A program made the translations under genes and the position numbers. Shown piece after piece: positions 1-64,000 of a stretch of 64,000 bases of DNA; positions within the stretch are counted from its first letter, which is position 1, and every line of letters begins with the position of its first letter. Source of the DNA: a virus (taxonomy: Duplodnaviria; Heunggongvirae; Uroviricota; Caudoviricetes). Under the pieces are notes generated by a model. It worked only from the letters and a program-made list of their open reading frames with translations. It had not been told where the DNA came from and did not search any database. Where the stretch lies: the IMG/VR virus record IMGVR_UViG_2778261559_000013; one strand, given 5' to 3'.

Positions 1-1001
1 TCGTTTCGGATAAAGAATCCATAGTTGCCATAGGCAATGCGCAGACCATTCGCCGATTTGGAAATAATCTCGCCAGCAGCAGTTAATCCGCCAGTTAACG
101 CTCCTCCAGATAGTGGTAAAGCTCCGACATCAGCCGCAGTAGGCTTGTTTTTAGTGTTATACGCTCTGCGCCATCCTGGTGAATAGCTCGTCCCGTTAAA
201 CACATAGACAAACTCCGCATTAGTGAGTGCGCCAGAGACACTTGTCGTTGTTGCCGTTGTTATACGAATCGTATAATTGTTTGAGCTACTGCCGTTATTA
301 AATACCTCAATAACTGCGCCAGCCAGTGGAATAATTCCGCATCCTGTTTCGCTGTCTGGTATGGATGCACTATTTGCATACGCCCAAGCACAACGCGCTA
401 TCCATGCCTTTGCATTAAAAGCACCATTATCTCGTAGCAGAGTCACTAATTGCTCTGTTGTTATTGAAGCTCCATTATCACCTGTTTCAAGCCAACCAGT
501 AGGAGATGCCGGGCAGCCAATATTTGCTGGTGACAGTGAAATATTCGCCGAACCGTCAAATGACACCCCATTAATGGTACGCGCTGTCTGCAACTTCGTG
601 GCAGTTGCTGCATTACCTGTTGTATTCTGATTACCAGTCGCATTAACACCAGGTAAATTAATATTCGCAGTACCATCAAAGCTAACTCCGCCGATAGTTC
701 TTGCCGTCTGTAGTTTTGTAGCGGTAGCAGCATTCCCCGTGGTGTTCTGGTTACCAGTTGTATTTACACCAGGAAGGTTGATATTGGCCGAGCCATCAAA
801 TGCCACACCGCCAATAGTGCGTGCTGTTTTCAATTTCGTTGCGGTATCGGCGTTCCCTGTCAGCGCTCCGGTGATCCCGCCGTTGAAAGTCTGGCGCGCA
901 CTCCATGTGTTAGCCGTGCTCAACAGGGGGATCTTTTCACCACTGGTACCGAGTTCTCTTAAACCAAGGTTTAGGATTGAAATGATGACGCCGGAAACTT
1001 C
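1..1001 (-). CDS. tail fibre protein, variable C-terminal segment (partial; continues past window start), inside the invertible segment
   Basis: Minus-strand frame is open from 1001 down to 1 (stop outside window, so absent from the ORF track). Translation gives ...GNAADTATKLKTARTIGGVAFDGSANINLPGVNTTGNQNTTGNAATATKLQTARTIGGVSFDGTANINLPGVNATGNQN..., the repeat typical of Mu S / P1 S tail fibres. It reads inward from the crossover site next to the invertase. Confidence 0.7.
541..870. repeat. about 2.7 tandem copies of a ~120-bp unit encoding the 40-aa tail-fibre repeat
   Basis: Units beginning atattcgc(c/a)g at 541, 661 and 781 align position by position (shared ...accatcaaa..., ...ccgtctg..., ...ttaccag..., ...caccagg...). 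Confidence 0.6.
954..980. other. cix/gix/hix-type crossover site for the serine invertase
   Basis: ttctcttaaaccaaggtttaggattga contains the near-palindromic core AAACCAAGGTTT characteristic of Hin/Gin/Cin crossover sites. It overlaps the invertase stop codon, and the tail-fibre frame crosses it. Confidence 0.5.
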
Positions 1002-1531
1002 TTATAAAGCGTGGAAACAGCCACATCATAGATGATTGCAACCTGCTTACGGGGGATGCCCTTCTCCAGCAATCGCCGCATTTGCTGCCATGTTTCTTCT
1101 TGGTATTTAGGCCGACGCCCACCTATACGACCTTCTGCGCGAGCTGCATCAAGTCCAGCGCGTGTACGTTCAACGATAAGCTCACGTTCCATTTCTGCCA
1201 GCGCCCCCATTACGTGAAAGAAAAAGCGCCCCATTGGTGTACTGGTGTCGATGGAGTCAGTGAGACTCCGGAAGTTAATGCCTCTGTCACGCAGCTCTTC
1301 CACCAGCACAACTAAGTGACGCATGCTGCGCCCAAGACGGTCTAACTTCCATACGACCAGGGTATCACCTCTGGAAAGCATACGGAGTACCTTTTTTAAC
1401 CCAGGGCGCTCAGCCTTTTTGCCGCTCGCCTTGTCCTCAAAAATTAGCTCACATCCTGCGCTTTCAAGAGCGTTTCGTTGTAAAGCAGTGTTTTGTTCAT
1501 TTGTTGATACGCGTACATAGCCTATTAGCAT
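971..1531 (-). CDS. cin: serine DNA invertase (Cin/Gin/Pin/Hin family), 186 aa
   Basis: MLIGYVRVSTNEQNTALQRN...GDTLVVWKLDRLGRS...FFFHVMGALAEMERELIVERT...IIYDVAVSTLYKKF is a textbook resolvase/invertase catalytic domain with a C-terminal HTH. It sits beside the tail-fibre variable segment as in P1 and Mu. Confidence 0.9.
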   Translation of the reverse strand: MLIGYVRVSTNEQNTALQRNALESAGCELIFEDKASGKKAERPGLKKVLRMLSRGDTLVVWKLDRLGRSMRHLVVLVEELRDRGINFRSLTDSIDTSTPMGRFFFHVMGALAEMERELIVERTRAGLDAARAEGRIGGRRPKYQEETWQQMRRLLEKGIPRKQVAIIYDVAVSTLYKKFPASSFQS

Positions 1532-1658
1532 ATTTTCTGCTCACTATCGTTATTTATAGCAAGCTGCGGATTTTAATTAACAAAAACCAGTATGTGTGGA
1601 AATCACAAAGTACATACCGTTTCCCAATGATATTTAATTCACTATTAAGGAAATAGTT

Positions 1659-1940
1659 ATGTGTGATTTCACAATAATGCTCCTCTCCATCCTTGGCGGG
1701 GTGCATTCGTTTCTGAATGGGATTTGTGAAAAACGTTACGAAGCGTCATGCAGGCAATTGATGGCCGAGTGTATTGCTGCCGTACTTGCAGGCTTTATAG
1801 GCATGTATTTCGCGGAATATAAGGGTATGGATGAAAGTCTTCAGAATTGCGTGACTATTATTTGCAGCATCAATAACAGGCTCATTCTTGAAAAGTTACA
1901 AAGGATTATTGATTCGTACCTCAATAGAAATGCCTCTTAA
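1659..1940 (+). CDS. small hydrophobic protein, first gene of the lysis/dar operon
   Basis: ATG with AAGGA RBS; hydrophobic N-terminus (MLLSILGGV...AAVLAGFIGMYF). No homologue recognised. Confidence 0.45.
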   Translation: MCDFTIMLLSILGGVHSFLNGICEKRYEASCRQLMAECIAAVLAGFIGMYFAEYKGMDESLQNCVTIICSINNRLILEKLQRIIDSYLNRNAS

Positions 1941-2007
1941 GCAACAAATGACCGGTTGAGAAGTTACTTTGCATACCATTACCTCCTGACAACGTAGGAG
2001 GGAACTT

Positions 2008-2337
2008 GTGCTTGACACACAGGAATTAGCTCCAGTTGCTATTGCGCTCCTGCTTTCAGTAATTGGTGGGATAGGCACGTTCCTGATGGATGTCCGAGAC
2101 GGTCGCCAGTCTGGCAATTTGTTGGGATTGGTTACGGAGATCTTTGTTGCAGTGACAGCTGGCGCGGTGGCGTACCTATTGGGGCAACACGAGGGCTGGG
2201 AGTTATCAATTACGTACTTAATGGTAACGATAGCCAGCAATAACGGTCATGAGGTGATTTCAGGGATGAAACGAGTGAATATCGATAGCATTCTGAATGT
2301 TCTTACAAGTTTGGTGAAAAAGGGAGGCGGGAAATGA
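2008..2337 (+). CDS. holin (LydA-like by position), 109 aa
   Basis: GTG start after AGGAGG RBS; three predicted TM segments (VAIALLLSVIGGIGTFL, FVAVTAGAVAYLL, LSITYLMVTIA); stop overlaps the next gene. Confidence 0.6.
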   Translation: MLDTQELAPVAIALLLSVIGGIGTFLMDVRDGRQSGNLLGLVTEIFVAVTAGAVAYLLGQHEGWELSITYLMVTIASNNGHEVISGMKRVNIDSILNVLTSLVKKGGGK

Positions 2338-2777
2338 TTGGCTGGGGTGTATGCGTTCTTGCGTTAGCCTTAGCCGATCGCTATTTGCTAAAACGCAAGG
2401 ACATCACGCATTTAGAACTTGGTGATGTGGAAATTAAACCGGGTTTCATCCGGGTGCCGTTCAAGTACCGGTCTAAATTCCCGTTTTTGCGCGGCGCAAC
2501 GGTCAGATATTGGATCCGCGATGTTCAGAAGCCGACGACAGTGATTGAAGGTGAACAACGTTGTCTGACGTCGGCTGAACAGGGCGAAAACAGTGAATGG
2601 TTGTACATACCCACTGAATATATGGGTAAAGGAGAGCGACTGTGGCATTTCAACGTCATGGTTACGCATGGCGACTCGTTCATTAACCCGTTGTATCGGA
2701 TTTTCCCTGTTACTCAGCAAATCCGCAGAAGTTACGTAATAAATCTCGCGCAGGATGTGTCAGATGACGAAAAATAA
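2334..2777 (+). CDS. holin-associated protein (LydB-like by position), 147 aa
   Basis: ATGA overlap with the upstream holin; N-terminal TM segment. Assignment by synteny only. Confidence 0.5.
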   Translation: MIGWGVCVLALALADRYLLKRKDITHLELGDVEIKPGFIRVPFKYRSKFPFLRGATVRYWIRDVQKPTTVIEGEQRCLTSAEQGENSEWLYIPTEYMGKGERLWHFNVMVTHGDSFINPLYRIFPVTQQIRRSYVINLAQDVSDDEK

Positions 2778-3366
2778 GTATGCAACGGTCGATTTTGACC
2801 AGGTTAATGAAAAGGGGCTGAAATCCCTTATCGCGGCGATCAATAAAACCGGGGTTACGGTAATTGAGGTTGACTCCAGCAACCGCGCAACAACGAAAGA
2901 TGGCGTTAAAGTTAAAACCGCAAAGCTGGTTCTTAACGACGGACAAATTCTTGCCATACAGGTAAACGATACTGGCGATATATCGTCTGTGAAACTGAAT
3001 GGAAAAGCTATTCCTAACGCTCAGTCGCCGGATATCAAGACGCTTGGTACCGTCATGGGACAGGCGGCCCGTAAAAACTCCGCAAAATTCCAGAAATCAC
3101 TGATCGCCAAAGCGAAGCGTGTTGCCAATCCGGTAGACAAGAAACCGGCAGTTAAATCCAACTTTCAGCGCCTGCAAGAAGCAAAACAGCGGAATGCTCA
3201 GGTGGTTGCCGCTTATAAGTCCGCGCAGAATTCGGTGTCTTTCAATCAACAGCAGATCACTGATTTGCGGGCGAAGCTGGATAAGGAGACGGGCCGACTC
3301 AATAACGAAAAGGCACGGAATGGCGAACTCAAACTTCGTCTTAAGCAACTGAAAGCAGGAAATTAA
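2755..3366 (+). CDS. Hdf-like capsid/antirestriction protein (homologue of a DarA fragment), 203 aa
   Basis: Shares the segment KNSAKFQ followed by a coiled coil with the 639-aa protein immediately downstream. An alternative start is the second ATG at 2764. Confidence 0.6.
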   Translation: MCQMTKNKYATVDFDQVNEKGLKSLIAAINKTGVTVIEVDSSNRATTKDGVKVKTAKLVLNDGQILAIQVNDTGDISSVKLNGKAIPNAQSPDIKTLGTVMGQAARKNSAKFQKSLIAKAKRVANPVDKKPAVKSNFQRLQEAKQRNAQVVAAYKSAQNSVSFNQQQITDLRAKLDKETGRLNNEKARNGELKLRLKQLKAGN

Positions 3367-3367
3367 C

Positions 3368-5287
3368 ATGGAACAGTTCAATATCAATAAAGGGGTGACG
3401 ATCAAGCCTGGGCTTGACGTGCTTCCCCCGCCAGTGACTGATGATGAATATCGCGCATTAATGGCCGGTGAGGACCGCTATCTGATGACGGAATCCAACA
3501 CCCTGGAGGAAATCGAGGCTACGTTCTTCTATGACACGCCGATCCACTGGTGTGCTACGGATTTACTGGAGGCGATTAGTTCTACTCGTTTGCAGTTACA
3601 CCGGACCATGCAGGCATTTGTCCGGGCATTGAACCAGAAGCTGAATGGTACCGGAATCTCTGCGGGGAGTGATAAAACGGGGGAGGTGGCCCAGAGCGGC
3701 GCGCGCGCGATCGGCGGTGCTGAAATTGGCCGGGCACGTAACGTTAACGGGCTGCCGGTCCTGCCAGCCATTATTCCGCTCAGTGATGGTCAGACTATCA
3801 GCATTCTGTTTCATAGCCCGACAGCGGAAAACCGGATCACCAATAGCGATACGCTGGTTGCTTTCCAGTTCTTACTGAATAAAAAAGACGTTACTCACAC
3901 CGTTGCTCCGATGAGTGGACGTGATATGACGCTGGCGCAGGTCACCATGAAACTTGCCAACCTTGCAGAGAAAAACTCGGCAAAATTCCAGCGTGCGCAG
4001 AAGAAGAAAAAAGCCCTTGTTGATGAAATAACCCAACTACAGGCTGACAGTGACCAGAAAGAGGACGCCATGAGCGACCTCGCGGATCAGGTGGCAGCGG
4101 TAGAAGGGCAGAAGGCAGATCTGGAGCAGAAAATTAACGCTGTTGCATCGGAAGCGGATTCTCTTTATGAAGAGAATGAGCGTTTGCAGGGGGAGATTGA
4201 TCGGCTCAATCGCACTGGTGGGCGCGATACCATTGCCCCTGCGGGGATGACTGGTGGGCACTCTCGCGCGCTGACGGATCGCCTTGCCAGTATCAAAAAT
4301 CGTATGCATATGGACGGGGAAGCGACGCTCAGTAATGGTGCATCAATGAAGCAATTCATTGGGGACGGCGAAGGGTATATCCAGTTAACCGATCCGGATG
4401 GCAGCGTATACATGATCAAGGCTAAATCCATACAGGGTGTGGACATGGCAGATGCGATCGGCAAGCTGTTTAAAGCCTATAAAGCGGGTAATGTATCGGA
4501 ATACCTGGTCCAACCAGAAGAACATAAACCGGAAAACGTCGAACCTGAACCAGCGGAGGATACCGGTAGCTCTTCGCCTGAACCAGAAGTCTCTGTAGGT
4601 GCATATCGATATGCCCTGCAAATGCGTCCGGCGGCCCCTGGCGCAATACCTGAAGGTAACAAAGCAATTCTGCCGCGCCCTGATGAAGGTGACCCGTATT
4701 ATGAATATGCACGCTACGGCATTGCTACTTACGATACCCCGCTTTCTGATCAGCAAATGAGTGAGTACGACCTGAAGTTATTGCCTCGCGAGGATTCTTT
4801 CGATTTCCTGGCGAAGACACTTACTAATGGTCCGTTTGGCAAATATGCACAAAAAGCTCTGGAGCTGGCCACCAGCTCACCAGACGAGTTCCGCGTAATG
4901 CTGAAAACTCAGTTTCAAAAAACTTTCCCCAATATTGCGTTTCCTGGGGGCGCTGGCACCGAGAAAATGGTGCAGAGCATGATCAATGCATTGCAGGCCG
5001 AAGTCGGTGAGATTACTCAGCCAGAACCGGCCCCGGCACAGCCTGATGAAACGGTTAGCGAAGCAGATGCAGAGGCTAATAAAGCCATTGAATATCTCAA
5101 TAACGTGATGGATATGCAAAGCACTGACATGGCGGAGATCCGTAACGCCCGGGGCAATGTCCGGGAAGCGATTGCACCCCTTCAGGCTGCCGGACGTTTT
5201 GAGGAAAACGAAGAGCTGGTTAACGGCGCAGCTCGCCACCTGGCTGATCTGTTGGTAGCAATCCAGAAAGCGGGGGTAGCGGCATGA
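3368..5287 (+). CDS. darA: DarA antirestriction capsid protein, 639 aa
   Basis: Size, position in the lysis/dar operon, internal homology to the upstream Hdf-like protein, long coiled-coil centre, acidic PEP-rich linker. My recollection of P1 DarA size and operon order agrees. Confidence 0.7.
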   Translation: MEQFNINKGVTIKPGLDVLPPPVTDDEYRALMAGEDRYLMTESNTLEEIEATFFYDTPIHWCATDLLEAISSTRLQLHRTMQAFVRALNQKLNGTGISAGSDKTGEVAQSGARAIGGAEIGRARNVNGLPVLPAIIPLSDGQTISILFHSPTAENRITNSDTLVAFQFLLNKKDVTHTVAPMSGRDMTLAQVTMKLANLAEKNSAKFQRAQKKKKALVDEITQLQADSDQKEDAMSDLADQVAAVEGQKADLEQKINAVASEADSLYEENERLQGEIDRLNRTGGRDTIAPAGMTGGHSRALTDRLASIKNRMHMDGEATLSNGASMKQFIGDGEGYIQLTDPDGSVYMIKAKSIQGVDMADAIGKLFKAYKAGNVSEYLVQPEEHKPENVEPEPAEDTGSSSPEPEVSVGAYRYALQMRPAAPGAIPEGNKAILPRPDEGDPYYEYARYGIATYDTPLSDQQMSEYDLKLLPREDSFDFLAKTLTNGPFGKYAQKALELATSSPDEFRVMLKTQFQKTFPNIAFPGGAGTEKMVQSMINALQAEVGEITQPEPAPAQPDETVSEADAEANKAIEYLNNVMDMQSTDMAEIRNARGNVREAIAPLQAAGRFEENEELVNGAARHLADLLVAIQKAGVAA

Positions 5288-5649
5288 CACTATCAGCTAT
5301 TGAGTTAATGGATCTCAGCGATAAGTTGGATGCTCTGATGTCCAAAGCGGCTACCGCGAGTGGTATGGAGTTGCTGGATATCAGCGATGAAATTGACCAG
5401 ATCATGCAACAGATGGGGTACGGCGCGTCCGGCGGTGGTAGTGGCGAGGAAAAACAACCTTCGGAACATGATGGTGTGCCAAAACTGGTTGCTGATTTCC
5501 TGGCTGATAAATTCGTCGATCAGAGCACCGATGCATTTATCGGTACCTTGCAGGATTTGAGTCAATATGTTGGCACATACATCGACCTGGACCAGGTTAA
5601 ACAGCACACGGCGGCATGGATAGCCGCCAACATTAAAGAGGCAGCATAA
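5284..5649 (+). CDS. DdrA-like small acidic protein, 121 aa
   Basis: ATGA start/stop overlap with darA; acidic. Named by synteny only. Confidence 0.5.
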   Translation: MTLSAIELMDLSDKLDALMSKAATASGMELLDISDEIDQIMQQMGYGASGGGSGEEKQPSEHDGVPKLVADFLADKFVDQSTDAFIGTLQDLSQYVGTYIDLDQVKQHTAAWIAANIKEAA

Positions 5650-5661
5650 GGCGTAACAGGG

Positions 5662-8649
5662 ATGAGCTTAAGCGATCAGGTGGTAATGGCCACCAGCATA
5701 GAAACGCTGATCGAGCTGCTAAAGAACCTGCCCGATTATGGGCGGGTTTCGTATGTGGTGACAGCGAAGGGAGACGAGGTAAAAACAGCGTTTGATATCG
5801 TCGATGCCTCAGTTCTTTTGGTATCCAATACTCTGGATGGGAAAATTAATCCAGACTATCCCCAGGAACTTCAGCCGCGCGACCGGACCCGCGCATCCAG
5901 CCTTCTTCAGGTCAACCAGATATCCAAGGATTTGCGTCCTGCCCAGCTTACCGATTCCGGTTTATCCAGCCATGGCGCGCCAATAATTGGTGAGGACAAT
6001 GCCGTTGAGTCAGGTAATGGGCGGACCATGGGGATCATTAAAGCCTATCAGGACGGTAATGCGGATCGGTATCGGGAGTACCTGATTGAACATGCGACCG
6101 AATTCGGCATACGGCCTGAAAAGGTTGAATCAATGACGGCTCCGGTACTGGTGCGCCGCCGGTTAACGAAGGTTGACCGTGTTCAGTTTGCCAAGGACTC
6201 AAATATTTCTGATCTCCAGGAAATGGCAGCCAGTGAAAAGGCTTTTGTTGATGCCGACAGCATAACACCGGCGATGATGGCGTTGTTTAACCCGTCAGAA
6301 AGTGGAGATCTGCTTAGCCGCAGTAATGACGCGTTTATTCGCGGATTTATGACGCAAGTTGGTGCCACACAGGCGGCTGGCCTTGTAACTGAAGATGGGC
6401 GACCAACACGGCAACTTGTAGACCGTATACAAAACGCGATCTTTGCCAAGGCATATAAGGATGCGCGCTTGGTAAGGATGGTTGCAGAAGAACCTGATCC
6501 GGATATGCGTAATGTTCTGACGGCGCTTAATGCGGCAGCCAATGATTTTGTCCAGATGCAGGCTTTATCAGGAGAAGCGCACAAGCAGGCTGTGACAACT
6601 ATTGTTGATGGCATTGAGACAGCGGATAGCCTCGATAAAAAGGCGCTGGAGGCATTGAAAGATGCGGTAGACCTGGTAAGGCAATCGAAGGAGTCAGGCC
6701 AGCATATTACCGATGTTATTGCTCAGGGGGATATGTTCAGCGAAACGGCCCCGGAAGTGAAAGCACTCGCGTTGTTCATCGTCGCGAATAACCGTAGCGC
6801 GAAGCGTATGGCCACCGCCTTTAAGTTGATGGCTCAACGTATCAATGATGAGTTACAGCACCAGGGCCAGGCGCTGGGGGATATGTTTGGCGGCGGCGAT
6901 GTGTCGTTACAGGATATCCTTCGCCAGGTGTCTCAGGAACTGGAAAACGAAGGCATGCAAGGGATATCCGGCGGTCTTTTCGAGTCCGTTTCCGGCGGTA
7001 GTTACAACGGTGTTGCTCCGTATACCAGTTTGCTATTACATCGGGCATCCGGCATCAAAGACATTATTCATCTGATCAGGCTGCTTTCCCGCACAGATCC
7101 CCAGGATGAACAGCTTGTACAAGTGCTTGCGCATTTTGTTCGAATGCCTGTTGCCGACGTGAAAAAATGGTGCCGATTATTCGGTATCAGCAATTCGTTA
7201 CTTCGCGGATTGTTAAATCACGCATCCTCCCTTGGGCGCGACGGCTTTGATGAGATAGCGCAGGCGATAAAAAACGGAGATATGCCACCAGCTATTGACT
7301 GGTTTTCCATTCGCCCAACCAGAGTGAAAGCATTCCTTAGCGCGGCGCAATCAGCATCACCATTGGCAGAAATGGTTCAGAGGTTATCGCTCATATTCAC
7401 AGACCATACCGCGTTGGGTGATCTGACTCTGGACGAGATGAAAGAAGCCTCCATTCAGTGGGCCGATCAACAAAATGAGGTTAACTCAGACTTCTTGCCA
7501 GCATTCAGGAAGGCCGTTAGTAAAGCGGATGATGCCCGTGGAATTCTGAAGGCATTTAAGGCATTGCAAAGTCGTGTTAATAAACATGTCGGTGATATCG
7601 ATGGGGTAACGGCGGAAGGCCGGGATATCCTTAAAGAGCACGGCATAACGCCAGAGTTTATTGATGAGATCAGGACTGATATGCAGCGTGAGGTCGTATC
7701 GTCCCTGCAAATCGTAGCCAGAGCGTTGGCGGATGCTAATCCGAAGAGTGCGGCCATTGTTAACCGGGTTATTGGTGATATTGAAGCATCGGAGGGCATG
7801 GGGGCGCTGAAACTCTTCCTTTCGCGAGCGTTTAATCCTAACGGCAATATTCTCCCTGGCATTATTGGTGAGGCTAAAAAGTATGTCAGTGAAGAAGAAC
7901 TTGAGCAGCTTGACCAACTACTTAAGCGATTCTCATATAACCCGCAGACACGCTGGCAAATGAATCAGCGAAGTATGGGTTCGGTCCACGAGAAAGTGTT
8001 ATCTGCCATGAACAGTGCGATCGCAAACTCATCCGTATCTGAAGAAAAAGCTCTTGAGTGGGCCGACTCTTTTATCACAGAAGAAGTGGAAGAAGTCCGC
8101 GCTGGACAGAATGGTGGGATAGACCTGCGCAAGGAACTTGCTGATATTTATCGCCTGACCGGCGGGAAAATATCGACCTTATCAAAGGTAGTTCACCACC
8201 AGGGAAGGGCATATGCAAATCTTAATGGTGTTGTTGCTGTCAATTTGAACGATGAAAATGCAAGTGCACTGTGGCACGAGCTGGGTCATCATCTTGAGTA
8301 CAGTAACCCTGGTTTGTTAGAGAAAGCCCGGTCATTCCTGAAGGCCAATGTTGAAGGGGATAAGCCATCTTTCGTCAATATCGGTGGGCGTGGCAAGCCT
8401 GAATGGTGCTTCAGATCTCGATTGAGTAATATTTATATGGCGAAGGTATACCCGCCAGCCTCAGTAAGTAACACCGGGAAAATTCGGCAGAAATCACCGA
8501 CTATTTCCAAAACGTCAGCAACGGAAGTATTCTCTATGGCTCTTCAGTTGTATCATGACAAAGAGGCCGCTGCCGCATCACTGATGAATGGTGACGGATT
8601 GCTGGAACTGTTATTAGGTGTGGCAAAGGAGCTAAATAATGCAGATTAA
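5662..8649 (+). CDS. DdrB-like large capsid/antirestriction protein with a C-terminal HExxH zincin motif, 995 aa
   Basis: Co-operonic with darA. Contains ALWHELGHHLEYSNPG (HELGH, nt 8275-8292), a classic zinc-metallopeptidase signature. Name by synteny. Confidence 0.6.
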   Translation: MSLSDQVVMATSIETLIELLKNLPDYGRVSYVVTAKGDEVKTAFDIVDASVLLVSNTLDGKINPDYPQELQPRDRTRASSLLQVNQISKDLRPAQLTDSGLSSHGAPIIGEDNAVESGNGRTMGIIKAYQDGNADRYREYLIEHATEFGIRPEKVESMTAPVLVRRRLTKVDRVQFAKDSNISDLQEMAASEKAFVDADSITPAMMALFNPSESGDLLSRSNDAFIRGFMTQVGATQAAGLVTEDGRPTRQLVDRIQNAIFAKAYKDARLVRMVAEEPDPDMRNVLTALNAAANDFVQMQALSGEAHKQAVTTIVDGIETADSLDKKALEALKDAVDLVRQSKESGQHITDVIAQGDMFSETAPEVKALALFIVANNRSAKRMATAFKLMAQRINDELQHQGQALGDMFGGGDVSLQDILRQVSQELENEGMQGISGGLFESVSGGSYNGVAPYTSLLLHRASGIKDIIHLIRLLSRTDPQDEQLVQVLAHFVRMPVADVKKWCRLFGISNSLLRGLLNHASSLGRDGFDEIAQAIKNGDMPPAIDWFSIRPTRVKAFLSAAQSASPLAEMVQRLSLIFTDHTALGDLTLDEMKEASIQWADQQNEVNSDFLPAFRKAVSKADDARGILKAFKALQSRVNKHVGDIDGVTAEGRDILKEHGITPEFIDEIRTDMQREVVSSLQIVARALADANPKSAAIVNRVIGDIEASEGMGALKLFLSRAFNPNGNILPGIIGEAKKYVSEEELEQLDQLLKRFSYNPQTRWQMNQRSMGSVHEKVLSAMNSAIANSSVSEEKALEWADSFITEEVEEVRAGQNGGIDLRKELADIYRLTGGKISTLSKVVHHQGRAYANLNGVVAVNLNDENASALWHELGHHLEYSNPGLLEKARSFLKANVEGDKPSFVNIGGRGKPEWCFRSRLSNIYMAKVYPPASVSNTGKIRQKSPTISKTSATEVFSMALQLYHDKEAAAASLMNGDGLLELLLGVAKELNNAD

Positions 8650-8947
8650 AATCGCAGCGCCATTAGGCGGAGATGCCATTATCGAATTTGATGATAATGA
8701 AGAAGTTTCCGGGCGTTTAAGCATTATCTCCGGTGACATTACCGAGGACATGATCGCTGAAGCCATAGCTGGGGCAAATCCCAATAGCTATATGGGATTC
8801 GTTAACACCCTTGATGCTCCCGCAAGTGATGTTCTCCGAACGCTGCATCTTTACGCTGGCTGGTTTGTTGATTGGCCAGCAGTAGAGGGTGGCGATGAGG
8901 ACGACGACGATGATTTGGGTGATCATGTGGATCAGTTTGTATATTAG
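8639..8947 (+). CDS. small acidic protein, 102 aa, last gene of the dar operon
   Basis: Start overlaps the end of the 995-aa gene; C-terminal DEDDDDD tract. Confidence 0.45.
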   Translation: MQIKIAAPLGGDAIIEFDDNEEVSGRLSIISGDITEDMIAEAIAGANPNSYMGFVNTLDAPASDVLRTLHLYAGWFVDWPAVEGGDEDDDDDLGDHVDQFVY

Positions 8948-9153
8948 ATACTAACAGATCGTCTATGTGGCTAGAATCGTTCGAGTTTAGCGATTAACGG
9001 AAGTTCTGGTCGATTATGATTAGTGCATATTCATGCACAGGCACACAAAATCTGGAGATATTGATCAGCGTTTATGTATAGTTTGTAATATAAAAATCGC
9101 CTTGAACGGAGTTTGTGCGTTATGAGAATCAATCTTAACTCTGGAGTAAGATA

Positions 9154-9522
9154 GTGGACGCTTTGTCTGAGGTTTTCGTTAATAATTGGCTTCCTGGTAT
9201 CTGCACATTTTTTTTAGGTATCTTTTATTCTAATATTGTTGAAAAAAAGAAACTTAAACAGAAGTTAAAGAATGATATTCTTGAGATATTCATTCCTGTA
9301 TTTAACGCCGGAAATGAAATCTCCATTGAAATTGCTGAGAATGCTTACAGGAATATGAATGGTACGTTTCAGTTGTACAAGAGAATATATCCAGGTATGT
9401 TCAACAAAGAAGCAGAGCGTGAGCTAGACCGACTACTAAAAGACGGTTTCCTCATAAATGGAGAGGTTAATAAGCATTACTTTGAACCAACTAATATTGA
9501 GAGCCTGATTAAAAGATTATAA
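9154..9522 (+). CDS. hypothetical membrane protein, 122 aa (low-GC cargo)
   Basis: GTG start 6 nt after GGAGTAAG; N-terminal TM helix (LPGICTFFLGIFYSNIV); AT-rich codon usage unlike the flanking phage genes; followed by an intrinsic terminator. Confidence 0.45.
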   Translation: MDALSEVFVNNWLPGICTFFLGIFYSNIVEKKKLKQKLKNDILEIFIPVFNAGNEISIEIAENAYRNMNGTFQLYKRIYPGMFNKEAERELDRLLKDGFLINGEVNKHYFEPTNIESLIKRL

Positions 9523-9540
9523 CTCATTTACCACAGTTAA

Positions 9541-9565
9541 AACCCCGCTTCATTGCGGGGTTTGC
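9541..9565 (+). terminator. rho-independent terminator after the 122-aa gene
   Basis: ccccgc-ttcatt-gcgggg stem-loop followed by ttt. Confidence 0.5.
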
Positions 9566-9729
9566 ATCATGCGCCAATAAAAGCTATTTATTCTGCGTCA
9601 AGTTGTAACATCTAATCCACTATTATATATCGTTATGTTTGGCATATAACAGATAATTAAATGAATTATATCCAGATCTAATTTTATGCGGTTCTGGAAC
9701 CCGGCTACGTACTATATAATAGAAAAAAA

Positions 9730-11085
9730 TCAGAGTCTATCAAAAATAGAGCCTTTTCTCGGTACAAATATTTTCTCATACAGTCGAGTAGCGTAATCAT
9801 CTGTCATGCCTGAAACATAGTCGCAAATGACGCGCATTTTTTTATCATCACCTTTTGCTTCCTCTTGATTATATTTCTTTCGAGTTTCTGTCGGGAGAAA
9901 ACGTATTGGGTCATTTGCCAGTACATTGAATAGTTCCACAATCAGTTTCTGACCTTTGAACTCTAATAGTTGGACGTTTTCGTGCTGAATAACTTTGTTC
10001 CTAACCAGCTCAAAAATGGCTTTACGTAACTCTTCTACCGCGGCAGGAAGTGCCACTTTATAGCGTAAAATTTTACTTTTGAAATCAGAGTTCTGCACTT
10101 CAAGCTTAACGCTAGTGATCATCAGATGAACAAGTGTCCCTATGCACTCCTTGCGTAGATAACTTTCGCCGAACAGTTTTTCAGCTACATCATCGGCTTT
10201 TAGATTAAACGAGTCGCATTGGCAAGCTGCAAATAAATGGGATTTGTCCTCGAAGTGCTCCTCCCACATTTTTTTGTCGATCATCTTCAGAGAAATTGCG
10301 TCTTCAAGATCATGGAGTGAGTAGGATATCTCATCAGCCAAGTCCATAATCGTTGTATCCAGTGCTTTATATATTGTTTCCTTGTGCTTATTCAACGCGG
10401 TAGATTTTACCGTTTTGAATAACTTAACATCATCACTATCAAAAGGTTGGAGTGCGAATCTAACAGTGTTCTCCTCAGAGTCCAGGTAACATTTCGGGGG
10501 CTTAAATTCGGATGATTTAAACAACCACTCATTGCTTCTTGGCTGTAACTGGCTGTAAGCCCTCTCATTGACGACCTCTGAATAGCTTGCTGGATATTTC
10601 AGTACGCCTAAAATAAGTCTACGGGTGGGATCCAGCCCATTGGTTTCGGTGTACTTATCCAGTTTGGAGAGTATACGCAGTGTCTGCCCGTTACCTTCAA
10701 AGCCGCCATAGGATCTCATGCAGTAGTTTAGTGCGACCTCACCACCATGACCGAAGGGGGGATGTCCTATATCATGAGCAAGGCAGATAGCCTGCATCAG
10801 GCTTGGGTCAGGTAAGAATTTACCCCCCTCATCTGTATCGCGCTTAGACAACTGAGACAAGATACCGCCGCCAATTTGCGCTACTTCCATAGAGTGAGTT
10901 AGACGCGTACGGTAGAAATCGCTTTCGCCCAATCCCAACACCTGCGTCTTCGATTGTAATCTCCTAAAAGCGGAAGAGTGGATTAACCGGGAAAGATCAC
11001 GTTCATACTCCGACCTTATCTCATTCGGGCGGGTGGTATTGTACCCTTGACGCTCATACCAAGTATTTTCTTTGCAGTGTGTCAT
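9730..11085 (-). CDS. dGTP triphosphohydrolase (Dgt family, HD domain), 451 aa
   Basis: RTRLTHSMEVAQIGG and AICLAHDIGHPPFGHGGE are the Dgt-family HD motifs. Start set at ATG 11083-11085 (MTHCKENTWYERQ...), preceded by AAGGAA; the track ORF extends 33 codons further upstream. Confidence 0.85.
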   Translation of the reverse strand: MTHCKENTWYERQGYNTTRPNEIRSEYERDLSRLIHSSAFRRLQSKTQVLGLGESDFYRTRLTHSMEVAQIGGGILSQLSKRDTDEGGKFLPDPSLMQAICLAHDIGHPPFGHGGEVALNYCMRSYGGFEGNGQTLRILSKLDKYTETNGLDPTRRLILGVLKYPASYSEVVNERAYSQLQPRSNEWLFKSSEFKPPKCYLDSEENTVRFALQPFDSDDVKLFKTVKSTALNKHKETIYKALDTTIMDLADEISYSLHDLEDAISLKMIDKKMWEEHFEDKSHLFAACQCDSFNLKADDVAEKLFGESYLRKECIGTLVHLMITSVKLEVQNSDFKSKILRYKVALPAAVEELRKAIFELVRNKVIQHENVQLLEFKGQKLIVELFNVLANDPIRFLPTETRKKYNQEEAKGDDKKMRVICDYVSGMTDDYATRLYEKIFVPRKGSIFDRL

Positions 11086-11261
11086 ACGTGTTCCTTTGGG
11101 CAGGATAGAGCAAGTCGCCTGCTTAATTGCTGAAGAAAGAAATACAAATTTGTAACGCTGTGGATCTTCTTTATGCGTCCACAATCAGTAAATATTGGAT
11201 ACTTGCAAGGTGCGCGAAACACTAAAGATTGTCAATTAATAATTAACACCTCTTATAGTTA

Positions 11262-11293
11262 CTAGAAATAAAAATCCCCTGTATTAACAGGGG
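11262..11293 (-). terminator. rho-independent terminator downstream of ssb
   Basis: cccctgt-atta-acagggg stem followed on the minus strand by a U-rich run (AUUUUUAUUU). Confidence 0.5.
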
Positions 11294-11333
11294 CCTGTGT
11301 ATGAACTATTTACAAATAACTCACAAGTTAACT

Positions 11334-11822
11334 CTAAAACGGAATATCGTCGTCAAAGTCCATTGGAGGTTCGTTATTGGCGCTGCTCTGAGGTTTGCCG
11401 CCACCGCTGTATTGCTGGTGGTTTTGAGGTTGGTTTGATTGCCCCCAGCCATTTGAGGACTGTGAATCGTCGCGGCGGGCGCCGATCATTTGCATAGTTC
11501 CGCCCTGGCTGACGATAATTTCCGTCGTGTAACGTTCTACACCGGCGTCATCTGTCCACTTACGGGTTTTAAGTTTCCCTTCGATGTAGACCTGAGAACC
11601 TTTTCGTAAATACTCACTCGCAATTTCAGCAAGTTTCCCGAACAAAACGACTCTATGCCATTCTGTTTGCTCTTTCTGTTGGCCCGTTTGCTTGTCGCGC
11701 CATGATTCATTCGTTGCGATGCTGAGTCTTCCGACCGCTCCGCCATTTGGTATATACCTGATCTCCGGGTCTTGCCCCAGGGTACCAATCAGGATGACTT
11801 TGTTTACACCGCGTTGTGCCAC
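11334..11822 (-). CDS. ssb: single-stranded DNA-binding protein, 162 aa
   Basis: (M)[22 protein letters not shown]...[35 protein letters not shown]...C-terminal DDDIPF is near-identical in pattern to E. coli SSB. GTG start. Confidence 0.92.
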
Positions 11823-11841
11823 TTATCTTACCTAATAAAAT

Positions 11842-11858
11842 AAATTAATTAGAGCAAT
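11842..11858 (-). promoter_or_regulatory. C1 repressor operator (ATTGCTCTAATTAATTT, 16/17 to consensus) in the ssb/lyz divergent region
   Basis: Direct sequence match to the P1 C1 operator consensus ATTGCTCTAATAAATTT. Confidence 0.5.
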
Positions 11859-11991
11859 AATGTATATCTTTGAAACGTAGCTAACAAGTGATTTGCATTA
11901 TCCTGTGCCTTCTAAAGGGATCGAGTCAGTCGGTATTGGCTGTGAATGGGTGTTTGTCCTGGAGCGTAAAAAATTCGCTTATGAGGTCTTT

Positions 11992-12549
11992 ATGAAGGGA
12001 AAAACAGCCGCAGGAGGCGGTGCAATTTGCGCTATCGCGGTGATGATTACCATCGTGATGGGTAATGGCAATGTGCGAACCAACCAGGCGGGGCTTGAGC
12101 TTATCGGAAACGCTGAAGGTTGCCGACGTGATCCATACATGTGCCCGGCGGGGGTGTGGACTGACGGGATTGGCAATACCCACGGAGTTACACCGGGTGT
12201 TCGAAAAAACGACCAGCAAATCGCCGCTGATTGGGAAAAGAATATCCTGATCGCTGAACGCTGTATTAATCAGCACTTCCGGGGCAAAGACATGCCCGAT
12301 AATGCCTTCAGCGCAATGACAAGCGCGGCATTCAATATGGGATGCAATAGTTTACGGACCTACTACAGCAAAGCGCGAGGCATGCGAGTCGAAACGTCCA
12401 TCCACAAGTGGGCGCAGAAAGGGGAATGGGTGAATATGTGTAACCATCTCCCTGATTTCGTGAACAGTAACGGCGTGCCCTTGCGAGGTTTAAAGATTCG
12501 CCGTGAAAAAGAACGCCAGCTTTGCCTGACGGGGCTGGTCAATGAATAA
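11992..12549 (+). CDS. lyz: SAR endolysin (T4-lysozyme-like fold), 185 aa
   Basis: MKGKTAAGGGAICAIAVMITIVMGNGNVRTNQAGLELIGNAEGCRRDPYMCPAGVWTDGIGNTHG: an N-terminal signal-arrest-release segment followed by the lysozyme catalytic region, as in P1 Lyz. Start set at the ATG at 11992; the track ORF starts 33 codons upstream. Confidence 0.85.
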   Translation: MKGKTAAGGGAICAIAVMITIVMGNGNVRTNQAGLELIGNAEGCRRDPYMCPAGVWTDGIGNTHGVTPGVRKNDQQIAADWEKNILIAERCINQHFRGKDMPDNAFSAMTSAAFNMGCNSLRTYYSKARGMRVETSIHKWAQKGEWVNMCNHLPDFVNSNGVPLRGLKIRREKERQLCLTGLVNE

Positions 12550-12793
12550 ACTCAGGCAGCTCCGCCGACTTTCGACAATGAAGTTATCGCTGGCGGCGAT
12601 AGTTTTCGACTCGATTTTCATGGCGGTATATGTGCTCAATGAGACGTGGCCACTGGAACCGCTATTGTATGCCGGGCTTCGGCTGTGCCTGACATTTTTG
12701 AGCATGGCCGCGAGATTGATGCAGCAGAAAGAAACAGCTTCAGATTGTCCAGGCCGCGCGGTGCGCAAATATATGGCACGCAGGCGAAGGTGA
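12542..12793 (+). CDS. small hydrophobic protein, 83 aa, overlapping the lyz stop
   Basis: ATG overlaps the lyz stop; hydrophobic core (LSLAAIVFDSIFMAVYVL). Possibly lysis-associated. Confidence 0.4.
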   Translation: MNKLRQLRRLSTMKLSLAAIVFDSIFMAVYVLNETWPLEPLLYAGLRLCLTFLSMAARLMQQKETASDCPGRAVRKYMARRRR

Positions 12794-12807
12794 TAATAGT
12801 TAACGAG

Positions 12808-12836
12808 AACCCCGGCAGCTGCCGGGGTTATTTTTG
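12808..12836 (+). terminator. rho-independent terminator between the lyz operon and the convergent head genes
   Basis: aaccccggcag-ctgccggggtt stem followed by atttttgg. Confidence 0.55.
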
Positions 12837-12840
12837 GTGG

Positions 12841-15571
<2,731 letters not shown>

Positions 15572-15638
15572 TTAATTAGAATAATTCGCATCGTGTTTGA
15601 ACGGAAATTTAACACTAGTCACTTGTTAAGGATTACCA

Positions 15639-18600
15639 ATGAACAAGCTATCTATGGGGGTGTTTCGCTGTTCAAGTGTCAGCGAAATATTGAAATACAT
15701 TAGTGCAATAACATCTCACCGAGCGCCGATTAGATACGGCGTGGAAAAGGTGGAAGGCAAAAGCTATGACCGACTACGCCGGGAGGCGAATCAGAAGGCG
15801 ATAGATTTGCTTAATTCGCTGGTGGACGGCGCGACACTGACAGATGAACAGCGCCAGATCCTGGCTGGGTACACCGGCGAAGGCGGCATTGGCGGGTCCG
15901 TCTCCGAATATTACACACCAAAGCCGATCGCTGAAGGTGTCTGGGAGATCATGAAGCTCTACGGCGCGGACGTAGGTAACACTCTGGAACCATCGGCGGG
16001 AACCGGCGTTTTTAATGAGACAAAACCGGTTGGTACGGTGATGACCGCGACTGAGATCAGCAGTGTTTCCGGTCGTATAAACCAGCTGTTGCACCCGGAA
16101 GACAGCGTACAGATTTCTCCGTTCGAACAACTGGCTGTAAGCACGCCTAACGATTCATTCGACCATGTTGTGGGTAACGTTCCGTTCGGTGGTCGTGATA
16201 ACACACGCAACATCGATAAGCCTTACGCAGAAGAAACGGACATGGGTTCTTACTTCATGCTCCGCATGCTGGACAAGATAAAGCCAGGCGGATTCATGTG
16301 CGTGATTGTGCCGCCGTCCATTGTTTCAGGTTCAAACATGAAGCGGTTACGCCTGCGCCTATCACGGAAAGCTGAATTTCTTGGTGCCCACCGCTTGCCT
16401 ACCGGTACTTTTGACGCAAACGGGACCAGTACAGTTGTTGATGTGGTGCTGATGCGCAAACATCCGGCAGAGATGGCTGAGAAAATCCCCCTGGTGGATG
16501 AAAGCACTCTCGAATCGGCAAATGTGCTTTGGCCAACGTTTATTTCTGGCAAGTGGTTTGAAAAGGATGGCCGCCGGTTTGTTCATGGCACCCAGGAAAA
16601 GGGCTTCCAGGGGCGTATTGAGGTTCGTGCCGACGGTCAGATTGATAACCAGGCTCTTAAAGCGAAGCTGATTCATCGTTTCGAAAGCCGTATCGACTGG
16701 TCTTTGCTCGATATGGCTGAACCGTCACCGACCGCAGACGTTGTTGGTGAAGGGGAAATGCGCCTGATTAATGGCGTATGGCAAAAATATGCTGGTGGTC
16801 GCTGGATTGAAGCTGATGCCGGGAAGGAACTTAAGATCGATGCTGCCAGTTATGGCGCGGATAGCTGGGAGGCTCTTCAGCGTAACCTGACTACAACAGA
16901 AGGCCGTCTCGGCATGACATTTACCCAGATGGCAAATGTCCGCGATAAGTACACCACATCAATCAGCGACGATATGGTGCAGCTGGTGGACTGGATTAAC
17001 AGCCAGCCTGAAAAATACCGTGAACGCTTGTATCGCGGGGCGATGATTGGCCGGATGTTAATTGAATATCAGGACATGAAGGCCGCCGGGCATAGTGCTG
17101 AACAAATCGAACAGCAGCGCCTTTCTCTGGTATCCCGTTTGCAGGCAGAGATTGACCGTTTTGGTAACCCCGGTCGCGGTCCGATAGCGAAATTGTCGGG
17201 GAGCGGTGCGCGCGCCTGGTTTGCTTTCCGTGGTGCAATTAAGCTGGATGGCACTATTTCTGACGAGCTGACAGGGAAGCTGGTTACGCATGATTCCAGC
17301 GCAAGTTATGACTCCACCAGCTATCAGGACACCCTGCGTTATCTCTATAGCGATCTCACCCGCGATCCAATCCAGCTCGATGATTTCCGCCTTGCGTTTA
17401 CCGGCGAACTGCCAGCCAGTGATGAAGAGTTGCTTAATTTATTGGCCAGCACCCCTGGTATTGCGGTTTCACCGTATGGCGGGATTGTTCCGTTCGCCCG
17501 CGCCACCAGCGGCGACATTAACGAGATAGTGGCTCCAAAACAGGAATTCCTCGCCACACTCCCCGACGGTCCAGTAAAGAACAACGTCCTTAATCAGCTG
17601 GCAGCTATCGAAGAGAAGCGCATCAAGACGCCAGCAGAGAATATCCGGTTTAAGCTCAATAGCCGTTGGTTCGACCGTTCCGTCATTCTGGAATTTTTGC
17701 AGGAAAACGGCTATCCGGATCTGCGCTATGTGCAGTCAGTGCAGCTGGAAGGCGACGAAATGGTTTCTGACACCTATCACGGTGGTGATGGTCTGTTCGT
17801 CGGGCACCGATACGGTGTCGTCCAGCGCAAGGATAAAGAAACAGGTGAGATTCGCTACGAGTGGGACCGTAAATCAGGTGAAAACGCGACCGGGTTCCCG
17901 GCACAGCTGGAAAAGTATCTCAATGGTGCGCGTATCGGTGGCAAAGATAGCGCGACGGCGAACGGCTACCGCGAGCAGATGGCACTGCTTGAGGACCAGT
18001 TCAATAAGTGGATCAAGACGCACGATCGCTACGATGAGCTGGTTGCCAAATACAACGATGTGTTCAATAGCAATATCCCGTATGAACACTCTGGCGATCC
18101 GCTTGGGTTGAAGGGATTAAGCGGTAAGCGCCAGCCATTTGATTACCAGAATAGCGAGGTGCGCCGACTGTCCGAAGATGGGCGCGGCATCCTGGGCTTC
18201 GGCACCGGGCTGGGTAAAACCACGACCGCGCTGGCGCTTGAGGCGTTCAACTATGAGAACGGTCGCTCCACCCGTACTGCGTATGTAGTGCCTAAATCAG
18301 TGCTGGAAAATTGGTATTACGAAGCAAAAGAATTCCTGAGTGAAGAGGCATTCAGTAACTACTTGTTCGTCGGTCTTGATGTGCTGATGGATGGCGATCA
18401 GATTCGCCAGGTGCCGGTGCTCAATGAGAACGGTAAACCTGTTCTTGGTACTGATGGCACTCCAGTTATGCGCGATGCTCTTAAGCTGGCAGATGAAGCC
18501 ACTATCACGGCGCGGATGAACGCGATCCCGCACTCAAATTACCGTGCAGTCGTGTTTACCAAAGAACAATACGCCCGCATTCCGCTACGTGATGACACCG

Positions 18601-21600
18601 TAGATGAGCATGCACAAGACATGCTTTATGACTTCGTTGCCGCCGGGCGCGTAGCCAGCGCAATGGACTCCGACTCCCACCGCAAAGAGGCGGCGCGTCG
18701 CCGGGTATTGTCGGAGTATTCAGATACCGGTACCGAAAAAGCAGAGAAGTATCCGTACTTTGAGGATATGGGCTTCGACAGCGTGATTGCTGACGAAGGC
18801 CACAACTACCGCAATAGCTATAAAAATGGTCGCGAAGCGTCACAGCTGGCCTATCTGCCCACCAGCGCGGTGGCGCAATCGGCGCGAGATATGGCAATCA
18901 AAAACGCGTACTTGATGAAAAAGAATGGCGGGCGCGGACCGGTTCTCCTGACTGCAACACCAGTCGTTAACACCCCGATCGATGCATACAACATGCTTTC
19001 TCATGTTCTGCCGAAGGAATACTGGCAGAAGATGGGGATCTACAGTCCTGATGACTTCGTAAAATTCTTCGGCAAGACCAGGCTGGAAACGGTACAGAAA
19101 ATCAGCGGCGAAGTTGAAGAAAAAATGGCGCTGGTGGGTTTTGAAAACCTTGATGCGCTGCGCGGCATATTCCATCGCTGGACAACGCTTAAAACGGCGG
19201 AAGACGTTAAGGATACCGTGGAGATCCCGGAACTGGACGAACACCAGCAGGATGCACCACTTACTGAAGAACAACTGGCGGCGTATGAAGAATTGCGTCA
19301 GCAGGCGGAAGCGGCGGCCAAAGCCAACAATGGTGTAACGACCTCGGTCAATGAAGACGGCGTGATTGAGCACGAGAAAGCCCGTCCGATCTTCTCAATA
19401 ATCAGGGATATGGACCGCGTATGTACTGACATGGACCTGTACTATCGCCGGATCACCTATCGTTTCCTGCCGGAGTACGCCGATGCGGTGCAGCAGCTGG
19501 CAGACAGTTTGCCTAAACAAGCCACCAGCGAAGACGACGACAGTGATGATTCAATCACGCAGCAATCGCAATACTCCCTGATAGATAAGGGCGAGTTTAT
19601 TCAGTTGCAGGTTCCGGAAGCGTTCGAGCAGGAAGTGAATAAGCGCCTGGCCAGGTTTGGCATTGACGAACAGACCGTAACTCACCCCGTTACGCCCAAA
19701 TACGCGAAGCTGATTGCCACGCTGAAGGAGTTTTTCCCGGAAGGTAAGCAAATCATCTTCACCGATGAAAAAACGCAGCACCAGAAGCTCAAGCGCATTA
19801 TCTGCAATGCTCTTAACCTTGAACCTTCAAAGGTGGGGATACTGAATGCTCAGACGGTTGCCGAGGCAGGTAAAACCGGTAAGAAACTGAAAGCGGTTAA
19901 ACCGCCGAAAGAGTTACCGGATGAACCAACAGATGCACAGATAGCGAAATACAACGAGCAAATGGCTCTGTATGACGCCTATATCGCGCAGCAAAATGAA
20001 ATGTCGTTGGGCGGTCTGGAAAAGATTGCAGCCGACTTCCAGGAGGGCCGGACTCCGATCATCATCTGCAACAAAAAGGCAGAGGTGGGTATCAACCTGC
20101 ATCGAGGAACGACTGACATCCATCATCTGACGTTGCCATGGACTCCAGCCAGTATTGCGCAACGAAACGGTCGCGGTGCCCGAGTTGGCTCCAACCGTGC
20201 AAGCGTTCGCGTTCACTACTACTGCGGCAAGGGTTCTTTCGATGAATACCGACTGAAGACGCTGAAGCGTAAAGCAGGCTGGATCTCCGATATCCTCCGT
20301 TCAGATAAGTCAGAAATGGAGAACGCCGACGCCAACGATATGATCGAAATGCAGATGTATACCGCTAAGGATGATGGCGAACGTCTGGCAATGATGCAGG
20401 TTCAAATGGATAAGGCGAAAGCCGCGCAACGCGCTCGCCAGAAAGAACAGGCTACTATCGACCTTCAGAACTACATCAAGGCGCAGCACGCAGCTGGTGA
20501 GGATGTGGAGGTGCTTACCGCTGAATTAGAGCGAAGCAAAGCGGAACTTGAAAAGACCACCGCCGAGGTAGCTAAATTCAAACAGGCGGCAATGGCCAAG
20601 GCAGCGGATAACGCAGACTGGAAGGCACGCTGGGGGAGTGTCCATCACACAGACCGTATGTTGTTAGCACAGTATCGCGCGTCGTTGAAAAGCGCCATTC
20701 AGCGCAAGGCTAATATCTCTCAAGCCATCTCCCGCTATGAGAAATTATTGAACCGTACTCAGAAGGCCGCGACGGATATCAAACGCCTGCGCCCGCTGGT
20801 GGAGGATGCATTAAATAAAGGCATTCTGGATGTTGATCCTGACCTGGTTAACCATGCGAGTGAGTTCCTTGTTATCGGCGATCGCTCATGGCGTGTAGGC
20901 CAATACTACGATTGTGCCGGTGATATCGTTCGCATTAAGTCGCTGGACTTCGACAGCCAGCGCGCAGACGTGGAGATCATCTTCACCTTCAAAGGCACCA
21001 AATCTGGTAACTGGGATGTGAAGACGCTGGATAAACAGGTTGATGTAACTCCCGATGAAGATGCTGTTATGCAGAAAATCAGTGGTGGCGTCTCCATCGC
21101 CGGGATTAACGACATCGTTTCCTGTGACGATTTCTACCGTTTCCAGCAGCGCGGCATGATCAAAATCACTGACTCATACGGCGTTCAGACTACAGAGTCA
21201 GGCTATAGCATTGATTTTGTTGGTACCTATACGGACCCACTGAAGCATGCGGTTTACCCGGATCGCCGTGACGGCGCGCTGAAGTCGTCAATTGCAAAAT
21301 GGGTGCTTGGTATGATGTCGGAAGGGAATAACCGCCAGATCCGTTCGGCAGAAGCATTCCTGGTTGAACTGTTTGGCTCCAATTATGGCGATGTAATCGC
21401 GTCATACGGAGATACGCTATCCCCTGAAGCAATTCAGGAGAAAATAGCGGATGCGATCGCCAGAATGCCGGAGAAAACAAGCCAGGGGGCTACTCGTAAC
21501 GGGGATTCTGAACTTGAAGTCACCAATGCCATTTTCGGTACCAATGAGTTCCGGGCGTCAGATTATGAGATCACCACAGCACAGTTTGGCACCATTGGCA

Positions 21601-22406
21601 TTTACAGCAATAAAGACGAGATCAAGCAGGCAATGGACGCAGCAAGCGCGCGCATTGCAGCAGAACGGAAAGTCAATCTGAATCATGCAGTCGCCGCGCT
21701 GACTCAATCGTGGGTAACAGCAATCAGGGAGGCCGCCACCACAGGAAAAATCACACCGGCAATTGCGGATGTCGTAAACGACGGCTCTAAATTTATGGAT
21801 GCCTATAAAATGGATGCGGTGCAGTTGCCATCAGCCTATGGGCAACTCAGCTATCGCATGACCTACAACCTGGTATCAATGTTTACCGACCTTGCCATCC
21901 TTGGGCTGGTGGACCTTAACGAGGTTACGCCGGAATTGCTCAGCATGCGCAAGAATCATGTGGAGATATTGCACAGAATTAACACGGTACTTGCCGGGCG
22001 CACCGATGAAGAGAAACAGGCAGACGCTGATCGGATAAACCTGGCCCTTGGCAACATCACGGAGGAAGAAATTGCTGCCAGAAACGAGAAACAAGAAGAG
22101 TTATCATCAATACAGGGTGATGCCACCAGCATAGCTCAGTCTCTTGGTCTGAATTATCGCGTATCCACCGCCGACCTGAAGATGATGTACGCACCAAAAT
22201 TCGCCGCTGGCGAGGTATTTGGGCTTCAGGAAGCCTCCGGCATGAAAGGGGTTCTTTTCCGTGCGAAAGACGCAATCAAGGCGAAATTCGGCGCTCGCTG
22301 GTTGCCAGCGAAGGCGAAGAACAGCGACTTCCCAGGTAACTGGTGGATTATCGAGACAAAACACAACGTGGCGGACGTTCTGGCCGTCATCCAACAATAC
22401 GCATAA
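15639..22406 (+). CDS. darB: DarB antirestriction protein: N-terminal N6-adenine methyltransferase-like domain fused to an SF2 (SNF2-like) helicase, 2255 aa
   Basis: AdoMet motif I LEPSAGTGVF (aa 116-125), motif IV GNVPFGG (nt 16173-16187), Walker A GFGTGLGKTTTA (nt ~18195-18230), DEGH box (nt 18792-18803), motif III LLTATPVVNTP, motif VI QRNGRGARVGS (nt ~20157-20192). 2255 aa matches my recollection of P1 DarB. Confidence 0.85.
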   Translation: MNKLSMGVFRCSSVSEILKYISAITSHRAPIRYGVEKVEGKSYDRLRREANQKAIDLLNSLVDGATLTDEQRQILAGYTGEGGIGGSVSEYYTPKPIAEGVWEIMKLYGADVGNTLEPSAGTGVFNETKPVGTVMTATEISSVSGRINQLLHPEDSVQISPFEQLAVSTPNDSFDHVVGNVPFGGRDNTRNIDKPYAEETDMGSYFMLRMLDKIKPGGFMCVIVPPSIVSGSNMKRLRLRLSRKAEFLGAHRLPTGTFDANGTSTVVDVVLMRKHPAEMAEKIPLVDESTLESANVLWPTFISGKWFEKDGRRFVHGTQEKGFQGRIEVRADGQIDNQALKAKLIHRFESRIDWSLLDMAEPSPTADVVGEGEMRLINGVWQKYAGGRWIEADAGKELKIDAASYGADSWEALQRNLTTTEGRLGMTFTQMANVRDKYTTSISDDMVQLVDWINSQPEKYRERLYRGAMIGRMLIEYQDMKAAGHSAEQIEQQRLSLVSRLQAEIDRFGNPGRGPIAKLSGSGARAWFAFRGAIKLDGTISDELTGKLVTHDSSASYDSTSYQDTLRYLYSDLTRDPIQLDDFRLAFTGELPASDEELLNLLASTPGIAVSPYGGIVPFARATSGDINEIVAPKQEFLATLPDGPVKNNVLNQLAAIEEKRIKTPAENIRFKLNSRWFDRSVILEFLQENGYPDLRYVQSVQLEGDEMVSDTYHGGDGLFVGHRYGVVQRKDKETGEIRYEWDRKSGENATGFPAQLEKYLNGARIGGKDSATANGYREQMALLEDQFNKWIKTHDRYDELVAKYNDVFNSNIPYEHSGDPLGLKGLSGKRQPFDYQNSEVRRLSEDGRGILGFGTGLGKTTTALALEAFNYENGRSTRTAYVVPKSVLENWYYEAKEFLSEEAFSNYLFVGLDVLMDGDQIRQVPVLNENGKPVLGTDGTPVMRDALKLADEATITARMNAIPHSNYRAVVFTKEQYARIPLRDDTVDEHAQDMLYDFVAAGRVASAMDSDSHRKEAARRRVLSEYSDTGTEKAEKYPYFEDMGFDSVIADEGHNYRNSYKNGREASQLAYLPTSAVAQSARDMAIKNAYLMKKNGGRGPVLLTATPVVNTPIDAYNMLSHVLPKEYWQKMGIYSPDDFVKFFGKTRLETVQKISGEVEEKMALVGFENLDALRGIFHRWTTLKTAEDVKDTVEIPELDEHQQDAPLTEEQLAAYEELRQQAEAAAKANNGVTTSVNEDGVIEHEKARPIFSIIRDMDRVCTDMDLYYRRITYRFLPEYADAVQQLADSLPKQATSEDDDSDDSITQQSQYSLIDKGEFIQLQVPEAFEQEVNKRLARFGIDEQTVTHPVTPKYAKLIATLKEFFPEGKQIIFTDEKTQHQKLKRIICNALNLEPSKVGILNAQTVAEAGKTGKKLKAVKPPKELPDEPTDAQIAKYNEQMALYDAYIAQQNEMSLGGLEKIAADFQEGRTPIIICNKKAEVGINLHRGTTDIHHLTLPWTPASIAQRNGRGARVGSNRASVRVHYYCGKGSFDEYRLKTLKRKAGWISDILRSDKSEMENADANDMIEMQMYTAKDDGERLAMMQVQMDKAKAAQRARQKEQATIDLQNYIKAQHAAGEDVEVLTAELERSKAELEKTTAEVAKFKQAAMAKAADNADWKARWGSVHHTDRMLLAQYRASLKSAIQRKANISQAISRYEKLLNRTQKAATDIKRLRPLVEDALNKGILDVDPDLVNHASEFLVIGDRSWRVGQYYDCAGDIVRIKSLDFDSQRADVEIIFTFKGTKSGNWDVKTLDKQVDVTPDEDAVMQKISGGVSIAGINDIVSCDDFYRFQQRGMIKITDSYGVQTTESGYSIDFVGTYTDPLKHAVYPDRRDGALKSSIAKWVLGMMSEGNNRQIRSAEAFLVELFGSNYGDVIASYGDTLSPEAIQEKIADAIARMPEKTSQGATRNGDSELEVTNAIFGTNEFRASDYEITTAQFGTIGIYSNKDEIKQAMDAASARIAAERKVNLNHAVAALTQSWVTAIREAATTGKITPAIADVVNDGSKFMDAYKMDAVQLPSAYGQLSYRMTYNLVSMFTDLAILGLVDLNEVTPELLSMRKNHVEILHRINTVLAGRTDEEKQADADRINLALGNITEEEIAARNEKQEELSSIQGDATSIAQSLGLNYRVSTADLKMMYAPKFAAGEVFGLQEASGMKGVLFRAKDAIKAKFGARWLPAKAKNSDFPGNWWIIETKHNVADVLAVIQQYA

Positions 22407-22439
22407 CAGGAGCGCCCGGTTCGCCGGGCGTCGCATAAT

Positions 22440-22880
22440 ATGGCCACACTATCTGATACAATAAAACCGAATAAAACATATCTTGAGGCGGTACTCCGTA
22501 CAGCGTTGTTAGGAAAGACAGAAGACGAATACGTTGATTTCTTCCTGTCAGGGCTACGCGGGCGATTACTGAAAAATCCCCGCCTGTACCGCAGCTATGG
22601 TCCATACTGGCCGGAAATTAAAAAATTATTACTGGAGCGCGGTTATGGTAATTTCGGTCGTCTCGTTGACCGTGACGTTCGCAAAATTTACCGTTATGAC
22701 CGCCCGGCGCTAACACTCATAGCCGCGACGCTCTACAGCCAGGAGCGTTTTGATAATGGTCAGATATACTCAGCCTGGCATTTACTGCCAGTGCCTGAAG
22801 AAGTTGACGACCAGGACTATGAGTTTGAGTCTTACGATTTGGAAGTTGAAGCATTGGCACAGGCTGGAGAGAAAACTTGA
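22440..22880 (+). CDS. Ulx-like protein, 146 aa (by position downstream of darB)
   Basis: Tightly linked to darB and overlapping the next small gene. Name by synteny only. Confidence 0.45.
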   Translation: MATLSDTIKPNKTYLEAVLRTALLGKTEDEYVDFFLSGLRGRLLKNPRLYRSYGPYWPEIKKLLLERGYGNFGRLVDRDVRKIYRYDRPALTLIAATLYSQERFDNGQIYSAWHLLPVPEEVDDQDYEFESYDLEVEALAQAGEKT

Positions 22881-23125
22881 AAAAGCGATACTACACAGTA
22901 AAGCATGGGACGCTACGAGCATTACAAGAGTTTGCTGACAAGCATAACGTTGAGGTGCGCAGGGAAGGGGGAAGTAAAGCTCTGCGCATGTACCGTCCGG
23001 ACGGGAAATGGCGTACAGTCGTCGATTTCAAAACAAACAGTGTTCCCCAGGGCGTCCGCGACCGGGCATTCGAAGAATGGGAGCAGATCATCATAGATAA
23101 TGCATTGCTTCTCAATGCTGATTGA
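22877..23125 (+). CDS. Lxc-like small protein, 82 aa (by position)
   Basis: ATGA overlap with the upstream gene. Name by synteny only. Confidence 0.4.
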   Translation: MKKRYYTVKHGTLRALQEFADKHNVEVRREGGSKALRMYRPDGKWRTVVDFKTNSVPQGVRDRAFEEWEQIIIDNALLLNAD

Positions 23126-23207
23126 GTTTTGTTGGCCCGGTTTGCACCGGGCGTTTCACAAACAATCAACTGGTTTGTAGTTCCTGCGGCGAGATGAATT
23201 ATTAATA

Positions 23208-23816
23208 TTATCGTGGTGCCGATGATGCGATAGCCTGTATGATGTTATCAATATCGTTATCGTTCAGCATGAATATAGGTACACCATTAGAGTTTGCATT
23301 TTTTTCAGTGCTCATCAAACAAAGCCCCTCATACATGCCGCGAGTTTTTTTGAAATTGGCGACTGATGGAGTGGTGTAATTTCCTTTAAAGTGCATTCCG
23401 GCTGATTCATAAAAAGGAACCAAATCAGACTGGCAAATCAAAGCGACCTCATTTGGAAATGCAAGTATTTCTGCCAGTATATTACTTCCAAGTCCATTAC
23501 CACGATATTGCTCATATACATATATTTTATGACAGTACAACGGAAAATTTCCCGATGGATGTCCGAAGATTAAAGCGTATCCGAACAAGTTTTCTTCATT
23601 AGTAAAGCCCATAATGCGCAAATGACCGGCTCGGTAACACTCTTCAAAAACGTTAATTATGTAGCTTCTCGCTGCTTTCAGCTCCTCTTCTGTCGGGAAC
23701 ATCATCAACCCCATAAGCGATGGAGTATAGGCCAGATCCTGAAGAATCCCATTAGCTTCATTTTCGAAAATTAGCGGTAAGTGCGGTACAATTTCATTTG
23801 CCGAGGTATTAGACAT
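23208..23816 (-). CDS. GNAT-family N-acetyltransferase, 202 aa (low-GC cargo)
   Basis: GNAT motif A YVYEQYRGNGLGSNILAE and motif B-like LICQSDLVPFYESAGM; AT-rich; own upstream palindrome and terminator context. Confidence 0.75.
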   Translation of the reverse strand: MSNTSANEIVPHLPLIFENEANGILQDLAYTPSLMGLMMFPTEEELKAARSYIINVFEECYRAGHLRIMGFTNEENLFGYALIFGHPSGNFPLYCHKIYVYEQYRGNGLGSNILAEILAFPNEVALICQSDLVPFYESAGMHFKGNYTTPSVANFKKTRGMYEGLCLMSTEKNANSNGVPIFMLNDNDIDNIIQAIASSAPR

Positions 23817-23824
23817 AGTATGGT

Positions 23825-23848
23825 GAGTCCTTTGTTTTCAAAGGACTC
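23825..23848. promoter_or_regulatory. perfect 10-bp inverted repeat (gagtcctttg-tttt-caaaggactc) over the presumptive SD, 9 nt upstream of the GNAT start
   Basis: Seen directly. On the mRNA the AAGGA Shine-Dalgarno lies in the right arm of the hairpin. Confidence 0.4.
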
Positions 23849-23959
23849 ATGTTATCAGTGATAATCGTTTGTTGTAATAGTGTTGATAAAATAATTTTCT
23901 ATTATGTAAGCAAGCTCATTTTTATGACGGGTAATGCAAAAAAAATAGAATCAAAAAAC

Positions 23960-24003
23960 TAAAAAATAATAATTCATGGGGTTTTACACCATCAAAAGTC
24001 CCC
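23960..24003 (-). terminator. rho-independent terminator after the 213-aa gene
   Basis: Minus strand: GGGGAC-UUUUGAUGGUGU-AAAACCCC hairpin followed by a U-rich run. Confidence 0.45.
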
Positions 24004-24014
24004 ACTATAAATTA

Positions 24015-24656
24015 TTAGAAATAATTATGCTTGCCTGTTAATACCCCTTTCGGCACTTTTTTTTGTTCCAGTGTCTGGGTACCCAGAATTATGTTAATAA
24101 GTGGACTTAGTAACGATGGTTCCTGGCGGGCTTCAACTTCTCCAGCCATTGCCCTGATGTAGTCGGCGCTGGCAACGTTGTTGTATTCCGTCGCAAAGCA
24201 ACATAGTAACGTCAGAACATGCTCTGTCGTTATTTCGCTCCAGTTGATGTTGAAAAATTCATCGCCTTTTTTATCGTGTTCGGAATCGAAGATGCTTTGG
24301 TGAAGGATGTATTTGCCGGATTCCTTGCGCGGTAACTTGATCGCTTTCTGGCGTTCCAATTCCTTGTAAATCTGCATTGCTTCAATCAGTACCGGTCTGC
24401 CGTTCATGAAGGGATCACGCAACCTTACACGCTGGCCAACTCGACCGGTAATAAAGCTGTTTTCCTCTTCCACCAGCACGATAAAACCCTTTTCCTCTTT
24501 TTCTCGCAATTCGCGCAGCAGCTGGAGTTCCATATCGCGGCGGCGTTCAGGGTAGCTGGTCCGCTCAGCCATTATCAGCTCATTGTTGATCCATGCAGCA
24601 GTCATTGACGCCGGTTTGCCGACGCTCATTGAAACAACGCATATTTTCTTATCCAT
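24015..24656 (-). CDS. hypothetical protein, 213 aa (low-GC cargo, upstream of the GNAT gene)
   Basis: Start set at the ATG at 24654-24656 (MDKKICVVSMSVGKPASM...). No motif I recognise. Confidence 0.55.
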   Translation of the reverse strand: MDKKICVVSMSVGKPASMTAAWINNELIMAERTSYPERRRDMELQLLRELREKEEKGFIVLVEEENSFITGRVGQRVRLRDPFMNGRPVLIEAMQIYKELERQKAIKLPRKESGKYILHQSIFDSEHDKKGDEFFNINWSEITTEHVLTLLCCFATEYNNVASADYIRAMAGEVEARQEPSLLSPLINIILGTQTLEQKKVPKGVLTGKHNYF

Positions 24657-24836
24657 AGCGCCCCTACAAAAAAGAAAAGCCACCAGCGGCGGCTTAGCAA
24701 TACAACTGAAGGTAGCGCCCGGTACTCAGACTGTGCCGTCCATGGAATATTTGAAAAGGGATCCATCCGTACCGGGCGTGTGATGATTCTGACTGAAGTC
24801 ACTTGTCAGTTGTCAATCATTTATCATTAAAAATAA

Positions 24837-24853
24837 TATATTTATTAGTGCAT
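24837..24853 (-). promoter_or_regulatory. C1-operator-like sequence (ATGCACTAATAAATATA) upstream of the 213-aa gene, overlapping the ref stop
   Basis: Matches the operator core GC.CTAATAAAT; 11/17 to consensus, so weak. Confidence 0.3.
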
Positions 24854-25405
24854 GATGTTTGCCATCTCATAGGCGTCAGCCAGTAACTCCATCTCTGACT
24901 TGTTCAGCAAGGTGAATTCTTTCTTGCCTCCAACCACACCATCGGCATGAACAGGGACCAGCCATGGGTATTTTTCTCTTACTTCAGCCGGAGCTGCATG
25001 CTGGTGGTGCCATCTACAAAGTGGCAATTGCTTTTTATGACAACCCGGCGCGGTACGACCGGCGATATGGTGCAGAGACACCTCATTAGATATTACTCCA
25101 TGCATATAGCAGGCAATGCAGGGGAGAGCGCCAAGAGCATTGGCGACGCGCCGTTCCTCCGCCGTTGGTGTTCTCCCCTTCAAGCCACGAGATTTTATTT
25201 TTACCACGCTTTTCCGCGTTTTGCTGGCTGGTGGGCGCTCTTTCTGTTTAGCGATACGGCGGTCGAGAGTATCCCGCATTTTCTGATATTGAGATTCTCG
25301 CCAGACCGGATCAGCCAACTTCTCCCGTTGCCGAGCGATCGCCCGTTCTCTGGCTGCCTTCTGCCACTTGCGGCACTGTTCAATTTTTTGTTCGATTGTT
25401 TTCAT
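24845..25405 (-). CDS. ref: Ref recombination-enhancement HNH endonuclease, 186 aa
   Basis: MKTIEQKIEQCRKWQKAARERAIARQREKLADPVWRESQYQ...CIACYMHGVISNEVSLHHIAGRT...CRWHHQH matches P1 Ref as I remember it. Start set at the ATG at 25403-25405. Confidence 0.85.
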   Translation of the reverse strand: MKTIEQKIEQCRKWQKAARERAIARQREKLADPVWRESQYQKMRDTLDRRIAKQKERPPASKTRKSVVKIKSRGLKGRTPTAEERRVANALGALPCIACYMHGVISNEVSLHHIAGRTAPGCHKKQLPLCRWHHQHAAPAEVREKYPWLVPVHADGVVGGKKEFTLLNKSEMELLADAYEMANIMH

Positions 25406-25503
25406 ATGGCAAAAAAAAGGCGGCCTAATGGCCGCCAATGATGTCAAGGAGTGAAGTAATGGCAACGTCTTCGTAGTTGACAAAAACTGCGGCTCAATTA
25501 TAT

Positions 25504-25520
25504 CAATCAATTAGAGCAAT
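25504..25520 (-). promoter_or_regulatory. C1 operator upstream of ref (ATTGCTCTAATTGATTG)
   Basis: 11-nt operator core ATTGCTCTAAT; ref is a known C1-controlled gene in P1. Confidence 0.55.
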
Positions 25521-25652
25521 GATAGATATTTTGTTTATCGCGAATCACATTTTTTCACTTCAGTACCTGTGTGCTATACTCCTTCTTGATTGATTGGATG
25601 CGGAATACAAACCCGCTCTTTTGTGCAGCCTGGCTCCTTGCCAGGCTTTTTT

Positions 25653-25964
25653 TTATTTCATCATGGAAGCTGTTAACGCTTTGGACCTTGCTGAACTGAT
25701 TGAGAGGACTTTGTCAACGTACCCCAAAAATTCGCCAAACTCAGACATCACTTTAGCAAAACCGCGCCGTGCTTCTTCCTCGGTGGCGTTCATCACGAAA
25801 TGTTCAGCACCACGCATACTTTTGACAGGGAACGCAACGGATATTGAGTCAATATCAGGCATTCTATCGCTCAGCTTTACAGTGACAATGACGGCTGGCG
25901 ACTGAATATTAGTGCTTACAGACAGCACTACATATTTTCCGTCGATGTTGAAATCCTTTCTCAT
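25653..25964 (-). CDS. Cra-like protein (by position between cre and ref), 103 aa
   Basis: Name by synteny only. Confidence 0.4.
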   Translation of the reverse strand: MRKDFNIDGKYVVLSVSTNIQSPAVIVTVKLSDRMPDIDSISVAFPVKSMRGAEHFVMNATEEEARRGFAKVMSEFGEFLGYVDKVLSISSARSKALTASMMK

Positions 25965-25980
25965 ATGTCACCATAAATAT

Positions 25981-25997
25981 CAATGAATTAGAGCAAT
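25981..25997 (-). promoter_or_regulatory. C1 operator (ATTGCTCTAATTCATTG) just upstream of the cra-like gene
   Basis: Operator core match; paralogous to the site at 25504. Confidence 0.5.
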
Positions 25998-26014
25998 CAT
26001 TTACGCGTTAATGG

Positions 26015-27046
26015 CTAATCGCCATCTTCCAGCAGGCGCACCATTGCCCCTGTTTCACTATCCAGGTTACGGATATAGTTCATGACAATATTTACGTTGG
26101 TCCAGCCACCAGCTTGCATGATCTCCGGTATTGAAACTCCGGCGCGGGCCATATCTCGCGCGGCTCCGACACGGGCACTGTGTCCAGACCAGGCCAGGTA
26201 TCTCTGACCAGAGTCATCCTTAGCGCCGTAAATCAATCGATGAGTTGCTTCAAAAATCCCTTCCAGGGCGCGAGTTGATAGCTGGCTGGTGGCAGATGGC
26301 GCAGCTACGCCATTTTTTCTGACACGGCAAAACAAGTAGTTATTCGGATCATCAGCCACACCAGAGACAGAAATCCATCGCTCGACCAGTTTAGTTACCC
26401 CCAGGCTAAGTGCCTTCTCTACACCCGCGGTACTAACCAGCGTTTTCGTTCTGCCAATATGGATTAACATTCTCCCACCGTCTGTACGTGAGATATCTTT
26501 AACCCTGATCCTGGCAATTTCGGCTATACGTAACAGGGTGTTATAAGCGATCCCCAGAAATGCCAGATTACGTATATCCTGGCAGCGATCGCTATTTTCC
26601 ATGAGTGAACGAACCTGGTCGAAATCAGTGCGTTCGAACGCCAATGCCTGTTTTGCACGTTCACCGGCATCAACGTTTTCTTTTCGAATCCGCCGCATGA
26701 CCAGTGAAACAGCATTGCTGTCACTTGGTCGTGGCAGCCCGGACCGACGATGAAGCATGTTTAGCTGGCCCAAATGTTGCTGGATAGTTTTTACTGCCAG
26801 ACCGCGCGCCTGAAGATATAGAAGATAATCGCGAACATCTTCAGGTTCTGCGGGAAACCATTTCCGGTTATTCAACTTGCACCATGCCGCCCACGACCGG
26901 CAAACGGACAGAAGCATTTTCCAGGTATGCTCAGAAAACGCCTGGCGATCCCTGAACATGTCCATCAGGTTCTTGCGAACCTCATCACTCGTTGCATCGA
27001 CCGGTAATGCAGGCAAATTTTGGTGTACGGTCAGTAAATTGGACAT
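26015..27046 (-). CDS. cre: Cre tyrosine recombinase, 343 aa
   Basis: MSNLLTVHQNLPALPVDATSDEVRKNLMDMFRDRQAFSEHTWKMLLSVCRSWAAWCKLNNRKWFPAEPEDVRDYLLYLQARGLAVKTIQQHLGQLNMLHRRSGLPRPSDSNAVSLVMRRIRKENVDAGERAKQALAFERTDFDQVRSLMENSDRCQDIRNLAFLGIAYNTLLRIAEIARIRVKDISRTDGGRMLIHIGRTKTLVSTAGVEKALSLGVTKLVERWISVSGVADDPNNYLFCRVRKNGVAAPSATSQLSTRALEGIFEATHRLIYGAKDDSGQRYLAWSGHSARVGAARDMARAGVSIPEIMQAGGWTNVNIVMNYIRNLDSETGAMVRLLEDGD is the canonical Cre sequence. Confidence 0.98.
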   Translation of the reverse strand: MSNLLTVHQNLPALPVDATSDEVRKNLMDMFRDRQAFSEHTWKMLLSVCRSWAAWCKLNNRKWFPAEPEDVRDYLLYLQARGLAVKTIQQHLGQLNMLHRRSGLPRPSDSNAVSLVMRRIRKENVDAGERAKQALAFERTDFDQVRSLMENSDRCQDIRNLAFLGIAYNTLLRIAEIARIRVKDISRTDGGRMLIHIGRTKTLVSTAGVEKALSLGVTKLVERWISVSGVADDPNNYLFCRVRKNGVAAPSATSQLSTRALEGIFEATHRLIYGAKDDSGQRYLAWSGHSARVGAARDMARAGVSIPEIMQAGGWTNVNIVMNYIRNLDSETGAMVRLLEDGD

Positions 27047-27053
27047 TTAACAC

Positions 27054-27275
27054 TCAGATAATGGTTTTAAGTAAAGTGTACAGGATCGGCTCTGCCTTTA
27101 CCTGTTTATGGTTCTCGTCATAGAAACGCCAGCGACCGCGCGTGCGTTCTATTTTCTCTTCACCGCGCGATAATGACAGTTGACAACTATCACGATCAAA
27201 CCCTTTTGCCCGCCAGTAACCACGGTTTTTCTCAAGCTCAATATGAGTGGACACTTTAGCAGCTGAATATCCCAT
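27054..27275 (-). CDS. hypothetical small protein between loxP and cre, 73 aa
   Basis: ORF only; it lies in the cre promoter region, so coding status is uncertain. Confidence 0.3.
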   Translation of the reverse strand: MGYSAAKVSTHIELEKNRGYWRAKGFDRDSCQLSLSRGEEKIERTRGRWRFYDENHKQVKAEPILYTLLKTII

Positions 27276-27464
27276 TTTTCACCTCTGATTGATTGGTGGT
27301 GCTAAGTGCGCTACGCGAAATCTGGAGCACAAACACTGCCAACATTTCGCAGATTTTACGTAGCGCAACCTTGATCAAATGATCAAGTGATCACTATTTG
27401 ACCTGATAAGGTATTGAACTGTATGGATTTACAGGTAAATTGATCATGTTCAATAACCCTTAAG

Positions 27465-27498
27465 ATAACTTCGTATAATGTATGCTATACGAAGTTAT
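27465..27498. other. loxP recombination site
   Basis: Exact 34-bp ATAACTTCGTATA-ATGTATGC-TATACGAAGTTAT. Confidence 0.95.
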
Positions 27499-27541
27499 TA
27501 GGTCCGAAGAGGAGTTTACGTCCAGCTGCGCATAAAAATCA

Positions 27542-27558
27542 AGAATTATTAGAGCAAT
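27542..27558 (-). promoter_or_regulatory. C1 operator (ATTGCTCTAATAATTCT), Op99-like cluster upstream of coi-c1
   Basis: Sequence match; position between loxP and coi. Confidence 0.55.
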
Positions 27559-27624
27559 AAATTTTGAGAGAAAAATCCCACTCCACCAGCCAAAAACTGG
27601 ATTGTTTTTCATAGTTGTTTGACA

Positions 27625-27641
27625 ATTGCTCTAATAAATTA
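27625..27641 (+). promoter_or_regulatory. C1 operator (ATTGCTCTAATAAATTA, 16/17), autoregulatory cluster upstream of coi-c1
   Basis: Sequence match. Confidence 0.6.
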
Positions 27642-27879
27642 TAGTTTTGCCGCCGTTTCGTAATACGACTTTGGATTCACTATTTAATGTGTCTTCAGCG
27701 TTGTAGAGCGGCTCAGAAGGAAATGAGCAAACAGGGAAACCTTATACAACGGCATTACAGCTATGCATTGCTCATCTTACACACAGCGCAATGTTGTTAG
27801 ATTACCCCAGCATGGATCATGGGTGAAACAGTAGGTCAGAGCTTCAGGCTCTGTGTTGTCAATACAGTGAGGCATAATT

Positions 27880-28089
27880 ATGGCTTTCATTCCACCAACC
27901 ATCGACGACGTTAGACATTGCTCTAACGCTTTATCTGTAGACCCCGCCGAAACCGACGCTGCCCGCGCCATTGCTGAACACTACTCAAAGATATCCAATC
28001 AGGAGTACCGCATCACCCAAGACGACCTGGATGATCTCACTGACACAATCGAATATCTCATGGCCACTAACCAGCCAGACTCACAATAA
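27880..28089 (+). CDS. coi: Coi (C1 inactivator), 69 aa
   Basis: 69-aa acidic ORF immediately upstream of c1 on the same strand, downstream of the operator cluster. Confidence 0.65.
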   Translation: MAFIPPTIDDVRHCSNALSVDPAETDAARAIAEHYSKISNQEYRITQDDLDDLTDTIEYLMATNQPDSQ

Positions 28090-28106
28090 ATGCACTAATA
28101 AATCTA
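28090..28106 (+). promoter_or_regulatory. operator-like variant ATGCACTAATAAATCTA between coi and c1
   Basis: 12/17 to the C1 consensus; the same ATGCACTAATAAAT variant recurs at 24837 and 46851. Confidence 0.3.
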
Positions 28107-28199
28107 TTATTTTCGTTGGATCCTTCTATAATGGTTGCCAACAACTCCCAGTGTAATCCGCTGTGAGTTGTTGGCCATGTCAATTCTGGAGGAGGATCA

Positions 28200-29051
28200 A
28201 TGATAAATTATGTCTACGGCGAACAACTGTACCAGGAGTTCGTCAGCTTCAGGGATCTCTTTCTAAAAAAAGCTGTTGCACGCGCCCAACACGTTGATGC
28301 CGCCAGCGACGGTCGTCCTGTTCGCCCGGTTGTCGTTCTGCCGTTCAAAGAAACGGACAGCATTCAGGCTGAAATTGATAAATGGACTTTAATGGCGCGG
28401 GAACTGGAACAGTACCCAGACCTCAATATCCCAAAGACTATTTTATATCCAGTGCCTAACATCCTTCGCGGTGTGCGTAAGGTTACGACTTATCAGACAG
28501 AAGCTGTGAACAGCGTCAACATGACCGCTGGCCGCATTATTCATCTGATTGATAAGGACATTCGCATCCAGAAAAGCGCGGGGATCAATGAGCACAGTGC
28601 GAAATACATAGAGAACCTGGAAGCAACAAAAGAGCTAATGAAGCAGTACCCGGAGGATGAAAAATTCCGTATGCGCGTACACGGCTTTAGCGAAACAATG
28701 CTGCGCGTCCATTACATTTCTAGTAGCCCTAACTACAATGATGGTAAATCAGTTAGTTACCATGTGCCGCTATGTGGTGTGTTTATCTGCGATGAAACTC
28801 TCCGTGATGGAATTATCATCAACGGTGAATTCGAGAAAGCAAAATTTAGCCTTTATGACTCTATAGAACCGATCATCTGCGACCGCTGGCCGCAAGCAAA
28901 AATATATCGCCTGGCAGATATTGAAAATGTAAAAAAACAAATTGCCATCACTCGCGAAGAGAAAAAGGTTAAGTCAGCCGCATCAGTTACACGCAGCCGT
29001 AAAACCAAGAAGGGGCAGCCAGTAAACGACAACCCCGAAAGCGCGCAATAA
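28200..29051 (+). CDS. c1: C1 repressor of lysogeny, 283 aa
   Basis: MINYVYGEQLYQEFVSFRDLFLKKAVARAQHVDAASDGRPVRPVVVLPFKETDS... with the size and position of P1 C1; consistent with the many cognate operators in the window. Confidence 0.9.
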   Translation: MINYVYGEQLYQEFVSFRDLFLKKAVARAQHVDAASDGRPVRPVVVLPFKETDSIQAEIDKWTLMARELEQYPDLNIPKTILYPVPNILRGVRKVTTYQTEAVNSVNMTAGRIIHLIDKDIRIQKSAGINEHSAKYIENLEATKELMKQYPEDEKFRMRVHGFSETMLRVHYISSSPNYNDGKSVSYHVPLCGVFICDETLRDGIIINGEFEKAKFSLYDSIEPIICDRWPQAKIYRLADIENVKKQIAITREEKKVKSAASVTRSRKTKKGQPVNDNPESAQ

Positions 29052-29083
29052 ATTATGCCCGGCATCAACCGGGCATTCTTCCA

Positions 29084-30196
29084 TTATTCAGCCGCCACCG
29101 GTTTTAACAAGCCAGCATCGAGCAGTTTACGCGTCAACCACTGCTGGCCTTTACCCGTTAATTGAGGCGTCAACCGTATCTGGTAGCCATCTTCATCATC
29201 CAGCACCACTTCTTTCACCGTGAAATACCCCGCATTGATGTACTGCTGGAACGGCACATTTTTACGTCCACCGGACGCTATCAGGATGCCGTTCTCCCGT
29301 AACCAGGCAAACAGCGCGTTTTGCTTAAGTCCAACAACCTTTGCAAAATTCCCAATCAGGATCCCTTTAGCTACTGATACCCGGTCGGCAAAATCGACTT
29401 TAGGAGCGGCGGCCACCAGCTGCTGATTTAGCTGGTGGGCTTTCTGTTCCAGAAGCTGCTTTTGTTCAGCCAGTTCGGCAGCCAGGCGCAGAGCTTCTGG
29501 AAGCGTCTGGGGGATTGCGATCGGTTGCTGTTCTTTTTGTCGGAAGTAGCTGTCTTCCAGTTTTTCAAAGAATGCCCACGCTTCATTTGTGTCCACGATC
29601 TTAGACATGCGTGCCGCTCCGCGCTCGGCCCAGAGAATTACCTGACTTGTATATTTGCTAACCAAGTGACTAATAGTCACTAGCATTTTAAATTCCTTTA
29701 ATTTTGAACCAGTTAAGAGATAGTAATGCTTACCTTCTTCAAAGCGATCGGGGTTGCGAGACAAATTTTTACGAATATTCGCTTCATCGGTCCCATACCC
29801 TTTAGCAAGAGTCTCAGTTGTCACTACACGCACTCCCAGCCATTCCAGAACGGGAATTTCATCAGACTGATTCTGAACAACCACCAGCTCCGATTCCTGA
29901 ACTGAAGGTGCATGAATTTTTTCTGATTTAACGTTAGTTGCTTTCATTCTGTGTGCCTCCTTGCGTGCTTCGGCTGCGACGGTTGCGTAATTCAGATGAC
30001 CCTGTTCGAGCAGGTATTCGCGGATATCAGACAACAGAATGCGGTGAACAGCGTTCTTGTCCTTTCTCCGGTAAAGTTGTTTGGTGATCATGAAGTAGTT
30101 GGCCATAACGCCTGGTATATCCCTGGTACTGATACAGGCAGTGTGCTGTTCAATTGCCTCAATCATCTCTTCACGGGTGACTAATGACGTTCTCAT
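29084..30196 (-). CDS. phage antirepressor (ORF6N N-terminal and KilA-C C-terminal domains), 370 aa
   Basis: RVVTTETLAKGYGTDEANIRKNLSRNPDRFEEGKHYYLLTG matches the ORF6N/AntA pattern; C-terminal ...LFAWLRENGILIASGGRKNVPFQQYINAGYFTVKE matches the KilA-C pattern. Confidence 0.65.
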   Translation of the reverse strand: MRTSLVTREEMIEAIEQHTACISTRDIPGVMANYFMITKQLYRRKDKNAVHRILLSDIREYLLEQGHLNYATVAAEARKEAHRMKATNVKSEKIHAPSVQESELVVVQNQSDEIPVLEWLGVRVVTTETLAKGYGTDEANIRKNLSRNPDRFEEGKHYYLLTGSKLKEFKMLVTISHLVSKYTSQVILWAERGAARMSKIVDTNEAWAFFEKLEDSYFRQKEQQPIAIPQTLPEALRLAAELAEQKQLLEQKAHQLNQQLVAAAPKVDFADRVSVAKGILIGNFAKVVGLKQNALFAWLRENGILIASGGRKNVPFQQYINAGYFTVKEVVLDDEDGYQIRLTPQLTGKGQQWLTRKLLDAGLLKPVAAE

Positions 30197-30414
30197 AGTC
30201 CCTCCTGAGCAGAAGCGTTAACAGGGAGGCACCAGTAACTGAGAGAATTGCGCGAATCAGTAGAAAAACGGGCGGAGAAAATACAGGGTGCATCAGGAAG
30301 CTGAGAGCGAGCCTCATCTTCTGTCGGTGCAATAACGAAGTGATAGTGACGTTTCTGGCAGGAGTAAAAGCGCCAGATAAATTCAGGATGAGTTGGGGTA
30401 GGGATAGTAGCCAT
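30193..30414 (-). CDS. small ORF, 73 aa, translationally coupled to the antirepressor (icd-like position)
   Basis: Strong RBS AAAGGAGG; ATGA overlap with the antirepressor start. Confidence 0.4.
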   Translation of the reverse strand: MATIPTPTHPEFIWRFYSCQKRHYHFVIAPTEDEARSQLPDAPCIFSARFSTDSRNSLSYWCLPVNASAQEGL

Positions 30415-30419
30415 AATGG

Positions 30420-30560
30420 CAGCCTCCTTTGACTAAGTTAAGGAGCTACCGCGTGAGGTTCCAATCTCAATGGCGGTAGCACTGACTGGGTTGGAACTAC
30501 CGGCGTCAAAGGGAACCGGCCTGCCTTTCGGCAGCCCAGCCAGCACTACCATTGATCTCT
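30420..30560 (-). ncRNA. structured leader / candidate c4-like antisense-RNA region upstream of the small ORF and antirepressor
   Basis: On the minus-strand RNA, GGUAGUGCUGGCUGGG pairs with CCCAGUCAGUGCUACC as a 16-bp stem with three G-U wobbles, so it is strand-specific. A competing 8-bp stem GCUACCGC/GCGGUAGC and an SD-sequestering hairpin CUCCUU...AAGGAG lie next to it. Confidence 0.3.
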
Positions 30561-30597
30561 GAGCTAAACGCTACGTATGGCCGTGCGATGGCATGAC

Positions 30598-30622
30598 ACA
30601 AAAAAAGACGCTTTTGGCGTCT
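30598..30622 (-). terminator. rho-independent terminator downstream of pacB
   Basis: Minus strand: AGACGCC-AAAA-GCGUCU followed by UUUUUUU. Confidence 0.5.
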
Positions 30623-30753
30623 GTGTCGCCTTTGACATTATCCGGGGTTCCAATCCCGGCACCCGTTTTAATGAGGTGCCTGATAAGCATAAACCGAAAA
30701 TGCCTCAAGGCGCAAGAGGTCAGGTTCAATGTAACATCGGCAGTCAAAAAACA

Positions 30754-30770
30754 CAATTTATTAGAGCAAG
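30754..30770 (-). promoter_or_regulatory. C1 operator (CTTGCTCTAATAAATTG, 15/17) at the pacB 3' end, upstream of the leader-antirepressor unit
   Basis: Sequence match. Confidence 0.5.
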
Positions 30771-30774
30771 TTTT

Positions 30775-32259
30775 TTACTCATTAAGCCATGCCAGAGCTT
30801 CATCAACCTGCGCTTCGTCTTCGACGCTAAGCACTTCATCTTGGGGAACATAGTTCGCCAACATAGCGAAACAATATGTATCCCAATGGTCCGGTGAGTG
30901 CAGGTTGAGTTTTTTCTTCATATCTTCCTTTGACATCACCTTCCATTGACCTGCGGAATTTATCCCGACCGGTATCTTTGATGCTTCCTCTATAGTCGCA
31001 GCCCCCTTATCAAGCCGCATACGCCCTGATTTTACAGCTTCTGCCGCCTGAATATTCGCGAAAGCGCGCATATCGAAATAAAGGCTTTTATCTTCACGGC
31101 TGTGCATCTTTTTACCCCAGCGGATACGCTGGACGGTAATACCATAGCGTTCGTACATCAGATCAGCCGTCGATTTCCCCAAGCCATCGCCATCAATAGC
31201 TATGGTTATGTTCGGGAACCGTTCTGGGTTACATTCTGCGAAAATCTTGGCGGCTAACTGCGTTTCTGTAACGTCTGTGTATTCCAGCATACGATAGTTG
31301 ATTACACGGCGTTTATTTCGCTGGCCGGACACCATCATGATATTAATAACGGACTTATCTCGTCCTGTGCCACCAGCAACGTCAACACATGCAACCCAGC
31401 CCCATCCTTTGGCAATCTTGACCTTTCGCCGCGTCGCCCGCTCAACCTCATCACGACCAAGAAGAAAGCCATCTTGCGATTTGGGAAATTCACCACGTAC
31501 TTTGATCATGTACATGGGGTTATCACGACCGCCATACTCCGCAAGTTTTGCTCGTATAAATTTTGCATCTACAAGCGGAGATTCTTCACTATTCAGTATT
31601 ATCGCAGTAAACAATCCATCAGGATTTCCCGGGCGAATAGCTAGTCTGTGGTGTGAATCGTAGAAATAGCCTGAAGGTCGCGTAGGCTGGGAAAGAAGCA
31701 GAATACGGTTATCCTTACCGGTCAGCGCACCTGTTATCACACTGAATGCTTTATCACTCACACCCGACGCTTCGTCGATGATATACAAGAGATGATCGGC
31801 GTGTTCACCAGCCAACGCCTCCTCATTTCCGGGGCGACAGGACTTTATCAATATTGTCCAAACACCCTTGCCAGTCACCTCAAAAAAAGACGTTTCTGTA
31901 AGAATGAAATACTTCGACAACCACGGGAATCTGCTAACAGCAGTAGCCCAATTGCTCTTTATGTATTTGAAAATACCATCAAGGACTTGCTGTCTTTTGT
32001 TAGCGACCAGAATGACGCGAGCGCCGGGGAAAAACATGATGAAGAGTATTGCAATAATACTCGTCATATCCGACTTACCAGTACCATGGCCGGAGGTCAC
32101 ACTTGTCCAACTGCCGTCCTGCTGCGTGGACTCAATGATCTCATCCTGCTGCCAGGTTGGTGTCTTCCCAAACAACACATCAGCGGCCGCAATCCAGTCA
32201 TAACGATATAGCGCCACCAGCTCGCGCCAACGTGGGTCCGTTACGCAACTTCTGGCCAT
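30775..32259 (-). CDS. pacB: terminase large subunit PacB, 494 aa
   Basis: Walker A SGHGTGKS and Walker [11 protein letters not shown]; size and position downstream of pacA. Confidence 0.88.
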
Positions 32260-33452
32260 TAATCATCATCCCCGTACAGTTTGCGGGTAACTTCTTCGTC
32301 TTCCTCCTCGTCTTCGTCCAGATCCTGTTCAAGCCATGCTTCGTTTGATATGCCTTCCGCATCGACATCACCATAACCGCCTGTATCGACGATATCGGCA
32401 ATTTCTTCTCTACGATGCTCAATCCACAATGCGGCATCAGCGCGGCGGCTGGCGGCCCGTTCTCGCGCGATTTTATCCAGATCTTCAAGTGATGGAGCGC
32501 CAGATGCTGTTTGGTTTTCCTCGTCATCGGTATTGGTCTTAGGAGCACGCAGATCGGCTTTGATTTGCTCCAGCATCAGGGGCGGCACTTTTCCTCCATG
32601 CGCCTCGATGAATTCAGCCGCTTCCAGCACTGACCAGTTATTTTCACGCTTTCGTTCGTATGCCAGCTTAACAATGCCAGCTTGCCCCATAGACAAAGCG
32701 TGCTTTTCCGCCTCCCGGCTTTCTTTTCGATAGTTATTCCGGATGCTGTAAATGGTGTTGATCAGGCTGCTTATCTGCGCGGAACAGCTGTTTAGCATGC
32801 TCGCGATACGGTATTCAGGCGGAGTACCTTCATCATCGTCTTTTTGCTGATCGCGCATTTCCTGCACCAGGCGAATACACGTATCCCTGGCGTTCTCCAG
32901 CATAAGGAGATGAGAAAGAGACTTTTCAAGAAGAGTGGTTTCCAGAACATCGGCCCCGGACCGACGCAACATAGCGCGCGCGGCCTTCCGCGCTTCAACG
33001 TTATCTATCAGGTAATCGCCAGCTTCGAATTCAAAGCGTTCACCATCATCATCCAGGGTGTCGCGTTCCAGGCGATCACGTAAGGTCCGGTGGGCGCGGG
33101 TGATCACGTCATGATCATCTGAACGATCATTTATGCGCTTATTTTGGCGCTTCGCATTCTCGACTGCGGCACTGACAACGGCATTAACTCTTTGTTTTTC
33201 CGCTATTTCAGCCGCAATATGATCACCTGCATGTTGATCATTAGAGTGATCAATGATCATGCTTTTTAGTGGCTTCCTGACTGGCTTATTTGGCTTGCGG
33301 CTGTCCGCAGTCCTGGTGTCTTCTTTGAAGGCACGGAGATAACGACGTGCGGTATTAGGGTTAAGATTAAACTCGGCGGCATACTGTGCGATGGTGTAAC
33401 CACCATCTCGCGCCAGGCGAGCAAAATTCTTCTTGTGATCGTCCCAGGTCAC
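32259..33452 (-). CDS. pacA: terminase small / pac-recognition subunit PacA, 397 aa
   Basis: GTG start after AAGGAAG; contains the GATC-hexamer pac site in its 5' part; size matches P1 PacA. Confidence 0.8.
33073..33259. other. pac packaging site: two clusters of four (T/C)GATCA hexamers separated by ~90 bp
   Basis: Hexamers at about 33073, 33101, 33112, 33124 and 33220, 33235, 33247, 33254, each containing a Dam GATC site, inside the pacA 5' coding region. Confidence 0.6.
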
Positions 33453-33519
33453 TTATGCTTCCTTTCGTAAAAACTCTTTTTGACGCGAGGGTAACGAAAG
33501 TCACATGTCAAAAGGCCCG

Positions 33520-34875
33520 GAACGGGCAAGCAATCAGCAAACAACCGCCGAGAACCCTCGCCCAATGCGGGCGGGGAGGAAAGGCGGGAAAGCCCACAGG
33601 GCTTTAAAAAAAAATCATTACGGTGTTAGCATAAAAACCTGTATCAATGAGCGGTGACTATGTTAAGAGCGACAAAAGTACGCATCTATCCAACCACTAA
33701 ACAGGCTGAGTATCTCAACGCCCAGTTCGGCGCCGTGCGTTTTGCGTACAACAAAGCTCTTCACATCAAAAAACACGCTTACCAGCGACACGGAGTGAAT
33801 TTAAGTCCGCGTAAAGATTTAAAACCGTTGTTGTCTGTGGCGAAGAAGTCCCGTAAGTATGCCTGGCTTAAAGAATTTGATTCAATGGCATTGCAACAGG
33901 CGGTGATTAATCTTGATGTGGCGTTTTCCAACTTTTTTAATCCGAAGCTGAAAGCCCGGTTCCCGACGTTTAAACGTAAACATGGGAAACAATCGAGCTA
34001 CCATTGTGTCGGGATTAAAGTACTGGAGAATGCCATCAAAATTCCTAAGCTGGCACCGATAGAAGCGCGTATACACCGTGTAATGACGGGAAAAGTGACG
34101 AGCATAACAATCACTCGCAGTGCCACCGGGAAATACTACGCATCCATCCTTTGTGAAGACGGTATTCCCACACCAGCGAAACCTGCGTATCTGGAGGAAG
34201 AAAAGATTACTGGTGTGGATATGGGACTTGAGCACTATGCCATCAGGTCTGACCGGGCAAAAATTGCGAATCCCCGCCATCTCATCAATGCCAGCCGTAA
34301 TCTGCGACGCAAACAAAAAGCGCTATCCCGCAAGCAAAAGGGAAGCGCGAATCGTAAAAAGGCCAGAATCCGTCTTGCGGCCATACACGAACGGGTAGCG
34401 AATGCCCGTGCTGATTTTCAACATAAACTTTCTCGTACAATTGTTGACGAAAACCAAGCGGTAATTGTCGAGACGCTGAAAACAGCCAACATGATGAAAA
34501 ACCACAATCTGGCAAGAGCAATAGGTGATGCAGGCTGGCATAGCTTCATCACAAAGCTGGAGTACAAGGCAGCGGAAAAAGGCGTTCACCTGGTAAAACT
34601 CGACCAGTGGTTTGCCAGTTCGAAAACGTGCCATTGTTGTGGTTACAAAATGCCGGAAATGCCGCTTCATAAACGCATCTGGCGATGCCCTGAATGTGAA
34701 GCAGAGCATGACCGCGATATCAATGCGGCACTCAACATCCGGCAAAAAGGGATACTGGAACTAAAGGCGGCGGGACTCGTCGTCTCTGCCCATGGAGGCC
34801 AGCGTAAATCCGTCGTACAGACGGTTGCGGCCTGAGATGTGGGAAGCCTCGCCCAACCGGGCGGGGAGCAGTCAC
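33520..34875 (+). mobile_element. IS200/IS605-family insertion sequence carrying tnpB only
   Basis: TnpB ORF flanked by related subterminal hairpins: left cctcgcccaatgcgggcgggga (~33556-33578), right cctcgcccaaccgggcgggga (~34847-34868). Ends are approximate. Confidence 0.6.
33654..34835 (+). CDS. tnpB: TnpB (OrfB) RuvC-like RNA-guided endonuclease, 393 aa
   Basis: OrfB N-terminus MLRATKVRIYPTTKQAEYLNAQFGAVRFAYNKAL; C-terminal zinc finger CHCCGYKMPEMPLHKRIWRCPECEAEHDRDINAALNI. Confidence 0.85.
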   Translation: MTMLRATKVRIYPTTKQAEYLNAQFGAVRFAYNKALHIKKHAYQRHGVNLSPRKDLKPLLSVAKKSRKYAWLKEFDSMALQQAVINLDVAFSNFFNPKLKARFPTFKRKHGKQSSYHCVGIKVLENAIKIPKLAPIEARIHRVMTGKVTSITITRSATGKYYASILCEDGIPTPAKPAYLEEEKITGVDMGLEHYAIRSDRAKIANPRHLINASRNLRRKQKALSRKQKGSANRKKARIRLAAIHERVANARADFQHKLSRTIVDENQAVIVETLKTANMMKNHNLARAIGDAGWHSFITKLEYKAAEKGVHLVKLDQWFASSKTCHCCGYKMPEMPLHKRIWRCPECEAEHDRDINAALNIRQKGILELKAAGLVVSAHGGQRKSVVQTVAA

Positions 34876-35324
34876 ATACGTGCGGATGTGGCATTACCGT
34901 AATGACGGTGCTGACGGGCCACCTTATTGAAAAGTTGACGCGCCATTACCCAAGGCTGGTGCTCCCGGCGTTCCTTTTCGTCCTGCGTCATATAGAGTTC
35001 GTTCTGGAGTTTTTCATCAAACCGGCGCGGAGCGCGGCTACGGCGAAAGAATTCAGGATTCAGAGAGTGGATCTGAAATCTACGTGGGCGTGTACTGTCA
35101 TCAATCAAAACAGACGAATACTTAGACACAGCAATAGCCTTTAAGCGCAGATAAACATCGCGCTTATCGACATCCAGATGCGGGTATTCCTTTTCAAGAA
35201 TTGCTGCGAGTTCTTTCGCTGATAGAAGAGATTTAGTGCGGATCATGTAATCCGCAATCTCGTACGATGTTATTCGTGAGTGATTTATTTCCATGAAGTG
35301 GCGTCCCTGCCAGTTAAGTAACAT
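34872..35324 (-). CDS. Lpa-like late promoter activator (by position upstream of pacA and downstream of a C1 operator), 150 aa
   Basis: Synteny only; the stop codon directly abuts the IS right-end hairpin. An alternative start is the internal MEINH at 35294. Confidence 0.45.
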   Translation of the reverse strand: MLLNWQGRHFMEINHSRITSYEIADYMIRTKSLLSAKELAAILEKEYPHLDVDKRDVYLRLKAIAVSKYSSVLIDDSTRPRRFQIHSLNPEFFRRSRAPRRFDEKLQNELYMTQDEKERREHQPWVMARQLFNKVARQHRHYGNATSARM

Positions 35325-35394
35325 CCTGTCACCTACTGATTAGCCCATGTCAACTAATCAACGTGGAATATAATACCCTCGATTAAAGAAATAG

Positions 35395-35411
35395 CAATAC
35401 ATTAGAGCAAT
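35395..35411 (-). promoter_or_regulatory. C1 operator (ATTGCTCTAATGTATTG) upstream of the lpa-like gene
   Basis: Operator core match; lpa is C1-controlled in P1. Confidence 0.5.
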
Positions 35412-35412
35412 T

Positions 35413-36456
35413 TTATCTAACACTCGACGAGTGACTTGTGATAGCGCCGACTCCAAGCGCGTAATCAAAGAACAATCGTTGATGCATCGCCAGCCTACCG
35501 TGCGTCTTCTCCCAATTATCGCGGTCACGCTCAATATCACGCTGGCATGACTGGCACAGAGGAATTGCGTAAATGTCATGCGCGCATAATCGACTATGAC
35601 GAACGATATAAGGCGTAATGTGAGCGCCAGCTCCCGCAGCTCCACACCCACAGCATGGACGGGAAGCAACAAAGTCCATGTACTCAGGTAATTTTAGCGA
35701 TTGCAGTTTTGGTATTTTGAAATGCGCCATGCCAGGGTCGGAGTCAACATCCACAGGGCATACTTTTGCACGCATCGGCGCGGCGCGTTCTTCCATCATC
35801 TGAACATATGCTGTAGCGCGATCGTCATACGGGCGAATATCCGCCTCTTTCATAGGTCCGCTATCCTGCGTTGCAGCCTTAATCTTATTTATTGATATAC
35901 GGCAGACTTCTTCCGGCATCAGGTGCATCATGTCGCGCATGAAAGCCCACCAGCACAGTTCCTGAATACTTAAATCATGGCCATCTGAAAGCCCCATTTC
36001 CTGACGGGCGACATCCAGTATCCAGTTAACGCGATTATTATGCAGCGTTTCTTTCAGCTCATTAAAACTACGCATCCGGTAATGGTTATCGTGATGCCAG
36101 CACAACAACACCGCGCTATTGTCTCGTTCTGCGTGGACAATATGGTTGTCACACCAGCTACGATCTGCGGCCTGGCATTTCCCCTCTTTCCTGCGCAACC
36201 ACGCCACCAGCGCGTCAATTCCACCAATACGGCGAAACAGTTCATCGCTGTTAAAAAACGGCTGCAACGCCTCATTTGTTGCCATAGTTTGCTCGGAAAC
36301 AACGAGGCCGTCGTCCATGTGCTCGATTAACTCACGCGGCACCGGCTCCATAATAAATTTACGGCCAGCCTCCACCAGCTTTCTGACTTCCTGATCCACT
36401 TTGAATGTGGCGACGCCAAGCTCTTTTTGTACAAAGGGAGTAATTACGGCTTTCAC
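35413..36456 (-). CDS. hypothetical protein with C-terminal Cys/His cluster, 347 aa
   Basis: ...[43 protein letters not shown] suggests a zinc-binding, possibly HNH-like, module. Confidence 0.5.
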
Positions 36457-36483
36457 ATCACACCTTTCATCACTGATTGGGCT

Positions 36484-36684
36484 TTATCTGCTGCCCGGCA
36501 TTCTCTGTTTAAGCACAACCATTTCCTGACGGCATAACACAGCAATAGCAGTCCTGGCTCCAATTTGCTTACCAACCAGGTATTGCTTTACCTCGCGGCG
36601 ACTCACGCCATCAAGAAGCATCTTTAACGCTTCACGGGACAATTTGTTGTATTTGCGTGCCATTAATCTACTCCGCAGAACCAT
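36484..36684 (-). CDS. small basic protein, 66 aa, immediately downstream of doc
   Basis: ORF only. Confidence 0.3.
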
Positions 36685-37048
36685 ACAATCTACGTAACGT
36701 GTCGGCGACAGAAGATACAGATATCTCGCCAGTCGCAGCCCCTACAGTAAGGTCTGCCAGTTCAGGTGAATCAAATACCTGCACCCCGTTACGGCGTAGA
36801 AATAGCAGCGCGCTGTTTAGCGCGGTACGCTTATTGGCATCATTGAATATATGCCCTCTCGCTGTAGCCACTAGGTAGGTGGCGGAGACTTCGAAAAGGT
36901 CGGTGATCTCTTCGTAGGCAACTCTGGCCTGAACTCTCCCGATAATGGCTTCTGCCCTGCCCGGATCTGACATGCCCGGCAGGCCGCCGTAGCGGCTTAT
37001 ATTCGCATCATGAAGCGCAATAAGTTCTTCCGGTGATATATGCCTCAT
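36668..37048 (-). CDS. doc: Doc toxin (Fic-fold kinase), 126 aa
   Basis: [40 protein letters not shown]...[23 protein letters not shown] contains the Fic-type HxFx(D/N)xNKR motif; matches P1 Doc. Confidence 0.95.
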
Positions 37049-37269
37049 TATCGGTTAACCAGTTCCTTGTTAGTGGAGTCCAGAGTGTCAAACAGGGATG
37101 CAAATTCGGCATCCAGCGCCGCTTTTTTATAGGCTTCGAAAGTGGCCTTGCTGACAATTACGGCTGATTCACGGCCTCTGCGGGTGATTTCAACCTCTTC
37201 CCCTGCTTCGACATTATTGAGCACTTCGCTAAGGTTGCCGCGTGCGGTACGGAAGTTAATGGATTGCAT
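37048..37269 (-). CDS. phd: Phd antitoxin, 73 aa
   Basis: [73 protein letters not shown]; overlaps the doc start. Confidence 0.95.
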
Positions 37270-37278
37270 AAACACCTC

Positions 37279-37300
37279 GTGTACTCGTTATGTGTACACA
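37279..37300. promoter_or_regulatory. phd-doc promoter/operator palindromes (GTGTAC ... TGTGTACACA)
   Basis: Palindromic GTGTACAC elements 10-30 bp upstream of the phd start. Confidence 0.5.
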
Positions 37301-37413
37301 ATTATAAACTTCACAAGCATAAAGCACCAGCACTTTGCAGCTTAAATCACCGGACAATCGTCAAACTCCCCACTTCGGGCATCATTGATGAAATGATGTG
37401 GTCACACCAAACT

Positions 37414-37878
37414 TTAATCTTCAAGGTCTGCTTCTGATACCACTGTATAACCCAGAAATATTTTAATCTCATCCCACAATCCCATGATCTTGCCTTCATA
37501 CTCTGATGGTTCTCTTACAATTACTGAATCTGGGGGAGAGTGAGCCTCTAATTCGGTTATGATCTCATGGCAAAGATTATGTTTGTAATATTGTTTTAGT
37601 TGCTCTCGAATAGGTTTTGGCGCACTTTCAATAGTTTCTTTTGCGGCATTTAGTGAAAGAATTATATTACTTGCGTCATTAACATCCCAGTCTGATCCAG
37701 CTTTTCCTGTTGCTATTTTATTTGCCCTATCAGCAAAGTTTATCAATGCTTCACTATAAAATTTTTCCTTATCGAATAATCCAAGCTTTTTACTTGTGCG
37801 CAAACTAATAAAAGCAGCTATTGCTGACCCAAATGCCGCAATAGCTGATGCCCAATCGGGATTGATATGAAGAAACAT
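37414..37878 (-). CDS. hypothetical membrane-anchored protein, 154 aa (low-GC cargo next to phd-doc)
   Basis: N-terminal TM helix (WASAIAAFGSAIAAFISL); AT-rich; no recognisable motif. It sits where I would expect a UmuD-like gene in P1 but is not UmuD-like. Confidence 0.5.
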   Translation of the reverse strand: MFLHINPDWASAIAAFGSAIAAFISLRTSKKLGLFDKEKFYSEALINFADRANKIATGKAGSDWDVNDASNIILSLNAAKETIESAPKPIREQLKQYYKHNLCHEIITELEAHSPPDSVIVREPSEYEGKIMGLWDEIKIFLGYTVVSEADLED

Positions 37879-38085
37879 GCTATCTCTACCTAATGCCAGA
37901 TCTTTAACCTAGAAATATTGTATCAGTAGTTATGGCTTTGCCACCAGTAATGCGATTTTTTCCTAGTTGTCATTGCCCCCTACCAGCGGCAATAAAGCCC
38001 TGGCCATCTTATGAACCAATAGTGCATCAATAATGCCAAGCGTATGCCCCGGGTTAATGTTTAATGCCGCCTCAAGGTGACACCT

Positions 38086-38568
38086 TTACAGGCCACTTTT
38101 CTCGGCTTGTTTATGATGATCTGGCGTAATAACGTCGCCCAAAACACGGCTAATTCTTTCTCGTAATTGCTGGGTGCCAGCACACTTGATAGCTGTATCG
38201 TGGAGACGGTTAACCAGTTCGCGGTAAACATGCGGCTTAATTCGTATACGTTCGCCGGGGACGCCATTTCCTGGCGCTTGCTCCGAACTATCCGGATAGT
38301 TGCCAGCCTCGTAAGCTACCCGCAACCAGTGCATGAATGTTTCAGTGGACACACAACCACAGTCCACATCGATTTTTCCGCGTTGCTGTTCCAGCCACTG
38401 CTCAAAATTCAATCTACATGTATTACTTTCATGTTGCTCTTTTTGTCTCAAGGCCAGCATCTGCTGGGCTATTTCCAATACTTTATCTGCCGTATATCCA
38501 GCACCGTGACCATACATTTCAATACGGGCGATAATCTCCGATATGCGTTCTTCAGTGATTCTGGTCAT
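38086..38568 (-). CDS. hypothetical phage protein, 160 aa
   Basis: ORF with coding-like composition in a co-directional gene block. Confidence 0.5.
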   Translation of the reverse strand: MTRITEERISEIIARIEMYGHGAGYTADKVLEIAQQMLALRQKEQHESNTCRLNFEQWLEQQRGKIDVDCGCVSTETFMHWLRVAYEAGNYPDSSEQAPGNGVPGERIRIKPHVYRELVNRLHDTAIKCAGTQQLRERISRVLGDVITPDHHKQAEKSGL

Positions 38569-38924
38569 TTCTTTTCACATTCCTTAGTCCATTTTTCAAT
38601 GTTTATTTTGGCAATATCAGTCATTCCATCACCTAAGAAATACTTTTTCCGGTATGCCTTGCACTTAAACCACACTACAACAGCCACCAGCCAAAAAATA
38701 AAAGGCCATACAGCAACACCAACGACAGCCGCGATAAAGCCCAATAGCCATAAATGAAGCTCTCCAACTTCTGTTTGCGGCAATATTCTTAAAGAATTAA
38801 ACAGCAGGCTGAACGAATGGTCGTATGCATTGGCGGTATAAGACATGCAATCCATATAATTAAAGTTATAGCCTGCGGCTGCCGCCCATAATGGGCGGTC
38901 AAGAAAATGTTTGAATGTCATCAT
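38565..38924 (-). CDS. hypothetical membrane protein, 119 aa
   Basis: Two hydrophobic segments; stop overlaps the downstream gene start. Confidence 0.45.
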   Translation of the reverse strand: MMTFKHFLDRPLWAAAAGYNFNYMDCMSYTANAYDHSFSLLFNSLRILPQTEVGELHLWLLGFIAAVVGVAVWPFIFWLVAVVVWFKCKAYRKKYFLGDGMTDIAKINIEKWTKECEKK

Positions 38925-38930
38925 ATGAAT

Positions 38931-39311
38931 TTAAGGTTCAGACCAGTTATCTTCAATAGCAATGCTTAATCTTTGTAGCCATTCTGCTAATTTCAGCATT
39001 GCTTCTCTTTCGCTTAAACCACGAGGAAAATCATCAAGCGAAATTGTTGGCTTGAAGCCACCGTAATTATCCATTTCAACGGTCAGATTTTGCTCCAGCA
39101 CGGTATTCCTTACGCGGCTATTGTGTCGGAGCAAATATACTGAGCGTGATTTATTGGTTTTGTGGTCGAAATGATATTCGGTAAGTATCATCTGGCTTCT
39201 GCCATGACTATTACCTCTCCACATACTTACCTCACTTAATAAAACAACTCCATACGTAGTTGATGATTTTTCCCCACGTAATATAAATATGCACTCCAGC
39301 AGAAAAACCAA
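38931..39311 (-). CDS. hypothetical protein, 126 aa
   Basis: ORF in the co-directional block. Confidence 0.4.
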   Translation of the reverse strand: MVFLLECIFILRGEKSSTTYGVVLLSEVSMWRGNSHGRSQMILTEYHFDHKTNKSRSVYLLRHNSRVRNTVLEQNLTVEMDNYGGFKPTISLDDFPRGLSEREAMLKLAEWLQRLSIAIEDNWSEP

Positions 39312-39402
39312 AACCTACAATTACTGAAAAAATCAAAACATTTACTTTTGACATTATAAAATTTCTCTCGTTGTCGTAGGTGATAGCACCATAATTGATA
39401 AT

Positions 39403-39654
39403 TTAGTGAGTTAGCAGTTCCATTTTTTGGATGATTTCCGCATGAGCATCATCGTTGTCAACACTTAGCTCATTTAATGCTTCTCGCACTACATCAACTT
39501 CTTCTGGTTGGAAGAAATCATCTCGGTAGTCACCAAATAGAACCGAAACAAGCCTGCCACCAGCAACATCAAGATTGGCGCTAACAGGTGGCTCTTTACC
39601 ATCCTCAAATTCAACAACAAAAGTTAATTTTCCCATCGTTACCACCAGCGACAA
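39403..39654 (-). CDS. hypothetical protein, 83 aa
   Basis: ORF in the co-directional block. Confidence 0.35.
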   Translation of the reverse strand: MSLVVTMGKLTFVVEFEDGKEPPVSANLDVAGGRLVSVLFGDYRDDFFQPEEVDVVREALNELSVDNDDAHAEIIQKMELLTH

Positions 39655-39718
39655 ATTGAATACAAACCCAGTGCTGCCGCCATCACAATTCCTACCGTTG
39701 CGAATGCTTCAGGCCAGT

Positions 39719-40294
39719 TCATTGACCTGCCTCCTGGGGAGGTTCTGGTAGCAGCATCCAGAACAAGGCGTTCCCTAACCACGATAAAGTGCCGTCGTTC
39801 AACTCCACGTATTCCCCTTGTACCTGTCCTGCCATATACTCGCCGTGCTTTGAATAAATTAAAACCCAATCGTCTTGAGCGGGAATCCGCTCACTACAGC
39901 TTATCCAACCATCCGGAGTTACCGGATAGTTGCCATTCACAAGGTCAGCTCGAACATATAGCGTGTCATCATGGTGCTGATTGTGGCTGCACCACGTTAA
40001 TTCGCTTAACTCGCCATCTTCTGGCCATACTCCAGCCGTTTGCAGCCAGATATGGGCTGGCGCATCTTGGCAAGGTGTATTAACTGGCAACTTGTAAGTT
40101 TGGCTTACAGGTTCTGCACTATCAGCTTCGCGCCGCTTCTGTAGCTCTACTGCTATTGCTCTCACGACTTCAACTGGTGCCCTTGCAGCAAACTCTATGT
40201 TGGTGATCAGCTCATTAAGATATTGCTCGCTGGGATACTGTTTTTTATTGGTAATAGTGGTCATATCACTCTCCTTTGATGCGAATGCCAGCAA
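39719..40294 (-). CDS. hypothetical phage protein, 191 aa (W-rich C-terminus, DUF551-like)
   Basis: C-terminal ...WISCSERIPAQDDWVLIYSKHGEYMAGQ...LSWLGNALFWMLLPEPP pattern common in lambdoid prophage proteins. Confidence 0.45.
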   Translation of the reverse strand: MLAFASKESDMTTITNKKQYPSEQYLNELITNIEFAARAPVEVVRAIAVELQKRREADSAEPVSQTYKLPVNTPCQDAPAHIWLQTAGVWPEDGELSELTWCSHNQHHDDTLYVRADLVNGNYPVTPDGWISCSERIPAQDDWVLIYSKHGEYMAGQVQGEYVELNDGTLSWLGNALFWMLLPEPPQEAGQ

Positions 40295-40985
40295 GCCAGT
40301 TTCTTATGCCGATATATTCAGCGTTCCTGAAACCGCTTTTTACATATATAAATGGCAAGCGAAGATTGTGACCATTGGCTGCCAGGTAGTCTTTACAACC
40401 CTGTTCGGTGAAACAGCAGGTAACGAATTCATCAATATCTTTCACAGCAACGCGCCGCCATTTTTCTGGTGGCTCTCGAAAGTTTTCGTGAAGTAGTTTG
40501 AGACGACGACTTTGGCGTTTATTGGCTTCATTGCCATCTTCATCAACCCAGACAATCCGGTCATAGTCATAATCAGAATCAACAACGATTTCGCGCTTTT
40601 GATACACACAAAACATAGGTTCTGACGTTATTCGATTATCCTGTGTTCGAATATTTTCACCGATGATGCCAAATGAATCTGGTGCAGATTTTGTCTTCAA
40701 CTCTGCTATGCCCGCGATTACTCCCTCGTAATACTCACGCTGCTCGTTGAGTTTTGATTTTGTCTCCTCAAGCTCAACACGCAGTTTCCCCACCGTTAGC
40801 GCAATTTCCTCGTTCTCCTGGTCGCGGCGTTTGATGTATTGCTGGTTTCTTTCCCGTTCATCCAGCAGTTCCAGCACAATCGATGGTGTTACCAGCTCAT
40901 GGAAAAGGTCCGCGTCAAATCCCCAGTCGTCATGCATTGCCTGCTCTGCCGCCCCACGCAGTGCCTGATAGTCAATCTTGCCCAC
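40266..40985 (-). CDS. hypothetical phage protein with coiled coil, 239 aa
   Basis: ORF in the co-directional block. Confidence 0.45.
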   Translation of the reverse strand: MGKIDYQALRGAAEQAMHDDWGFDADLFHELVTPSIVLELLDERERNQQYIKRRDQENEEIALTVGKLRVELEETKSKLNEQREYYEGVIAGIAELKTKSAPDSFGIIGENIRTQDNRITSEPMFCVYQKREIVVDSDYDYDRIVWVDEDGNEANKRQSRRLKLLHENFREPPEKWRRVAVKDIDEFVTCCFTEQGCKDYLAANGHNLRLPFIYVKSGFRNAEYIGIRNWLAGIRIKGE

Positions 40986-53642: not shown

Positions 53643-55012
53643 TAATAATCCTCTTGCCAGTCAGCACCAGCATAGTTATCAAACCGTGAGTATTGGCCGT
53701 TAAAAGCCAATCTCACCGTGCCAATTGGGCCATTTCGTTGCTTTCCGATAATTACCTCGGCAATGCCCTTCATTTCGCTATCCGGGTGATAAACTTCGTC
53801 GCGATACAGAAACATGATCAGGTCTGCGTCCTGCTCAATTGCTCCTGATTCACGTAAATCTGAATTTACCGGTCGTTTGTCCGCACGCTGTTCAAGCGAT
53901 CGATTAAGTTGTGACAATGCCACCACCGGTACTTGTAATTCCTTCGCCAACGCCTTCAGTGAGCGAGAAATCTCGGCAATTTCCAGCGTTCGGTTATCTT
54001 GCAGCTCGGGGACGCTCATAAGTTGCAGGTAGTCGATCATAATCATGCTCAAACCACCATTTTCTTTATAAACACGACGAGCGCGGGAACGTAGCTCTGT
54101 CGGCGTCAGGGCGCTTGAGTCATCAATAAAAATATTCTGCTTGTCCAACAGAATACCCATTGCGCCAGAAACCCGCGCCCAATCCTCGTCGTTAAGTTGC
54201 CCTGTTCGAATACGAGTCTGATCAACGCGTGCAAGAGAAGCCAGTGAGCGCATCATCAGCTGGTGGCTCGGCATCTCAAGGCTAAAAACCAATACGGGCT
54301 TATAGTTACGGACTGCGGCATTTTCGACGAGATTCATCGCAAACGTGGTCTTCCCCATAGATGGGCGGGCGGCGACAATGATGAGATCGGACGGCTGAAG
54401 CCCTGCCGTCTTCTTATTGAGATCGGTAAATCCCGTATCAAGCCCCGTTACACCATCATGTGGTCGCTGAAACAACTCTTCTATGCGAGATACCGTTGCA
54501 TCGAGAATGCTGGCGATATCTTTTGGACCACTACCGCTCTTTTGTCGTTTTTCAGCTATTTCAAAAACGCGGCGCTCGGCCATATCCAGCAATTCATTGC
54601 TGCCCCTGCCATCCTGCGCATATCCAGCTTCGGCTATTTCATTTGCGACGGAAATCATTTCACGAACAACCGCGCGTTCACGAACGATATCCGCATAAGC
54701 ACAAATATTTGCCGCGCTGGGCGTGTTCTTTGACATCTCCGCAAGGTACGCAAAACCACCGGCGCGTTCTAATTTACCGTTCTGTTCAAGTGCTTCAGCA
54801 AGTGTTATCAAATCAATCGGTTTGCCATGACTTAATAACCTCTCCATCTCACTGAAAATTTCACGATGAGCACTGGTATAAAAATCATCAGCAACTATAC
54901 GATCTGCAACTTCATCCCAGCGGCAGTTATCAAGCATTAAGCCACCAAGTACAGCTTGTTCTGCACTAAGGGAATTTGGCATGGATTCAAGAGGGGATGC
55001 AGACATTAGCAC
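53642..55012 (-). CDS. ban: replicative DnaB-family helicase Ban, 456 aa
   Basis: DnaB N-terminal domain plus RecA-like core (RPSMGKTTFAMN Walker A, IMIDYLQLM, IGKQRNGPIG). Confidence 0.9.
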   Translation of the reverse strand: MLMSASPLESMPNSLSAEQAVLGGLMLDNCRWDEVADRIVADDFYTSAHREIFSEMERLLSHGKPIDLITLAEALEQNGKLERAGGFAYLAEMSKNTPSAANICAYADIVRERAVVREMISVANEIAEAGYAQDGRGSNELLDMAERRVFEIAEKRQKSGSGPKDIASILDATVSRIEELFQRPHDGVTGLDTGFTDLNKKTAGLQPSDLIIVAARPSMGKTTFAMNLVENAAVRNYKPVLVFSLEMPSHQLMMRSLASLARVDQTRIRTGQLNDEDWARVSGAMGILLDKQNIFIDDSSALTPTELRSRARRVYKENGGLSMIMIDYLQLMSVPELQDNRTLEIAEISRSLKALAKELQVPVVALSQLNRSLEQRADKRPVNSDLRESGAIEQDADLIMFLYRDEVYHPDSEMKGIAEVIIGKQRNGPIGTVRLAFNGQYSRFDNYAGADWQEDY

Positions 55013-55292
55013 TCCACCCAGGCGTGCTGAATGTCAGATATAATCGGCATACTCAAATCACTCCTAACGATATGAGTCATCACCAGAAAATCAGGATTAA
55101 TGCGCCGGACTCTTCCCGGCTGTCACACCGAATCGCCAGGATGGTGAATCCCTTTACCCGAGAAACAACAAACGGTGGCTTGCACATTCCGGCTACCTGG
55201 TTCGTTGCCTGAGCTAGGGGCAAGGTTCCCCCCTTTTAACGTCACCAGACCGCTAACGACGCATGTGCCAGACGCCGTGTTACAACCAAATA

Positions 55293-55368
55293 TGGTGGCC
55301 CCTACCGGACTTGAACCGGTGACCGTGCGATTATGAGTCGCCAGCTCTAACCACTGAGCTAAAGGGCC
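55293..55368 (-). tRNA. tRNA-Ile (anticodon CAU, lysidine type; ileX-like)
   Basis: GGCCCTTTAGCTCAGTGGTTAGAGCTGGCGACTCATAATCGCACGGTCACCGGTTCAAGTCCGGTAGGGGCCACCA: cloverleaf with CAT anticodon, nearly identical to E. coli ileX, encoded CCA end. Confidence 0.85.
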
Positions 55369-55395
55369 GGATTACTGCCAATTTTGCTTACGCTT

Positions 55396-56223
55396 TTATT
55401 TCACCGGAACAAACGGAACAGCGGCATTACTGGTCATATACTGCGGTAATGTACCGTTCCATTTGTTGATCGCTTCCAACTCCATAACACCGGGGTTCTG
55501 GCGCAGAGCTTCACCACGTAAACGAATGGCATCAGCTTCGGCCTGGGCTTTTGTGCGAATAGCATCAGCCTGTCCGGCAGCTTCCGCGCGCAGCATGTTG
55601 GCCTCTGCTTCACGTTGTTTGACCTCTTGCTCGCGTTGCAGGGTTTTTTGGTTTGCCGTGACTTTGGCGTTAATACTGTCAATAACTGTTGGCGGGTATT
55701 CTGGCTTACCTACATAAGAGAGGCTCATCACCTGAATGCCGATTGGCGTCATTTCTTCCTGAATGTCTTTAAGGGCTGCATCAAGCAATTCAGATTTGCC
55801 ACCGTCGATAAATTTGTCGGTGGTCATTTTGCTGGCTAACCGGTTCAGAGCATCTGCAACCTTCTGGCGTAGATCGGTATCAGTAATATCATCTACACCT
55901 TTGCGATAGGTCTGAAATACCGTTGTGACTTTTGCTGGATCAACCTTGTAGGCTACGCCGATGTGGTAACCAATGGTTGTTCCGTCGCTCATCTGGAAGC
56001 TGAACGGCTCATCGTATGTCTTCATTTGCTTAAAGGTCGGGAAGATATAAACTTCAGTATTCAAGCCTGTCCAGTAGCGACCAACGCCAACTACTTCACC
56101 GATACCTTTATCATCCCCCAGCTTATTTACTTTGATCCCTACGTTACCTGGCTCTACCCGATCGCATCCGGTCAGGCATAAAGAACCCAAAATAATCGCT
56201 GCACTAATCAACGTTTTTTTCAT
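55396..56223 (-). CDS. SPFH/band-7 domain lipoprotein, 275 aa
   Basis: Lipobox LCLTGC after the signal peptide; prohibitin/HflC-like body with C-terminal coiled coil. Confidence 0.7.
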   Translation of the reverse strand: MKKTLISAAIILGSLCLTGCDRVEPGNVGIKVNKLGDDKGIGEVVGVGRYWTGLNTEVYIFPTFKQMKTYDEPFSFQMSDGTTIGYHIGVAYKVDPAKVTTVFQTYRKGVDDITDTDLRQKVADALNRLASKMTTDKFIDGGKSELLDAALKDIQEEMTPIGIQVMSLSYVGKPEYPPTVIDSINAKVTANQKTLQREQEVKQREAEANMLRAEAAGQADAIRTKAQAEADAIRLRGEALRQNPGVMELEAINKWNGTLPQYMTSNAAVPFVPVK

Positions 56224-56440
56224 TAATTAATTTCCTGGTTTTTTCACGAAAAAAGACTACTGCGAAAGCCGGGTAAATGAGCGCAAGAAGGACTCCCAAC
56301 AATACAAGTATTGTGCTGTTAGATGAGATCATATTTGGCAAAAGCCAAACATACAGAACCAGTGACACAATCAAACAGAGGACGGCATAAATATATAACC
56401 GCACCCATAGCGTTCGACATTTGTTCGGATTGTTCTGCAT
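56204..56440 (-). CDS. small two-TM membrane protein, 78 aa, overlapping the SPFH gene start
   Basis: Two hydrophobic helices; translationally coupled. Confidence 0.45.
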   Translation of the reverse strand: MQNNPNKCRTLWVRLYIYAVLCLIVSLVLYVWLLPNMISSNSTILVLLGVLLALIYPAFAVVFFREKTRKLINEKNVD

Positions 56441-56722
56441 CCTCTCACTCCATTATTTAACGAATAAAAAAGCTGCGGTGCTGGGTGCCTCCCGGTGTCC
56501 TTTGGCTGGTTATCCACCGTGGACGGGGAAACAAGGAGAAATGAATGGACTGATATAACCATTTCCCCGCGTGCGCTTAGCCGCATTCACCGCAACGGAA
56601 AGAGCATTCTTGGTGGACCTGTAGATTGGGATATGAACCCGTTACAGGAGAATGCTCTTACCTGTTGCGTACTCCGTTTCATGGAGTTAACGGCGGACTA
56701 ACCATCCGCCCCAAATTTATAA

Positions 56723-57136
56723 TTAGCTGCTTGCTGACGGATAGTTTTTGGTTAATTGGACCAAGCGAGCATCAAGAGCTTTTCGATAATCAATCATGCT
56801 TCCGAGCTGAATTTCCAAATCCAACTGCTTGCACTGGTCTATAGTGAGGAATTTATCTGTTCCAATGAATCGAACAAGCTTATTTATGCGCTGGCATAGC
56901 TGAGCACGTTCGATAATCATTCGCTTGTGGTATTCCTCCAAGCCGTCAATTTTGCCCAACGGAGCTGCTATTTCATTAAATTCACGAAGTGGTATTTTGA
57001 GTTCGTTACCGAACACATCTACAACATCAATTTCAGATGCATCTTCTTTCGAAACTTTATCGACCTGATAACTGGTGCTAACCACTAAAGAAATAACAAA
57101 CTGCTCTTTCTGCATAATTACCGTTCTCGCACTCAT
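56723..57136 (-). CDS. hypothetical protein, 137 aa
   Basis: AT-rich ORF between repeat-containing non-coding stretches. Confidence 0.4.
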   Translation of the reverse strand: MSARTVIMQKEQFVISLVVSTSYQVDKVSKEDASEIDVVDVFGNELKIPLREFNEIAAPLGKIDGLEEYHKRMIIERAQLCQRINKLVRFIGTDKFLTIDQCKQLDLEIQLGSMIDYRKALDARLVQLTKNYPSASS

Positions 57137-57573
57137 GGGTGACAGTTTCTAAATAAATTGTGATGGTCGGTGCTGAACTCCGACACAGGGTTGTAGCAAG
57201 CCCCGCAAAGCGCGCACTACTGTAGTTGCGGCACATCAGCCTGTGCATTCACCACAACGTTGAGAACACTGGTTGTCACGCTGCAACGCAACATTTATTC
57301 GTAGATTGGGATATGACCCCGTTACGCCAGTGTTCTCAACGTTGTAGTGCCGGTTACGGTTCCGGCCAGGCCTCTTCCTCAACGGGGTGTTCTCCATACG
57401 GACTACCGTTTATTGGTCGTTCCTGCGGTTTATGTTGTGAAGCCAGATGCTTATCTTCTGGTTGCTTCTAAGAGCTGCACTTCATCACAACGGTAAGGGT
57501 ACTTCGTAGGGATTCGAACCCTCTGCCAAGCACGGCGATCTCCGACGTCGCAAAATACCCTTACCTGTTGTGT

Positions 57574-57649
57574 TGGTGCCGGTTAACGGACTCGAACCGC
57601 TGACATCCTGCTTACAAGGCAGGCGCTCTACCAACTGAGCTAAACCGGC
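57574..57649 (-). tRNA. tRNA-Thr (anticodon UGU)
   Basis: GCCGGTTTAGCTCAGTTGGTAGAGCGCCTGCCTTGTAAGCAGGATGTCAGCGGTTCGAGTCCGTTAACCGGCACCA. Confidence 0.85.
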
Positions 57650-57651
57650 AT

Positions 57652-57727
57652 TGGCGATGGTGGATGGATTTGAACCATCGACCCGTTGATTAACAGTCAA
57701 CCGCTCTAACCGCTGAGCTACACCATC
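57652..57727 (-). tRNA. tRNA-Asn (anticodon GUU)
   Basis: GATGGTGTAGCTCAGCGGTTAGAGCGGTTGACTGTTAATCAACGGGTCGATGGTTCAAATCCATCCACCATCGCCA. Confidence 0.85.
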
Positions 57728-58381
57728 ACTTGCCGGGTACGTCTCCGGCGAGGGCTTCCACCTCCGTATGCTTTTCGGCGCACCGCGCCCTGGCTGCAAT
57801 TCGGTAACAGGGGATGCATAACCCTGGCTTCCAGCGTGATTAGCGCTTTCAGCATGACGGGATATACCCGTAAATTCGTGGAACTGTACCCAAAGTGCTG
57901 TTAAGCACCGCTGTTACGCTGAAAAGAAGACGCAACAGGAAAGGACGCTGACCAACAGATGGCCCCTTCTCGTTCATCTGGTTAATCACACCAGCGCCCT
58001 TACCTGTTGTGCCTCCCCGTTCCCTAATACACAGACGGGGACACTCTGCGGTCGATTTTTTGACGGGGGACGACTCATACCCCGTGGCGTCTGGCTTCTT
58101 AGGCCGCTACCATCATCAGATCATCGTTTGCATTTACTTTAATGGTCAGTTTCTAAACCGCCGCAAAGTCGCTAACCATGACGAAAACCCTGAAAAAAAC
58201 GCCCACCCGAAGATGGGCAAACTGGAAGCTCGTAACGCACTTCGGCGTTGCCACTTAGGCGCATGGTCAACCTGGCAACTCGGTGGTTTGTCTGGGAGGA
58301 CTAGGCCCAGCCATGCTTACCGCCGCGCCTGTCGCGGCTAACAGCTAAATCGCTCTATAAATCACGATTCATTGAGACGAT

Positions 58382-58398
58382 ATTACACTAATAAATTT
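58382..58398 (+). promoter_or_regulatory. C1 operator (ATTACACTAATAAATTT), overlapping an oppositely oriented perfect operator
   Basis: 15/17 match. Confidence 0.5.
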
Positions 58399-58409
58399 AT
58401 TAGAGCAAT
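58393..58409 (-). promoter_or_regulatory. C1 operator, perfect consensus ATTGCTCTAATAAATTT, overlapping the dmt stop codon
   Basis: 17/17 match on the minus strand. Confidence 0.65.
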
Positions 58410-60664
58410 ATGCCTAAGACGTCATGAGCAACACCTCGAGTGTCCCCCTTACAAGACACAGAACGTCTGGCAAAAAGAGGTTCCACTCTGAAGCCATTGT
58501 CATGATAAAGCTCTCTGATGTTTGGCGCGCCACTGTTAGTAATGAGAACCTTTGCACCTCGGCGATGAGCATCCGTCAACAGAGACACCAGGCGTTTTTG
58601 CTCTTCAAACTTAAAGTCATGACCGGAATAGTTCGTGAATCCCTCTGTATTTGGAAGCGGTTCATACGGCGGATCACAGAAGATGACATCTCCTTCTCCG
58701 GCAGCTTCAATCACCGCAGCAAAATCACCACATACAAACTCAGAACGCCCTTCCGCACCGAGGAAGGCTTCCATCTCCTGTAATGGGAAATACGGAGTTT
58801 TATACTTCCCATAACCGACATTGAACTCACCGGCCTGGTTGTAACGCGTCAATCCGTTAAAACAATGTCGGTTCAGGAACAAAAACGCCGCTGCGCGATG
58901 TAAATCATCATAGACTTGTTTGTTAAACGCATTCCGTACTGCCAGGTATCCTTCCTGTGTGTTGTAGTCCTGGAAAAACCGATGCGCCAGTGTGATAAGT
59001 GAATGCGCCTCGCGTTGCAGAGTCTTGTAAAAGTTAATCAGGTCAGCATTCACATCATTTAGCAGATTTTCCTGGTATCCGGCATTCGTGAAGACAGCTC
59101 CGCCACCGACAAAAGGTTCGATCAGGCGCTTCCCTTCTGGCAAATAGCGAAAGATTTGTTCCAGAACACCAAATTTTCCACCAGCCCATTTGAATATGGA
59201 CCGTTCGAATTCTGCCGCTGGTTTAACTTTTCGCTCTTTTGTTTCACTTCCTTCTTTCTGCCGACATACGGCCTTAGTAATCCGATCGCCAATCCAGCGC
59301 ATTACTGGTATTGCCATACTATTGCCGATCGCTTTGTAACGCGGTCCGTCAGCTGCAAGCATCGCGGCCTCTTCTTCGCTTAAATCTGGATAGTGATTGC
59401 GAAGATATGCCAGTTCATCTGAATTAACTTTTTTACGCTTTTCCGTCGGGATCAACGTATGCCCATCAGGAAAACCTTGCAGCCTTTCACATTCGACAGG
59501 GGTAAGACGGCGGACAGCTACTTCTGCGTTTCTTACTTCATAGCAAACAGCTGTTGGATTTTTAGCCATCAGAGATGGTGAAGTATTCTTAGTTGCAGCA
59601 TGTTGTGTACCGCTCATACGCTCAGGAAAAGCCAATGTAACAAGATGCTCATGGCTTTCTTGCTCACGTGCCCGCAATGTACCATGCCCTTCTGACCAAA
59701 AACCTGCTCCTGTGCTGCTAAAAACGGCAAGGTCAGTGGCATCTTTAAAATCTCTTGCCTTTACTGTCGATGCGGTTTCATCGTCAATATATTCCCCAAA
59801 TGCTGCCATCCTGAAAGCGTTTACGGCTTTCGTCGATTTCATACCGGGTGGCATGTCAGCGTGTAGGCATGGATTTAGGCTTTCGCCACTGATTGCAGCG
59901 CCATTTGCAATAATGGCGGAAGCGATTTCCTTCTTTTTTCGGCTCGGCGCAATATTCCGGCGCACGCCTTCGAACTCAAAAAGTACCGTTGCGGGATCGA
60001 GGTCTGTTCGAGCACTTGCGACAACAAACACGCGTCGGCGTCGTTGTGCCACTCCGAAGTATTGGGCATCAAGGATTCTCCAGGCCACCTTTCGCTGCGG
60101 TCCATAAATACAACCACACTGCGGCCACTTTGGAGCATGGCAACCGGTTTTGCCATCCCACCGCCAGAACGCGTTACTTTTTCCTGATTCAGGTCGATCA
60201 CCTGGTTCAAATGGCGCATCTTCTCCAGCCAATCCGGCAAGGAAACATCCGAAGGCGTTATCTGCCGATGACAGGACTCCTGGGACATTTTCCCAGACGA
60301 TAACTGTCGGTTTGAGAAATGACTCAGCCCGTTTGTCGTCAATTGCATTTGCAAGCTCCACATACTTTAAAGTTAGCGCGCCACGCTCATCATCAAGCCC
60401 ACCACGTAATCCAGCGATACTGAATGCCTGACAAGGTGTTCCCCCGACGAGCACATCAGGGGATTCGATTTCCCCAGCCAGGACTTTTTTGGCAAGTTTT
60501 GTCATGTCGCCAAGGTTGGCGACATGGGGCCAGCGGTGCGCAAGAACGGCAGATGGAAAAGGCTCGATTTCAGCAAACCACGCCGGACGCATACCCAACG
60601 GTTCCCAGGCAATACTCGCGGCTTCAATTCCACTGCAAACAGATCCATAGCACAGCTCTTTCAC
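58400..60664 (-). CDS. dmt: bifunctional DNA methyltransferase Dmt (N-terminal C5-cytosine MTase, C-terminal Dam-like N6-adenine MTase), 754 aa
   Basis: C5-MTase motifs [19 protein letters not shown] and ENVPG in the N-terminal half; Dam-like C-terminal half with DPPY (FCDPPYEP). Size matches P1 Dmt. Confidence 0.85.
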
Positions 60665-61566
60665 TGCTTAGCCTCTCCACCAAGGGCATTTACCAGAGCA
60701 TCAACCAGGCACGAAATTTCACTGGTCAACAGGAAGAAATCTGCGTCCAGTCGCTGCGCTACATCTTCACTATCAATATCAGAGTTCTGATCAAGCAATT
60801 CATCCGCAAATTTGACGCTGGTAAGGCTGAAGTTATGGTCCAGTGTAAATTTAATGCGGTTCTGCCAGTCGAGTGCCAACTTAGTGACGAGCTTGCCAGC
60901 TTCCAGGTGTGTGGAAATTTCATCGCTTCCCAAATCCTGCTTTTTCACTCGGGCAATACCGCCATCCTCAAGCACTGCCTTAAGTTCTGCCGCATCCCCC
61001 ATTTGAAATCCCTGTGGAGCACTACCATCACGTACCCAGTCGGTCAGCGTTAATTCAATGGGATTTTCAACACTCAGGGGAACAACAGGAAGAGAACCCA
61101 GAGACTTACGCATAAGCGCGAGCATATCCTCTGCCTGCCGCGCGCTGGCATTGATATAGATACGTTTAGTTGAACCGTCGTAGATCGCCTGGATAACAGA
61201 AAACTTTGAAAAAGCCCGTGGCAGAAGAGAATGCAGAACTTCGTCTTTCAGGGAGTCCTTCTCTGTTTTCTTCAGTTTACGCGCTTGTTCTTGCTCAAGT
61301 TTTTCAATTTTTTCTTGAATAGCTCGCTGGATAACCGGCGGGGGAAGAATTTTTGTTTCGCGCTTTGCTTCAACAAGGATAAAACCATTTCCATGCATAG
61401 CGATAACTTCGGAATTATCACCAAATGGAGATACAAAACCGAACTTGGCCATATCCTGACTACCGCATGGCGTGAAAAGGATCATTTTCTTTTTATCTTC
61501 TAAGTCGGTCAGATCCGCCTCACGAGAAAGTTTATAAATAGTAATGTTTTTCCAGTGCTTAAACAT
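60661..61566 (-). CDS. RdgC-family recombination-associated protein (HrdC-like), 301 aa
   Basis: [47 protein letters not shown] matches the RdgC N-terminus. Start set at the internal ATG; the track ORF is 38 codons longer. Confidence 0.7.
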
Positions 61567-61915
61567 GTTGTAACCCTTGAATATCAACCACAGAAAGCTC
61601 GTCTTTGTAGAAAAAGGCCAGGTTGTGGCACCCCCTCGTTTGAGCGTATGAGCTGGGACCAATTTCGTTCTTCCAGACAAATGGCTTCAAATCCGTACGG
61701 CGAAGCATAAAAACGCGATTTGTTCCGCTCTGATTCCCAATGAGGCAAAAGCCTTCTTTCACCTTGATAGCCTGCAAGTTGTCGAGTTCACCGCTGGTTA
61801 CACGGCTATCGAACTCTTTGCGGCTTATTAGCTCCATCTGCATCTGACGACTCCAAACAAATGCCCATTGAAGGGCGATGGCTGAATGGTACCGAAAATA
61901 CGACATAAAAAACAA
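61559..61915 (-). CDS. hypothetical protein, 118 aa
   Basis: ORF upstream of the RdgC-like gene; non-ATG start. Confidence 0.3.
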
Positions 61916-61931
61916 TATTTATTAGAGCAAT
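61915..61931 (-). promoter_or_regulatory. C1 operator (ATTGCTCTAATAAATAT, 16/17) in a divergent promoter region
   Basis: Sequence match. Confidence 0.55.
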
Positions 61932-62012
61932 TTTGCAATAGTTGAACTCCATGTAGACCACAAACAACCTGAGTTAAAATAACGAAAATCAGAGCAAATA
62001 ATTGGTGATGAC

Positions 62013-62297
62013 GTGGCAAGTATTGCAACAAAAGACAGCATTTGTTCGGGGCACGGAGGATTCCCATCCAGGCCTCCTGTAGAGAGTGAACCACTACTTA
62101 AAGTCAACGGAGTCGAAGTGTTAGTTGATGGTAAGCAATATGCACAGCATACCGATGGAAACAGTACGCACGGTGGGCAAGCTATATCAACCAGGGCATG
62201 GTTTACCGTCAATGGTAAAGGGATCGTATGCGTTGGTGACCCTGTTTCATGCGGATCTACCGTAGCGTCCGGAGACGGCCTGGTTCAGGTAAGTTAG
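62013..62297 (+). CDS. small Gly/Cys-rich protein, PAAR-like spike-tip candidate, 94 aa
   Basis: ...CSGHGGFP...GKGIVCVGDPVSCGSTVASGDGLV resembles PAAR-repeat proteins; weak. Confidence 0.35.
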   Translation: MASIATKDSICSGHGGFPSRPPVESEPLLKVNGVEVLVDGKQYAQHTDGNSTHGGQAISTRAWFTVNGKGIVCVGDPVSCGSTVASGDGLVQVS

Positions 62298-62305
62298 GAG
62301 ATATC

Positions 62306-63094
62306 ATGCTGGAAAAAGTCTACCAGTTATCCGCATATAAAAAATTGGCCGCCGCCGGTGGGATGAAAACACCTGGTGCCATAACATCGGCACGAAACAG
62401 TGCTAACACAGCAAAACTGCTTGCAGAAGAATTGACCGGATTAATTCTGGATACAATTGTCTATCCCGACACTATTACCAGCTATGTTTCAACGATCAGA
62501 ACAACCGCAACCGGTTTAACGAATATTGGAGGGCTGGCAACTCAGCACGCGGACCTGTTGGCTGGTTATGCTGATCTGTCAATGCTCCTTCAACTCGATA
62601 TTGGTTGGGATGTTTACTGTCGTGCTAATGAGCGAGAAGTTTCAGAACTGCCGATCTCTATTGCCATTGGTGACGCGACTACAACGAAATCGCTTGAGGA
62701 CGCTGTAAATGCGCTTAATGCGTCGAGTTTAGTCGCTGCTATGGGGGACGTTAACCAGACCCTTAACACAGGCTCAGGAAGCTCGTCAGGCTCTGATTCA
62801 GGTGGCGGCGCAGTCACTCCCCCACCAGCACTGACAGAACAACAAGTTGAAGCACTGAAGGAAGCTACTGAACAATTTGGTGCTTTTTTCGACCAGACAA
62901 CAGTACCGGTAGCAGCATTGCAACAGCAGTATGAACGAGCGAAGGAAAGCGCCAGCGTAGCCATAACTGCTTATAACCATGCTATCGGAACCGCGCTGGC
63001 GGAAGCATCAGCAAATAAGGCCAGCACCGCCAGCGCAGTCGCAGCTTTGGTTCCTGATTCTGTTCTTGATGAATTAAACAAGGCGACACTTTAA
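62306..63094 (+). CDS. hypothetical phage protein, 262 aa
   Basis: ATG with TAGGAG RBS (MLEKVYQLSAYKK...); Ser/Gly-rich linker. Confidence 0.45.
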   Translation: MLEKVYQLSAYKKLAAAGGMKTPGAITSARNSANTAKLLAEELTGLILDTIVYPDTITSYVSTIRTTATGLTNIGGLATQHADLLAGYADLSMLLQLDIGWDVYCRANEREVSELPISIAIGDATTTKSLEDAVNALNASSLVAAMGDVNQTLNTGSGSSSGSDSGGGAVTPPPALTEQQVEALKEATEQFGAFFDQTTVPVAALQQQYERAKESASVAITAYNHAIGTALAEASANKASTASAVAALVPDSVLDELNKATL

Positions 63095-63133
63095 CAAAGG
63101 ACTTCACAGATAATTTTTCTTCAGGAGGAAGAA

Positions 63134-63556
63134 ATGTCGTTTTTTTCAACGTTAAAAACAGCTTTGTCTTTGAAGGAGAAACTTGCTGTTACTGGTGTTC
63201 TTGTCCTGATTTGCGCACTTGTTGGTGCTGGGTTTGCATGGGAACGTTATCAGTTAAAGCAAGCCTTGGAAAAAATTGGCAGCCTTGATCAGGCTGTTAA
63301 GGAGCGCGATAAGTCAATCATTGATCTTAACCAGACCATTGAGACGATGAATAAAGCGGATCAACATTTTCACAGCCAGGAAGTGAAAAATGAATCAGAA
63401 CAAGCGAAGTATGCAGACAGACAAATGGAACGAAAAGCTGAAGTTCAGAAACAACTGGTTGCGTCGGGTAGTGTTCGCCAGCGCATTCCTGTTGACACTC
63501 AGCGGTTGCTCCGGGAGTCGATCAGCGAATTTAACGCCGACGCCGACAAAGGTTAA
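63134..63556 (+). CDS. membrane-anchored coiled-coil protein, 140 aa
   Basis: N-terminal TM (VTGVLVLICALVGAGFAW) then coiled coil; RBS AGGAGG. Confidence 0.4.
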   Translation: MSFFSTLKTALSLKEKLAVTGVLVLICALVGAGFAWERYQLKQALEKIGSLDQAVKERDKSIIDLNQTIETMNKADQHFHSQEVKNESEQAKYADRQMERKAEVQKQLVASGSVRQRIPVDTQRLLRESISEFNADADKG

Positions 63557-63733
63557 TCACCCTGCCCCCAAAAGTGCATTTATGTGCAGGATGCCAGAGT
63601 TTAGCAGTGAATATTTTGATGATCTGCCAGCCTATATCCTTGATACAGAAACGATGCTGATGGGGATTAACAGGAAGAATCGCAACGTTAATGATTACAA
63701 CCGCGCTATCAGCGGTAACTAAAAGGGATTTTT

Positions 63734-64000
63734 ATGTCTGATAAAGTAACAGTAAAGCAAACTATCAACAAAGCGACTTCAATCTACAAAATTGAGCAAA
63801 TCACTGTTGGCAAGCCAGGATCTGAACAATACCGTCGTGCTTTCGAGCTTGCCGATCAGCTTGGTTTAAAACACCCGGATTGCATTGAGCATGTATTTCC
63901 GACCTATGCTGATGAGCAATGTACTCATGTTCTTACCGAAGAGGATTTTTTCTGCACTGAAGAACGAGAAGGAGTTGATCGCTGCATTGGTGTGATTTGC
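63734..64000 (+). CDS. hypothetical protein (partial, runs off window end)
   Basis: ATG after AAAGGGA; open to the window edge (MSDKVTVKQTINKATSIYKIEQ...). Confidence 0.4.
   Translation, partial: MSDKVTVKQTINKATSIYKIEQITVGKPGSEQYRRAFELADQLGLKHPDCIEHVFPTYADEQCTHVLTEEDFFCTEEREGVDRCIGVIC

What the first reader, a model, noticed from the sequence alone, without database searches (positions are those of the whole stretch)
5662..8649. HExxH zinc-metalloprotease signature in the DdrB-like capsid protein of the Dar antirestriction operon
The 995-aa protein downstream of darA carries ALWHELGHHLEYSNPG (HELGH at nt 8275-8292) in an otherwise unrecognisable sequence. If functional, an injected metalloprotease would be an unusual anti-defence or maturation activity. 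I am not aware that a protease activity has been assigned to DdrB.
Basis: partly seen in the sequence, partly recalled or inferred. Interest (0 to 1): 0.5.

Follow-up and report, generated by a model that had tools for sequence, protein, structure and literature searches.

The report
Known predicted zinc protease in DdrB
The HExxH motif is real and belongs to a well-conserved zinc-protease-like domain at the end of phage P1's packaged DdrB protein, but this was already predicted in the P1 genome annotation (2004) and in a 2017 paper, so the finding is correct but not new.

Summary
ORF 5662-8649 (+) encodes a 995-aa protein with ALWHELGHHLEYSNPG at aa 869-884; HELGH is nt 8275-8289. The window is a P1-like phage, and the gene is ddrB (98.6% nt identity to P1, same operon order).

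The novelty claim fails. The P1 RefSeq record already notes 'possible metallopeptidase'. Lenart 2013 lists the family as a suspected zincin. Iyer et al. 2017 describe DdrB as a ParB domain plus a C-terminal zincin metallopeptidase and propose autoproteolysis. The protein is also not 'otherwise unrecognisable': Pfam ddrB-ParB hits aa 36-167 (E 5e-39).

I found no experimental test of protease activity. Verdict: a real feature, already known as a prediction, low interest.

The parts
5662..8649 (+). ddrB coding sequence (995 aa, 108.8 kDa), an internal head protein of the Dar antirestriction system of a P1-like phage
   Evidence: ORF list and translation. 98.6% nt identity over 100% of the gene to P1 NC_005856 ddrB, with the same gene order. 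Mass.
5767..6162 (+). DdrB-type ParB/sulfiredoxin-superfamily domain (aa 36-167)
5662..6951 (+). Highly conserved N-terminal module (aa 1-430: ParB domain plus a conserved helical extension)
   Evidence: Mean identity is 68% for both aa 36-167 and aa 168-430 across 43 homologues, with many invariant columns.
6952..7008 (+). Predicted disordered linker (aa 431-449)
   Evidence: The full-length AlphaFold2 model has pLDDT below 50 for aa 431-449.
7009..7941 (+). Fast-evolving all-helical middle region (aa 450-760), no recognisable family
8014..8646 (+). C-terminal zincin-like metallopeptidase domain (aa 785-995)
8206..8208 (+). R849, an invariant arginine in the beta-sheet region just before the active-site helix
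   Evidence: R in 150 of 151 aligned sequences and 44 of 44 in alignment A5. Its role is inferred (substrate or transition-state contact).
8275..8289 (+). HExxH (H872-E873-L-G-H876): two predicted zinc ligands and the general-base Glu, on a helix
   Evidence: H872 and E873 are 153/153; H876 is 153/155. All are 44/44 in A5. The motif lies in helix aa 867-881 of the models.
8290..8298 (+). H877-L-E879: family-specific extension of the motif (HExGHHxE)
   Evidence: H877 is 131/155 and E879 is 154/155. Both are 44/44 in A5. Their role is unknown.
8401..8403 (+). E914, an invariant glutamate between the active-site helix and the Tyr segment
   Evidence: 150/153 and 44/44. Its role is unknown.
8434..8451 (+). 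Y925-x-(G/A)-K-x-Y930 segment; Y930 (or Y925) is the candidate catalytic tyrosine
   Evidence: Y925 is 154/154, K928 is 136/154 and Y930 is 148/154. In compact family members Y930 lies 5-6 residues before the E955 equivalent (alignment A4). E. coli MtfA has Y-x6-E.
8455..8511 (+). Lineage-specific insertion (aa 932-950) between the Tyr segment and the Glu helix
   Evidence: Only 19-79 of 155 aligned sequences have residues in these columns. pLDDT is lower here, about 62 for the block.
8521..8535 (+). T954-E955-V-F-S958: predicted 'glutamate helix' start; E955 is the candidate third zinc ligand
   Evidence: T954 is 140/155, E955 is 153/155 and S958 is 146/155. E955 and S958 are 44/44 in A5. E955 sits at the N-terminus of helix aa 956-965. 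Zinc-site geometry was not measured.
2755..5649 (+). Upstream operon partners hdf (2755-3366), darA (3368-5287) and ddrA (5284-5649)
   Evidence: ORFs. Pfam DarA_N hits hdf, and DarA_N plus DarA_C hit darA. Gene order matches the P1 annotation.
15639..22406 (+). darB (2255 aa), the large methyltransferase-helicase Dar protein whose virion incorporation is reported to depend on DdrB
   Evidence: ORF. Pfam N6_Mtase/Eco57I plus SNF2-rel_dom/Helicase_C. The DdrB role 'Aids DarB addition to capsid' comes from Gonzales et al. 2022, Table.

Best explanation
This is ddrB of a P1-like phage. It encodes a multi-domain ('polyvalent') internal head protein. The parts are a conserved ParB-like N-terminal module (aa 1-430), a flexible linker, a fast-evolving helical spacer (aa 450-760) and a C-terminal zincin domain of about 210 aa (aa 785-995). 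The C-terminal domain is a genuine, selectively maintained zincin metallopeptidase of the gluzincin type. Its nearest structural relatives are anthrax lethal factor, the Pro-Pro endopeptidases (MEROPS M34) and MtfA (M90). The predicted active site is H872 and H876 (HExxH helix) plus E955 (start of the next long helix) holding the zinc, E873 as general base, and Y930 or Y925 stabilising the transition state. R849, H877, E879 and E914 are family-specific additions. The most likely job is limited proteolysis of packaged cargo: cutting DdrB itself, or co-packaged Dar proteins, in the head or just after injection, so that the ParB module is released. This is the proposal of Iyer et al. 2017. Shown here: the motif, its conservation, the fold and the domain architecture. 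Inferred: zinc binding, catalysis and the substrate. My probabilities: about 0.9 that it is a real zincin-fold domain with an intact active site; about 0.45 that its main role is self or cargo processing. The single confidence value of 0.6 is a compromise between these two.
Against: No experiment shows zinc binding or proteolysis by DdrB. The evidence for DdrB processing is indirect. The '76-kDa' form cited by Iyer et al. rests on Lobocka 2004 and Walker & Walker 1981. That size nearly coincides with ORFVI (715 aa, 78.3 kDa), which a one-base error created in the 1998 darA-operon record. The 59.5% virion peptide coverage of the 995-aa protein would need about 85% coverage of a 700-aa fragment, so the C-terminal part may be packaged too. 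Known maturation cleavages in the P1 head (MCP, DarA) are attributed to the prohead protease Pro, not DdrB. Vibrio P1-like elements carry DdrB-like ParB+InPase proteins with no such peptidase in the four neighbouring genes checked, so the ParB module does not generally need it. No sequence model of a known peptidase family reaches significance, and Foldseek against the PDB found nothing. I could not measure the zinc-site geometry in the model because coordinates are not exposed.
Confidence: 0.6

Rival explanations
1. The domain is an injected, trans-acting effector protease. It enters the cell with the DNA and cleaves a host protein (for example a defence component) or another Dar protein such as DarB, rather than DdrB itself.
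For: The closest structural relatives are site-specific toxin and effector proteases that act in trans (lethal factor, Pro-Pro endopeptidases). In MuF-family proteins the domain occupies the C-terminal position (P0064: MuF aa 12-123, zincin aa 278-388), where I recall effector or toxin domains usually sit. Some relatives of 170-230 aa begin with Met and look like stand-alone domains, which could not be polyprotein processors. [quoted passage not shown] Iyer et al. also allow action after injection.
Against: No substrate is known. The reported role of DdrB is helping DarB into the capsid, which needs no host target. Dar protection acts only in cis on the co-packaged DNA, which fits poorly with a diffusible protease destroying a host enzyme. 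The short 'stand-alone' proteins may be fragments of metagenomic gene calls.
Confidence: 0.25
2. The domain is a catalytically silent structural or packaging module: a zincin fold reused to target the protein into the procapsid or to bind DarB/Ulx.
For: For the phage N4 virion RNA polymerase, the region containing its zincin domain is required for encapsidation and the protein is packaged unprocessed. ArdC and TraC1 are transferred full-length (literature summarised). DdrB's known phenotype is an assembly one.
Against: Every residue expected for catalysis is invariant across more than 150 clusters at 50% identity, while the surrounding sequence drops to 22-49% identity. Pseudo-enzymes normally lose such residues.
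Confidence: 0.08
3. The HExxH is a chance pentapeptide with no functional meaning.
For: HExxH occurs by chance in many proteins. No Pfam or NCBIfam peptidase model hits the protein.
Against: Only 0.024 chance occurrences are expected. The motif is invariant in relatives and sits on the active-site helix of a confidently predicted zincin fold.
Confidence: 0.01

Closest known systems
Phage P1 DdrB (NC_005856, P1_gp022 / YP_006491.1)
   Same: 98.6% nucleotide identity over the whole gene, the same length (995 aa) and the same operon order lydA-lydB-hdf-darA-ddrA-ddrB-hxr. The record's own note reads 'unknown protein function; possible metallopeptidase'.
   Different: A few substitutions only. Downstream of hxr the window carries an HD-domain gene where P1 has isaB-IS1-isaA.
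Zincin-like metallopeptidase (MPTase) domains of polyvalent proteins (Iyer, Burroughs, Anand, de Souza, Aravind 2017, J Bacteriol, PMC5512222)
   Same: That paper explicitly assigns a C-terminal MPTase to P1 DdrB and proposes autoproteolysis. It describes the same partner domains I found independently: DdrB-ParB, MuF, ART, InPase and PBECR.
   Different: No Pfam family model hits DdrB's C-terminal domain or its relatives at E<=1. I recall a Pfam family MPTase-PolyVal (PF18818); it does not appear in any hit table here. The DdrB clade has its own signature, HExGHHxE...E...YxGKxY...TEVxS, which differs from the two variants Iyer et al. describe in the text (His at the end of strand 2 plus Asp three residues after the motif; HExxxH).
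MEROPS M34: anthrax lethal factor and Pro-Pro endopeptidases (PPEP-1/2/3)
   Different: Only 15-16% identity and no significant sequence or profile match. Foldseek does not find them. DdrB has extra invariant residues (R849, H877, E879, E914). It is an intracapsid phage protein, not a secreted bacterial toxin.
MEROPS M90: MtfA (Mlc titration factor A)
   Different: hhalign of the domain profile against MtfA aligns only the 18-residue HExxH helix (probability 1%). Pfam Peptidase_M90 hits 1 of 29 members at E 0.097.
Zincin domains of phage N4 virion RNA polymerase and of ArdC/TraC1
   Same: They are zincin domains inside large proteins that are delivered into the recipient cell with the DNA.
   Different: Those proteins are reported to be delivered unprocessed, and they belong to other clades. 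I did not compare them directly.

Membership tests
Phage P1 DdrB orthologue | Near-identical sequence and conserved position in the darA operon | tested here: met
   98.6% nt identity, 100% coverage, same flanking genes.
ddrB-ParB (Pfam PF18763) | Hit above the curated Pfam cut-off | tested here: met
Zincin / gluzincin metallopeptidase superfamily | HExxH on an alpha-helix, conserved among homologues | tested here: met
   H872 and E873 are 153/153, H876 is 153/155. The motif lies in helix aa 867-881.
Zincin / gluzincin metallopeptidase superfamily | Core fold: N-terminal helix, small mixed beta-sheet, active-site helix, then a further helix | tested here: met
Zincin / gluzincin metallopeptidase superfamily | Third zinc ligand (Glu) on a helix downstream of HExxH, positioned next to the two His residues | tested here: inconclusive
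   E955 is invariant and lies at the start of a helix. E879 and E914 are also invariant.
Zincin / gluzincin metallopeptidase superfamily | Zinc binding and peptide-bond hydrolysis | not testable with these tools
   No experimental report found.
Pfam MPTase-PolyVal (PF18818; accession recalled from memory) | Hit to the Pfam model | tested here: not met
   The whole Pfam-A library was scanned, and this family appears in no hit table. No Pfam peptidase family hits DdrB at E<=1. None hits the domain segments of 29 relatives significantly, and none hits the full-length sequences of 68 relatives apart from isolated weak single-member hits to M78 and M64.
MEROPS M34 (anthrax lethal factor / PPEP; Pfam ATLF) | Structural similarity of the catalytic domain | tested here: met
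MEROPS M34 (anthrax lethal factor / PPEP; Pfam ATLF) | Significant sequence or profile similarity to family members | tested here: not met
   No M34 chain appears in phmmer or hmmsearch against PDB sequences at E<=10. ATLF is absent from the Pfam hits. Foldseek is negative.
MEROPS M90 (MtfA) | Significant sequence or profile similarity | tested here: not met
Polyvalent proteins of phages (Iyer et al. 2017) | Several unrelated effector-type domains in one polypeptide of a packaged or injected protein, in a phage late or structural context | tested here: met
   ParB plus zincin in DdrB. Relatives combine the zincin with MuF, Mu portal, InPase, ART and PBECR2. Virion location comes from the literature.

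The most novel reading that the evidence does not exclude
The DdrB peptidase is not just a self-processing device. It is an injected, site-specific effector protease of the lethal-factor/PPEP type that cleaves a host defence protein (for example a subunit of a type I restriction enzyme or another defence system) or activates DarB after entry. On this reading, proteolysis would be part of the antirestriction mechanism of the DarB/Ulx/DdrB branch, and the several hundred related C-terminal domains on MuF, portal and ParB proteins would be a family of phage-delivered protease effectors that has no Pfam or NCBIfam model.
Probability: 0.12. Interest if true: 0.7.

Novelty: already known. Interest (0 to 1): 0.15.

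Why it matters
The finding adds little as a discovery. The metallopeptidase prediction for DdrB has been in the P1 reference annotation since 2004 and was developed in detail in 2017.

Three modest points remain:

- **The prediction now has stronger support.** A confident structure model, a named nearest structural neighbourhood (lethal factor/PPEP/MtfA) and a full list of invariant residues give precise mutagenesis targets.
- **The domain family has no model in the Pfam-A or NCBIfam copies searched here.** Most P1-like records therefore still call the gene product 'hypothetical protein'.
- **Nobody appears to have tested the activity.** The only cited evidence for DdrB processing is indirect, so a simple H872A/E873A experiment in P1 would settle a 20-year-old annotation.

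Tried and rejected
- **Sequence search of the C-terminal 225 aa against PDB chains:** only chance-level hits (Aer2; two type III effectors at E>1). Rejected.
- **Profile (A4) search against PDB chains:** ADAM8 at E 0.35 and a botulinum-like toxin at E 1.2. These are suggestive zincins but not significant, so I use them only as weak support.
- **Pfam, NCBIfam and PHROGs on DdrB:** no peptidase family. The PHROG families that cover the C-terminus (phrog_20397, phrog_33618) have unknown function.
- **Pfam at E<=1 on 29 domain segments:** only scattered sub-threshold zincin hits.
- **hhalign of the domain profile against E. coli MtfA:** only the HExxH helix aligns (probability 1%), so M90 membership by sequence is rejected.
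- **Word-indexed homologue search with the C-terminal fragment:** only 6 hits. The exhaustive representative search was needed.
- **P0003:** it joins tail-fibre-like repeats to the DdrB C-terminus and looks like an assembly chimera. I did not use it as evidence, although the automated domain alignment included it.
- **A separate peptidase gene next to the peptidase-less Vibrio DdrB-like genes:** none found among the four neighbouring genes checked.
- **Papers not held:** Piya et al. 2017 (PMC6011833, doi 10.1111/mmi.13705) and Lobocka et al. 2004 (PMC523184) are not in the library. What I say about them comes from papers that cite them.
- **Gonzales 2022 supplement:** it holds no peptide-level map for DdrB, and its structure-homology table lists DdrB as 'ND'.
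Full report
**1. Observation**

The window has an ATG-started ORF at 5662..8649 on the + strand, encoding 995 aa. The quoted peptide ALWHELGHHLEYSNPG is aa 869-884 (nt 8266-8313). It is the only HExxH in the protein. About 0.024 chance occurrences are expected from the protein's own composition.

**2. Identity and context**

- The gene is 98.6% identical over its full length to ddrB of phage P1 and to other Punavirus genomes.
- The flanking ORFs match the P1 darA operon one for one: lydA, lydB, hdf (2755-3366), darA (3368-5287), ddrA (5284-5649), ddrB, hxr (8639-8947).
- Pfam confirms DarA_N on hdf, and DarA_N plus DarA_C on darA.
- The 2255-aa ORF at 15639-22406 has the methyltransferase plus SNF2-helicase make-up of DarB.
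- According to the literature, DdrB is an internal head protein (39 unique peptides, 59.5% coverage in virions) annotated as 'aids DarB addition to capsid'.
- It is one of six Dar proteins co-ejected with the DNA, and it is non-essential.

**3. Is the motif meaningful?**

*Conservation, motif-selected set.* A three-sequence profile of the C-terminal domain was searched against 1.84 billion cluster representatives. It found 231 proteins at E<=1e-3, 32 at E<=1e-10 and 9 at E<=1e-30.
- Of the 154 proteins fetched, 152 carry HExxH. The two exceptions are fragments that lack that part of the domain.
- In a 155-sequence domain alignment these residues are invariant or nearly so: R849, A850, A852, H872, E873, G875, H876, H877, E879, E914, Y925, K928, Y930, T954, E955, V956, S958 and G986 (curated subset A4).

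*Conservation, independent set.* Hits selected with a profile that contains the motif could be circular, so I built a second set.
- A search with the whole protein recruits many homologues only through the very conserved N-terminal half (42-48% query coverage).
- Every protein of at least 900 aa among those scanned still ends in this domain with HExxH.
- In an alignment of 44 full-length proteins, mean identity is 68% for aa 36-167 and for aa 168-430, 17% for aa 450-760 and 38% (22-49%) for aa 785-995. All thirteen key residues except K928 (K or R) and T954 (T or S) are 44/44.
- This is the pattern of an active site under purifying selection in a domain that is otherwise diverging.

*Fold.*
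- AlphaFold2 on aa 785-995 with alignment A4 gave mean pLDDT 92.3 and pTM 0.89.
- The same peptidases recur when the full-length model (pLDDT 81.4, pTM 0.52) is used, alongside ParB-like hits for the N-terminus.
- Foldseek against the PDB was negative, and no sequence-level method reaches significance against a solved or curated peptidase family. The link to named families is therefore structural only.

*Active site.*
- HExxH lies in helix aa 867-881.
- E955 sits at the start of helix aa 956-965, in the motif TEVxS(M)G.
- Y925 and Y930 lie in a short segment before it.
- In compact family members Y930 is 5-6 residues before the Glu. P1-type proteins carry a 19-residue insertion there (aa 932-950), which has lower pLDDT.
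- E. coli MtfA shows HEVAH ... Y-x6-E-C-F-A.
- From my knowledge of the M34 and M90 literature, that Tyr and Glu are the catalytic tyrosine and the third zinc ligand. By analogy I assign H872, H876 and E955 as zinc ligands, E873 as the base and Y930 (or Y925) as the helper.
- This assignment is an inference. I could not measure distances in the model, and E879 and E914 are also invariant with unknown roles.

**4. What the protein is as a whole**

- It is not 'otherwise unrecognisable'. Pfam ddrB-ParB hits aa 36-167 at E 5e-39.
- The layout is a conserved N-terminal module (aa 1-430), a disordered linker (aa 431-449, pLDDT below 50), a variable helical region (aa 450-760) and the zincin domain.
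- Relatives of the zincin domain are attached to other modules. In 68 scanned relatives, ddrB-ParB occurs in 16, Phage_Mu_F in 11, and Portal_Mu, InPase and ADP-ribosyltransferase domains each in one or two; a PBECR2 nuclease appears in P0138.
- Some proteins carry two or three copies of the zincin domain.
- The domain is C-terminal in 104 of 154 proteins and internal in 27.
- Vibrio P1-like elements have a 614-aa ParB+InPase DdrB-like protein with no such peptidase in the protein or in the four neighbouring genes checked.
- The zincin is therefore a mobile accessory module of head-packaged 'polyvalent' proteins.

**5. Mechanism**

*Best-supported reading.* This is a catalytically competent zincin that performs limited proteolysis on packaged cargo, DdrB itself first of all. 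Iyer et al. 2017 proposed this. I put about 0.9 on 'real zincin with an intact active site' and about 0.45 on 'self or cargo processing'.

*Cautions.*
- The only cited evidence for a processed 76-kDa DdrB comes from Lobocka 2004 and Walker & Walker 1981.
- aa 1-700 would weigh 76.4 kDa. However, the 1998 operon sequence split the gene by a one-base error into ORFVI (715 aa, 78.3 kDa) and ORFVII, so the size match is not independent proof.
- The 59.5% virion peptide coverage suggests that the C-terminal part may be packaged as well.
- Known P1 head cleavages are assigned to the prohead protease Pro.

*Rivals.*
- A trans-acting injected effector protease (0.25).
- A silent structural or packaging module (0.08). 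The invariant catalytic residues argue against it.
- A chance motif (0.01). This is refuted.

**6. Comparison with what is known**

- The P1 RefSeq record annotates ddrB as 'unknown protein function; possible metallopeptidase'.
- Phage JL22 annotates 'putative metallopeptidase'.
- Lenart et al. 2013 cite the ddrB family as a suspected but undescribed zincin.
- Iyer et al. 2017 name the N-terminal domain after DdrB, identify the C-terminal zincin and discuss its function.
- I found no paper reporting an experimental test.

**7. Verdict**

It is already known as a prediction. Novelty: already known. Interest: 0.15.

The most novel reading still open is a phage-injected, lethal-factor-like effector protease acting on host defence. 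I give it a probability of about 0.12, and it would deserve an interest of about 0.7 if shown.

Noticed in passing
window 9730-11184 (-): A 484-aa ORF with Pfam HD (PF01966) plus HD_assoc (PF13286), the make-up of dGTPase/dNTP-triphosphohydrolase-like proteins. It lies between hxr and ssb, where P1 NC_005856 carries isaB-IS1-isaA. It could be prophage-borne cargo, possibly a nucleotide-depleting anti-phage gene.
   Followed up: partly
L005 (AJ000741.1) 301-3287, equivalent to window 5662-8649: The 1998 darA-operon record splits ddrB into ORFVI (715 aa, 78.3 kDa) and ORFVII (283 aa) because of a one-base difference near codon 690. The often-quoted '76-kDa processed DdrB' is close to this artefactual ORF size, so the evidence for processing deserves re-examination.
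   Followed up: partly
window 5662-6951 (DdrB aa 1-430): The N-terminal ParB module and its helical extension (aa 168-430) are far more conserved (68% mean identity, dozens of invariant residues from E. coli to Vibrio) than the peptidase domain. Pfam has only weak, sub-threshold hits within aa 168-430. This looks like the functional core of DdrB.
   Followed up: partly
L003 and L004 (Vibrio contigs), 606-7845: Vibrio P1-like elements have a Dar-type operon with a giant 1485-aa DarA-like protein, a 230-aa protein and a 614-aa DdrB-like ParB+InPase protein without the peptidase. It sits next to parAB and a 2247-aa DarB-like gene.
   Followed up: partly
window 6183-6614 (-): A 143-aa antisense ORF lies inside ddrB, at the position of the P1 annotated gene iddB ('unknown protein function'). 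I gathered no evidence on whether it is expressed.
   Followed up: no
protein P0009 (1009 aa) and P0157, P0159: Some E. coli proteins share about 80% of DdrB at 95-99% identity but have a different N-terminus with no ddrB-ParB hit; precomputed Pfam shows PF01464 and PF03406 instead. They could be module-swapped variants or assembly chimeras.
   Followed up: no

What the first reader, a model, noticed from the sequence alone, without database searches (positions are those of the whole stretch)
8950..11330. Second low-GC islet: Dgt-family dGTPase plus a convergent 122-aa membrane protein between the dar operon and ssb
Where I recall P1 carrying IS1, this element has an AT-rich insert with a 451-aa HD-domain dGTP triphosphohydrolase (motifs RTRLTHSMEV and HDIGHPPFGHGGE) with its own promoter, and a convergent 122-aa TM protein with a clean terminator. 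Stand-alone Dgt homologues are established anti-phage effectors that deplete dGTP. Carriage on a phage-plasmid suggests defence of the lysogen against competing phages; the adjacent small membrane protein is unexplained.
Basis: partly seen in the sequence, partly recalled or inferred. Interest (0 to 1): 0.65.

Follow-up and report, generated by a model that had tools for sequence, protein, structure and literature searches.

The report
Known anti-phage dGTPase cassette in P1
A P1-type phage-plasmid carries, in a swap-prone slot between its hxr and ssb genes, a stand-alone dGTP-destroying enzyme of the clade already shown to block other phages; databases and papers already record this, and the small gene beside it is an unrelated passenger of unknown function.

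Summary
A low-GC cassette of 2,389 bp (window 8947-11335, GC 0.40 against 0.48) replaces the isaB-IS1-isaA segment of P1 exactly between the hxr and ssb stop codons. It holds a 451-aa HD-domain dGTPase (9730-11085, minus strand) and a convergent 122-aa ORF (9154-9522).

The dGTPase belongs to the validated defence clade, not to housekeeping Dgt:
- NCBIfam antiphage_dGTPase scores 571 bits against a cutoff of 400.
- It is 60% identical to Shewanella SpdGTPase (PDB 9P8W).
- It is about 80% identical to the E. coli G177-type enzyme tested by Tal et al.
- It is 25% identical to K-12 Dgt.

RefSeq already names this gene "anti-phage deoxyguanosine triphosphatase". It occurs in 64 of 5,426 complete E. 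coli genomes, always on plasmids. A 2025 preprint lists dGTPase as a common defence of E. coli P1-like phage-plasmids.

The small ORF is a real gene (dN/dS about 0.1) from a tiny orphan family. The two genes occur together only in near-identical P1 copies. They were apart in 23 small-ORF loci and 86 dGTPase-relative loci. Elsewhere the small ORF lies beside other defence genes (bSEFIR, PDC-S08, GmrSD-like, Mrr), including the P2 gpA-gpQ hot spot.

Verdict: already known, low interest. The only open thread is what the small ORF does.

The parts
8639..8947 (+). hxr, the last gene of the conserved ddrB-hxr block and the left flank of the cassette
   Evidence: The ORF is listed. It is 96.8% identical to P1 up to 8946. 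P1 annotates the gene as hxr.
8948..9153 (+). AT-rich leader of the small ORF, with a weak promoter-like site at 9053-9082 and a GGAG Shine-Dalgarno 7 nt before the GTG
   Evidence: GC is 0.369. The promoter-like site TGGAGA-18-TATAGT matches 9 of 12 positions, and the number of such sites is no higher than in shuffled sequence. The sequence is shown. Nucleotide homology to the Salmonella copy starts only at 9094.
9154..9522 (+). 122-aa orphan-family ORF with a probable N-terminal membrane anchor and a helical bundle; an independent passenger gene of unknown function
   Evidence: The ORF is listed. It has no Pfam, NCBIfam or PADLOC hit, and matches phrog_26730 of unknown function. There are 34 homologue clusters at 55-99% identity. 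dN/dS is 0.08-0.12. The AlphaFold2 model has pLDDT 72, with only generic helical-bundle fold matches. Only 13 representatives were found among 1.84 billion proteins.
9540..9563 (.). GC-rich hairpin between the convergent genes; a possible bidirectional terminator with short U tracts
   Evidence: RNA folding gives -18.5 kcal/mol (z = -3.65) on the plus strand and -21 kcal/mol (z = -3.14) on the minus strand. It was not picked up by the terminator scan.
9730..11085 (-). Anti-phage-clade dGTP triphosphohydrolase, 451 aa, HD plus HD_assoc domains
   Evidence: Family hits are. It is 60% identical to SpdGTPase 9P8W, 80% to the chromosomal E. coli G177-type enzyme and 25% to Dgt. H64, H104, D105, H108, H113, E116 and D251 are invariant across 17 homologues.
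11086..11275 (-). Upstream region of the dGTPase: AGGA Shine-Dalgarno 6 nt before the ATG, an isolated TTGACA at 11235-11230, promoter not identified
   Evidence: The sequence is. No promoter-like site was found on this strand. Homology to chromosomal dGTPase genes ends at 11126. No C1 operator lies here.
11276..11293 (-). Intrinsic terminator downstream of ssb that insulates the dGTPase from C1-controlled ssb transcription
   Evidence: It is the only terminator-like hit of the scan: CCCCTGTTAATACAGGGG followed by ATTTTTATTT. Folding gives z = -3.16.
11334..11822 (-). ssb, the right flank of the cassette, with the C1 operator Ossb at 11842-11858
   Evidence: The ORF is. It is 97.9% identical to P1 from 11336. 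The operator matches the consensus with 1 mismatch.

Best explanation
The interval 8947-11335 is one allele of a swap-prone accessory slot between hxr and ssb in P1-like phage-plasmids. It carries two independent passenger genes.

The 451-aa gene is a single-protein anti-phage dGTPase of the SpdGTPase / Ec-G177 clade. This HD-domain enzyme hydrolyses dGTP to deoxyguanosine and triphosphate. That removes dGTP from the pool and starves the DNA replication of an infecting lytic phage. This activity is shown for close relatives and inferred here.

In the lysogen the gene is probably expressed independently of the P1 lytic programme. The cassette contains no C1 operator. The ssb terminator closes it on one side and a hairpin closes it on the other. 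On this reading it protects the plasmid-prophage and its host from competing phages. This step is inferred.

The convergent 122-aa ORF is a separately acquired, genuinely coding gene from a tiny orphan family. It is probably membrane-anchored. It is not needed for dGTPase function. Because it keeps turning up beside other defence genes, its most likely role is also in phage-host or element-element conflict. That role is a guess.
For: Family membership:
- NCBIfam NF041026 antiphage_dGTPase scores 571.5 bits (cutoff 400), and PADLOC dGTPase gives 1.7e-148.
- The best solved-structure match is 9P8W (E = 2.9e-158, 261 of 435 aligned residues identical). 9P8W is the Shewanella putrefaciens dGTPase.
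- That enzyme alone hydrolyses dGTP in vitro. Expressed alone, it protects E. coli and depletes dGTP, and a D101A change abolishes defence. Sp D101 aligns with D105 here.
- The E. coli G177 enzyme, also validated when expressed alone from pBAD, belongs to the 453-455-aa group that is 80-81% identical to this protein.
- The catalytic residues are invariant.

Context and frequency:
- Relatives at 68-80% identity lie in defence islands: beside Gabija-like genes in a Tn7-like element, beside an integrase at the smpB (tmRNA-associated) locus, and beside toxin-antitoxin genes.
- The same interval in other P1-like plasmids holds isaB-IS1-isaA, an OmpC porin, a Tad2-like protein or hypothetical proteins.
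- About 52 of 534 matching plasmid records, and 64 of 5,426 complete E. coli genomes, carry this allele at 99% identity or more.
- The window has 17 C1-operator matches, none inside the cassette. The ssb terminator is at 11276-11293.

Independence of the small ORF:
- Both genes are found together only in 13 loci that are at least 97% identical copies of the P1 cassette.
- 23 loci, from 9 other contexts, have the small ORF without a dGTPase. 86 loci with dGTPase relatives lack the small ORF.
- The two genes differ in GC content, 0.336 against 0.434.
- An insertion of about 1.5 kb splits the small ORF in one copy while the dGTPase stays intact.
- Homology to the chromosomal G177-type genes covers only the dGTPase gene (window 9726-11126).
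Against: - No experiment exists for this allele or for its native expression level.
- No convincing promoter was found for the dGTPase, so expression in the lysogen is an assumption.
- How P1 replicates its own DNA in the presence of a dGTP-depleting enzyme is not addressed by any data here.
- Most of the 86 'dGTPase without the small ORF' loci are distant relatives (33-56% identity). Only six are at 68-80%.
- The two genes have stayed together in nearly all of the roughly 60 cassette copies, so a functional link evolved within this cassette cannot be formally excluded.
Confidence: 0.82

Rival explanations
1. The two genes form a two-component system. The small, membrane-anchored protein would regulate, inhibit or localise the dGTPase, in the way that CloB restrains CloA in the Clover system.
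For: - The two genes are adjacent and retained together in almost all copies of the cassette.
- A precedent exists for partner-regulated defence dGTPases: Clover, where CloA is inactive alone and is controlled by the CloB product.
Against: - There is no co-occurrence outside the near-identical P1 cassette: none of 23 small-ORF loci and none of 86 dGTPase-relative loci.
- The genes are convergent and separated by a hairpin, not an operon.
- Their GC contents differ.
- The closest validated relatives work alone.
- The small ORF is interrupted by an insertion in one copy, and lost its native upstream region to IS1 in a plasmid lineage that keeps the dGTPase.
- The match to CloA is weak and partial (89 bits), and no nucleotidyltransferase gene is present.
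Confidence: 0.06
2. The enzyme is a housekeeping or mutation-avoidance dGTPase of the Dgt type that tunes dNTP pools for the plasmid or host, and is not a defence gene.
For: - The superfamily and chemistry are the same as E. coli Dgt.
- Tal et al. note that distant dGTPase homologues may have housekeeping roles.
Against: - It is 25% identical to K-12 Dgt, with 27% gaps.
- The Dgt equivalog NF003429 scores 143 bits against a cutoff of 405, while the anti-phage model is passed.
- It is accessory: present in about 1% of complete E. coli genomes, always on plasmids, in hosts that already have dgt.
- It is low-GC cargo in a variable slot.
- Close relatives sit in defence islands.
Confidence: 0.04
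3. The dGTPase mainly serves P1 itself. It might act against co-resident plasmids or prophages, or remodel the nucleotide pool during P1's own lytic growth, rather than protect the lysogen from external phages.
For: - It is carried by a phage.
- The same slot holds anti-defence cargo (a Tad2-like domain) in other P1-like elements.
- It lies next to the Dar anti-restriction operon.
Against: - No Lpa-type or C1-type control element was looked for and found. No C1 operator is present, and a terminator separates the gene from ssb, which fits lysogen expression better.
- Relatives give classical protection against infecting phages.
- Depleting dGTP would hamper P1's own replication.
Confidence: 0.06

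Closest known systems
Anti-phage dGTPase of Tal et al. [quoted passage not shown]
   Same: - Single-gene architecture with HD plus HD_assoc domains and a length of about 450 aa.
- All catalytic residues are present.
- 60% identical to Sp, and about 80% to the G177 type.
- It passes the curated family models.
- It sits on a mobile element among conflict genes.
   Different: - The carrier is a P1-like phage-plasmid, at the hxr-ssb slot, rather than a chromosomal island or a type I restriction-modification operon.
- This allele has not been tested.
- Its trigger and its expression in the lysogen are unknown.
E. coli housekeeping Dgt (b0160; PDB 4X9E)
   Same: It is also an HD-domain dGTP triphosphohydrolase, and the N-terminal catalytic core is alignable (87.8 bits, residues 13-124).
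   Different: - 25% identity with large Dgt-specific insertions (505 aa against 451 aa).
- It fails the Dgt equivalog model.
- Dgt is a core chromosomal gene; this one is accessory and plasmid-borne.
Clover (CloA dNTPase plus CloB nucleotidyltransferase)
   Same: The effector is a defence dGTPase with the same active-site layout.
   Different: - CloA needs dTTP activation and is restrained by the p3diT signal made by CloB.
- No nucleotidyltransferase gene is here.
- The match to CloA chains (9P8S-V) is only 82.5-89.2 bits over residues 22-168.
- SpdGTPase-type enzymes are active alone.
Accessory or defence hot spots of temperate phages (the P2 gpA-gpQ old/tin locus and the P4 hot spot, Rousset et al. 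2022)
   Same: - It is a fixed interval between conserved phage genes.
- That interval holds alternative low-GC cargo, including defence genes.
- The small-ORF family itself also occurs in the P2 gpA-gpQ locus next to a GmrSD-like gene.
   Different: - The location in P1 is hxr-ssb, not next to cos.
- The alternative cargos include a porin, a Tad2-like anti-defence protein and IS1, and none of them hit PADLOC.
- I found no paper that names this P1 interval as a hot spot.

Membership tests
Anti-phage dGTPase (NCBIfam NF041026 / PADLOC dGTPase / Tal et al. clade) | Passes the curated family profile over its full length | tested here: met
   NF041026 scores 571.5 bits (cutoff 400) over profile positions 1-425 of 425. 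PRK05318 scores 562 bits (cutoff 383). PADLOC dGTPase gives 1.7e-148.
Anti-phage dGTPase (NCBIfam NF041026 / PADLOC dGTPase / Tal et al. clade) | At least 45% identity to Sp-dGTPase over 90% or more of the length (the set Tal et al. found enriched next to defence systems) | tested here: met
   261 of 435 aligned residues (60%) are identical to 9P8W, covering query residues 16-451. The criterion is quoted. Escherichia proteins of 452 aa at 57.2% identity are listed in their Table S2.
Anti-phage dGTPase (NCBIfam NF041026 / PADLOC dGTPase / Tal et al. clade) | Intact HD metal site and His/Glu catalytic dyad | tested here: met
   H64, H104, D105, H108, H113, E116 and D251 are invariant in a 17-sequence alignment. 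D105 aligns with Sp D101, whose D101A mutant loses defence.
Anti-phage dGTPase (NCBIfam NF041026 / PADLOC dGTPase / Tal et al. clade) | Single-gene system with no obligatory partner | tested here: met
   The neighbouring ORF does not co-occur with dGTPase relatives outside this cassette. Validated relatives were expressed alone.
Anti-phage dGTPase (NCBIfam NF041026 / PADLOC dGTPase / Tal et al. clade) | dGTP hydrolysis, dGTP depletion on infection, and phage protection | not testable with these tools
   This needs plaque assays and LC-MS of dNTP pools for this allele.
Housekeeping Dgt (NCBIfam NF003429, E. coli b0160) | Passes the Dgt equivalog model; about 505 aa with Dgt-specific insertions | tested here: not met
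   It scores 142.8 bits against a cutoff of 405. It is 25% identical to K-12 Dgt with 27% gaps.
Clover (CloA/CloB) | A dNTPase encoded in an operon with a Pol-beta-type nucleotidyltransferase | tested here: not met
   The cassette has only two ORFs, and the second has no Pfam or PADLOC hit. The CloA chains match weakly (82.5-89.2 bits).
Phage accessory-gene ('moron') cassette or hot spot | A fixed site between conserved genes, with alternative unrelated cargo in related elements and deviating base composition | tested here: met
   The boundaries fall at the hxr and ssb stop codons. At least six alternative cargos are seen. GC is 0.40 against 0.48.
Phage accessory-gene ('moron') cassette or hot spot | Own promoter and terminator that allow expression from the repressed prophage | tested here: inconclusive
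   Terminator-like hairpins are present on both sides, and there is no C1 operator. No convincing promoter was found for the dGTPase.

The most novel reading that the evidence does not exclude
The 122-aa ORF represents an unrecognised, very narrow family of small, probably membrane-anchored proteins. These proteins are themselves conflict genes: single-gene phage exclusion, defence or anti-defence factors.

The family rides in phage and island hot spots:
- the P1 hxr-ssb slot;
- the P2 gpA-gpQ locus;
- the slot downstream of MuF_C polyvalent proteins in Yersinia.

It repeatedly lies directly beside single-gene defence effectors: dGTPase, bSEFIR, the PDC-S08 5'-nucleotidase and an Mrr-type nuclease.
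Probability: 0.3. Interest if true: 0.45.

Novelty: already known. Interest (0 to 1): 0.2.

Why it matters
The main result is that this finding can be closed. The gene is a recognised anti-phage dGTPase in a recognised kind of place, and genome annotation already says so. Two smaller points are useful:

- The hxr-ssb interval of P1-like phage-plasmids behaves as an exchangeable cargo slot. It can hold defence, anti-defence, porin or IS cargo. This is handy for anyone mining phage-plasmids for new conflict genes.
- The neighbouring 122-aa gene belongs to a tiny, strongly conserved family that keeps appearing next to defence genes in unrelated mobile elements. It would be a cheap candidate to test.

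A real biological question stays open: how a temperate phage tolerates a dGTP-depleting enzyme during its own lytic replication.

Tried and rejected
- **Partner hypothesis for the small ORF.** I tested it from both sides. I examined nine different small-ORF contexts, the 80 best dGTPase loci from representative genomes, and six close dGTPase relatives. There was no co-occurrence outside the P1 cassette.
- **Hidden dGTPase pseudogenes.** Gaps of 1.4-1.5 kb without called genes lie downstream of the small ORF in Salmonella and Enterobacter. I suspected degraded dGTPase genes. tblastn found none, and the Salmonella gap holds what looks like a degraded transposase (my reading of the ORF translations; not scanned against any family library).
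- **Function of the small ORF from sequence or fold.**
  - It has no Pfam, NCBIfam or PADLOC hit.
  - An exhaustive profile search found only 13 representatives, none of them part of a larger protein.
  - The afdb50 library was unavailable.
- **Recombination signals.** I searched for repeats or recombination sites at the cassette borders and found only short, chance-level repeats.
- **RNA genes.** An Rfam scan of 8800-11500 found nothing near gathering scores.
- **dGTPase promoter.** None was found by the consensus scan.
- **Frameshifted copies as evidence of decay.** Nearly all the indels sit in homopolymer runs, so they are probably sequencing errors and were not used as evidence.
- **Limits of the representative-genome scan.** I therefore added close relatives by exact-protein look-ups.
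Full report

Yes. The window is a P1-like phage-plasmid. Flanking DNA is 97-98% identical to P1, P7, SJ46 and many IncY/p0111 plasmids.

ORF listing shows a 369-nt ORF at 9154-9522 (plus strand, GTG start, 122 aa). It also shows an ORF at 9730-11184 (minus strand) whose ATG at 11085 gives the 451-aa product. RefSeq and most homologues use that ATG.

GC content falls to 0.32-0.41 across 8900-10400. Computed over the whole replaced segment it is 0.398, against 0.482 for the window.

Homology to P1 ends at 8946 and resumes at 11336. These are the stop codons of hxr and ssb. P1 itself has isaB-IS1-isaA between those points.

Three details are softer than stated:
- No sigma-70-like promoter was found upstream of the dGTPase.
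- The hairpin after the small ORF is strong but has a short U tract.
- The membrane-protein call rests on one moderately hydrophobic N-terminal segment.

**2. What the large gene is**

Family models place it in the anti-phage dGTPase family:
- Pfam finds HD and HD_assoc domains.
- PADLOC's dGTPase model matches at 1.7e-148.
- NCBIfam's curated 'antiphage_dGTPase' model NF041026 scores 571.5 bits (cutoff 400).
- The E. coli Dgt equivalog NF003429 scores 142.8 bits (cutoff 405).

The best match among solved structures is 9P8W (E = 2.9e-158). The depositors' preprint identifies 9P8W as the Shewanella putrefaciens CN-32 dGTPase. It also shows that this enzyme alone hydrolyses dGTP rapidly.

Counting the printed alignment gives 261 identities over 435 aligned positions, 60%. 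Tal et al. set 45% identity to Sp-dGTPase as the boundary of their set. In that set 53% of members lie next to known defence systems.

Their Table S2 lists 452-aa Escherichia proteins at 57.2% identity. These are most likely this very protein.

Their second validated enzyme, from E. coli G177, was synthesised and expressed alone from pBAD. Its first 133 residues are 99% identical to cluster P0037. That cluster is 80% identical to the window protein over its full length. A chromosomal E. coli copy of that type is 80% identical (365 of 455).

Identity to K-12 Dgt is 25%, with 27% gaps.

In a 17-sequence alignment spanning 57-81% identity, the metal ligands and catalytic dyad are invariant: H64, H104, D105, H108, H113, E116 and D251. 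D105 aligns with Sp D101, whose D101A mutation abolishes defence.

**3. It is already known**

- The 2.4-kb segment occurs at 99% identity or more in 53 PLSDB plasmids. RefSeq names the gene 'anti-phage deoxyguanosine triphosphatase'.
- It occurs in 64 of 5,426 complete E. coli genomes, always on plasmids.
- Of 534 plasmid records that match the flanks, 52 carry the whole cassette.
- One deposited phage, vB_EcoM-673R5, has it, split by indels in G6 and C6 runs.
- A 2025 preprint on 66,856 clinical genomes states that P1-like phage-plasmids from E. coli commonly carry CapRel or dGTPase systems.

**4. The slot**

The hxr-ssb interval carries different cargo in related elements:
- isaB-IS1-isaA in P1;
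- two hypothetical proteins of 364 and 262 aa;
- an OmpC/NmpC porin (also in P7);
- a 260-aa protein plus a DUF2829 protein whose C-terminus matches the Tad2-like anti-Thoeris domain (1.6e-22);
- a single 264-aa protein.

None of these alternatives hit PADLOC. No repeats or recombinase sites mark the borders. Exchange by homologous recombination in the conserved flanks is the simplest inference.

IS elements also act here:
- IS1 sits immediately before the small ORF's GTG in the pTetA_020022 lineage, with loss of upstream Dar genes.
- Insertions of about 1.5 kb interrupt the small ORF (L105), or the region between the dGTPase and the ssb terminator (L100).

**5. Regulation (inferred)**

The P1 C1-operator consensus has 17 matches in the window, against 0.4 expected. 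One is Ossb at 11842-11858. None lies within 8947-11335.

ssb transcription runs towards the dGTPase but meets the only canonical terminator of the region, at 11276-11293. A GC hairpin at 9540-9563 separates the convergent genes.

This insulated layout fits expression in the lysogen, as expected for a defence cargo gene. However, the dGTPase promoter was not found, and Rfam finds no RNA element.

**6. The small ORF**

It is a real gene:
- 34 homologue clusters at 55-99% identity occur in Escherichia, Salmonella, Enterobacter, Yersinia, Vibrio, Marinomonas and Rheinheimera.
- They share an invariant core, KLKQKLKNDILEIFIPVFNxG.
- dN/dS is 0.08-0.12 where dS is not saturated.

The family is very small and has no informative homologues:
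- Only 13 representatives exist among 1.84 billion proteins, none as a domain of a larger protein.
- It has no Pfam, NCBIfam or PADLOC hit, and matches only phrog_26730 of unknown function.
- The AlphaFold2 model (pLDDT 72, pTM 0.58) is a long N-terminal helix followed by a helical bundle.
- Fold searches return only generic helical bundles.

It does not co-occur with the dGTPase, from either side:
- Across 128 fetched loci, both genes are present only in 13 loci that are at least 97% identical copies of the P1 cassette.
- 23 loci from nine other contexts have the small ORF and no dGTPase within 6-7 kb.
- 86 loci with dGTPase relatives (33-80% identity) have no small ORF.
- Nucleotide homology between the window and the Salmonella copy covers only 9094-9521.
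- Homology to chromosomal dGTPase genes covers only 9726-11126.
- The two genes differ in GC content, 0.336 against 0.434.

They are therefore two separately acquired units.

**7. What the small ORF might be**

Its other neighbourhoods are suggestive.
- **P2-like prophages.** It lies between the portal gene and gpA. Rousset et al. showed this locus to be an anti-phage hot spot. There it sits next to a GmrSD_N protein that hits PADLOC NsnA.
- **Yersinia kristensenii.** It directly follows a bSEFIR gene (4.5e-125) and an AbiV-like gene.
- **Yersinia enterocolitica.** The same slot, between a MuF_C/LPD polyvalent protein and the small ORF, holds two different genes.
- **Marinomonas.** It follows a 5'-nucleotidase that matches PADLOC candidate PDC-S08 (1e-117).
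- **Vibrio.** It precedes an Mrr_cat nuclease.
- **A metagenomic island.** It lies among a type III restriction-modification system, a RelA_SpoT protein and ArdA.
- **Salmonella.** It lies near an N6_Mtase fragment and DUF1281, ArdA in one of the four loci (L006), and an Eco57I-type enzyme.

This is guilt by association only. It is compatible with a defence, exclusion or anti-defence role. I put that at about 0.3.

**8. Verdict**

The finding is a correct reading of an already catalogued feature. The best explanation is a single-gene anti-phage dGTPase carried as exchangeable cargo in a P1 accessory slot, beside an unrelated orphan gene (confidence about 0.8).

The two-gene-system, housekeeping and 'serves P1 itself' alternatives each have little support.

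Novelty: already known. Interest: 0.2. The residual interest comes from the uncharacterised small-ORF family, and from the open question of how P1 tolerates its own dGTPase.

Noticed in passing
window 8947-11335, compared with loci L002, L113, L114, L115, L116: The hxr-ssb interval of P1-like plasmids is an exchangeable cargo slot with at least six alleles: isaB-IS1-isaA, two hypotheticals, an OmpC/NmpC porin, a hypothetical plus a DUF2829 protein, a single 264-aa protein, and this cassette. The DUF2829 allele carries a Tad2-like (anti-Thoeris) domain at 1.6e-22, so the same slot holds defence cargo in some elements and anti-defence cargo in others.
   Followed up: partly
L119:8896-13072; L124-L126:1-3846; L128:1653-5626: dGTPase relatives at 68-80% identity in E. 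coli ABWA45, Yersinia enterocolitica and Brenneria sit next to the same gene cluster: a PfkB kinase/Nuc_deoxyrib_tr protein, a QueC-like 7-cyano-7-deazaguanine synthase, an Ogg-HhH glycosylase and a Dam-like methylase. This looks like a conserved guanine/7-deazaguanine-related island travelling with the dGTPase. The P1 cassette lacks it.
   Followed up: no
L123:4499-7399; L007:4106-6399; L112: In Yersinia the small-ORF homologue and a 70-aa minus-strand ORF form a constant right flank. The genes between them and a giant MuF_C/LPD polyvalent protein differ between strains: AbiV-like plus bSEFIR in one, and 277-aa plus 256-aa unknown proteins in another. This suggests another variable slot.
   Followed up: partly
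L109:2043-10172 (IMGVR_UViG_2872653897_000001), also L110, L111, L106: An 80%-identical small-ORF homologue lies in the P2-type gpQ-gpA hot spot. It is there with a GmrSD_N/NsnA-like protein and a GNAT acetyltransferase followed by an 89-aa ORF.
   Followed up: partly
L013:4889-6396 (Marinomonas): A PF06189 5'-nucleotidase that matches PADLOC candidate system PDC-S08 (1e-117) lies directly upstream of the small-ORF homologue. This is a second case, after the dGTPase, of a nucleotide-hydrolysing defence candidate next to this family.
   Followed up: no
L118:3288-4369 (pTetA_020022) and hits H150-H155, H66; L105; L100: IS activity affects the cassette. IS1 is inserted right before the small ORF's GTG, with truncation of an upstream morphogenetic gene, in one plasmid lineage. 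An insertion of about 1.5 kb splits the small ORF at window 9411-9422 in L105. An insertion of about 1.55 kb sits at window 11281-11288 in L100.
   Followed up: partly
L001 (ON470615.2), window-equivalent positions 10756 and 10823; window 9208-9215 and 9243-9249: The deposited phage vB_EcoM-673R5 has the dGTPase annotated as two CDSs because of 1-nt deletions in G6 and C6 runs. Most other indels among copies (9 of 12) also fall in homopolymer runs of 5-8 bases, including the T8 and A7 tracts inside the small ORF. They are probably sequencing errors, but slippage was not excluded.
   Followed up: partly
window 11842-61931: The window has 17 matches (3 mismatches or fewer) to the P1 C1 operator consensus, against 0.4 expected by chance. 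One is a perfect site at 58393-58409, overlapped by a second site on the other strand (58382-58398). None lies in the cassette.
   Followed up: no

Follow-up and report, generated by a model that had tools for sequence, protein, structure and literature searches.

Between the lxc and ref genes of the window analyzed here (the whole 64,000-nucleotide stretch of DNA from a Caudoviricetes virus), two minus-strand open reading frames of 202 and 213 amino acids are found. The question raised by this locus is whether the two ORFs form a functional module, as proposed in the first-pass annotation, and what the 202-aa protein, a GNAT acetyltransferase, could do for the element that carries it. The features relevant to the discussion are collected in Table 1.

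Organization of the lxc–ref region

Table 1. Features of the lxc–ref region, with positions given in the numbering of the window
Feature	Position	Strand	Basis
lxc (C1 modulator), P1 backbone	22877..23125	+	Corresponds to the lxc annotated in P1 and RCS47; the variable slot has its left edge at the stop codon
GC-rich hairpin directly after lxc, GGCCCGGTTTGCACCGGGC	23134..23152		Fold −19.4 to −20.8 kcal/mol, z −2.3 to −2.6
GNAT-fold N-acetyltransferase, 202 aa, sole true cargo gene	23208..23816	−	RefSeq WP_000072647.1; sequence identical to PDB 9S30
Shine-Dalgarno hairpin	23824..23849	−	11-bp perfect stem, 4-nt loop; z −3.9 / −4.4
Inverted repeat, degenerate copy	23845..23861	−	Alignment and pattern search
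Leader/promoter region of the GNAT cassette, AT-rich (GC ~0.31)	23850..24010	−	Composition and promoter scan
Weak terminator-like hairpin and U-run, just past the mat stop codon	23976..24005	−	Fold −13.6 kcal/mol, z −1.2
mat (maturation control protein), P1 backbone	24015..24656	−	95% identity to P1 Mat; phrog_1837
Pmat / late promoter LPmat	24786..24816	−	−35 TTGACA at 24811-24816, −10 at 24786-24791; identical to annotated P1 features
C1 operator Omat (former Op2b), CATGCACTAATAAATATA	24837..24854	−	Identical to P1 protein_bind feature; overlaps the end of ref
ref (RecA-dependent HNH nuclease), P1 backbone	24845..25405	−	Pfam RecA_dep_nuc, E 6e-51; annotated ref in P1 and RCS47

The 213-aa protein, for which no nameable motif had been seen at first, is identical to P1 Mat (YP_006475.1) at 202 of its 213 residues over the full length (E 1e-155), and matches phrog_1837 of PHROGs at E 1e-112. 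As in P1, the gene lies downstream of ref and is preceded by an operator and a promoter that reproduce the annotated Omat and Pmat/LPmat base for base, so that the C1-operator-like sequence recorded in the first-pass annotation is indeed Omat. Two differences from P1 are observed. A 1-bp deletion at ~24664 removes the annotated 37-codon N-terminal extension of the P1 protein, leaving 213 amino acids, which is the length of the annotated Mat of RCS47. In addition, the last ~25 codons, the only part of mat in which the DNA diverges between cargo variants, belong to another allele, and the segment 24006-24080 is ~95% common to CapRel-bearing P1-like plasmids. The 213-aa gene is thus the P1 backbone gene mat, provided with the C1 operator and late promoter that it normally has, and is neither cargo nor a partner of the GNAT gene. 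The intrinsic terminator previously assigned downstream of it is not confirmed, since the hairpin at this position is weak (Table 1) and is not called by the terminator scan.

The base composition gives a consistent picture. The GC content drops to 0.31-0.41 across 23200-24100, compared to ~0.47-0.55 in the flanking DNA, and is ~0.38 over the cargo cassette (~23126-24010), while mat, at 0.45-0.51, resembles the backbone and lies outside the low-GC part. The earlier description of an AT-rich islet with two genes on the same strand is therefore correct as regards the low-GC stretch and the orientation of the two ORFs, but the 213-aa gene does not share the low GC content.

The proposal that the GNAT and the 213-aa protein constitute a two-gene toxin/neutralizer or defence module was based on the adjacency of the genes, their common strand, and the presence of separate signals for each. 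However, Mat is found in ~700 P1-like plasmids irrespective of the adjoining cargo, that is, with every alternative cassette and also in RCS47, where the slot is empty, and it differs from the GNAT gene in both GC content and evolutionary history. Outside the P1-like elements, GNAT homologues of at most 76% identity are never adjoined by Mat or Lxc, and no neighbouring gene is conserved across the 11 genomic and 4 viral non-P1 loci considered. This negative outcome for co-occurrence refutes the two-gene module, which we now consider hardly credible. The GNAT gene is a solitary cargo with no conserved partner, and the anatomy in which Mat belongs to the backbone and the GNAT gene is the only cargo of a hotspot can be regarded as practically certain. 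The contribution of the present analysis is in this sense mainly corrective, as it removes a false two-gene module and narrows the candidate down to a single gene of 609 bp in a cassette with defined boundaries.

The slot between lxc and mat

The window is a P1-like phage-plasmid, and in P1 itself the position of the cassette is occupied by res and mod, the genes of the type III R-M system EcoPI. The first-pass annotation had placed the islet where P1 carries mat-res-mod, which is right insofar as the GNAT gene replaces the type III R-M genes; no replacement of the whole block has taken place, only res/mod being exchanged and mat being kept. In RCS47 just 40 bp separate lxc and mat, and in phage SJ46 a RelA/SpoT gene is present at the same position. 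In the rows sampled from 711 P1-like PLSDB records, the slot contains RelA/SpoT, SIR2, YaaC, PIN, DUF2971, EAL+HTH, DUF4145 or GNAT genes. In all cargo variants homology ends precisely with the lxc stop codon on one side, and on the other it is lost within the last ~25 mat codons. The lxc-to-ref region had been called a phage-plasmid cargo hotspot, and the alternative cassettes and the empty site in the P1-like relatives confirm this.

The SIR2, PIN, DUF2971 and RelA/SpoT cargos match PADLOC models; for the YaaC, EAL and DUF4145 cargos there is no PADLOC match, so that defence functions account for most of the occupants, not for all. The slot, which extends from the stop codon of lxc to the 3′ end of mat, is thus a polymorphic cargo hotspot, usually with anti-phage defence genes. 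Among the other occupants, YaaC with a 169-aa protein and EAL with HTH are cargos without an assigned function.

Comparison to the known occupants is instructive. EcoPI shares with the GNAT gene the slot, and it has a defence function, but it consists of two genes spanning ~5 kb, acts on DNA, and is unrelated to the GNAT in sequence. CapRel-SJ46, which has been validated experimentally as anti-phage (PMC9712102), is closer in layout, being a single self-contained gene in the lxc|mat slot and oriented like the GNAT gene. Its fold is unrelated and its chemistry is different, however: CapRel has a RelA/SpoT fold and pyrophosphorylates tRNA, whereas the protein of the window has a GNAT fold and would transfer an acetyl group. 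Moreover, CapRel is a fused toxin-antitoxin, while a sensor domain in the GNAT is conjectural.

The hairpin that directly follows lxc is likely to act as a bidirectional terminator separating this gene from the GNAT gene. In most cargo variants, lxc is followed by a comparable GCCCGG...CCGGGC hairpin of non-identical sequence.

The GNAT protein and its leader

The call of the 202-aa protein as a GNAT acetyltransferase is well founded. Two Pfam GNAT models score above their gathering thresholds (Acetyltransf_10, 27.3 bits against a cut-off of 23.6, and Acetyltransf_1, 25.6 bits against 20.7), and the protein has the GNAT α/β fold. The crystal structure PDB 9S30 is that of exactly this sequence, which means that the protein is already under study and priority for it has probably been taken; a literature search found no paper on WP_000072647 or PDB 9S30, only general context on CapRel-SJ46, phage-plasmid surveys and integron GNAT cassettes. 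The pyrophosphate-binding loop for acetyl-CoA, defined by the pattern R/Q-x-x-G-x-G/A between β4 and α3, is R105-G106-N-G108-L-G110 and is invariant among 19 family members. H96 and Y136 are also invariant in the family and align with His122 and Tyr168 of AANAT, Y94 taking the place of His120. On the basis of the invariant loop, H96, and Y136, we infer that the protein is a catalytically competent acetyl-CoA-dependent N-acetyltransferase.

The nearest characterized relatives are the arylalkylamine and polyamine acetyltransferases, with a weak match of E 5.5e-5 over 76 residues. The similarity to AANAT and the spermidine/spermine N1-acetyltransferases (SSAT) amounts to ~20% identity and is confined to the β3–β6 core; in contrast to these enzymes, the GNAT family as modelled lacks β1 and has a long N-terminal helical region and an extra C-terminal helix. 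Both the N-terminal (H4-62) and the C-terminal (H186-199) extensions are conserved family-wide, the C-terminal helix with the motif PIFMLNDxDI, and nearly all members have 186-217 amino acids. The similarity, weak but consistent, would favour a small-molecule or amine-bearing substrate over aminoacyl-tRNA.

No model of a characterized function recognizes the protein. The best NCBIfam/AMR equivalog models, resistance acetyltransferases included, reach E 0.05-0.12 and 12-13 bits, compared to cut-offs of 86-171, and neither the GNAT nor Mat matches a PADLOC-DB v2 family at E ≤ 1. PADLOC, NCBIfam and PHROGs provide no functional assignment for the two proteins. The description of the GNAT as uncharacterized thus stands with respect to antibiotic-resistance, metabolite acetyltransferase and defence models.

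The same is not the case for the suggested analogy to the toxins TacT and AtaT. The GNAT fold and the occurrence on mobile elements are common to the present protein and to TacT, AtaT, ItaT and KacT, but there is no specific similarity to these in sequence or fold, and the protein is ~30 aa longer and differently decorated. An adjacent, co-transcribed RHH/DUF1778 antitoxin gene is absent at the locus, with no conserved neighbour at the 11 loci, and the 198-bp gap next to the GNAT gene contains only chance ORFs of at most 37 aa. Sequence, fold and gene context all leave the analogy unsupported.

Turning to the leader, the palindrome reported to sequester the Shine-Dalgarno of the GNAT gene is real, with arms of 11 bp, slightly longer than the 10 bp first given. 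The arms (23824-23834 and 23839-23849) are 100% complementary, and the Shine-Dalgarno AAGGA, placed 11 nt before the ATG, is part of the 3′ arm CAAAGGACUCA. In the 84-86% alleles a different anti-SD pairing, CUCCUUC...GAAGGAG, is present (z −3.5 / −2.6). We have also considered the hairpin as a family-wide feature, but only the two P1-borne alleles, which pair differently, have a significant structure of this kind, and the Raoultella, Enterobacter, Serratia and Pseudomonas copies do not.

An inverted repeat of the family form TCGCTG[A/C]TAACATCAG accompanies the GNAT gene across unrelated genomes and may be an operator or a 5′UTR element. In the window, the pattern search gives one match at 3 mismatches, with 0.13 expected. 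By inspection, the spacing is CTG-N7-CAG and not CTGT-N8-ACAG, and the repeat was dismissed as a LexA box. The promoter scan gives one candidate promoter-like site in the leader, at 23995-23966 on the minus strand. Control by C1 was also rejected, as no C1 operator at ≤3 mismatches is found upstream of the GNAT gene, and no late promoter is recognizable there.

Possible roles of the GNAT cassette

The GNAT gene is rare, being present in 12 of 5,426 complete E. coli genomes and in all of these on P1-like plasmids; a tblastn search of 50,697 phage records gives no match. The family is small, with 57 clusters at E < 1e-10, consists of proteins of ~200 aa, and occurs on mobile elements. In the loci outside P1, Dsr1 is found directly downstream, a type II R-M system adjoins on an ICE, and GajA (Gabija) is located ≤3.2 kb away. 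Among the further contexts are two NACHT genes, HipBA and, in a lambdoid prophage, a moron position. A strong known defence system is present within 3 kb in ~3 of 11 distinct contexts; the association is anecdotal.

The lxc|mat slot swaps self-contained cassettes, mostly of one or two genes, probably by recombination in the conserved flanks, and the cassette in the window consists of a single gene together with an AT-rich leader of its own. For the function of this gene the following scenario can be proposed. Its transcription probably takes place in the lysogen and does not depend on C1, and its output is probably held low by the hairpin that buries the Shine-Dalgarno. Its most likely role would be similar to that of other occupants of the slot, namely to protect the lysogen, by means of a single gene, from other phages or mobile elements, here through acetylation of a primary amine. 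The defence role, considered separately, comes close to an even chance without quite reaching it, and the overall explanation, which blends this role with the anatomy, is in our judgement modestly favoured. More broadly, the GNAT is plausible as a stand-alone enzyme of defence or lysogenic conversion, carried in a hotspot that is already known.

Single-gene phage-defence cassettes with a GNAT domain have a precedent in Brc113 and BrcP of mobile integrons (bioRxiv 10.1101/2024.07.02.601719). Like the present gene, these are single-gene cassettes on mobile elements, and they are reported to protect against phages. The integron cassette protein in PDB entry 3i9s gives a weak match to the GNAT family profile (E 3e-4).

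A more specific version of the defence role is that the GNAT represents a new kind of one-protein anti-phage effector, acting by acetyl transfer and carried as a swappable cassette by P1-like phage-plasmids, lambdoid prophages, ICEs and defence islands. Such an effector could be self-inhibited and switched by a phage protein in the style of CapRel, or could acetylate a small amine needed by incoming phages, for instance a polyamine or a phage component that bears an amine. We put this forward tentatively, as a rather doubtful but specific possibility. If the GNAT does protect lysogens, the few one-protein immune systems would be joined by a single-gene effector that depends on acetyl-CoA, and the P1 lxc|mat slot would then be directly minable for new defence genes.

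The CapRel-like mechanism can be formulated as a fused toxin-sensor, in which a growth-arresting acetyltransferase, acting for example on aminoacyl-tRNA, is inhibited by the family-specific N-terminal helices and/or the C-terminal PIFMLNDxDI helix until a phage protein releases it, resulting in abortive infection. It draws on the slot being common to CapRel and the GNAT, on the conserved extensions and the narrow size range of the family, and on the sequestered Shine-Dalgarno, which suggests a dose-sensitive product; GNAT toxins with aminoacyl-tRNA as their acetylation substrate are also known (PMC9177977). We nevertheless consider this mechanism quite unlikely.

The similarity to small-amine acetyltransferases is equally expected of a lysogenic-conversion gene for detoxification or metabolism, whose product would acetylate an exogenous small amine (an antibiotic, a peptide-nucleotide toxin, a polyamine or a gut arylalkylamine) and benefit the host independently of phages. 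For such a gene, the absence of an equivalog match better than E 0.05, the rarity of the gene and its restriction to P1-like plasmids among the E. coli genomes, and its location in a slot, and in islands, where defence genes predominate are unfavourable, and the tight sequestration of the Shine-Dalgarno would be unusual for a resistance determinant. We judge this role unlikely, though it keeps an appreciable share of the probability.

Returning to the preferred role in defence, the opposite function has to be considered as well, in which the GNAT is a counter-defence cargo that aids P1 against the immunity of the host, for instance with a defence protein or signalling molecule of the latter as the target of acetylation. 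This is improbable, as the other occupants of the exact slot are defence and not anti-defence genes, the gene has neither of the recognizable upstream signals discussed above (a late promoter or a C1 operator), and homologues are also present in chromosomal islands beside Dsr1, Gabija and NACHT genes. It is in line with such a function, on the other hand, that the GNAT gene is two genes away from the anti-restriction genes darB and ulx, the latter labelled "Ulx-like anti-restriction" in RefSeq, and that one distant homologue adjoins a gene for an LPD38 polyvalent protein, which is typical of transfer-associated anti-defence loci.

The 213-aa gene and the layout of the locus

The window is a P1-like phage-plasmid, and rightwards of about 24070 it is 96-98% identical to P1, P7, RCS47 and their relatives (megablast, phage records). 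In these phages the counterpart of the 213-aa ORF is annotated as mat, and the protein, identical to P1 Mat at 202 of 213 residues (95%), has the length of the annotated Mat of phage RCS47. Together with the P1 operator and promoter that precede it, this identifies the ORF, described as unrecognised in the first-pass annotation, as P1 mat, a named backbone gene with a genetic phenotype; the C1-operator-like site noted upstream of it is the annotated Omat of P1. Mat has no match in Pfam, NCBIfam or PADLOC, which explains why no motif had been seen in it. The hairpin 3′ of the stop, earlier read as an intrinsic terminator, is weak (z −1.2) and is uncalled in a terminator scan.

The low GC ascribed to both genes applies to one of them. 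An AT-rich segment does exist (GC of 0.31-0.41 at about 23200-24100, versus 0.45-0.55 in both flanks), but it is confined to the 202-aa GNAT gene and its upstream leader, and most of the 213-aa ORF has the GC of the flanks.

One G fewer than in P1 and RCS47 is found at about 24664 (GTA-GGGGCGC), just 5′ of the mat ATG at 24656, so that the annotated 37-codon N-terminal extension of P1 Mat (250 aa) is out of frame here. The same extension contains a terminator-like hairpin and T-run (AAGCCGCCGCTGGTGGCTT TTCTTTTTT, 24677-24695, minus strand). The missing G and the hairpin suggest that Mat is really 213 aa long and that its start has been annotated too far upstream in P1.

Genes and regulatory sites of the locus, in window coordinates
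Feature	Position	Strand	Remark
darB	15639-22406	+	
ulx	22440-22880	+	
lxc	22877-23125	+	
GNAT (202 aa)	23208-23816	-	
Inverted repeat, degenerate copy	23845-23861	-	
mat (213 aa)	24015-24656	-	
Pmat/LPmat	24786-24816		after Omat; base-identical to P1
Omat	24837-24854		base-identical to annotated P1 operator; CATGCACTAATAAATATA
ref	24845-25405	-	
c8	25653-25964	-	
cre	26015-27046	-	
C1 operator	58382-58398		overlaps next
C1 operator	58393-58409		perfect match

The slot between lxc and mat is a defence-rich hotspot

The lxc-mat interval of P1 holds mod, res and an IS5, and that of RCS47 is an empty site of 40 bp. A 7-kb query retrieved 711 P1-like records from PLSDB, and in rows sampled down the ranking the slot contains RelA/SpoT (CapRel), SIR2, YaaC with a 169-aa gene, PIN, DUF2971, EAL (with or without HTH), DUF4145 or GNAT. 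In nine aligned variants homology ends exactly at the lxc stop codon and restarts within the last ~25 codons of mat; the islet start proposed earlier, 23126, is indeed the left edge of the slot. Over these last codons (24015-24090 in the window; comparison loci L035-L040, L001 and L002) the DNA is strongly diverged between cargo variants and the peptide is similar, and the mat 3′ allele of the window is ~95% shared with CapRel-bearing plasmids, which places the recombination junctions of the slot inside mat.

Of seven alternative cargo types run against PADLOC, four match its defence or candidate-defence models, namely SIR2 (PDC-S25/ThsA-like), PIN (PDC-S34), DUF2971 (PDC-S31) and RelA/SpoT (PDC-S33). 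[quoted passage not shown] A 2025 preprint counts both type III R-M and CapRel as common defences in P1-like elements (10.1101/2025.09.12.675607). Taken together, these observations show that the slot is a defence-rich hotspot. The PADLOC search gave no match for YaaC with its 169-aa gene (L036:3682-5231), EAL (L039:4621-5310) or DUF4145 (L020:4056-4778), which are further candidates in the hotspot.

A solitary GNAT cassette

Seventeen PLSDB plasmids carry the cassette at 99.5-100% identity and two more at ~97%; in E. albertii pESA138_1 and E. coli pUTME-12-1 the slot is filled by an allele of 84-86% identity. The cassette occurs, always plasmid-borne, in 12 of 5,426 complete E. coli genomes and is absent from all 50,697 phage records searched. 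Every homologue of at least 85% identity lies between lxc and mat, and every one of at most 76% lies elsewhere, without Mat or Lxc. Clustering the flanking ORFs of 11 non-P1 loci revealed no gene in common beyond near-identical Pseudomonas strains, and the 198-bp gap between GNAT and mat contains chance ORFs only (≤37 aa). The two genes thus do not co-occur outside this setting: mat is backbone and the GNAT is a solitary cassette. The interest of the two-gene defence or toxin module rested on a partner that does not exist, and we consider that reading extremely improbable.

The protein itself is a GNAT enzyme and cargo of a known defence hotspot. Pfam GNAT models match above their thresholds, and the family is small, with 23 sequences in a word-indexed search and 57 clusters, nearly all of 186-217 aa, in a full HMM scan of 1.84 billion representatives (E < 1e-10). 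The cofactor and catalytic motifs are intact. Among the residues invariant in the family are Y94-C95-H96-K97, E102, F135-Y136, the AcCoA loop R105-G106-x-G108-x-G110-S111 and the C-terminal P180-x-F182-x-x-N185-x-x-D188. In the AF2 model (pLDDT 88) three helices (4-62) precede a GNAT core without beta1, and a C-terminal helix (186-199) follows it. Chain A of PDB 9S30, "GNAT family N-acetyltransferase", matches all 202 residues at 100% identity and carries a 30-residue N-terminal tag in front of them (PDB sequence file); the entry is absent from a structure library ending April 2026, and no paper on the protein was found in the literature searched. The hotspot, mat and the GNAT annotation are already in databases and a structure of the protein is deposited; the novelty lies in the question of function in a single small and rare family.

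The nearest characterised proteins by profile are serotonin/arylalkylamine N-acetyltransferase (AANAT, E 5.5e-5), whose His122 and Tyr168 align with H96 and Y136 and which has the LVPFY motif in common with the GNAT, together with an integron cassette protein, SSAT1/2 and plant polyamine acetyltransferases. The same profile comparison did not retrieve tRNA-acetylating toxins. In NCBIfam, resistance equivalogs included, nothing matches better than E 0.05, and PADLOC gives no match. Small-molecule detoxification or conversion is a possible, if rather unlikely, role. A self-inhibited toxin resembling CapRel, another occupant of the slot, appears improbable.

Leader, distant contexts and possible function

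The palindrome reported over the GNAT Shine-Dalgarno is real, with 11-bp arms and a 4-nt loop (z about −4). In the 84-86% alleles the Shine-Dalgarno is buried by another pairing, CUCCUUC...GAAGGAG, and more distant homologues have only a small, insignificant hairpin. A conserved leader of ~100 nt accompanies the gene in unrelated genomes (P1-like plasmids, a lambdoid prophage, a chromosomal island and an ICE). Its inverted repeat, TCGCTG(A/C)TAACATCAG, lies 30-45 nt before the ATG, also in the comparison loci L003, L006, L011, L012 (~7955-7975) and L019/L020, and may be an operator or a 5′UTR element. The window contains 17 matches to the P1 C1 operator consensus (ATTGCTCTAATAAATTT, ≤3 mismatches) versus 0.39 expected, a spread typical of the dispersed P1 immunity regulon. 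None of the 17 is upstream of the GNAT; from this and the Shine-Dalgarno hairpin we infer that its expression in the lysogen would be C1-independent and translationally restrained.

Among distant homologues, the GNAT is an opposite-strand moron near hicA in a lambdoid prophage of Raoultella, adjoins two NACHT-domain genes in Enterobacter mori, shares a mobile element with hipBA in Pseudomonas, and has Dsr1 directly downstream in Pseudomonas sp. It is flanked by a T4 coupling protein gene and a type II R-M system in Serratia aquatilis, lies 3.2 kb from GajA in P. moorei, and is on a ParM-bearing element in Serratia sp. PL17 and two IMG/VR viral contigs. In the loci listed, the pattern resembles the one that defence genes usually show. 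We tentatively favor a GNAT that would act alone as an acetyl-CoA-dependent N-acetyltransferase and would benefit the lysogen, with interference with incoming phages as the most probable way. Counter-defence is a decidedly unlikely role.

In Pseudomonas sp. ERMR1:02 (L013:8609-12387) the Dsr1 gene beside the GNAT homologue is broken into ORFs of 907 and 352 aa, which align with successive stretches of a single PADLOC Dsr1 model; a frameshift, a pseudogene or an error in the sequencing could account for the break. Upstream of the Pseudomonas syringae and P. petroselini homologues lies a trio of genes for 255, 408 and 147 aa (L015/L016:5227-7596), the middle protein of which has a weak PADLOC match to E1-E2 (ubiquitin-like conjugation). 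A 270-aa gene is located 3′ of the GNAT in three related Pseudomonas loci.

Follow-up and report, generated by a model that had tools for sequence, protein, structure and literature searches.

The window, that is, the whole 64,000-nucleotide stretch of viral DNA analyzed here (IMGVR_UViG_2778261559_000013), carries a 1.7 kb insert between pacB and c1 (29052-30774), the module elements of which lie on the minus strand (Table 1). At the equivalent site of P1, comparison of the junctions showed that only 24 bp separate the pacB stop from the c1 stop. All the parts of a P1-type immI region, namely C4, the a and b sites, icd, ant1/ant2 and a predicted C1 operator, were present, and the ORFs were intact. 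A sequence-only reading of this DNA had described a layout resembling the c4-icd-ant arrangement of P1 immI but located beside immC, unlike in P1. The items that it listed were all recovered, each at the position given or a few bases from it; the homology tests (Rfam C4, Icd, Ant and alignment of the operator/promoter region) supported the resemblance, and the P1 junction confirmed the unusual placement. Four points came in addition to that reading: the a/b complementarity, through which the RNA would be coupled to the ORF, an IsrK-type leader ending in a terminator, the recognition that the small ORF is an Icd homologue, and an internal start for Ant2.

Table 1. Features of the pacB-c1 insert (positions in the window)
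Feature	Position	Strand	Evidence
C1 operator (Op51-like, predicted) CTTGCTCTAATAAATTG	30754-30770	-	15/17 match to consensus ATTGCTCTAATAAATTT; P1 Op51 alignment
Putative C1-controlled promoter (P51a/P2c4-like), TTGTGT, 17-nt spacer, TACATT	30728-30756	-	Read from sequence
Putative second promoter (P51b/P1c4-like), TTGAGG, 17-nt spacer, TATCAG	30680-30708	-	Weak match, inference only
IsrK-type leader RNA: hairpin 1, hairpin 2 (a1 in loop), b1, intrinsic terminator	30601-30679	-	Rfam RF01394
a1 target UUGGAAC, in 8-nt loop of hairpin CCGGG/CCCGG	30647-30653	-	Exact reverse complement of a'
b1 target GUCAAAGG	30629-30636	-	Exact reverse complement of b'
Intrinsic terminator, AGACGCCAAAAGCGUCU then U7	30599-30622	-	Terminator scan; 3' hairpin of isrK model
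C4-type antisense RNA gene: 16-17-bp closing stem, two internal hairpins	30469-30556	-	Rfam RF01695
b' recognition element CCUUUGAC	30505-30512	-	Loop of C4 hairpin 2
a' recognition element GUUCCAA	30491-30497	-	Single-stranded C4 linker
Predicted alternative hairpin GCUACCGC (30473-30480) / GCGGUAGC (30445-30452), a2 in loop	30445-30480	-	Predicted fold
a2 target UUGGAAC	30458-30464	-	Exact reverse complement of a'
b2 target GUCAAAGG (30426-30433) overlapping icd SD AAGGAGG (30423-30429)	30423-30433	-	Exact complement of b'
icd homologue, 73 aa	30193-30414	-	80% identical to P1 Icd, E 3e-41
ant1-like antirepressor, 370 aa	29084-30196	-	Pfam ORF6N + ANT/KilAC
ant2-like nested ORF, 287 aa, internal Met84 preceded by AAGGAGG	29084-29947	-	P1 ant2 start conserved
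GC-rich hairpin ATGCCCGG..CCGGGCAT, likely terminator	29055-29076		Terminator scan, P1 junction comparison

The predicted operator begins 5 nt past the pacB stop codon. It is one of 17 C1-operator-like sites found in the window at ≤3 mismatches, for 0.39 expected, and it could be aligned base for base with P1 Op51 and the -35/-10 hexamers of P51a; it is also kept in related leaders, so that the operator proposed earlier at this position was retained. Both promoters were assigned solely by alignment to P1. The upstream one aligned column for column with the annotated P1 P2c4 hexamers, and its -35 overlaps the predicted operator. The second was aligned with annotated P1 P1c4 (TTGACC-17-TATAGT), its -10 being a poor match. 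A strict sigma-70 consensus scan upstream of and in the leader found no promoter.

The 73-aa ORF scored 49.8 bits against the NCBIfam model NF033153 (phage_ICD_like). Its stop overlaps the ant1 start in an ATGA, as expected from the earlier claim that the two ORFs are joined; translational coupling itself would follow by analogy with P1. The ORF6N/KilA-C nature attributed to the 370-aa protein was confirmed by the Pfam matches, and the comparison with P1 Ant that had been suggested gave 56% identity to P1 Ant1 overall, the C-terminal ~150 residues being near-identical (the last ~335 nt of ant share 86% identity with P1 ant). Furthermore, the N-terminal and C-terminal KilAC parts show 92-100% nucleotide identity to canonical immI Ant alleles in P1-like contigs. 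The middle part, ORF6N, differs from that of P1 Ant1, and the target specificity is therefore uncertain. At the internal start, AAGGAGGCACA(C/T)AGAATG is kept between the window and P1 ant2, at the same codon (84). Beyond the antirepressor gene, the GC-rich hairpin sits between the convergent ant and c1.

The region upstream of icd was recognized by the Rfam C4 model RF01695 with 77.1 bits (gathering score 45). Its minimum free energy was -46.5 kcal/mol (z = -5.0), in a fold that agrees with the family consensus structure, whereas the complementary strand reached -31.4 kcal/mol. The 16-bp stem with G-U wobbles, previously noticed and said to fold on the minus strand, is thus the closing stem of C4, with three G-U pairs. 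GCCA directly follows this stem. Among 7 class representatives, compensatory changes were observed for 14 of the 28 pairs of the scaffold; this covariation, which the sequence-only reading had proposed to look for in the leader, is accompanied by that of the a/b elements with their targets.

A second structured RNA precedes C4. It matched the Rfam isrK model (RF01394) over positions 1-77 of 77 with 62.6 bits, above the gathering score of 50. Against the c4-a1b1 model (RF03163), it remained at 23.1 bits (E 0.0011, at 30639-30692), below the gathering score of 46.7, which the P1 and Gifsy-1 leaders exceed. The c4-a1b1 architecture, that is, two hairpins with a1 in the second loop, nevertheless matches this leader, the sequence class being different. 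The leader RNA reported earlier is accordingly present, but it consists of two known elements, an IsrK/a1b1 leader and then C4. A 61-aa ORF at 30571-30756 was dropped as a gene candidate, as it matched no family and overlaps the leader RNA.

For each of the elements exposed by C4, a' (7 nt) and b' (8 nt), there is one perfect target on either side of C4, and b2 covers the icd Shine-Dalgarno sequence just as the annotated b2 of P1 does. When the flanks were shuffled, 12 of 5000 trials gave even one such 7-mer, versus 3 observed, so that a chance match is improbable. The gap is 10 nt between a1 and b1, 24 nt between a2 and b2, and 7 nt between b' and a' in C4. To compare these elements among relatives, 55 leaders were aligned with MAFFT and the a/b columns were extracted. 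The 58 distinct related leaders displayed 11 a/b combinations, in all of which a' was complementary to both a1 and a2, and b' to both b1 and b2, either exactly or via a single G-U. The elements of Gifsy-1 and of two lambdoid phages of the Shiga-toxin type, phiP27 and the Stx2 phage F039, were also matched to their targets, one b1 position pairing via G-U in phiP27 and F039. The complementary elements and their targets thus change together across the 58 leaders, contrary to the lack of conservation that the sequence-only reading had named as counterevidence. The pacB-c1 site accounts for three types of a and three of b; at the canonical site, a is of two types and b of four. The several matched codes at the pacB-c1 site imply continued selection on RNA pairing.

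The window code is UUGGAAC / GUCAAAGG, versus UUGACAG / GUUAGUG in P1. For b', the cognate duplexes reached -14.2 and -15.1 kcal/mol and the cross duplexes between the window and P1 -8.7 and -5.5 kcal/mol. The energies of the a' linker duplexes did not separate the UUGGAAC and UUGAGAC codes. Since the two codes differ, the window circuit should not respond to the C4 made by a canonical immI, nor the canonical circuit to the C4 of the insert.

Two further structures had been proposed. The 8-bp stem was found in the predicted fold; it uses the 3' strand of the C4 closing stem, is therefore mutually exclusive with the C4 fold as claimed, and was predicted when the 5' half of C4 was missing (fold of 30405-30500). 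Its duplex energy is -16.3 kcal/mol, and 9 of 1000 shuffles were equally good. All six leader classes examined have a comparable stem (-14 to -18 kcal/mol), the loop of which contains a2, the classes other than the window's being P1, L004-class, phiP27, F039 and Gifsy-1. In a cross-class duplex matrix, cognate and non-cognate stems were weakly separated (-15.4 versus -12.4 kcal/mol); the arms are all GGUGG/CCACC-like, and only the A-U change of the window is clearly compensatory. The hairpin pairing CUCCUU with AAGGAG (30440-30445 / 30424-30429) was predicted with 5 pairs. It is invariant in the leader class of the window, and P1 lacks that form; it is therefore plausible but unsupported by covariation. 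RNA control of the start of the small ORF, as put forward earlier, is retained, while the main control would be the pairing of C4 with a2/b2 rather than this hairpin.

Parts with their homology, complementarity, concerted variation and genomic context were all read directly from the module, and on these grounds the insert is a complete second copy of the P1 immI-type RNA-controlled antirepressor switch (C1 operator, C4, icd, ant). It lies between pacB and c1 and not between the sim genes and kilA-repL; it is therefore a paralogue at a second locus and not the canonical immI locus. The module is real and of a known kind, and reveals no new mechanism.

The insert was found in 300 PLSDB plasmids (94-99% identity), in phages RCS47 and JL22, and in 673R5; 314 P1-like plasmids have an empty site, so that about half carry it. 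Among 63 non-canonical loci in viral contigs, pacB was directly upstream in 58, and both pacB and c1 flanked the locus in 48. From these occurrences, the insert is maintained. In the closest complete relative, plasmid NZ_AP027490, the module is 99.4% identical, and a canonical immI with a P1-type C4 is present as well. Of the two possibilities raised earlier, relocated or second, mere relocation is thereby rejected; for the genome to which the window belongs, whose canonical locus falls outside the stretch, "second" is the more probable reading. In the literature, the pacB-c1 insert has received a one-sentence mention in one paper.

With P1 and P7 immI, the module shares the order and spacing of all elements, an alignable operator/promoter region, the C4 fold, the position of b2, the ATGA overlap of icd and ant, a highly similar Icd, the nested Ant2 start and the near-identical C-terminal part of Ant. 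It differs from them by its location, its a/b code, a leader and C4 scaffold of another sequence class (isrK threshold reached, c4-a1b1 threshold not) and an ORF6N middle domain. The plasmid prophage D6 possesses an immI-type module (NC_050154, ~74.0-75.5 kb) of the same scaffold class, with leader and C4 88% identical over 84% of the query and an icd-like gene directly downstream. However, its Ant is Rha/Roi-type (313 aa), ref and sim-like genes adjoin it, and the match begins downstream of the operator, so that the operator region is not common to both.

The P4 CI immunity RNA also belongs to the C4 family (Rfam clan CL00128); it arises by processing and pairs with repeat sites located on both sides of its own sequence. 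The P4 cI region is 72.8% identical to the window C4 over ~145 nt, but CI controls no icd-ant pair, and it acts by premature transcription termination (seqA/seqC) (PMC4825925). The isrK-orf45(STnc1160)-anrP-isrJ locus of Salmonella Gifsy-1 likewise has an IsrK leader, whose a1 site lies in a hairpin loop and which also contains b1 and a terminator; it is followed by a C4-family RNA, a2, and b2 over the Shine-Dalgarno sequence of the antirepressor gene, all a/b elements being mutually matched. In contrast, it belongs to a lambdoid prophage without a C1 operator and has no icd, the antirepressor directly following C4; its published mechanism is activation by IsrK in trans (PMC4825925). In P22 immI, a small antisense RNA (sar) also blocks translation of the antirepressor (ant) (PMC12197685). 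This RNA is unrelated and encoded on the opposite strand (cis-antisense), no sequence homology is expected, and P22 adds control by the Mnt/Arc proteins.

Taken as a whole, the insert probably functions as a second immI-type antirepressor operon. For processing, translational repression, coupling and inactivation of C1 by Ant, the model below draws on work on P1, P7 and Gifsy-1; the mechanism in P1 is itself taken from its GenBank annotation, one review-type statement and general knowledge. The P1 record annotates a1, b1, a2, b2 and C4, describes icd as "apparently required for expression of ant" and mentions Ant1/Ant2/C1 complex formation; synthesis of Ant is repressed by c4 RNA (PMC8546580). 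Transcription would start from the promoters homologous to P1 P51a/P51b. As the upstream promoter is overlapped by the predicted C1 operator, it would be shut in lysogens. Most transcripts would comprise just the IsrK-type leader with a1/b1 and stop at its terminator, and the read-through transcripts would contain the C4-type RNA, excised as a stable RNA of ~80 nt (the P1 precedent for the 5' cut is RNase P). Inspection by eye between the leader terminator and C4 gave no convincing separate C4 promoter; with a strong terminator between the promoters and C4, the C4 supply would thus depend on read-through. Through the exposed b' (hairpin loop) and a' (linker), C4 would pair with a2 and b2 of the mRNA. 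Since b2 overlaps the icd Shine-Dalgarno sequence, translation of icd would be blocked, and since ant1 starts inside the icd stop and would need icd translation, the antirepressor would also be off. When C4 is lacking or outnumbered, either upon entry into a cell without matching C4 or upon loss of C1 repression, Icd and Ant1/Ant2 would be made and Ant would inactivate C1.

A positive switch of the IsrK type could supplement this operon: the terminated leader RNA would work in trans, either by acting as a C4 decoy or by activating the read-through mRNA, and in the decoy version, loss of C1 would cause a promoter burst, titration of C4 and translation of icd-ant. We regard such an addition as possible, though somewhat doubtful. 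In its favor, the leader scores above the isrK gathering threshold and is closed by a strong intrinsic terminator, and the a1-b1 gap is nearer to the b'-a' gap than the a2-b2 gap is. In Gifsy-1, moreover, a C4 RNA was identified by Rfam directly downstream of isrK (34131-34214), at "orf45"/STnc1160, and the c4-a1b1 model overlaps isrK. IsrK in trans raised anrP translation ~139-fold there, and the compensatory changes G28A/C162U and G31A/C159U support its pairing with the downstream region (PMC4825925); judged approximately, by position relative to the Rfam hits, the mutated bases would lie within or close to a1 and a'. However, the Gifsy-1 locus lacks icd, its authors invoke mRNA refolding and not titration of C4, and constitutive STnc1160 failed to relieve IsrK toxicity (PMC4825925). 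The P1 record, for its part, calls a1/b1 "putative" targets. We know of no demonstrated role for them in P1.

Two other explanations would replace, and not complete, the second antirepressor operon. The insert could be a passenger or remnant, brought in by recombination from a D6-like or lambdoid element and having no part in C1 control; its Ant might, for example, act on another repressor or on none. The leader class is that of the D6 immI and is similar to the classes of Stx phages and phiP27, the middle domain of Ant is swapped relative to P1, and, as 314 P1-like plasmids lack the insert against 300 that carry it, the insert is dispensable. This reading is nonetheless unlikely: every ORF is intact, all six RNA elements are perfectly matched, the predicted P1-type C1 operator is conserved across variants, the outer parts of Ant are close to canonical immI alleles, and the matched code changes at the same site imply that RNA pairing is still under selection. 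Less probable still, the structured region could encode a small protein, a 39-aa "Ash family" ORF (30433-30552) equivalent to orf45 of Gifsy-1 and overlapping the C4 RNA gene. Its translation scores 32.2 bits, versus 26, with the Pfam model Phage_ASH (PF10554), PGAP annotates an "ash family protein", and tagged orf45 was seen by western blot in Gifsy-1 (PMC4825925). But the same region reaches 77 bits on a structure-aware RNA model and displays compensatory base-pair changes, and the positions that vary are mostly those of a' and b', with matching changes in non-coding targets. The P4 homologue was also first annotated as a protein ("put. ash gene", "cI gene product" in old records), whereas the immunity factor of P4 has since proved to be an RNA. 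In addition, the Gifsy-1 authors report that orf45 is conserved in nucleotides and variable in amino acids (PMC4825925).

In E. coli and Salmonella, resistance genes commonly travel on P1-like phage-plasmids, in which the lysis-lysogeny decision and superinfection immunity hinge on C1 with its antirepressors. As about half of the P1-like plasmids have a second coded operon, their immunity groups likely exceed the classical P1/P7 pair. Where two C4 RNAs coexist, they may determine which of the incoming relatives are able to induce the resident prophage. Tentatively, and with less confidence than in the second operon itself, stacked immI circuits with separate codes could be envisaged as a combinatorial immunity code with free a/b reassortment. 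Each C4 would be a "lock" silencing incoming phages of the same code, and each Ant a "key" breaking C1 repression in lysogens without that C4; the IsrK-type terminated leader would be a C4 decoy sharpening the switch, and reassortment of a/b cassettes would reflect diversifying selection under phage-against-phage competition. The result also connects three elements that are usually handled apart, P1 C4, IsrK/STnc1160 of Salmonella and the annotation "Ash family protein": they are parts or misreadings of one RNA module.

The window is that of a P1-like phage-plasmid. When the junction was compared with that of P1, the stop codons of pacB and c1 were found 1,723 bp apart in the window versus 24 bp in P1. 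The insert extends from 5 nt past the pacB stop to a GC-rich hairpin just ahead of the c1 stop, and all its features lie on the minus strand. The sequence-only reading had described it as an immI-like module beside immC, beginning with a C1 operator. This operator is indeed present, and the stretch formed by it and the next ~100 nt could be aligned with Op51 of P1 and its annotated promoters P51a and P51b. C1 operator-type sites are frequent in the window (17 versus 0.39 expected). Two overlapping matches in opposite orientation (58382-58409, 0 and 2 mismatches) look bivalent; sixteen further operator-like sites are scattered across the window.

Searching the insert against Rfam at gathering thresholds revealed two RNAs, isrK and the C4 antisense RNA. 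C4 is predicted to fold at -46.5 kcal/mol (minimum free energy; z = -5.0), with a structure identical to the family consensus; the 16-bp stem with three G-U pairs noticed earlier is its closing stem. For the opposite strand the fold reaches only -31.4 kcal/mol.

Features of the insert and of the neighboring genes
Feature	Position	Strand	Remarks
cre	26015-27046	-	window gene
c1	28200-29051	+	window gene
b2	30426-30433	-	exact complement of b', downstream of C4; overlaps the icd AAGGAGG
a2	30458-30464	-	exact complement of a', downstream of C4
C4 antisense RNA (RF01695)	30469-30556	-	Rfam 77.1 bits
a'	30491-30497	-	GUUCCAA; single-stranded linker of C4
b'	30505-30512	-	CCUUUGAC; loop of C4 hairpin 2
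isrK (RF01394)	30601-30679	-	Rfam 62.6 bits
b1	30629-30636	-	exact complement of b', upstream of C4, within IsrK-type leader
a1	30647-30653	-	exact complement of a', upstream of C4, within IsrK-type leader
C1 operator	30754-30770	-	15/17 positions matched; upstream of both RNAs
pacB	30775-32259	-	window gene
pacA	32259-33452	-	window gene

Both recognition elements of C4, a' and b', thus have one exact complement on each side of the RNA. Three C4 7-mers were complemented on both sides, and at least one was obtained in only 12 of 5000 flank shuffles. The P1 record, too, annotates one C4 target pair (a1/b1) ahead of c4 and a second (a2/b2) behind it, b2 being located at the ribosome-binding site of icd; the pairing logic is alike, but the a/b sequences differ.

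The mutually exclusive 8-bp stem that had been proposed (30473-30480 with 30445-30452) rivals the C4 closing stem, places a2 in its loop and is predicted when the 5' half of C4 is taken away. Equivalents were found in all six leader classes (-14 to -18 kcal/mol), and the GGUAG/CUACC change specific to the window is compensated. The hairpin it forms (30445-30480, minus strand) takes up the 3' strand of the C4 closing stem, so that it excludes folded C4, and is conserved at homologous positions in P1, phiP27, F039 and Gifsy-1. For the hypothetical hairpin pairing CUCCUU with the AAGGAG of the Shine-Dalgarno sequence, the fold itself was again predicted, but the hairpin is invariant in the window class and built differently elsewhere.

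A 39-aa ORF (30433-30552, minus strand) results from translating the C4 RNA gene; it scores 32.2 bits against Pfam Phage_ASH (gathering 26) and is named 'ash family protein' by PGAP in a near-identical plasmid. In large part, the Ash family may thus represent an RNA gene that was misread. Old P4 records give the corresponding region the names 'put. ash gene' and 'cI gene product'.

The two proteins also agree with the earlier description. The 73-aa ORF matches NCBIfam phage_ICD_like and is 80% identical to P1 Icd. It overlaps through ATGA the 370-aa ORF6N/KilAC ORF, which is 56% identical to P1 Ant1, with a similar N-terminus, a different middle and a near-identical C-terminus. The internal AAGGAGG-N7-ATG at codon 84, where P1 Ant2 starts, is kept.

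The module had been thought to be either relocated or second. The canonical immI position lies ~13 kb past the end of the window; plasmid NZ_AP027490, the nearest complete relative (99.4% across the module), carries both modules: this one between the terminase gene and c1, and a canonical immI with an Rfam C4, a c4-a1b1 leader and the P1 code TTGACAG/GTTAGTG. In three viral contigs, too, the two kinds of module occur together, one of each (such as loci L052 + L077 and L061 + L078). This favors a second circuit over a relocated one. Since the computed cross-pairings of b' (-8.7 and -5.5 kcal/mol) are weaker than the cognate duplexes (-14.2 and -15.1), the two circuits should not cross-talk.

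In order to follow the pairing elements across relatives, 79 viral-contig loci encoding close Icd relatives were collapsed to distinct leaders. These fell into three classes of scaffold, namely P1-type, window-type and an 'L004' type with 78% identity, and showed 11 a/b combinations. In 11 of 11, a1 and a2 complement a', and b1 and b2 complement b', exactly or with one G-U pair, within-class variation being nearly all in a' and b'. Compensatory changes affect 14 of 28 C4 base pairs (seven class representatives). The complementary elements are thus conserved among relatives, as the sequence-only reading required, and co-vary. The matching rule is also kept in Gifsy-1, phiP27 and Stx2 phage F039, one b1 position being G-U in the latter two.

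The pacB-c1 site harbors at least five different a/b codes. Phage D6 has a leader of the same class in its own immI (88% identical), which suggests that the module was acquired through recombination. The N-terminal and ORF6N parts of the module's Ant are shared by alleles found at the canonical locus in other P1-like contigs, suggesting a mosaic Ant, apparently exchanged between the two loci. Many Ant genes at canonical viral-contig loci (L067-L082) are nearer to it than P1 Ant1 is, with 96-98% nucleotide identity in the N-terminal part and 82-96% in the ORF6N middle. One contig of 42 kb (L010, IMGVR_UViG_2698536372_000019) carries downstream of pacB a tandem duplication of the operator-leader-C4-icd unit (1647-2230 and 3213-3796; 100% identity over 584 nt, period 1,566 nt), plus two more P1-class icd loci (L076, L081).

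A P1-like mechanism, as given by the P1 record annotation and PMC8546580, is the best-supported reading of the module. The P1 mechanism is also reported by Biere, Citron and Schuster and by Heinrich et al. The upstream promoter would be shut by C1; processed C4 would block icd translation by pairing with a2/b2, and Ant, depending on this translation, would be kept off. Without a matching C4, Ant would be produced and C1 inactivated.

In the Gifsy-1 locus (NC_010392, 34131-34329, minus strand), a C4 RNA (Rfam, 69 bits) lies directly downstream of isrK. It coincides with 'orf45'/STnc1160 as placed by Hershko-Shalev et al., and isrK is overlapped by the Rfam c4-a1b1. Matching a/b sites (TTGGCGT and TCACCG) are carried by the leader, by C4 and by the ribosome-binding site of anrP. 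There, antirepressor translation is activated by IsrK in trans, with pairing backed by compensatory mutations (PMC4825925); by analogy, the terminated a1/b1 leader of our module could be a C4 decoy. A 2025 review still treats IsrK and c4 as separate, unrelated entries.

The analysis bears out what the sequence-only reading observed and supports its interpretation. The element is one of many members of a family with experimental foundations (P1/P7 immI, the C4/CI RNA clan and IsrK), and its parts are already annotated piecemeal in databases. A passage of Venturini et al. naming RCS47 bears on the insert (PMC6906374). Our literature search found no paper in which the insert is recognized as a complete paralogue of immI that has a C4 code of its own. 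The recognition of a complete second immI at immC, with separate and reassorting a/b codes, is new. In PLSDB, 300 plasmids have a single location that covers at least 80% of 29000-30800, and 314 have the uninterrupted P1-type junction. Among 63 non-canonical viral-contig loci, pacB is immediately upstream in 58 and both flanks are present in 48; phages RCS47, JL22 and vB_EcoM-673R5 also carry the insert.

Just upstream of pacA, a 393-aa TnpB (33654-34835, plus strand; Pfam OrfB_IS605, Cas12f1-like TNB and HTH_OrfB_IS605) is probably an IS609-type insertion, as reported in other P1-like plasmids. At 55296-55368, 57577-57649 and 57655-57727 (minus strand) there are three tRNA genes that reach the threshold of the Rfam tRNA model, in line with what a P1-type genome should carry.

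Follow-up and report, generated by a model that had tools for sequence, protein, structure and literature searches.

A tnpB-only ISEc46-like insertion in the last codon of lpa in a P1-like phage-plasmid, with a conserved RNA structure at its right end

Organization of the lpa–pacA region

The window analysed here is the whole 64,000 nucleotide stretch of viral DNA IMGVR_UViG_2778261559_000013, which is from a P1-like phage-plasmid. The genes pacB, pacA, and lpa are found on its minus strand, beside a gene of the DUF968 type, and an insertion sequence (IS) on the plus strand lies between pacA and lpa. In the P7 annotation lpa, the late promoter LPpac, and pacA are directly adjacent. The features of the region are as follows.

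30775–32259, minus strand: pacB, from the minus-strand gene list
32259–33452, minus strand: pacA (terminase small subunit), between pacB and the IS
33488–33506, minus strand: −10 and −22 boxes of the late promoter LPpac, mapped from the P7 annotation; the sequence 33401–33536 is identical to P7
33538–34875, plus strand: the whole IS, an ISEc46-like derivative lacking tnpA, absent from P1 and P7 and with a right end that is conserved in 73 relatives
33660–34835, plus strand: tnpB, 391 aa from an ATG, or 393 aa from a GTG at 33654
34872–35324, minus strand: lpa (late promoter activator), 150 aa (Pfam BPP1_LPA, E 3e-57), with the C-terminus ...SARM* as against ...SARI*

Boundaries and target site of the insertion

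A tnpB-only insertion of the IS200/IS605 family between the lpa-like gene and pacA was the original prediction for this locus, with ends at 33520 and 34875. Its presence is supported by empty sites in P1, P7, and 117 IMG/VR contigs, the latter found by a pattern scan. P1, P7, and other P1-like phages match window positions 33200–35200 in two segments, which adjoin each other in the phage genomes, where 667 nt are present versus the 2001 nt of the window. By comparison with the IS-free contigs, the insertion occupies 33538–34875 on the plus strand and is 1338 bp long.

Comparison with the uninterrupted lpa–pacA junctions of L087, P7, and the other IMG/VR contigs gave the exact ends as well as the TCAG target. 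In an ungapped comparison with P7, identity extends to 33536 on the left and begins again from 34876 on the right. The junction is GCAATCA-ATCAGA-TACG in 116 of the 117 IMG/VR empty sites. In the remaining one, contig L087, it is GCAATCAGATACG, which is the exact join of the left flank of the window (last nucleotide 33537) and its right flank (first nucleotide 34876). The L087 empty site, ...GCAATCAG/ATACGTG..., where the slash marks the junction, matches the window through 33537. The sequence 33520–33537 is P1 backbone, identical to P7 as far as 33536 and to L087 as far as 33537. The true left end is therefore 18 nt further right than the predicted one, while the predicted right end stands. 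At 34875 the boundary is exact, as similarity among 73 family members ends at ...GGGGAGCAGTCAC. These 73 relatives, all from the Gammaproteobacteria, share ...GAAG-CCTCGCC(loop)GGCGGGG-AGCAGTCAC, beyond which their DNA is unrelated. Homology with copies at other loci spans 33532/33534 to 34875.

The L087 empty site shows neither duplication nor loss at the target, and the element sits 3' of TCAG. Three independent insertions, those of the window, L002, and L200, are all located 3' of this tetranucleotide. The P7 junction could be read as a replacement of 5 nt (ATCAG), however this reading was rejected in favour of an ATCA copy-number polymorphism combined with a 1 nt ambiguity of the boundary. 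The polymorphism is located at the lpa stop codon (window positions 33530–33537), where 116 IMG/VR P1-like contigs (L003–L118) have GCAATCAATCAG and the window and L087 have GCAATCAG. The extra ATCA in most of the phages is a separate copy-number polymorphism, apart from the insertion.

It is scarcely conceivable that no insertion took place and that the stretch instead belongs to an ancestral P1-like backbone or arose in assembly. Nothing in favour of this was found. P1, P7, and the 117 IMG/VR contigs do not have the stretch and their junctions are exact, which rules out an ancestral backbone without a clean boundary. The element family is also present in unrelated contexts across the Gammaproteobacteria, and eight independent assemblies have identical junctions.

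Subterminal hairpins and guide tetranucleotides

The element has no terminal inverted repeats. Instead, subterminal imperfect palindromes are present at both ends, as is characteristic of the IS200/IS605 family. The sequence features of the ends are listed here.

33534–33537, plus strand: TCAG, target tetranucleotide, left cleavage site (C_L), and predicted TAM; P1 backbone outside the IS, as seen in the L087 empty site
33552–33555, plus strand: GAAC, left guide tetranucleotide (G_L), directly 5' of the left hairpin
33556–33576, plus strand: left subterminal imperfect palindrome (IP_L), CCTCGCCC-AATGC-GGGCGGGG, with its foot 18 nt from the left end
34843–34846, plus strand: GAAG, right guide tetranucleotide (G_R), paired with the terminal TCAC
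34847–34866, plus strand: right subterminal imperfect palindrome (IP_R), CCTCGCCC-AACC-GGGCGGGG, with the cleavage point 9 nt 3' of its foot
34872–34875, plus strand: TCAC, right cleavage tetranucleotide (C_R), the final 4 nt of the IS

Two related imperfect hairpins at subterminal positions had been noted, and those at IP_L and IP_R are conserved in the relatives. When the window was shuffled 100 times, the 23 nt left motif was matched by chance 0 times, and the hairpin is present at both ends in approximately 70 related elements. The terminal TCAC and the GAAG before the right hairpin occur together in 52 of 56 scored loci. At the left end, conservation in the relatives extends from TTAG/CAA... 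to ...CCGTAAAC, which is followed by the hairpin CCTCGCCC-loop-GGGCGGGG. In the family comparison the conserved left end begins at either TTAG or TCAG followed directly by CAA. The left-end spacing is 18–20 nt in the relatives, with the TTAG/CAA boundary read from the flanks rather than set at a fixed offset. A GAAC left guide with TCAG in the flank is found in the window, in L002 (the ISEc46 copy of phage RCS47), and in L200 (IncI1-type plasmids). Approximately 55 relatives, including the full-length ISEc46, have an AAAC left guide with TTAG. L185 has a tandem duplication about 130 nt upstream of tnpB, in which the first ~16 nt of the left end, TTAG target included, are repeated (CCTTAGCAATCACGCC twice).

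In IS608 the C_L is TTAC with a G_L of AAAG and the C_R is TCAA with a G_R of GAAT, with hairpin spacings of 19 nt and 10 nt, respectively (PMC3201880; PMC5934647). The guide and cleavage site code of IS608 holds for the pairs GAAC-TCAG and GAAG-TCAC of the window, as well as for AAAC-TTAG in the relatives. Since the code is that of IS608 and the spacing is close to it, a Y1 transposase should be able to act on both ends. With its three independent insertions, the TCAG subfamily looks like a natural example of the IS608 retargeting rule, in which a one-base change in the left guide (AAAC to GAAC) accompanies the change of target from TTAG to TCAG.

Absence of tnpA and relationship to ISEc46

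No tnpA was identified by tblastn in the element or anywhere in the window. A TnpA match at 15092–15346 (E 0.07) is inside a 569 aa ORF on the other strand and was discounted as chance. Many of the relatives have approximately 520 nt between the left hairpin and tnpB, containing a divergent 141 aa ORF that matches Pfam Y1_Tnp (E 4e-39). A full-length ISEc46 with an annotated tnpA is present in the E. coli plasmid pEF7-18-51_1 (L199). The accession of the ISEc46 TnpA is WP_000064874.1. In the window this interval is reduced to about 80 nt, yet retains both the hairpin GGCGGGAAAGCCCACAGGGCTTT, which follows the left end of ISEc46, and approximately 30 nt upstream of tnpB. This region is what is left of the full-length ISEc46 layout after removal of tnpA. 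Because full-length relatives carry a Y1_Tnp tnpA and the window has none, the copy here is a non-autonomous derivative and not an autonomous IS.

The closest named IS is ISEc46, with 83% amino acid identity in TnpB and 78–84% DNA identity across the comparisons made. By the ISfinder convention, copies of the same IS share about 95% or more amino acid identity and 90% or more DNA identity. The element falls short of such near-identity in its TnpB, as well as in its DNA, at 78–80%. It is therefore an unnamed member of the ISEc46 group, of a kind that is itself well known.

The TnpB protein

Translation of tnpB is more likely to start at the ATG at 33660, as it does in the homologues and the RefSeq copies (391 aa); the same ORF is annotated by RefSeq in the sister plasmids. 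The ORF contains the Pfam domains HTH_OrfB_IS605, OrfB_IS605, and Cas12f1-like_TNB. A phmmer search of PDB sequences aligned TnpB with that of ISDra2 (8h1j, 8exa) over residues 5–383 (E 8e-79). In the 393 aa numbering, the RuvC triad is intact as D189, E273, and D355, in the motifs GVD(189)MG, IVE(273)TLK, and HDRD(355)INAALNI. The CxxC...CxxC zinc finger is likewise intact, as C326, C329, C345, and C348. A 393 aa TnpB with an intact zinc finger had been noted, and the ORF at 33654–34835 with its four cysteines agrees with this. Against PDB sequences, 33654–34832 scored best with 9yyg (E 2e-82), described as an 'AI-designed RNA-guided nuclease', and slightly less well with the natural ISDra2 TnpB. 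A simple scan upstream of tnpB found no sigma-70-like promoter.

The residues of ISDra2 TnpB that contact the TAM are Y52, S56, K76, F77, Q80, T123, and N124 (PMC10097598). Q80 is kept in the window TnpB, whereas K76, F77, T123, and N124 are replaced by S, M, S, and Y. The residues aligned with the TAM contacts are conserved across the family, with no consistent difference between TCAG-type and TTAG-type members that would track the switch between them. As these residues do not separate the two types, TCAG is a candidate TAM of the window TnpB, put forward by analogy. Natural retargeting of TnpA from AAAC to GAAC and from TTAG to TCAG would need a TnpB that tolerates or follows the new TAM.

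Conserved RNA structure at the right end

It had been proposed that the right end also encodes the omega-RNA guide for TnpB. Folding of the 3' end with an alignment of the last 230 nt of 73 family members gave a covarying structure there. The prediction on the plus strand is given below.

34765–34875, plus strand: predicted omega-RNA (reRNA) scaffold, from RNAalifold and covariation in 73 sequences
34765-71/34779-85, plus strand: scaffold helix (RNAalifold)
34789-93/34839-43, plus strand: scaffold helix (RNAalifold)
34797-803/34827-32, plus strand: scaffold helix (RNAalifold)
34810-14/34820-24, plus strand: scaffold helix (RNAalifold)
34847-54/34859-66, plus strand: right-end hairpin, as a scaffold helix (RNAalifold)

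The five helices are all within 34765–34866, and 18 of their 36 pairs show compensatory changes across the 73 sequences. Paired cells make up 98.0% in the alignment, compared with 85.6% in column shuffles and 34–54% when the partners are slid by 1–3 columns. Cells that are changed on both sides, and are therefore compensatory, number 307 versus 17–70 in the slid controls. Several pairs are predominantly G-U, which assigns the structure to the plus strand, the sense strand of tnpB, and most of the scaffold is inside the tnpB coding sequence. The minimum-free-energy fold of the window sequence alone gives the same helices. The z-scores of single-sequence DNA and RNA folds are modest, at −1.1 to −2.3, so the claim for the structure rests on the covariation.

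A search of 33300–35100 against Rfam, in E-value mode, returned no matching family, with a single chance snoRNA match outside the element. A pseudoknot between the loop GGACU (34773–34777) and AGUC of the right end was considered and dropped, as by eye it is not kept in relatives with the loop GGUCA. The reRNA, or omega-RNA, of ISDra2 is ~150 nt, matches the 3' end of tnpB and the right end of the element, and derives its last ~16 nt from the flank (PMC8612924). The last ~110 nt of the window element fit the scaffold of such an RNA.

Predicted guide and its target

34876–34895, plus strand: predicted omega-RNA guide and homing target ATACGTGCGGATGTGGCATT, by analogy with the ISDra2 reRNA; antisense to the 3' coding end of lpa

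In line with the original prediction, in which the sequence just outside the right end determines the target of TnpB, the analogy with ISDra2 predicts that the guide is set by this adjoining flank. As a guide this predicts ATACGTGCGGATGTGG, from the 3' end of lpa, the flank being the complement of its last codons. All 116 of the IS-free IMG/VR P1-like loci contain TCAG followed by a perfect match to the 20 nt guide. In the IS-bearing plasmid, on the other hand, the 20-mer is preceded by GTCAC, not TCAG. The window contains no other site that matches the first 16 nt of the guide with up to 3 mismatches. The mechanism of TnpB has been described (PMC8612924; PMC10097598; bioRxiv 10.1101/2023.03.14.532601). 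The arrangement seen here has the geometry of that TnpB homing/retention model (bioRxiv 10.1101/2023.03.14.532601; PMC8612924).

Consequences for lpa, LPpac, and pacAB

The insertion is between lpa and pacA, as predicted, yet it is not strictly intergenic, as it interrupts lpa within its final sense codon (ATC to ATG). On the minus strand, the P7 sequence ...CGT ATC TGA corresponds to ...CGT ATG TGA CTG... in the window. Lpa keeps its 150 residues and has a single, conservative change, I150M. The TCAC terminus of the IS supplies, as its complement, both the G of this codon and the TGA stop of lpa, with the stop being the complement of 34872–34874. The stop codon is regenerated in register because the C_R TCAC resembles the target TCAG, which holds the complement of the stop codon. 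It had been noted that the lpa stop abuts the right-end hairpin. The stop is 5 nt beyond the hairpin, inside the terminal TCAC of the element.

A terminator-like hairpin, GCCCGTTCCGGGC-CTTTT, on the minus strand at 33514–33527 stays by pacA and is now 1.3 kb from the lpa stop. LPpac and this hairpin are still next to pacA, therefore late transcription of pacAB should be unaffected. The P7 annotation places lpa, pacA, and pacB under the control of the C1 operator Op(lpa), and only read-through from the C1-controlled lpa promoter would cross the insert. An influence of the insertion on pacAB expression, as had been suggested, is therefore not to be expected through LPpac, which is untouched, and such read-through is the one route that remains. 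tnpB and the RNA converge on lpa. The change of Lpa at I150M alone, together with the intact LPpac and pacAB, explains the tolerance of the insertion in a viable phage-plasmid lineage.

Distribution of the insertion

The closest public records to the window are Escherichia albertii plasmids, with 99.9% identity over 33400–35000. The identical insertion and junctions are found in four E. albertii plasmids, three E. coli P1-like plasmids, and one IMG/VR contig. In the other carriers the IS has 1–7 differences from the window copy, and annotations show the ORF to be intact. The IS-bearing plasmids have mosaic backbones, with 98–100% identity over 32538–36876 and 72–86% in pacB (four sister plasmids). 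The close flanks are conserved in all P1-like genomes, so homing and ordinary recombination are indistinguishable here. Over 31038–32538 (pacB and the 3' half of pacA) the window is 72–86% identical to four other IS-bearing plasmids, which points to recombination with a breakpoint within pacA and to a pacB allele that is divergent. The region 37376–37876, containing a minus strand ORF of 154 aa (37414–37878), has no blastn match in the sister plasmids L201–L204. This ORF looks like an accessory gene beside the phd/doc toxin-antitoxin pair (36668–37275).

A search for other copies of the IS found the close isoform (at least 99% identity) at the lpa site only, with relatives at 90% and 80% identity elsewhere. 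No copies of at least 95% identity were found at sites other than lpa in the complete E. coli genomes and PLSDB. As the isoform is at one site only, nothing points to recent transposition. Identity falls to 90.7% in the next nearest copies, as in L200 (E. coli pLR-58-1_2, 1507–2842), where the element is tnpB-only and located between psiA and ardA. The psiA–ardA copy is found in the leading region of many 85–110 kb plasmids of E. coli, Salmonella, and Klebsiella, in more than 100 records. The tnpB-only copies of the TCAG subfamily occupy at least three different sites. Within IMG/VR the IS-bearing allele is rare, at 1 versus 117 empty sites (about 1 in 118), and this rarity does not suggest efficient homing.

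Origin and possible role of the element

It is very probable that the locus carries a non-autonomous ISEc46-like IS200/IS605 element, acquired through a single peel-and-paste insertion in the last codon of lpa and retaining an intact tnpB and an omega-RNA scaffold. An ISEc46-like derivative that had lost tnpA would have inserted once by single-strand peel-and-paste transposition, landing 3' of the top-strand TCAG, one nucleotide before the lpa stop codon. Catalysis may have been provided in trans by the Y1 TnpA of a full-length relative. All of the cis features that TnpA requires are kept, being the two hairpins, the matched guide tetranucleotides, and the IS608-like spacing. Through the mimicry of TCAG by TCAC the stop is in register, with Lpa altered only at I150M. 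tnpB and the last ~110 nt most likely give rise to a TnpB-omega-RNA nuclease, with the adjoining lpa sequence as its 3' guide. The natural substrate of this nuclease would be the IS-free allele (TCAG then ATACGTGCGG...), generating a bias toward retention or homing as in ISDra2 and related elements. By the same analogy, transcription of the RNA, nuclease activity, and homing would be expected.

The element may instead be an inert relic, immobile without tnpA, with its tnpB and RNA unexpressed or inactive, and kept because it is nearly neutral for P1. This is possible but rather unlikely. The window has no tnpA, the simple scan found no consensus promoter upstream of tnpB, the isoform is at a single site, the allele frequency is low, and the protein residues aligned with the TAM contacts do not follow the TAM switch. 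Near-neutrality would also follow from the regenerated stop codon and the intact LPpac. Against this, the ORF is intact in all eight copies with conserved catalytic and zinc-finger residues, the window copy has retained its two ends with their guide tetranucleotides as well as the RNA helices, and tnpB-only elements of the subfamily are present at three or more different sites. The likelihood is lower again that the main consequence of the insertion is regulatory, with antisense transcription of tnpB and the omega-RNA and the 1.3 kb separation lowering or retiming Lpa and read-through pacAB expression. Such an effect would be in keeping with the convergence of tnpB and lpa, the overlap of the predicted guide with the 3' coding end of lpa, the regulation of lpa, pacA, and pacB by Op(lpa) in the P7 annotation, and the removal of the GCCCGTTCCGGGC-CTTTT hairpin to 1.3 kb from the lpa stop. 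However, LPpac is intact and adjoins pacA, Lpa is of the same length with one conservative change, and the lineage persists in several hosts.

Returning to the element as a non-autonomous insertion with an intact tnpB, its nuclease could conceivably act as an RNA-guided gene drive or as a weapon of competition among P1-like phage-plasmids, cutting the lpa–pacA junction of a co-resident or superinfecting IS-free relative, although this is improbable. A cut would be predicted in any IS-free P1 relative because 116 of 116 have TCAG and the perfect 20 nt match. If this were so, the relative would be either converted by homologous repair, that is by homing between phages, or excluded. Such RNA-guided homing or competition between P1-like phage-plasmids is the only mildly novel possibility to arise from the locus. 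Most of what is gained is in annotation, with the ends, target, guides, and omega-RNA scaffold defined for an ISEc46-like tnpB-only element in a P1-like phage-plasmid. The locus also illustrates target mimicry by an IS end, through which an essential late regulator that is hit in its last codon regains a stop and the insertion is tolerated. Every IS-free P1-like genome examined has a match to the predicted guide, so homing by TnpB from one co-infecting phage to another would be directly testable here in a tractable system.

Comparison with known elements

The TnpB of ISDra2 from Deinococcus radiodurans aligns end to end with that of the window, and the RuvC triad and zinc finger are kept. As with the ISDra2 reRNA, the scaffold spans from the 3' end of tnpB into the right end, and the flank contributes the predicted guide. 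ISDra2 differs in carrying tnpA and in its target and TAM, which is the pentanucleotide TTGAT rather than the TCAG seen here or the TTAG of the relatives.

Like IS608 of Helicobacter pylori, the element is inserted 3' of a tetranucleotide without duplication. The correspondence between guide and cleavage site is also shared, with TT matched to AA, TC matched to GA, and a complementary fourth base, and the spacing is near to that of IS608, at 18 nt on the left (19 nt in IS608) and 9 nt on the right (10 nt in IS608). The tetranucleotides themselves are different, TCAG and TCAC as opposed to TTAC and TCAA, and the window copy is without tnpA.

The hairpins, the right end ...GGGGAGCAGTCAC, the G_R and C_R pair, and the tnpB architecture are all shared with ISEc46. 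Full-length ISEc46 differs from the window element in having the divergent tnpA and a left end with TTAG and AAAC, and the insertion site of the window element is not that of the ISEc46 copies. The ISEc46 copy of phage RCS47 (L002) is closer in type, being tnpB-only, in a P1-like phage, 3' of TCAG, and with the G_L GAAC.

IS1341-type tnpB-only elements and palindrome-associated transposable elements are non-autonomous derivatives of the IS200/IS605 family. The window element resembles these in that both ends and tnpB are kept, the transposase is gone, and mobilisation in trans is required. Unlike them, its descent from a tnpA-bearing relative can be traced directly.

What the first reader, a model, noticed from the sequence alone, without database searches (positions are those of the whole stretch)
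37276..38085. Orphan AT-rich gene for a 154-aa membrane-anchored protein immediately upstream of phd-doc
A single gene with a different base composition from its neighbours, an N-terminal TM helix, a soluble C-terminal domain with no recognisable motif, and its own promoter region. It occupies the position where I would expect a UmuD-like gene in P1 but is not UmuD-like. Single-gene membrane proteins at phage accessory sites are frequently superinfection-exclusion or abortive-infection factors.
Basis: inference. Interest (0 to 1): 0.5.

Follow-up and report, generated by a model that had tools for sequence, protein, structure and literature searches.

The report
Uncharacterised membrane-anchored phage accessory gene
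A real but uncharacterised small gene, carried on a 570-base AT-rich cassette that replaced the DNA-repair gene humD in a rare lineage of P1-like plasmid-prophages, encodes a probably membrane-tethered helical protein whose only relatives sit in cargo slots of lambda-like prophages; its function (possibly phage exclusion) is untested.

Summary
Window 37414-37878 (-) is an intact 154-aa ORF with GC 0.37 and GC3 0.25, against about 0.50 in its neighbours. It lies on a 570-bp cassette (37412-37981) directly upstream of phd-doc. Relative to P1, the cassette replaces humD-lxr-hot-upfONM-pmgV; only the last ~22 humD codons remain (37342-37411).

It is not a true orphan. It matches PHROG 1779 (function unknown) over its full length, E 5e-63. 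About 25-45 distant clusters (25-41% identity) exist, all in lambdoid prophages of Enterobacterales, in accessory slots (replication genes to ninB; RecT to int).

Across the family there is one N-terminal Ala/Gly/Ser-rich hydrophobic helix, and the flanking charges indicate N-out/C-in topology. An all-alpha bundle follows (AlphaFold pLDDT 85). It has no Pfam, NCBIfam or PADLOC match and no meaningful structural neighbour.

The P1 version is rare: 10 of 5,426 complete E. coli genomes, always on P1-like plasmids. The site is the documented P1 "variable region 8".

Function stays inferred. My best guess, about 0.35, is a membrane-tethered phage-interference factor. An early-lytic accessory role is nearly as likely. 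This is a new member of a known kind, of modest interest.

The parts
37414..37878 (-). Protein-coding gene, 154 aa (identical or 99% identical to WP_001697568.1-type 'hypothetical protein'); member of PHROG 1779
   Evidence: ORF. Full-length PHROG 1779 match, E 4.7e-63. 21 clusters found by exhaustive phmmer and 25 by profile search. Intact in all P1-like copies examined.
37801..37854 (-). Codons 9-26: Ala/Gly/Ser-rich hydrophobic helix (WASAIAAFGSAIAAFISL), predicted single transmembrane anchor, N-out/C-in
   Evidence: Hydropathy. Across 37 family members there are 7 K/R in the N-flanks against 103 in the C-flanks. Positions 11, 14, 15, 17, 18, 19, 21, 22 and 25 are 100% small residues, and A22 and S25 are invariant. 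The AlphaFold helix spans residues 7-56.
37412..37981 (.). 570-bp AT-rich cassette (GC 0.375) absent from P1, P7, D6 and most P1-like plasmids; same breakpoints against P1, D6 and pRHB09-C18_2
   Evidence: blastn breakpoints. Present in 9 PLSDB plasmids and in 10 of 5,426 E. coli genomes, all on plasmids. In L017 the cassette is identical while the right flank carries 8 SNPs.
37917..37944 (-). Sigma-70 promoter-like site GTGGCA-16 nt-TACAAT with TG extended -10, 39 nt upstream of the ATG
   Evidence: Consensus scan; the count is not above chance. No P1 C1 operator, Lpa -22 box or LexA box lies within the 200 nt upstream.
37342..37411 (-). Remnant of humD (last ~22 codons plus stop, with an in-frame stop codon), left by the replacement
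   Evidence: blastn and tblastn against P1; translations.
37301..37330 (-). Region corresponding to P1's annotated Pphd promoter; no terminator lies between the ORF stop and this promoter
   Evidence: P1 annotation transferred through the alignment; terminator scan.
36668..37269 (-). phd (37048-37269) and doc (36668-37048) toxin-antitoxin genes, conserved P1 backbone
   Evidence: Pfam PhdYeFM_antitox 2.5e-13 and Fic/DOC 3.1e-9; 97% identical to P1.
38086..38568 (-). Upstream neighbour: 160-aa mosaic gene whose C-terminal 77 aa are 83% identical to P1 PmgT; its stop is at the P1 pmgT stop position
   Evidence: tblastn; blastn 37982-38314 against the P1 pmgT/pmgU 3' region.

Best explanation
What it is (confidence about 0.9). 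This is a genuine accessory gene, a divergent, plasmid-prophage-borne member of a small temperate-phage family of Enterobacterales (PHROG 1779). It arrived on a 570-bp AT-rich cassette. In a rare lineage of P1-like plasmids that cassette replaced the humD-lxr-hot-upfONM-pmgV segment of the known 'variable region 8', immediately upstream of phd-doc.

How it most likely works (inferred, about 0.35).
- The 9-residue acidic N-terminus is translocated and residues ~9-26 span the inner membrane (N-out/C-in).
- That helix is built almost entirely of invariant small residues in small-xxx-small register, with bulky residues at 3-4 spacing. This is the signature of a helix that packs against other helices, so the protein probably self-associates in the membrane.
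- The ~120-residue cytoplasmic domain is an all-alpha bundle. Its conserved positions are hydrophobic or structural (W64, N53, F98, L102, W135, F141), not catalytic, and it ends in a conserved acidic D-L-x-D tail. It is therefore most likely a binding module.
- I propose that the protein is a membrane-tethered interference factor. It would be made from its own sigma-70 promoter in cells carrying the plasmid. At the cytoplasmic face of the inner membrane it would either block genome entry or establishment of other phages, or, on binding a phage product, let its TM helices perturb the membrane (abortive infection).

Shown: the gene, the family, the cassette and its breakpoints, the rarity, the topology signals, the fold class, and the absence of known domains. 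Inferred: membrane insertion, oligomerisation, expression in the lysogen, and the anti-phage role.
For: - Real gene and family.
- Cassette and replacement of humD. The site is one of eight documented variable, low-GC regions of P1-like phage-plasmids (PMC9603915).
- Foreign composition. Homologues are also AT-poorer than their flanks, 0.41-0.45 against 0.49-0.53.
- Topology and small-residue TM helix. A 288-aa family member (P0012) carries three additional predicted TM segments upstream, in an arrangement that again puts the domain in the cytoplasm (my reading).
- Fold: pLDDT 85.2, pTM 0.72, all-helical.
- Every family context is a cargo slot of a lambdoid prophage. The ren-ninB slot holds interchangeable cargo, including PD-lambda-1, an acyltransferase with a lipoprotein, and emrE-ybcK-ybcLM.
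- The gene has no conserved partner gene, so it acts alone.
- There is a promoter-like site with an extended -10 and no C1, Lpa or LexA signals. That is consistent with expression independent of the P1 lytic programme.
- A second variable region of this window carries a bona fide defence gene, dGTPase, PADLOC E 5e-149.
- Phage D6 carries an unrelated protein of the same architecture in the same phd-upstream slot.
Against: - There is no similarity to any known defence or exclusion protein: PADLOC none, the only PHROG hit is of unknown function, and Pfam and NCBIfam give none.
- In lambdoid prophages the gene is always co-oriented with the early lytic operons, once 13 bp behind a theta/hot-like gene, and has no consistent promoter of its own. 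That fits early-lytic expression at least as well as expression in the lysogen.
- In the window there is no terminator after the gene.
- The hydrophobic helix of this particular member is marginal for membrane insertion (KD19 1.49).
- This member lacks the family's nearly invariant juxtamembrane L-x-L-Q segment, through a 7-residue deletion.
- The few SNPs among P1-like copies are 4 non-synonymous to 1 synonymous. That is too few to show purifying selection.
Confidence: 0.35

Rival explanations
1. Early-lytic accessory factor. The protein is made as part of the phage early programme (N-antiterminated pR/pL operons in lambdoid phages; read-through from the pmgT-side genes in the P1-like plasmid). 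It tethers or modulates a host or phage cytoplasmic protein at the membrane, for host takeover, replication or recombination support, counter-defence, or T4 Imm-like exclusion during lytic growth. It does not act in the lysogen.
For: - It is co-oriented with the early operon in all contexts seen.
- The gap after a DNA_pol3_theta (hot-like) gene is 13 bp in L025/L026.
- Its neighbours are nin-type or repair-type early genes: NinB, RusA, DinI, RecT, DUF551, Ea22.
- No promoter-like site lies upstream in L006, L014 or L004.
- In the window it is co-oriented with DUF551/Ea22-like early-type genes upstream.
- It has no defence-database hit.
Against: - The cassette is of foreign composition, flanked by 100-250 bp gaps on both sides in most loci, whereas the surrounding genes overlap.
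- A strong intrinsic terminator lies directly after the gene, and a terminator-like site just before it, in Cronobacter prophages.
- The window has a promoter-like site with an extended -10 and no Lpa late-promoter box.
- The gene is dispensable, being absent from nearly all P1-like and lambdoid genomes.
Confidence: 0.3
2. Selectively neutral passenger. The cassette arrived by illegitimate or short-homology recombination that deleted humD-pmgV. In P1-like plasmids the gene is simply carried along next to the strongly retained phd-doc module and contributes nothing to fitness there.
For: - It is rare: 9 PLSDB plasmids and 10 of 5,426 genomes.
- All copies are nearly identical, which fits recent spread.
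- SNPs run 4 non-synonymous to 1 synonymous.
- The conserved juxtamembrane L-x-L-Q segment is missing.
- There is no terminator and no demonstrable regulation.
Against: - The ORF is intact in all 13 or more copies, from E. coli, E. albertii and E. marmotae and from several continents and sources.
- All other family-invariant residues are retained (A22, S25, W64, N53 and others).
- The model is confident.
- The family as a whole is clearly under protein-level constraint at 25-40% identity.
- The cassette is identical on backbones whose flanks differ (L017), which suggests that it spreads.
Confidence: 0.17
3. Membrane-lesion or lysis-timing protein (holin/antiholin-like or toxin-like). The small-residue TM helix oligomerises into a pore and the cytoplasmic domain gates it, acting in lysis control or as a toxic element linked to phd-doc.
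For: The TM helix, rich in small-xxx-small motifs, is the most conserved part of the protein. Established knowledge links glycine/alanine-zipper TM helices to channel-forming oligomers. In the window the gene sits next to a toxin-antitoxin module.
Against: - No holin or toxin family is hit in Pfam or PHROGs.
- In lambdoid phages the gene is far from the lysis cassette, which is complete without it.
- It is never linked to phd-doc outside the P1 cassette.
- It has a single TM helix with only marginal hydrophobicity.
- There is no adjacent antitoxin-like partner.
Confidence: 0.08
4. Soluble protein. The N-terminal Ala-rich helix is not a membrane anchor but an amphipathic or coiled-coil oligomerisation helix of a cytoplasmic protein.
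For: The 19-residue hydropathy of this member is below the classical 1.6 threshold. Bulky residues follow a 3-4 heptad-like spacing (sequence). AlphaFold draws one continuous helix 7-56 with low confidence at the N-terminus.
Against: - The stretch of 17-19 residues has no charged residue in any of the 37 sequences. It is flanked by W/acidic residues on one side and K/R on the other, a 7 to 103 charge asymmetry.
- Homologues score 1.6-2.5 on hydropathy.
- One member is fused behind three further hydrophobic segments.
Confidence: 0.1

Closest known systems
PHROG 1779 (phage protein family, function unknown) and its lambdoid-prophage members (e.g. XSB42084.1 of Escherichia phage PhiR26_1; Cronobacter, Klebsiella, Enterobacter, Citrobacter prophage proteins)
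   Same: Full-length profile match (E 4.7e-63). Same length class (154-173 aa). Same N-terminal small-residue hydrophobic helix, invariant W64, RAN and DW-x-x-x-A-N-I motifs, and acidic D-L-x-D C-terminus. Also a single-gene cargo of a temperate phage.
   Different: Only 25-41% identical to any other member. Carried on a P1-like plasmid-prophage rather than an integrated lambdoid prophage. Lacks the nearly invariant juxtamembrane L-x-L-Q segment. No family member has a known function.
P1 HumD (UmuD' homologue, Peptidase_S24) - the gene normally at this position
   Same: Same position directly upstream of Pphd/phd-doc, and same strand.
   Different: No sequence or fold relationship. HumD is a soluble S24 beta-fold protein under LexA control. 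Here only its last ~22 codons survive, and the LexA box is gone.
HK97 gp15 moron (YebO-like inner-membrane superinfection-exclusion protein; PMC3594210)
   Same: A small single gene of deviating GC content inserted in a temperate-phage genome, with a predicted inner-membrane protein as product.
   Different: No sequence similarity (no YebO or PHROG hit). gp15 has its own promoter and terminator and is known to be expressed from the prophage. Here the promoter is only a consensus match and there is no terminator. Function untested.
P22 SieA (inner-membrane exclusion protein, 162-164 aa; PMC10883804)
   Same: Similar size, inner-membrane location predicted, prophage accessory gene.
   Different: SieA has three predicted TM segments and a conserved FxRYPxEAxxFNK motif (PMC10883804). 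This protein has one hydrophobic segment and no such motif (sequence). No homology.
D6 orf109 (ASR76410.1, PHROG 7512, unknown function)
   Same: Sits in the same slot, immediately upstream of phd, in plasmid-prophage D6. 140 aa, with an N-terminal hydrophobic segment followed by a helical soluble part.
   Different: No detectable homology (hhalign probability 0.8%). In D6, humD is retained next to it.

Membership tests
PHROG 1779 (uncharacterised phage protein family) | Significant full-length match to the family HMM | tested here: met
   E 4.7e-63, 213 bits, residues 1-154 on profile positions 1-169 of 169.
PHROG 1779 / family defined here by alignments A1 and A2 | N-terminal small-residue hydrophobic helix with invariant A22 and S25; invariant W64; conserved N53, F98, L102, W135, F141 | tested here: met
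   All are present in the window protein.
PHROG 1779 / family defined here by alignments A1 and A2 | Juxtamembrane L-x-L-Q segment (Q in at least 90% of members) | tested here: not met
   The window protein has a 7-residue deletion at this place.
UmuD/HumD (Peptidase_S24) | S24 peptidase domain | tested here: not met
   No PF00717 hit even at E <= 1. Only a 17-22 codon humD remnant lies downstream, outside the ORF.
Moron (independent transcription unit added to a phage genome; definition quoted in PMC3594210) | [quoted passage not shown] | tested here: met
   GC 0.37 and GC3 0.25, against about 0.50.
Moron | Own promoter | tested here: inconclusive
   One consensus match with an extended -10 at 37944-37917 (-). 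The count of such matches is not above shuffles. Homologue loci are inconsistent.
Moron | Own terminator | tested here: not met
   No terminator-like site lies between the stop (37414) and Pphd. A clear terminator does follow the Cronobacter homologues.
Moron | Present in some and absent from otherwise closely related genomes | tested here: met
   Present in 9 of about 1,131 PLSDB plasmids that share the flank, and in 10 of 5,426 E. coli genomes. It is, however, a replacement (570 bp for about 2.4 kb of P1), not a pure addition.
Known anti-phage defence systems (PADLOC-DB 2.0.0) | Match to any defence-protein HMM | tested here: not met
   No family at E <= 1. Databases newer than 2023 were not available.
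Superinfection-exclusion proteins (SieA, SieB, Imm, Sp, Sim, Cor, gp15/YebO) | Sequence homology to a characterised exclusion protein | tested here: not met
   The only PHROG hit at E <= 1 is the unknown-function family 1779. There is no Pfam hit. The SieA motif FxRYPxEAxxFNK is absent from the sequence.
Superinfection-exclusion / abortive-infection proteins (functional class) | Reduces productive infection by another phage when expressed | not testable with these tools
   Requires cloning and phage challenge.
Bitopic inner-membrane protein, N-out/C-in | Uncharged hydrophobic stretch of at least 17 residues with positive-inside charge bias | tested here: met
   Residues 10-26 are uncharged. 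K/R in the flanks is 0 against 5 in this protein and 7 against 103 across the family. Hydropathy is marginal for this member. No dedicated TM predictor was available and no experiment was done.
Holins | Match to a holin family, or a location in a lysis cassette | tested here: not met
   No Pfam or PHROG holin hit. Homologues lie outside complete lysis cassettes.

The most novel reading that the evidence does not exclude
PHROG 1779 would be a previously unrecognised single-gene anti-phage system. It would be a bitopic inner-membrane protein whose cytoplasmic helical domain senses an incoming phage component. Its alanine/glycine-zipper TM helix would then either block genome entry or collapse the membrane. 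Its lambdoid form is present in about 3% of E. coli genomes (181 of 5,426), and a lineage of P1-like plasmid-prophages has captured it at the expense of humD.
Probability: 0.3. Interest if true: 0.55.

Novelty: new member of a known kind. Interest (0 to 1): 0.3.

Why it matters
If the gene does interfere with other phages, it would add a very small (about 0.5 kb) single-gene system to the prophage-encoded defence repertoire. It would also give PHROG 1779 a function; that family occurs in about 3% of E. coli genomes and in Klebsiella, Enterobacter, Citrobacter and Cronobacter prophages.

It also shows how the P1 'variable region 8' exchanges SOS and repair cargo (humD, hot, lxr) for cargo of lambdoid origin.

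As it stands, this is an ordinary uncharacterised accessory gene. Its value is as a well-delimited, easily cloned candidate, not as a surprise.

Tried and rejected
- Word-index homology search with the single protein found only its own cluster. Exhaustive phmmer and a profile search were needed to find relatives.
- tblastn against 50,697 phage records found only two homologues.
- Pfam, NCBIfam and PADLOC gave nothing above noise.
- PDB sequence-profile search: best E 0.62.
- The search for related loci with the family alignment failed because no stretch was conserved enough. With the single protein it returned only P1-like contigs.
- Rfam on 36000-39500: only one chance-level match, E 0.98.
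- A search of the 200 nt upstream for the P1 C1 operator, the Lpa late-promoter -22 box and a LexA box found none.
- Tested whether D6 orf109, which occupies the same slot, is a remote homologue: it is not.
- Considered that the conserved sequence directly downstream of the lambdoid homologues belongs to the cassette. Rejected: it is phage backbone upstream of ninB and is present in phages that lack the gene.
- Literature searches for WP_001697568, PhiR26_1 and phrog_1779 returned nothing.
- I first misread the humD remnant frame (the ORF at 37347-37499 is another frame). This was corrected by translation.
Full report
**1. The observation**

The interval 37276-38085 contains one long ORF, 37414..37878 on the minus strand (154 aa, ATG start).
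- It is markedly AT-rich: GC 0.37 and GC3 0.25. By comparison phd is 0.49/0.53, doc 0.53/0.51, pdcB 0.50/0.52, and the window 0.48.
- Immediately downstream on the same strand are phd (PhdYeFM, E 2.5e-13) and doc (Fic/DOC, E 3.1e-9).
- The ORF list starts phd at the GTG at 37275. Comparison with P1 puts the real start at the ATG at 37269.

**2. What was replaced**

The window is a P1-like plasmid-prophage, in reverse orientation relative to the P1 record.
- Against P1, homology runs from lpa through pdcB, pdcA, doc, phd and Pphd up to window 37411. It resumes at 37982 with the 3' end of pmgT/pmgU.
- The 570 bp between (37412-37981, GC 0.375) have no counterpart in P1, P7, D6 or any other phage record.
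- They take the place of about 2.4 kb of P1: most of humD, its LexA box, lxr, hot, upfO/N/M and pmgV.
- None of these genes is elsewhere in the 64-kb window.
- Only the last ~22 codons of humD survive, at 37342-37411. They contain an in-frame stop.
- The breakpoints are the same against D6 and against the closest humD-containing relative, pRHB09-C18_2.
- The ORF's stop codon ends two bases from the left breakpoint.

The site is 'region 8' (pmgT to humD), one of eight highly variable, low-GC regions described for P1-like phage-plasmids (PMC9603915).

**3. Distribution**

The whole 810-bp interval occurs at 99.5% identity or more in 9 PLSDB plasmids of 93-99 kb. They come from E. coli, E. albertii and E. 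marmotae, and from poultry meat, veal, cattle, human blood, an estuary and freshwater.
- About 1,100 other plasmids share only the humD-3'/Pphd flank.
- The cassette is in 10 of 5,426 complete E. coli genomes, always on a plasmid and once per genome. It is also in four IMG/VR contigs.
- The ORF is intact in every copy examined. The few SNPs are K31N, Q93K, S114T, D136N and one synonymous change.
- In one contig the cassette is identical while the adjacent 100 bp carry 8 SNPs. That marks 37982 as a recombination boundary.

**4. Homology**

There is no hit in Pfam, NCBIfam or PADLOC. The protein matches PHROG 1779, annotated 'unknown function', over its full length (E 4.7e-63).
- A word-based search found only its own cluster.
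- Exhaustive phmmer over 1.84 billion representatives found 21 clusters, E down to 4.5e-15, 29-41% identity.
- A profile search found 25 clusters, all from Enterobacterales and all named 'hypothetical'.

The alignments show a coherent family of 153-173 residues with these features:
- a short acidic N-terminus;
- a hydrophobic helix S-A-[IV]-[AG]-[GA]-x-A-[SA]-A-x-A-A-x-x-S;
- a basic juxtamembrane segment;
- then E-x-L-x3-A-x-R-A-N, G-x-D-W-x-F-x2-A-A-N-I (W64 invariant), K-x-Y-F-x2-Q-L, P-P-D and W-x5-F-F;
- in most members, a terminal D-L-x-D.

The window protein keeps all of these except the L-x-L-Q juxtamembrane segment, where it has a 7-residue deletion. 'Orphan' is therefore too strong, although nothing in the family has been characterised. 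Literature searches gave nothing.

**5. Genomic contexts of the relatives**

Every relative examined lies in a lambdoid prophage and is co-oriented with an early operon. There are two kinds of position.
- Between the replication genes (O/P, ren, Rha) and ninB:
  - E. coli phages PhiR26_1 and PhiR5_1. In PhiR26_1, PD-lambda-1 lies two annotated genes upstream, about 1.7 kb away and on the opposite strand.
  - Klebsiella and Enterobacter.
  - A set in which the gene starts 13 bp after a theta/hot-like gene, with DUF551 genes upstream.
  - Another next to DinI, RusA and a DUF968 protein.
- At the distal end of the pL operon, between RecT/exo and xis/int, in Cronobacter.

No neighbouring gene is conserved across these contexts, so this is a single-gene unit.

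The sequence directly downstream of the nin-region copies is phage backbone, present in phages that lack the gene. In those phages the slot carries other cargo: emrE-ybcK-ybcL-ybcM, or an acyltransferase plus an outer-membrane lipoprotein.

The lambdoid E. coli version is in 181 of 5,426 complete genomes, always chromosomal.

Homologues are also lower in GC than their flanks. Evidence for independent transcription is mixed. Cronobacter copies have a clear terminator 18 nt after the stop and a terminator-like site just upstream. No consistent promoter match is seen in the homologue loci.

**6. The protein**

Hydrophobic helix:
- Residues 9-26 (WASAIAAFGSAIAAFISL) are uncharged. Mean Kyte-Doolittle hydropathy is 1.49 over 19 residues and 1.92 over 17. 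The equivalent segments of homologues score 1.6-2.5.
- Across 37 sequences the 15 residues before the segment hold 7 K/R in total and the 15 after hold 103. By the positive-inside rule this gives N-out/C-in, with the soluble domain in the cytoplasm.
- A 288-aa member carries three additional hydrophobic segments upstream. Their loop charges lead to the same orientation (my reading).
- The helix is the best-conserved part of the protein. Positions 11, 14, 15, 17, 18, 19, 21, 22 and 25 are small residues in all sequences, and A22 and S25 are invariant. Bulky residues recur with 3-4 spacing.
- By established knowledge of small-xxx-small/glycine-zipper motifs, such a pattern indicates specific helix-helix packing rather than a passive anchor.

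Soluble domain:
- AlphaFold2 with the 37-sequence alignment gives a confident all-alpha model: pLDDT 85.2, pTM 0.72, and above 93 for residues 40-110.
- One long helix spans residues 7-56. Helices 66-85, 88-101, 104-111 and 126-142 follow.
- Foldseek against PDB and BFVD gives nothing below E 0.3. A PDB profile search gives E 0.62.
- Conserved residues in the domain are hydrophobic or structural. There is no conserved catalytic-type constellation, so a binding role is more likely than an enzymatic one (inference).

**7. Regulation in the window**

- The 207 bp between the PmgT-like gene's stop (38086) and the ATG contain a weak terminator-like hairpin (38052-38036) and one sigma-70-like site, GTGGCA-16-TACAAT preceded by TG (37944-37917). 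The number of such matches is not above shuffled expectation.
- Using P1's own annotated sites as references, I found no C1 operator (best 11 of 17), no Lpa -22 box with a -10 in register, and no LexA box.
- No terminator separates the gene from Pphd, so transcripts could continue into phd-doc.

Whether the gene is expressed in the lysogen is therefore open.

**8. Interpretation**

The secure part (about 0.9):
- It is a real, horizontally acquired, single-gene accessory cassette.
- It encodes a member of PHROG 1779.
- The product is very probably a bitopic inner-membrane protein with a cytoplasmic helical domain.
- It sits in a known variable region of P1-like plasmids, where it displaced humD and its neighbours.

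The functional part is inference.
- I rank a membrane-tethered phage-interference role first (about 0.35). It could be an entry or establishment block, or an abortive membrane perturbation triggered through the cytoplasmic domain. Three things favour it: the cargo-slot contexts, the single-gene autonomy, and the presence of a genuine defence gene (dGTPase, PADLOC 5e-149) in another variable region of the same element.
- An early-lytic accessory role is almost as likely (about 0.30), given the strict co-orientation and the tight coupling to early genes in lambdoid phages.
- A neutral-passenger status in P1-like plasmids (about 0.17) and a holin- or toxin-like role (about 0.08) cannot be excluded.
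- Separately, on architecture rather than function, there is about a 0.1 chance that the N-terminal helix is not a membrane anchor.

**9. Comparison with known systems**

It works, at most, like the classical small inner-membrane exclusion proteins (HK97 gp15, P22 SieA, T4 Imm), but it is a member of none of them.
- There is no homology.
- It has one hydrophobic segment where SieA has three, and it lacks SieA's motif (PMC10883804).
- Of the defining features of a moron (PMC3594210), deviating GC and patchy presence are met, an own promoter is inconclusive, and an own terminator is not met in the window.
- Phage D6 carries an unrelated protein with the same architecture in the same phd-upstream slot. 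That points to recurrent recruitment of small anchored proteins there.

**10. Verdict**

The finding is a new (plasmid-prophage) member of an already catalogued but uncharacterised phage family. It is a clean candidate for a phage-challenge experiment, not a surprising finding. Interest 0.3.

Noticed in passing
window 9730-11184 (-): A 484-aa HD + HD_assoc protein matches the PADLOC dGTPase defence model (E 5.1e-149). It lies where P1 has isaA-IS1-isaB; window 8946-11336 has no P1 homology. This is a known anti-phage gene in another P1 variable region of this element.
   Followed up: partly
window 33537-34868 (ORF 33654-34835, +): A 1.3-kb insertion relative to P1, exactly between lpa and the LPpac/pacA region. 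It encodes a 393-aa TnpB-like protein (HTH_OrfB_IS605, OrfB_IS605, Cas12f1-like TNB) with strong PADLOC Cas12f hits. It is probably a stand-alone IS605-family tnpB element sitting between the late-gene activator and the packaging genes.
   Followed up: partly
window 23123-24070 (ORF 23208-23816, -): The roughly 6.3-kb P1 res-mod (EcoPI) region with IS5 is absent. About 0.95 kb encoding a 202-aa GNAT acetyltransferase-like protein replaces it.
   Followed up: no
window 38086-38088, against pS51_2 (L002 4188-4847): The PmgT-like gene ends at the P1 pmgT stop position in the window. In pS51_2 a single A>C change removes that stop, and the annotated CDS runs 123 bp further, into the promoter region of the 154-aa gene.
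   Followed up: partly
L003 1731-2153 (-) (phage D6 orf109): In D6 the slot directly upstream of phd holds an unrelated 140-aa protein (PHROG 7512). It also has an N-terminal hydrophobic segment and a helical remainder, so it is analogous cargo at the same junction.
   Followed up: partly
L015 3226-3510 (-) (pRHB09-C18_2): The closest humD-containing relative has a 94-aa ORF between the pmgT-like gene and humD that is annotated 'antitoxin PHD'. It looks like a coiled-coil plus Cys-rich protein, not a Phd, so it may be misannotated.
   Followed up: no
L025/L026 4730-5483: In some lambdoid prophages the family gene starts 13 bp after a DNA polymerase III theta (hot-like) gene and follows DUF551 genes. 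hot, DUF551 and Ea22-like genes are also the neighbours in the P1 variable region. This suggests that P1 region 8 and the lambdoid nin region exchange the same pool of early accessory genes.
   Followed up: partly
window 38565-38924 (-) and 38931-39311 (-): Two further AT-rich small genes lie just upstream (119 aa, PHROG 2638, with a central hydrophobic stretch; and 126 aa). They have no Pfam or PADLOC hit. GC in 38550-39450 is about 0.34-0.41.
   Followed up: no
L010 6481-7176: In Klebsiella prophages about 700 bp without called genes follow the family gene. They contain a direct repeat (AGCTTTCAAGAACAGATGCGTG, twice). This was not examined further.
   Followed up: no
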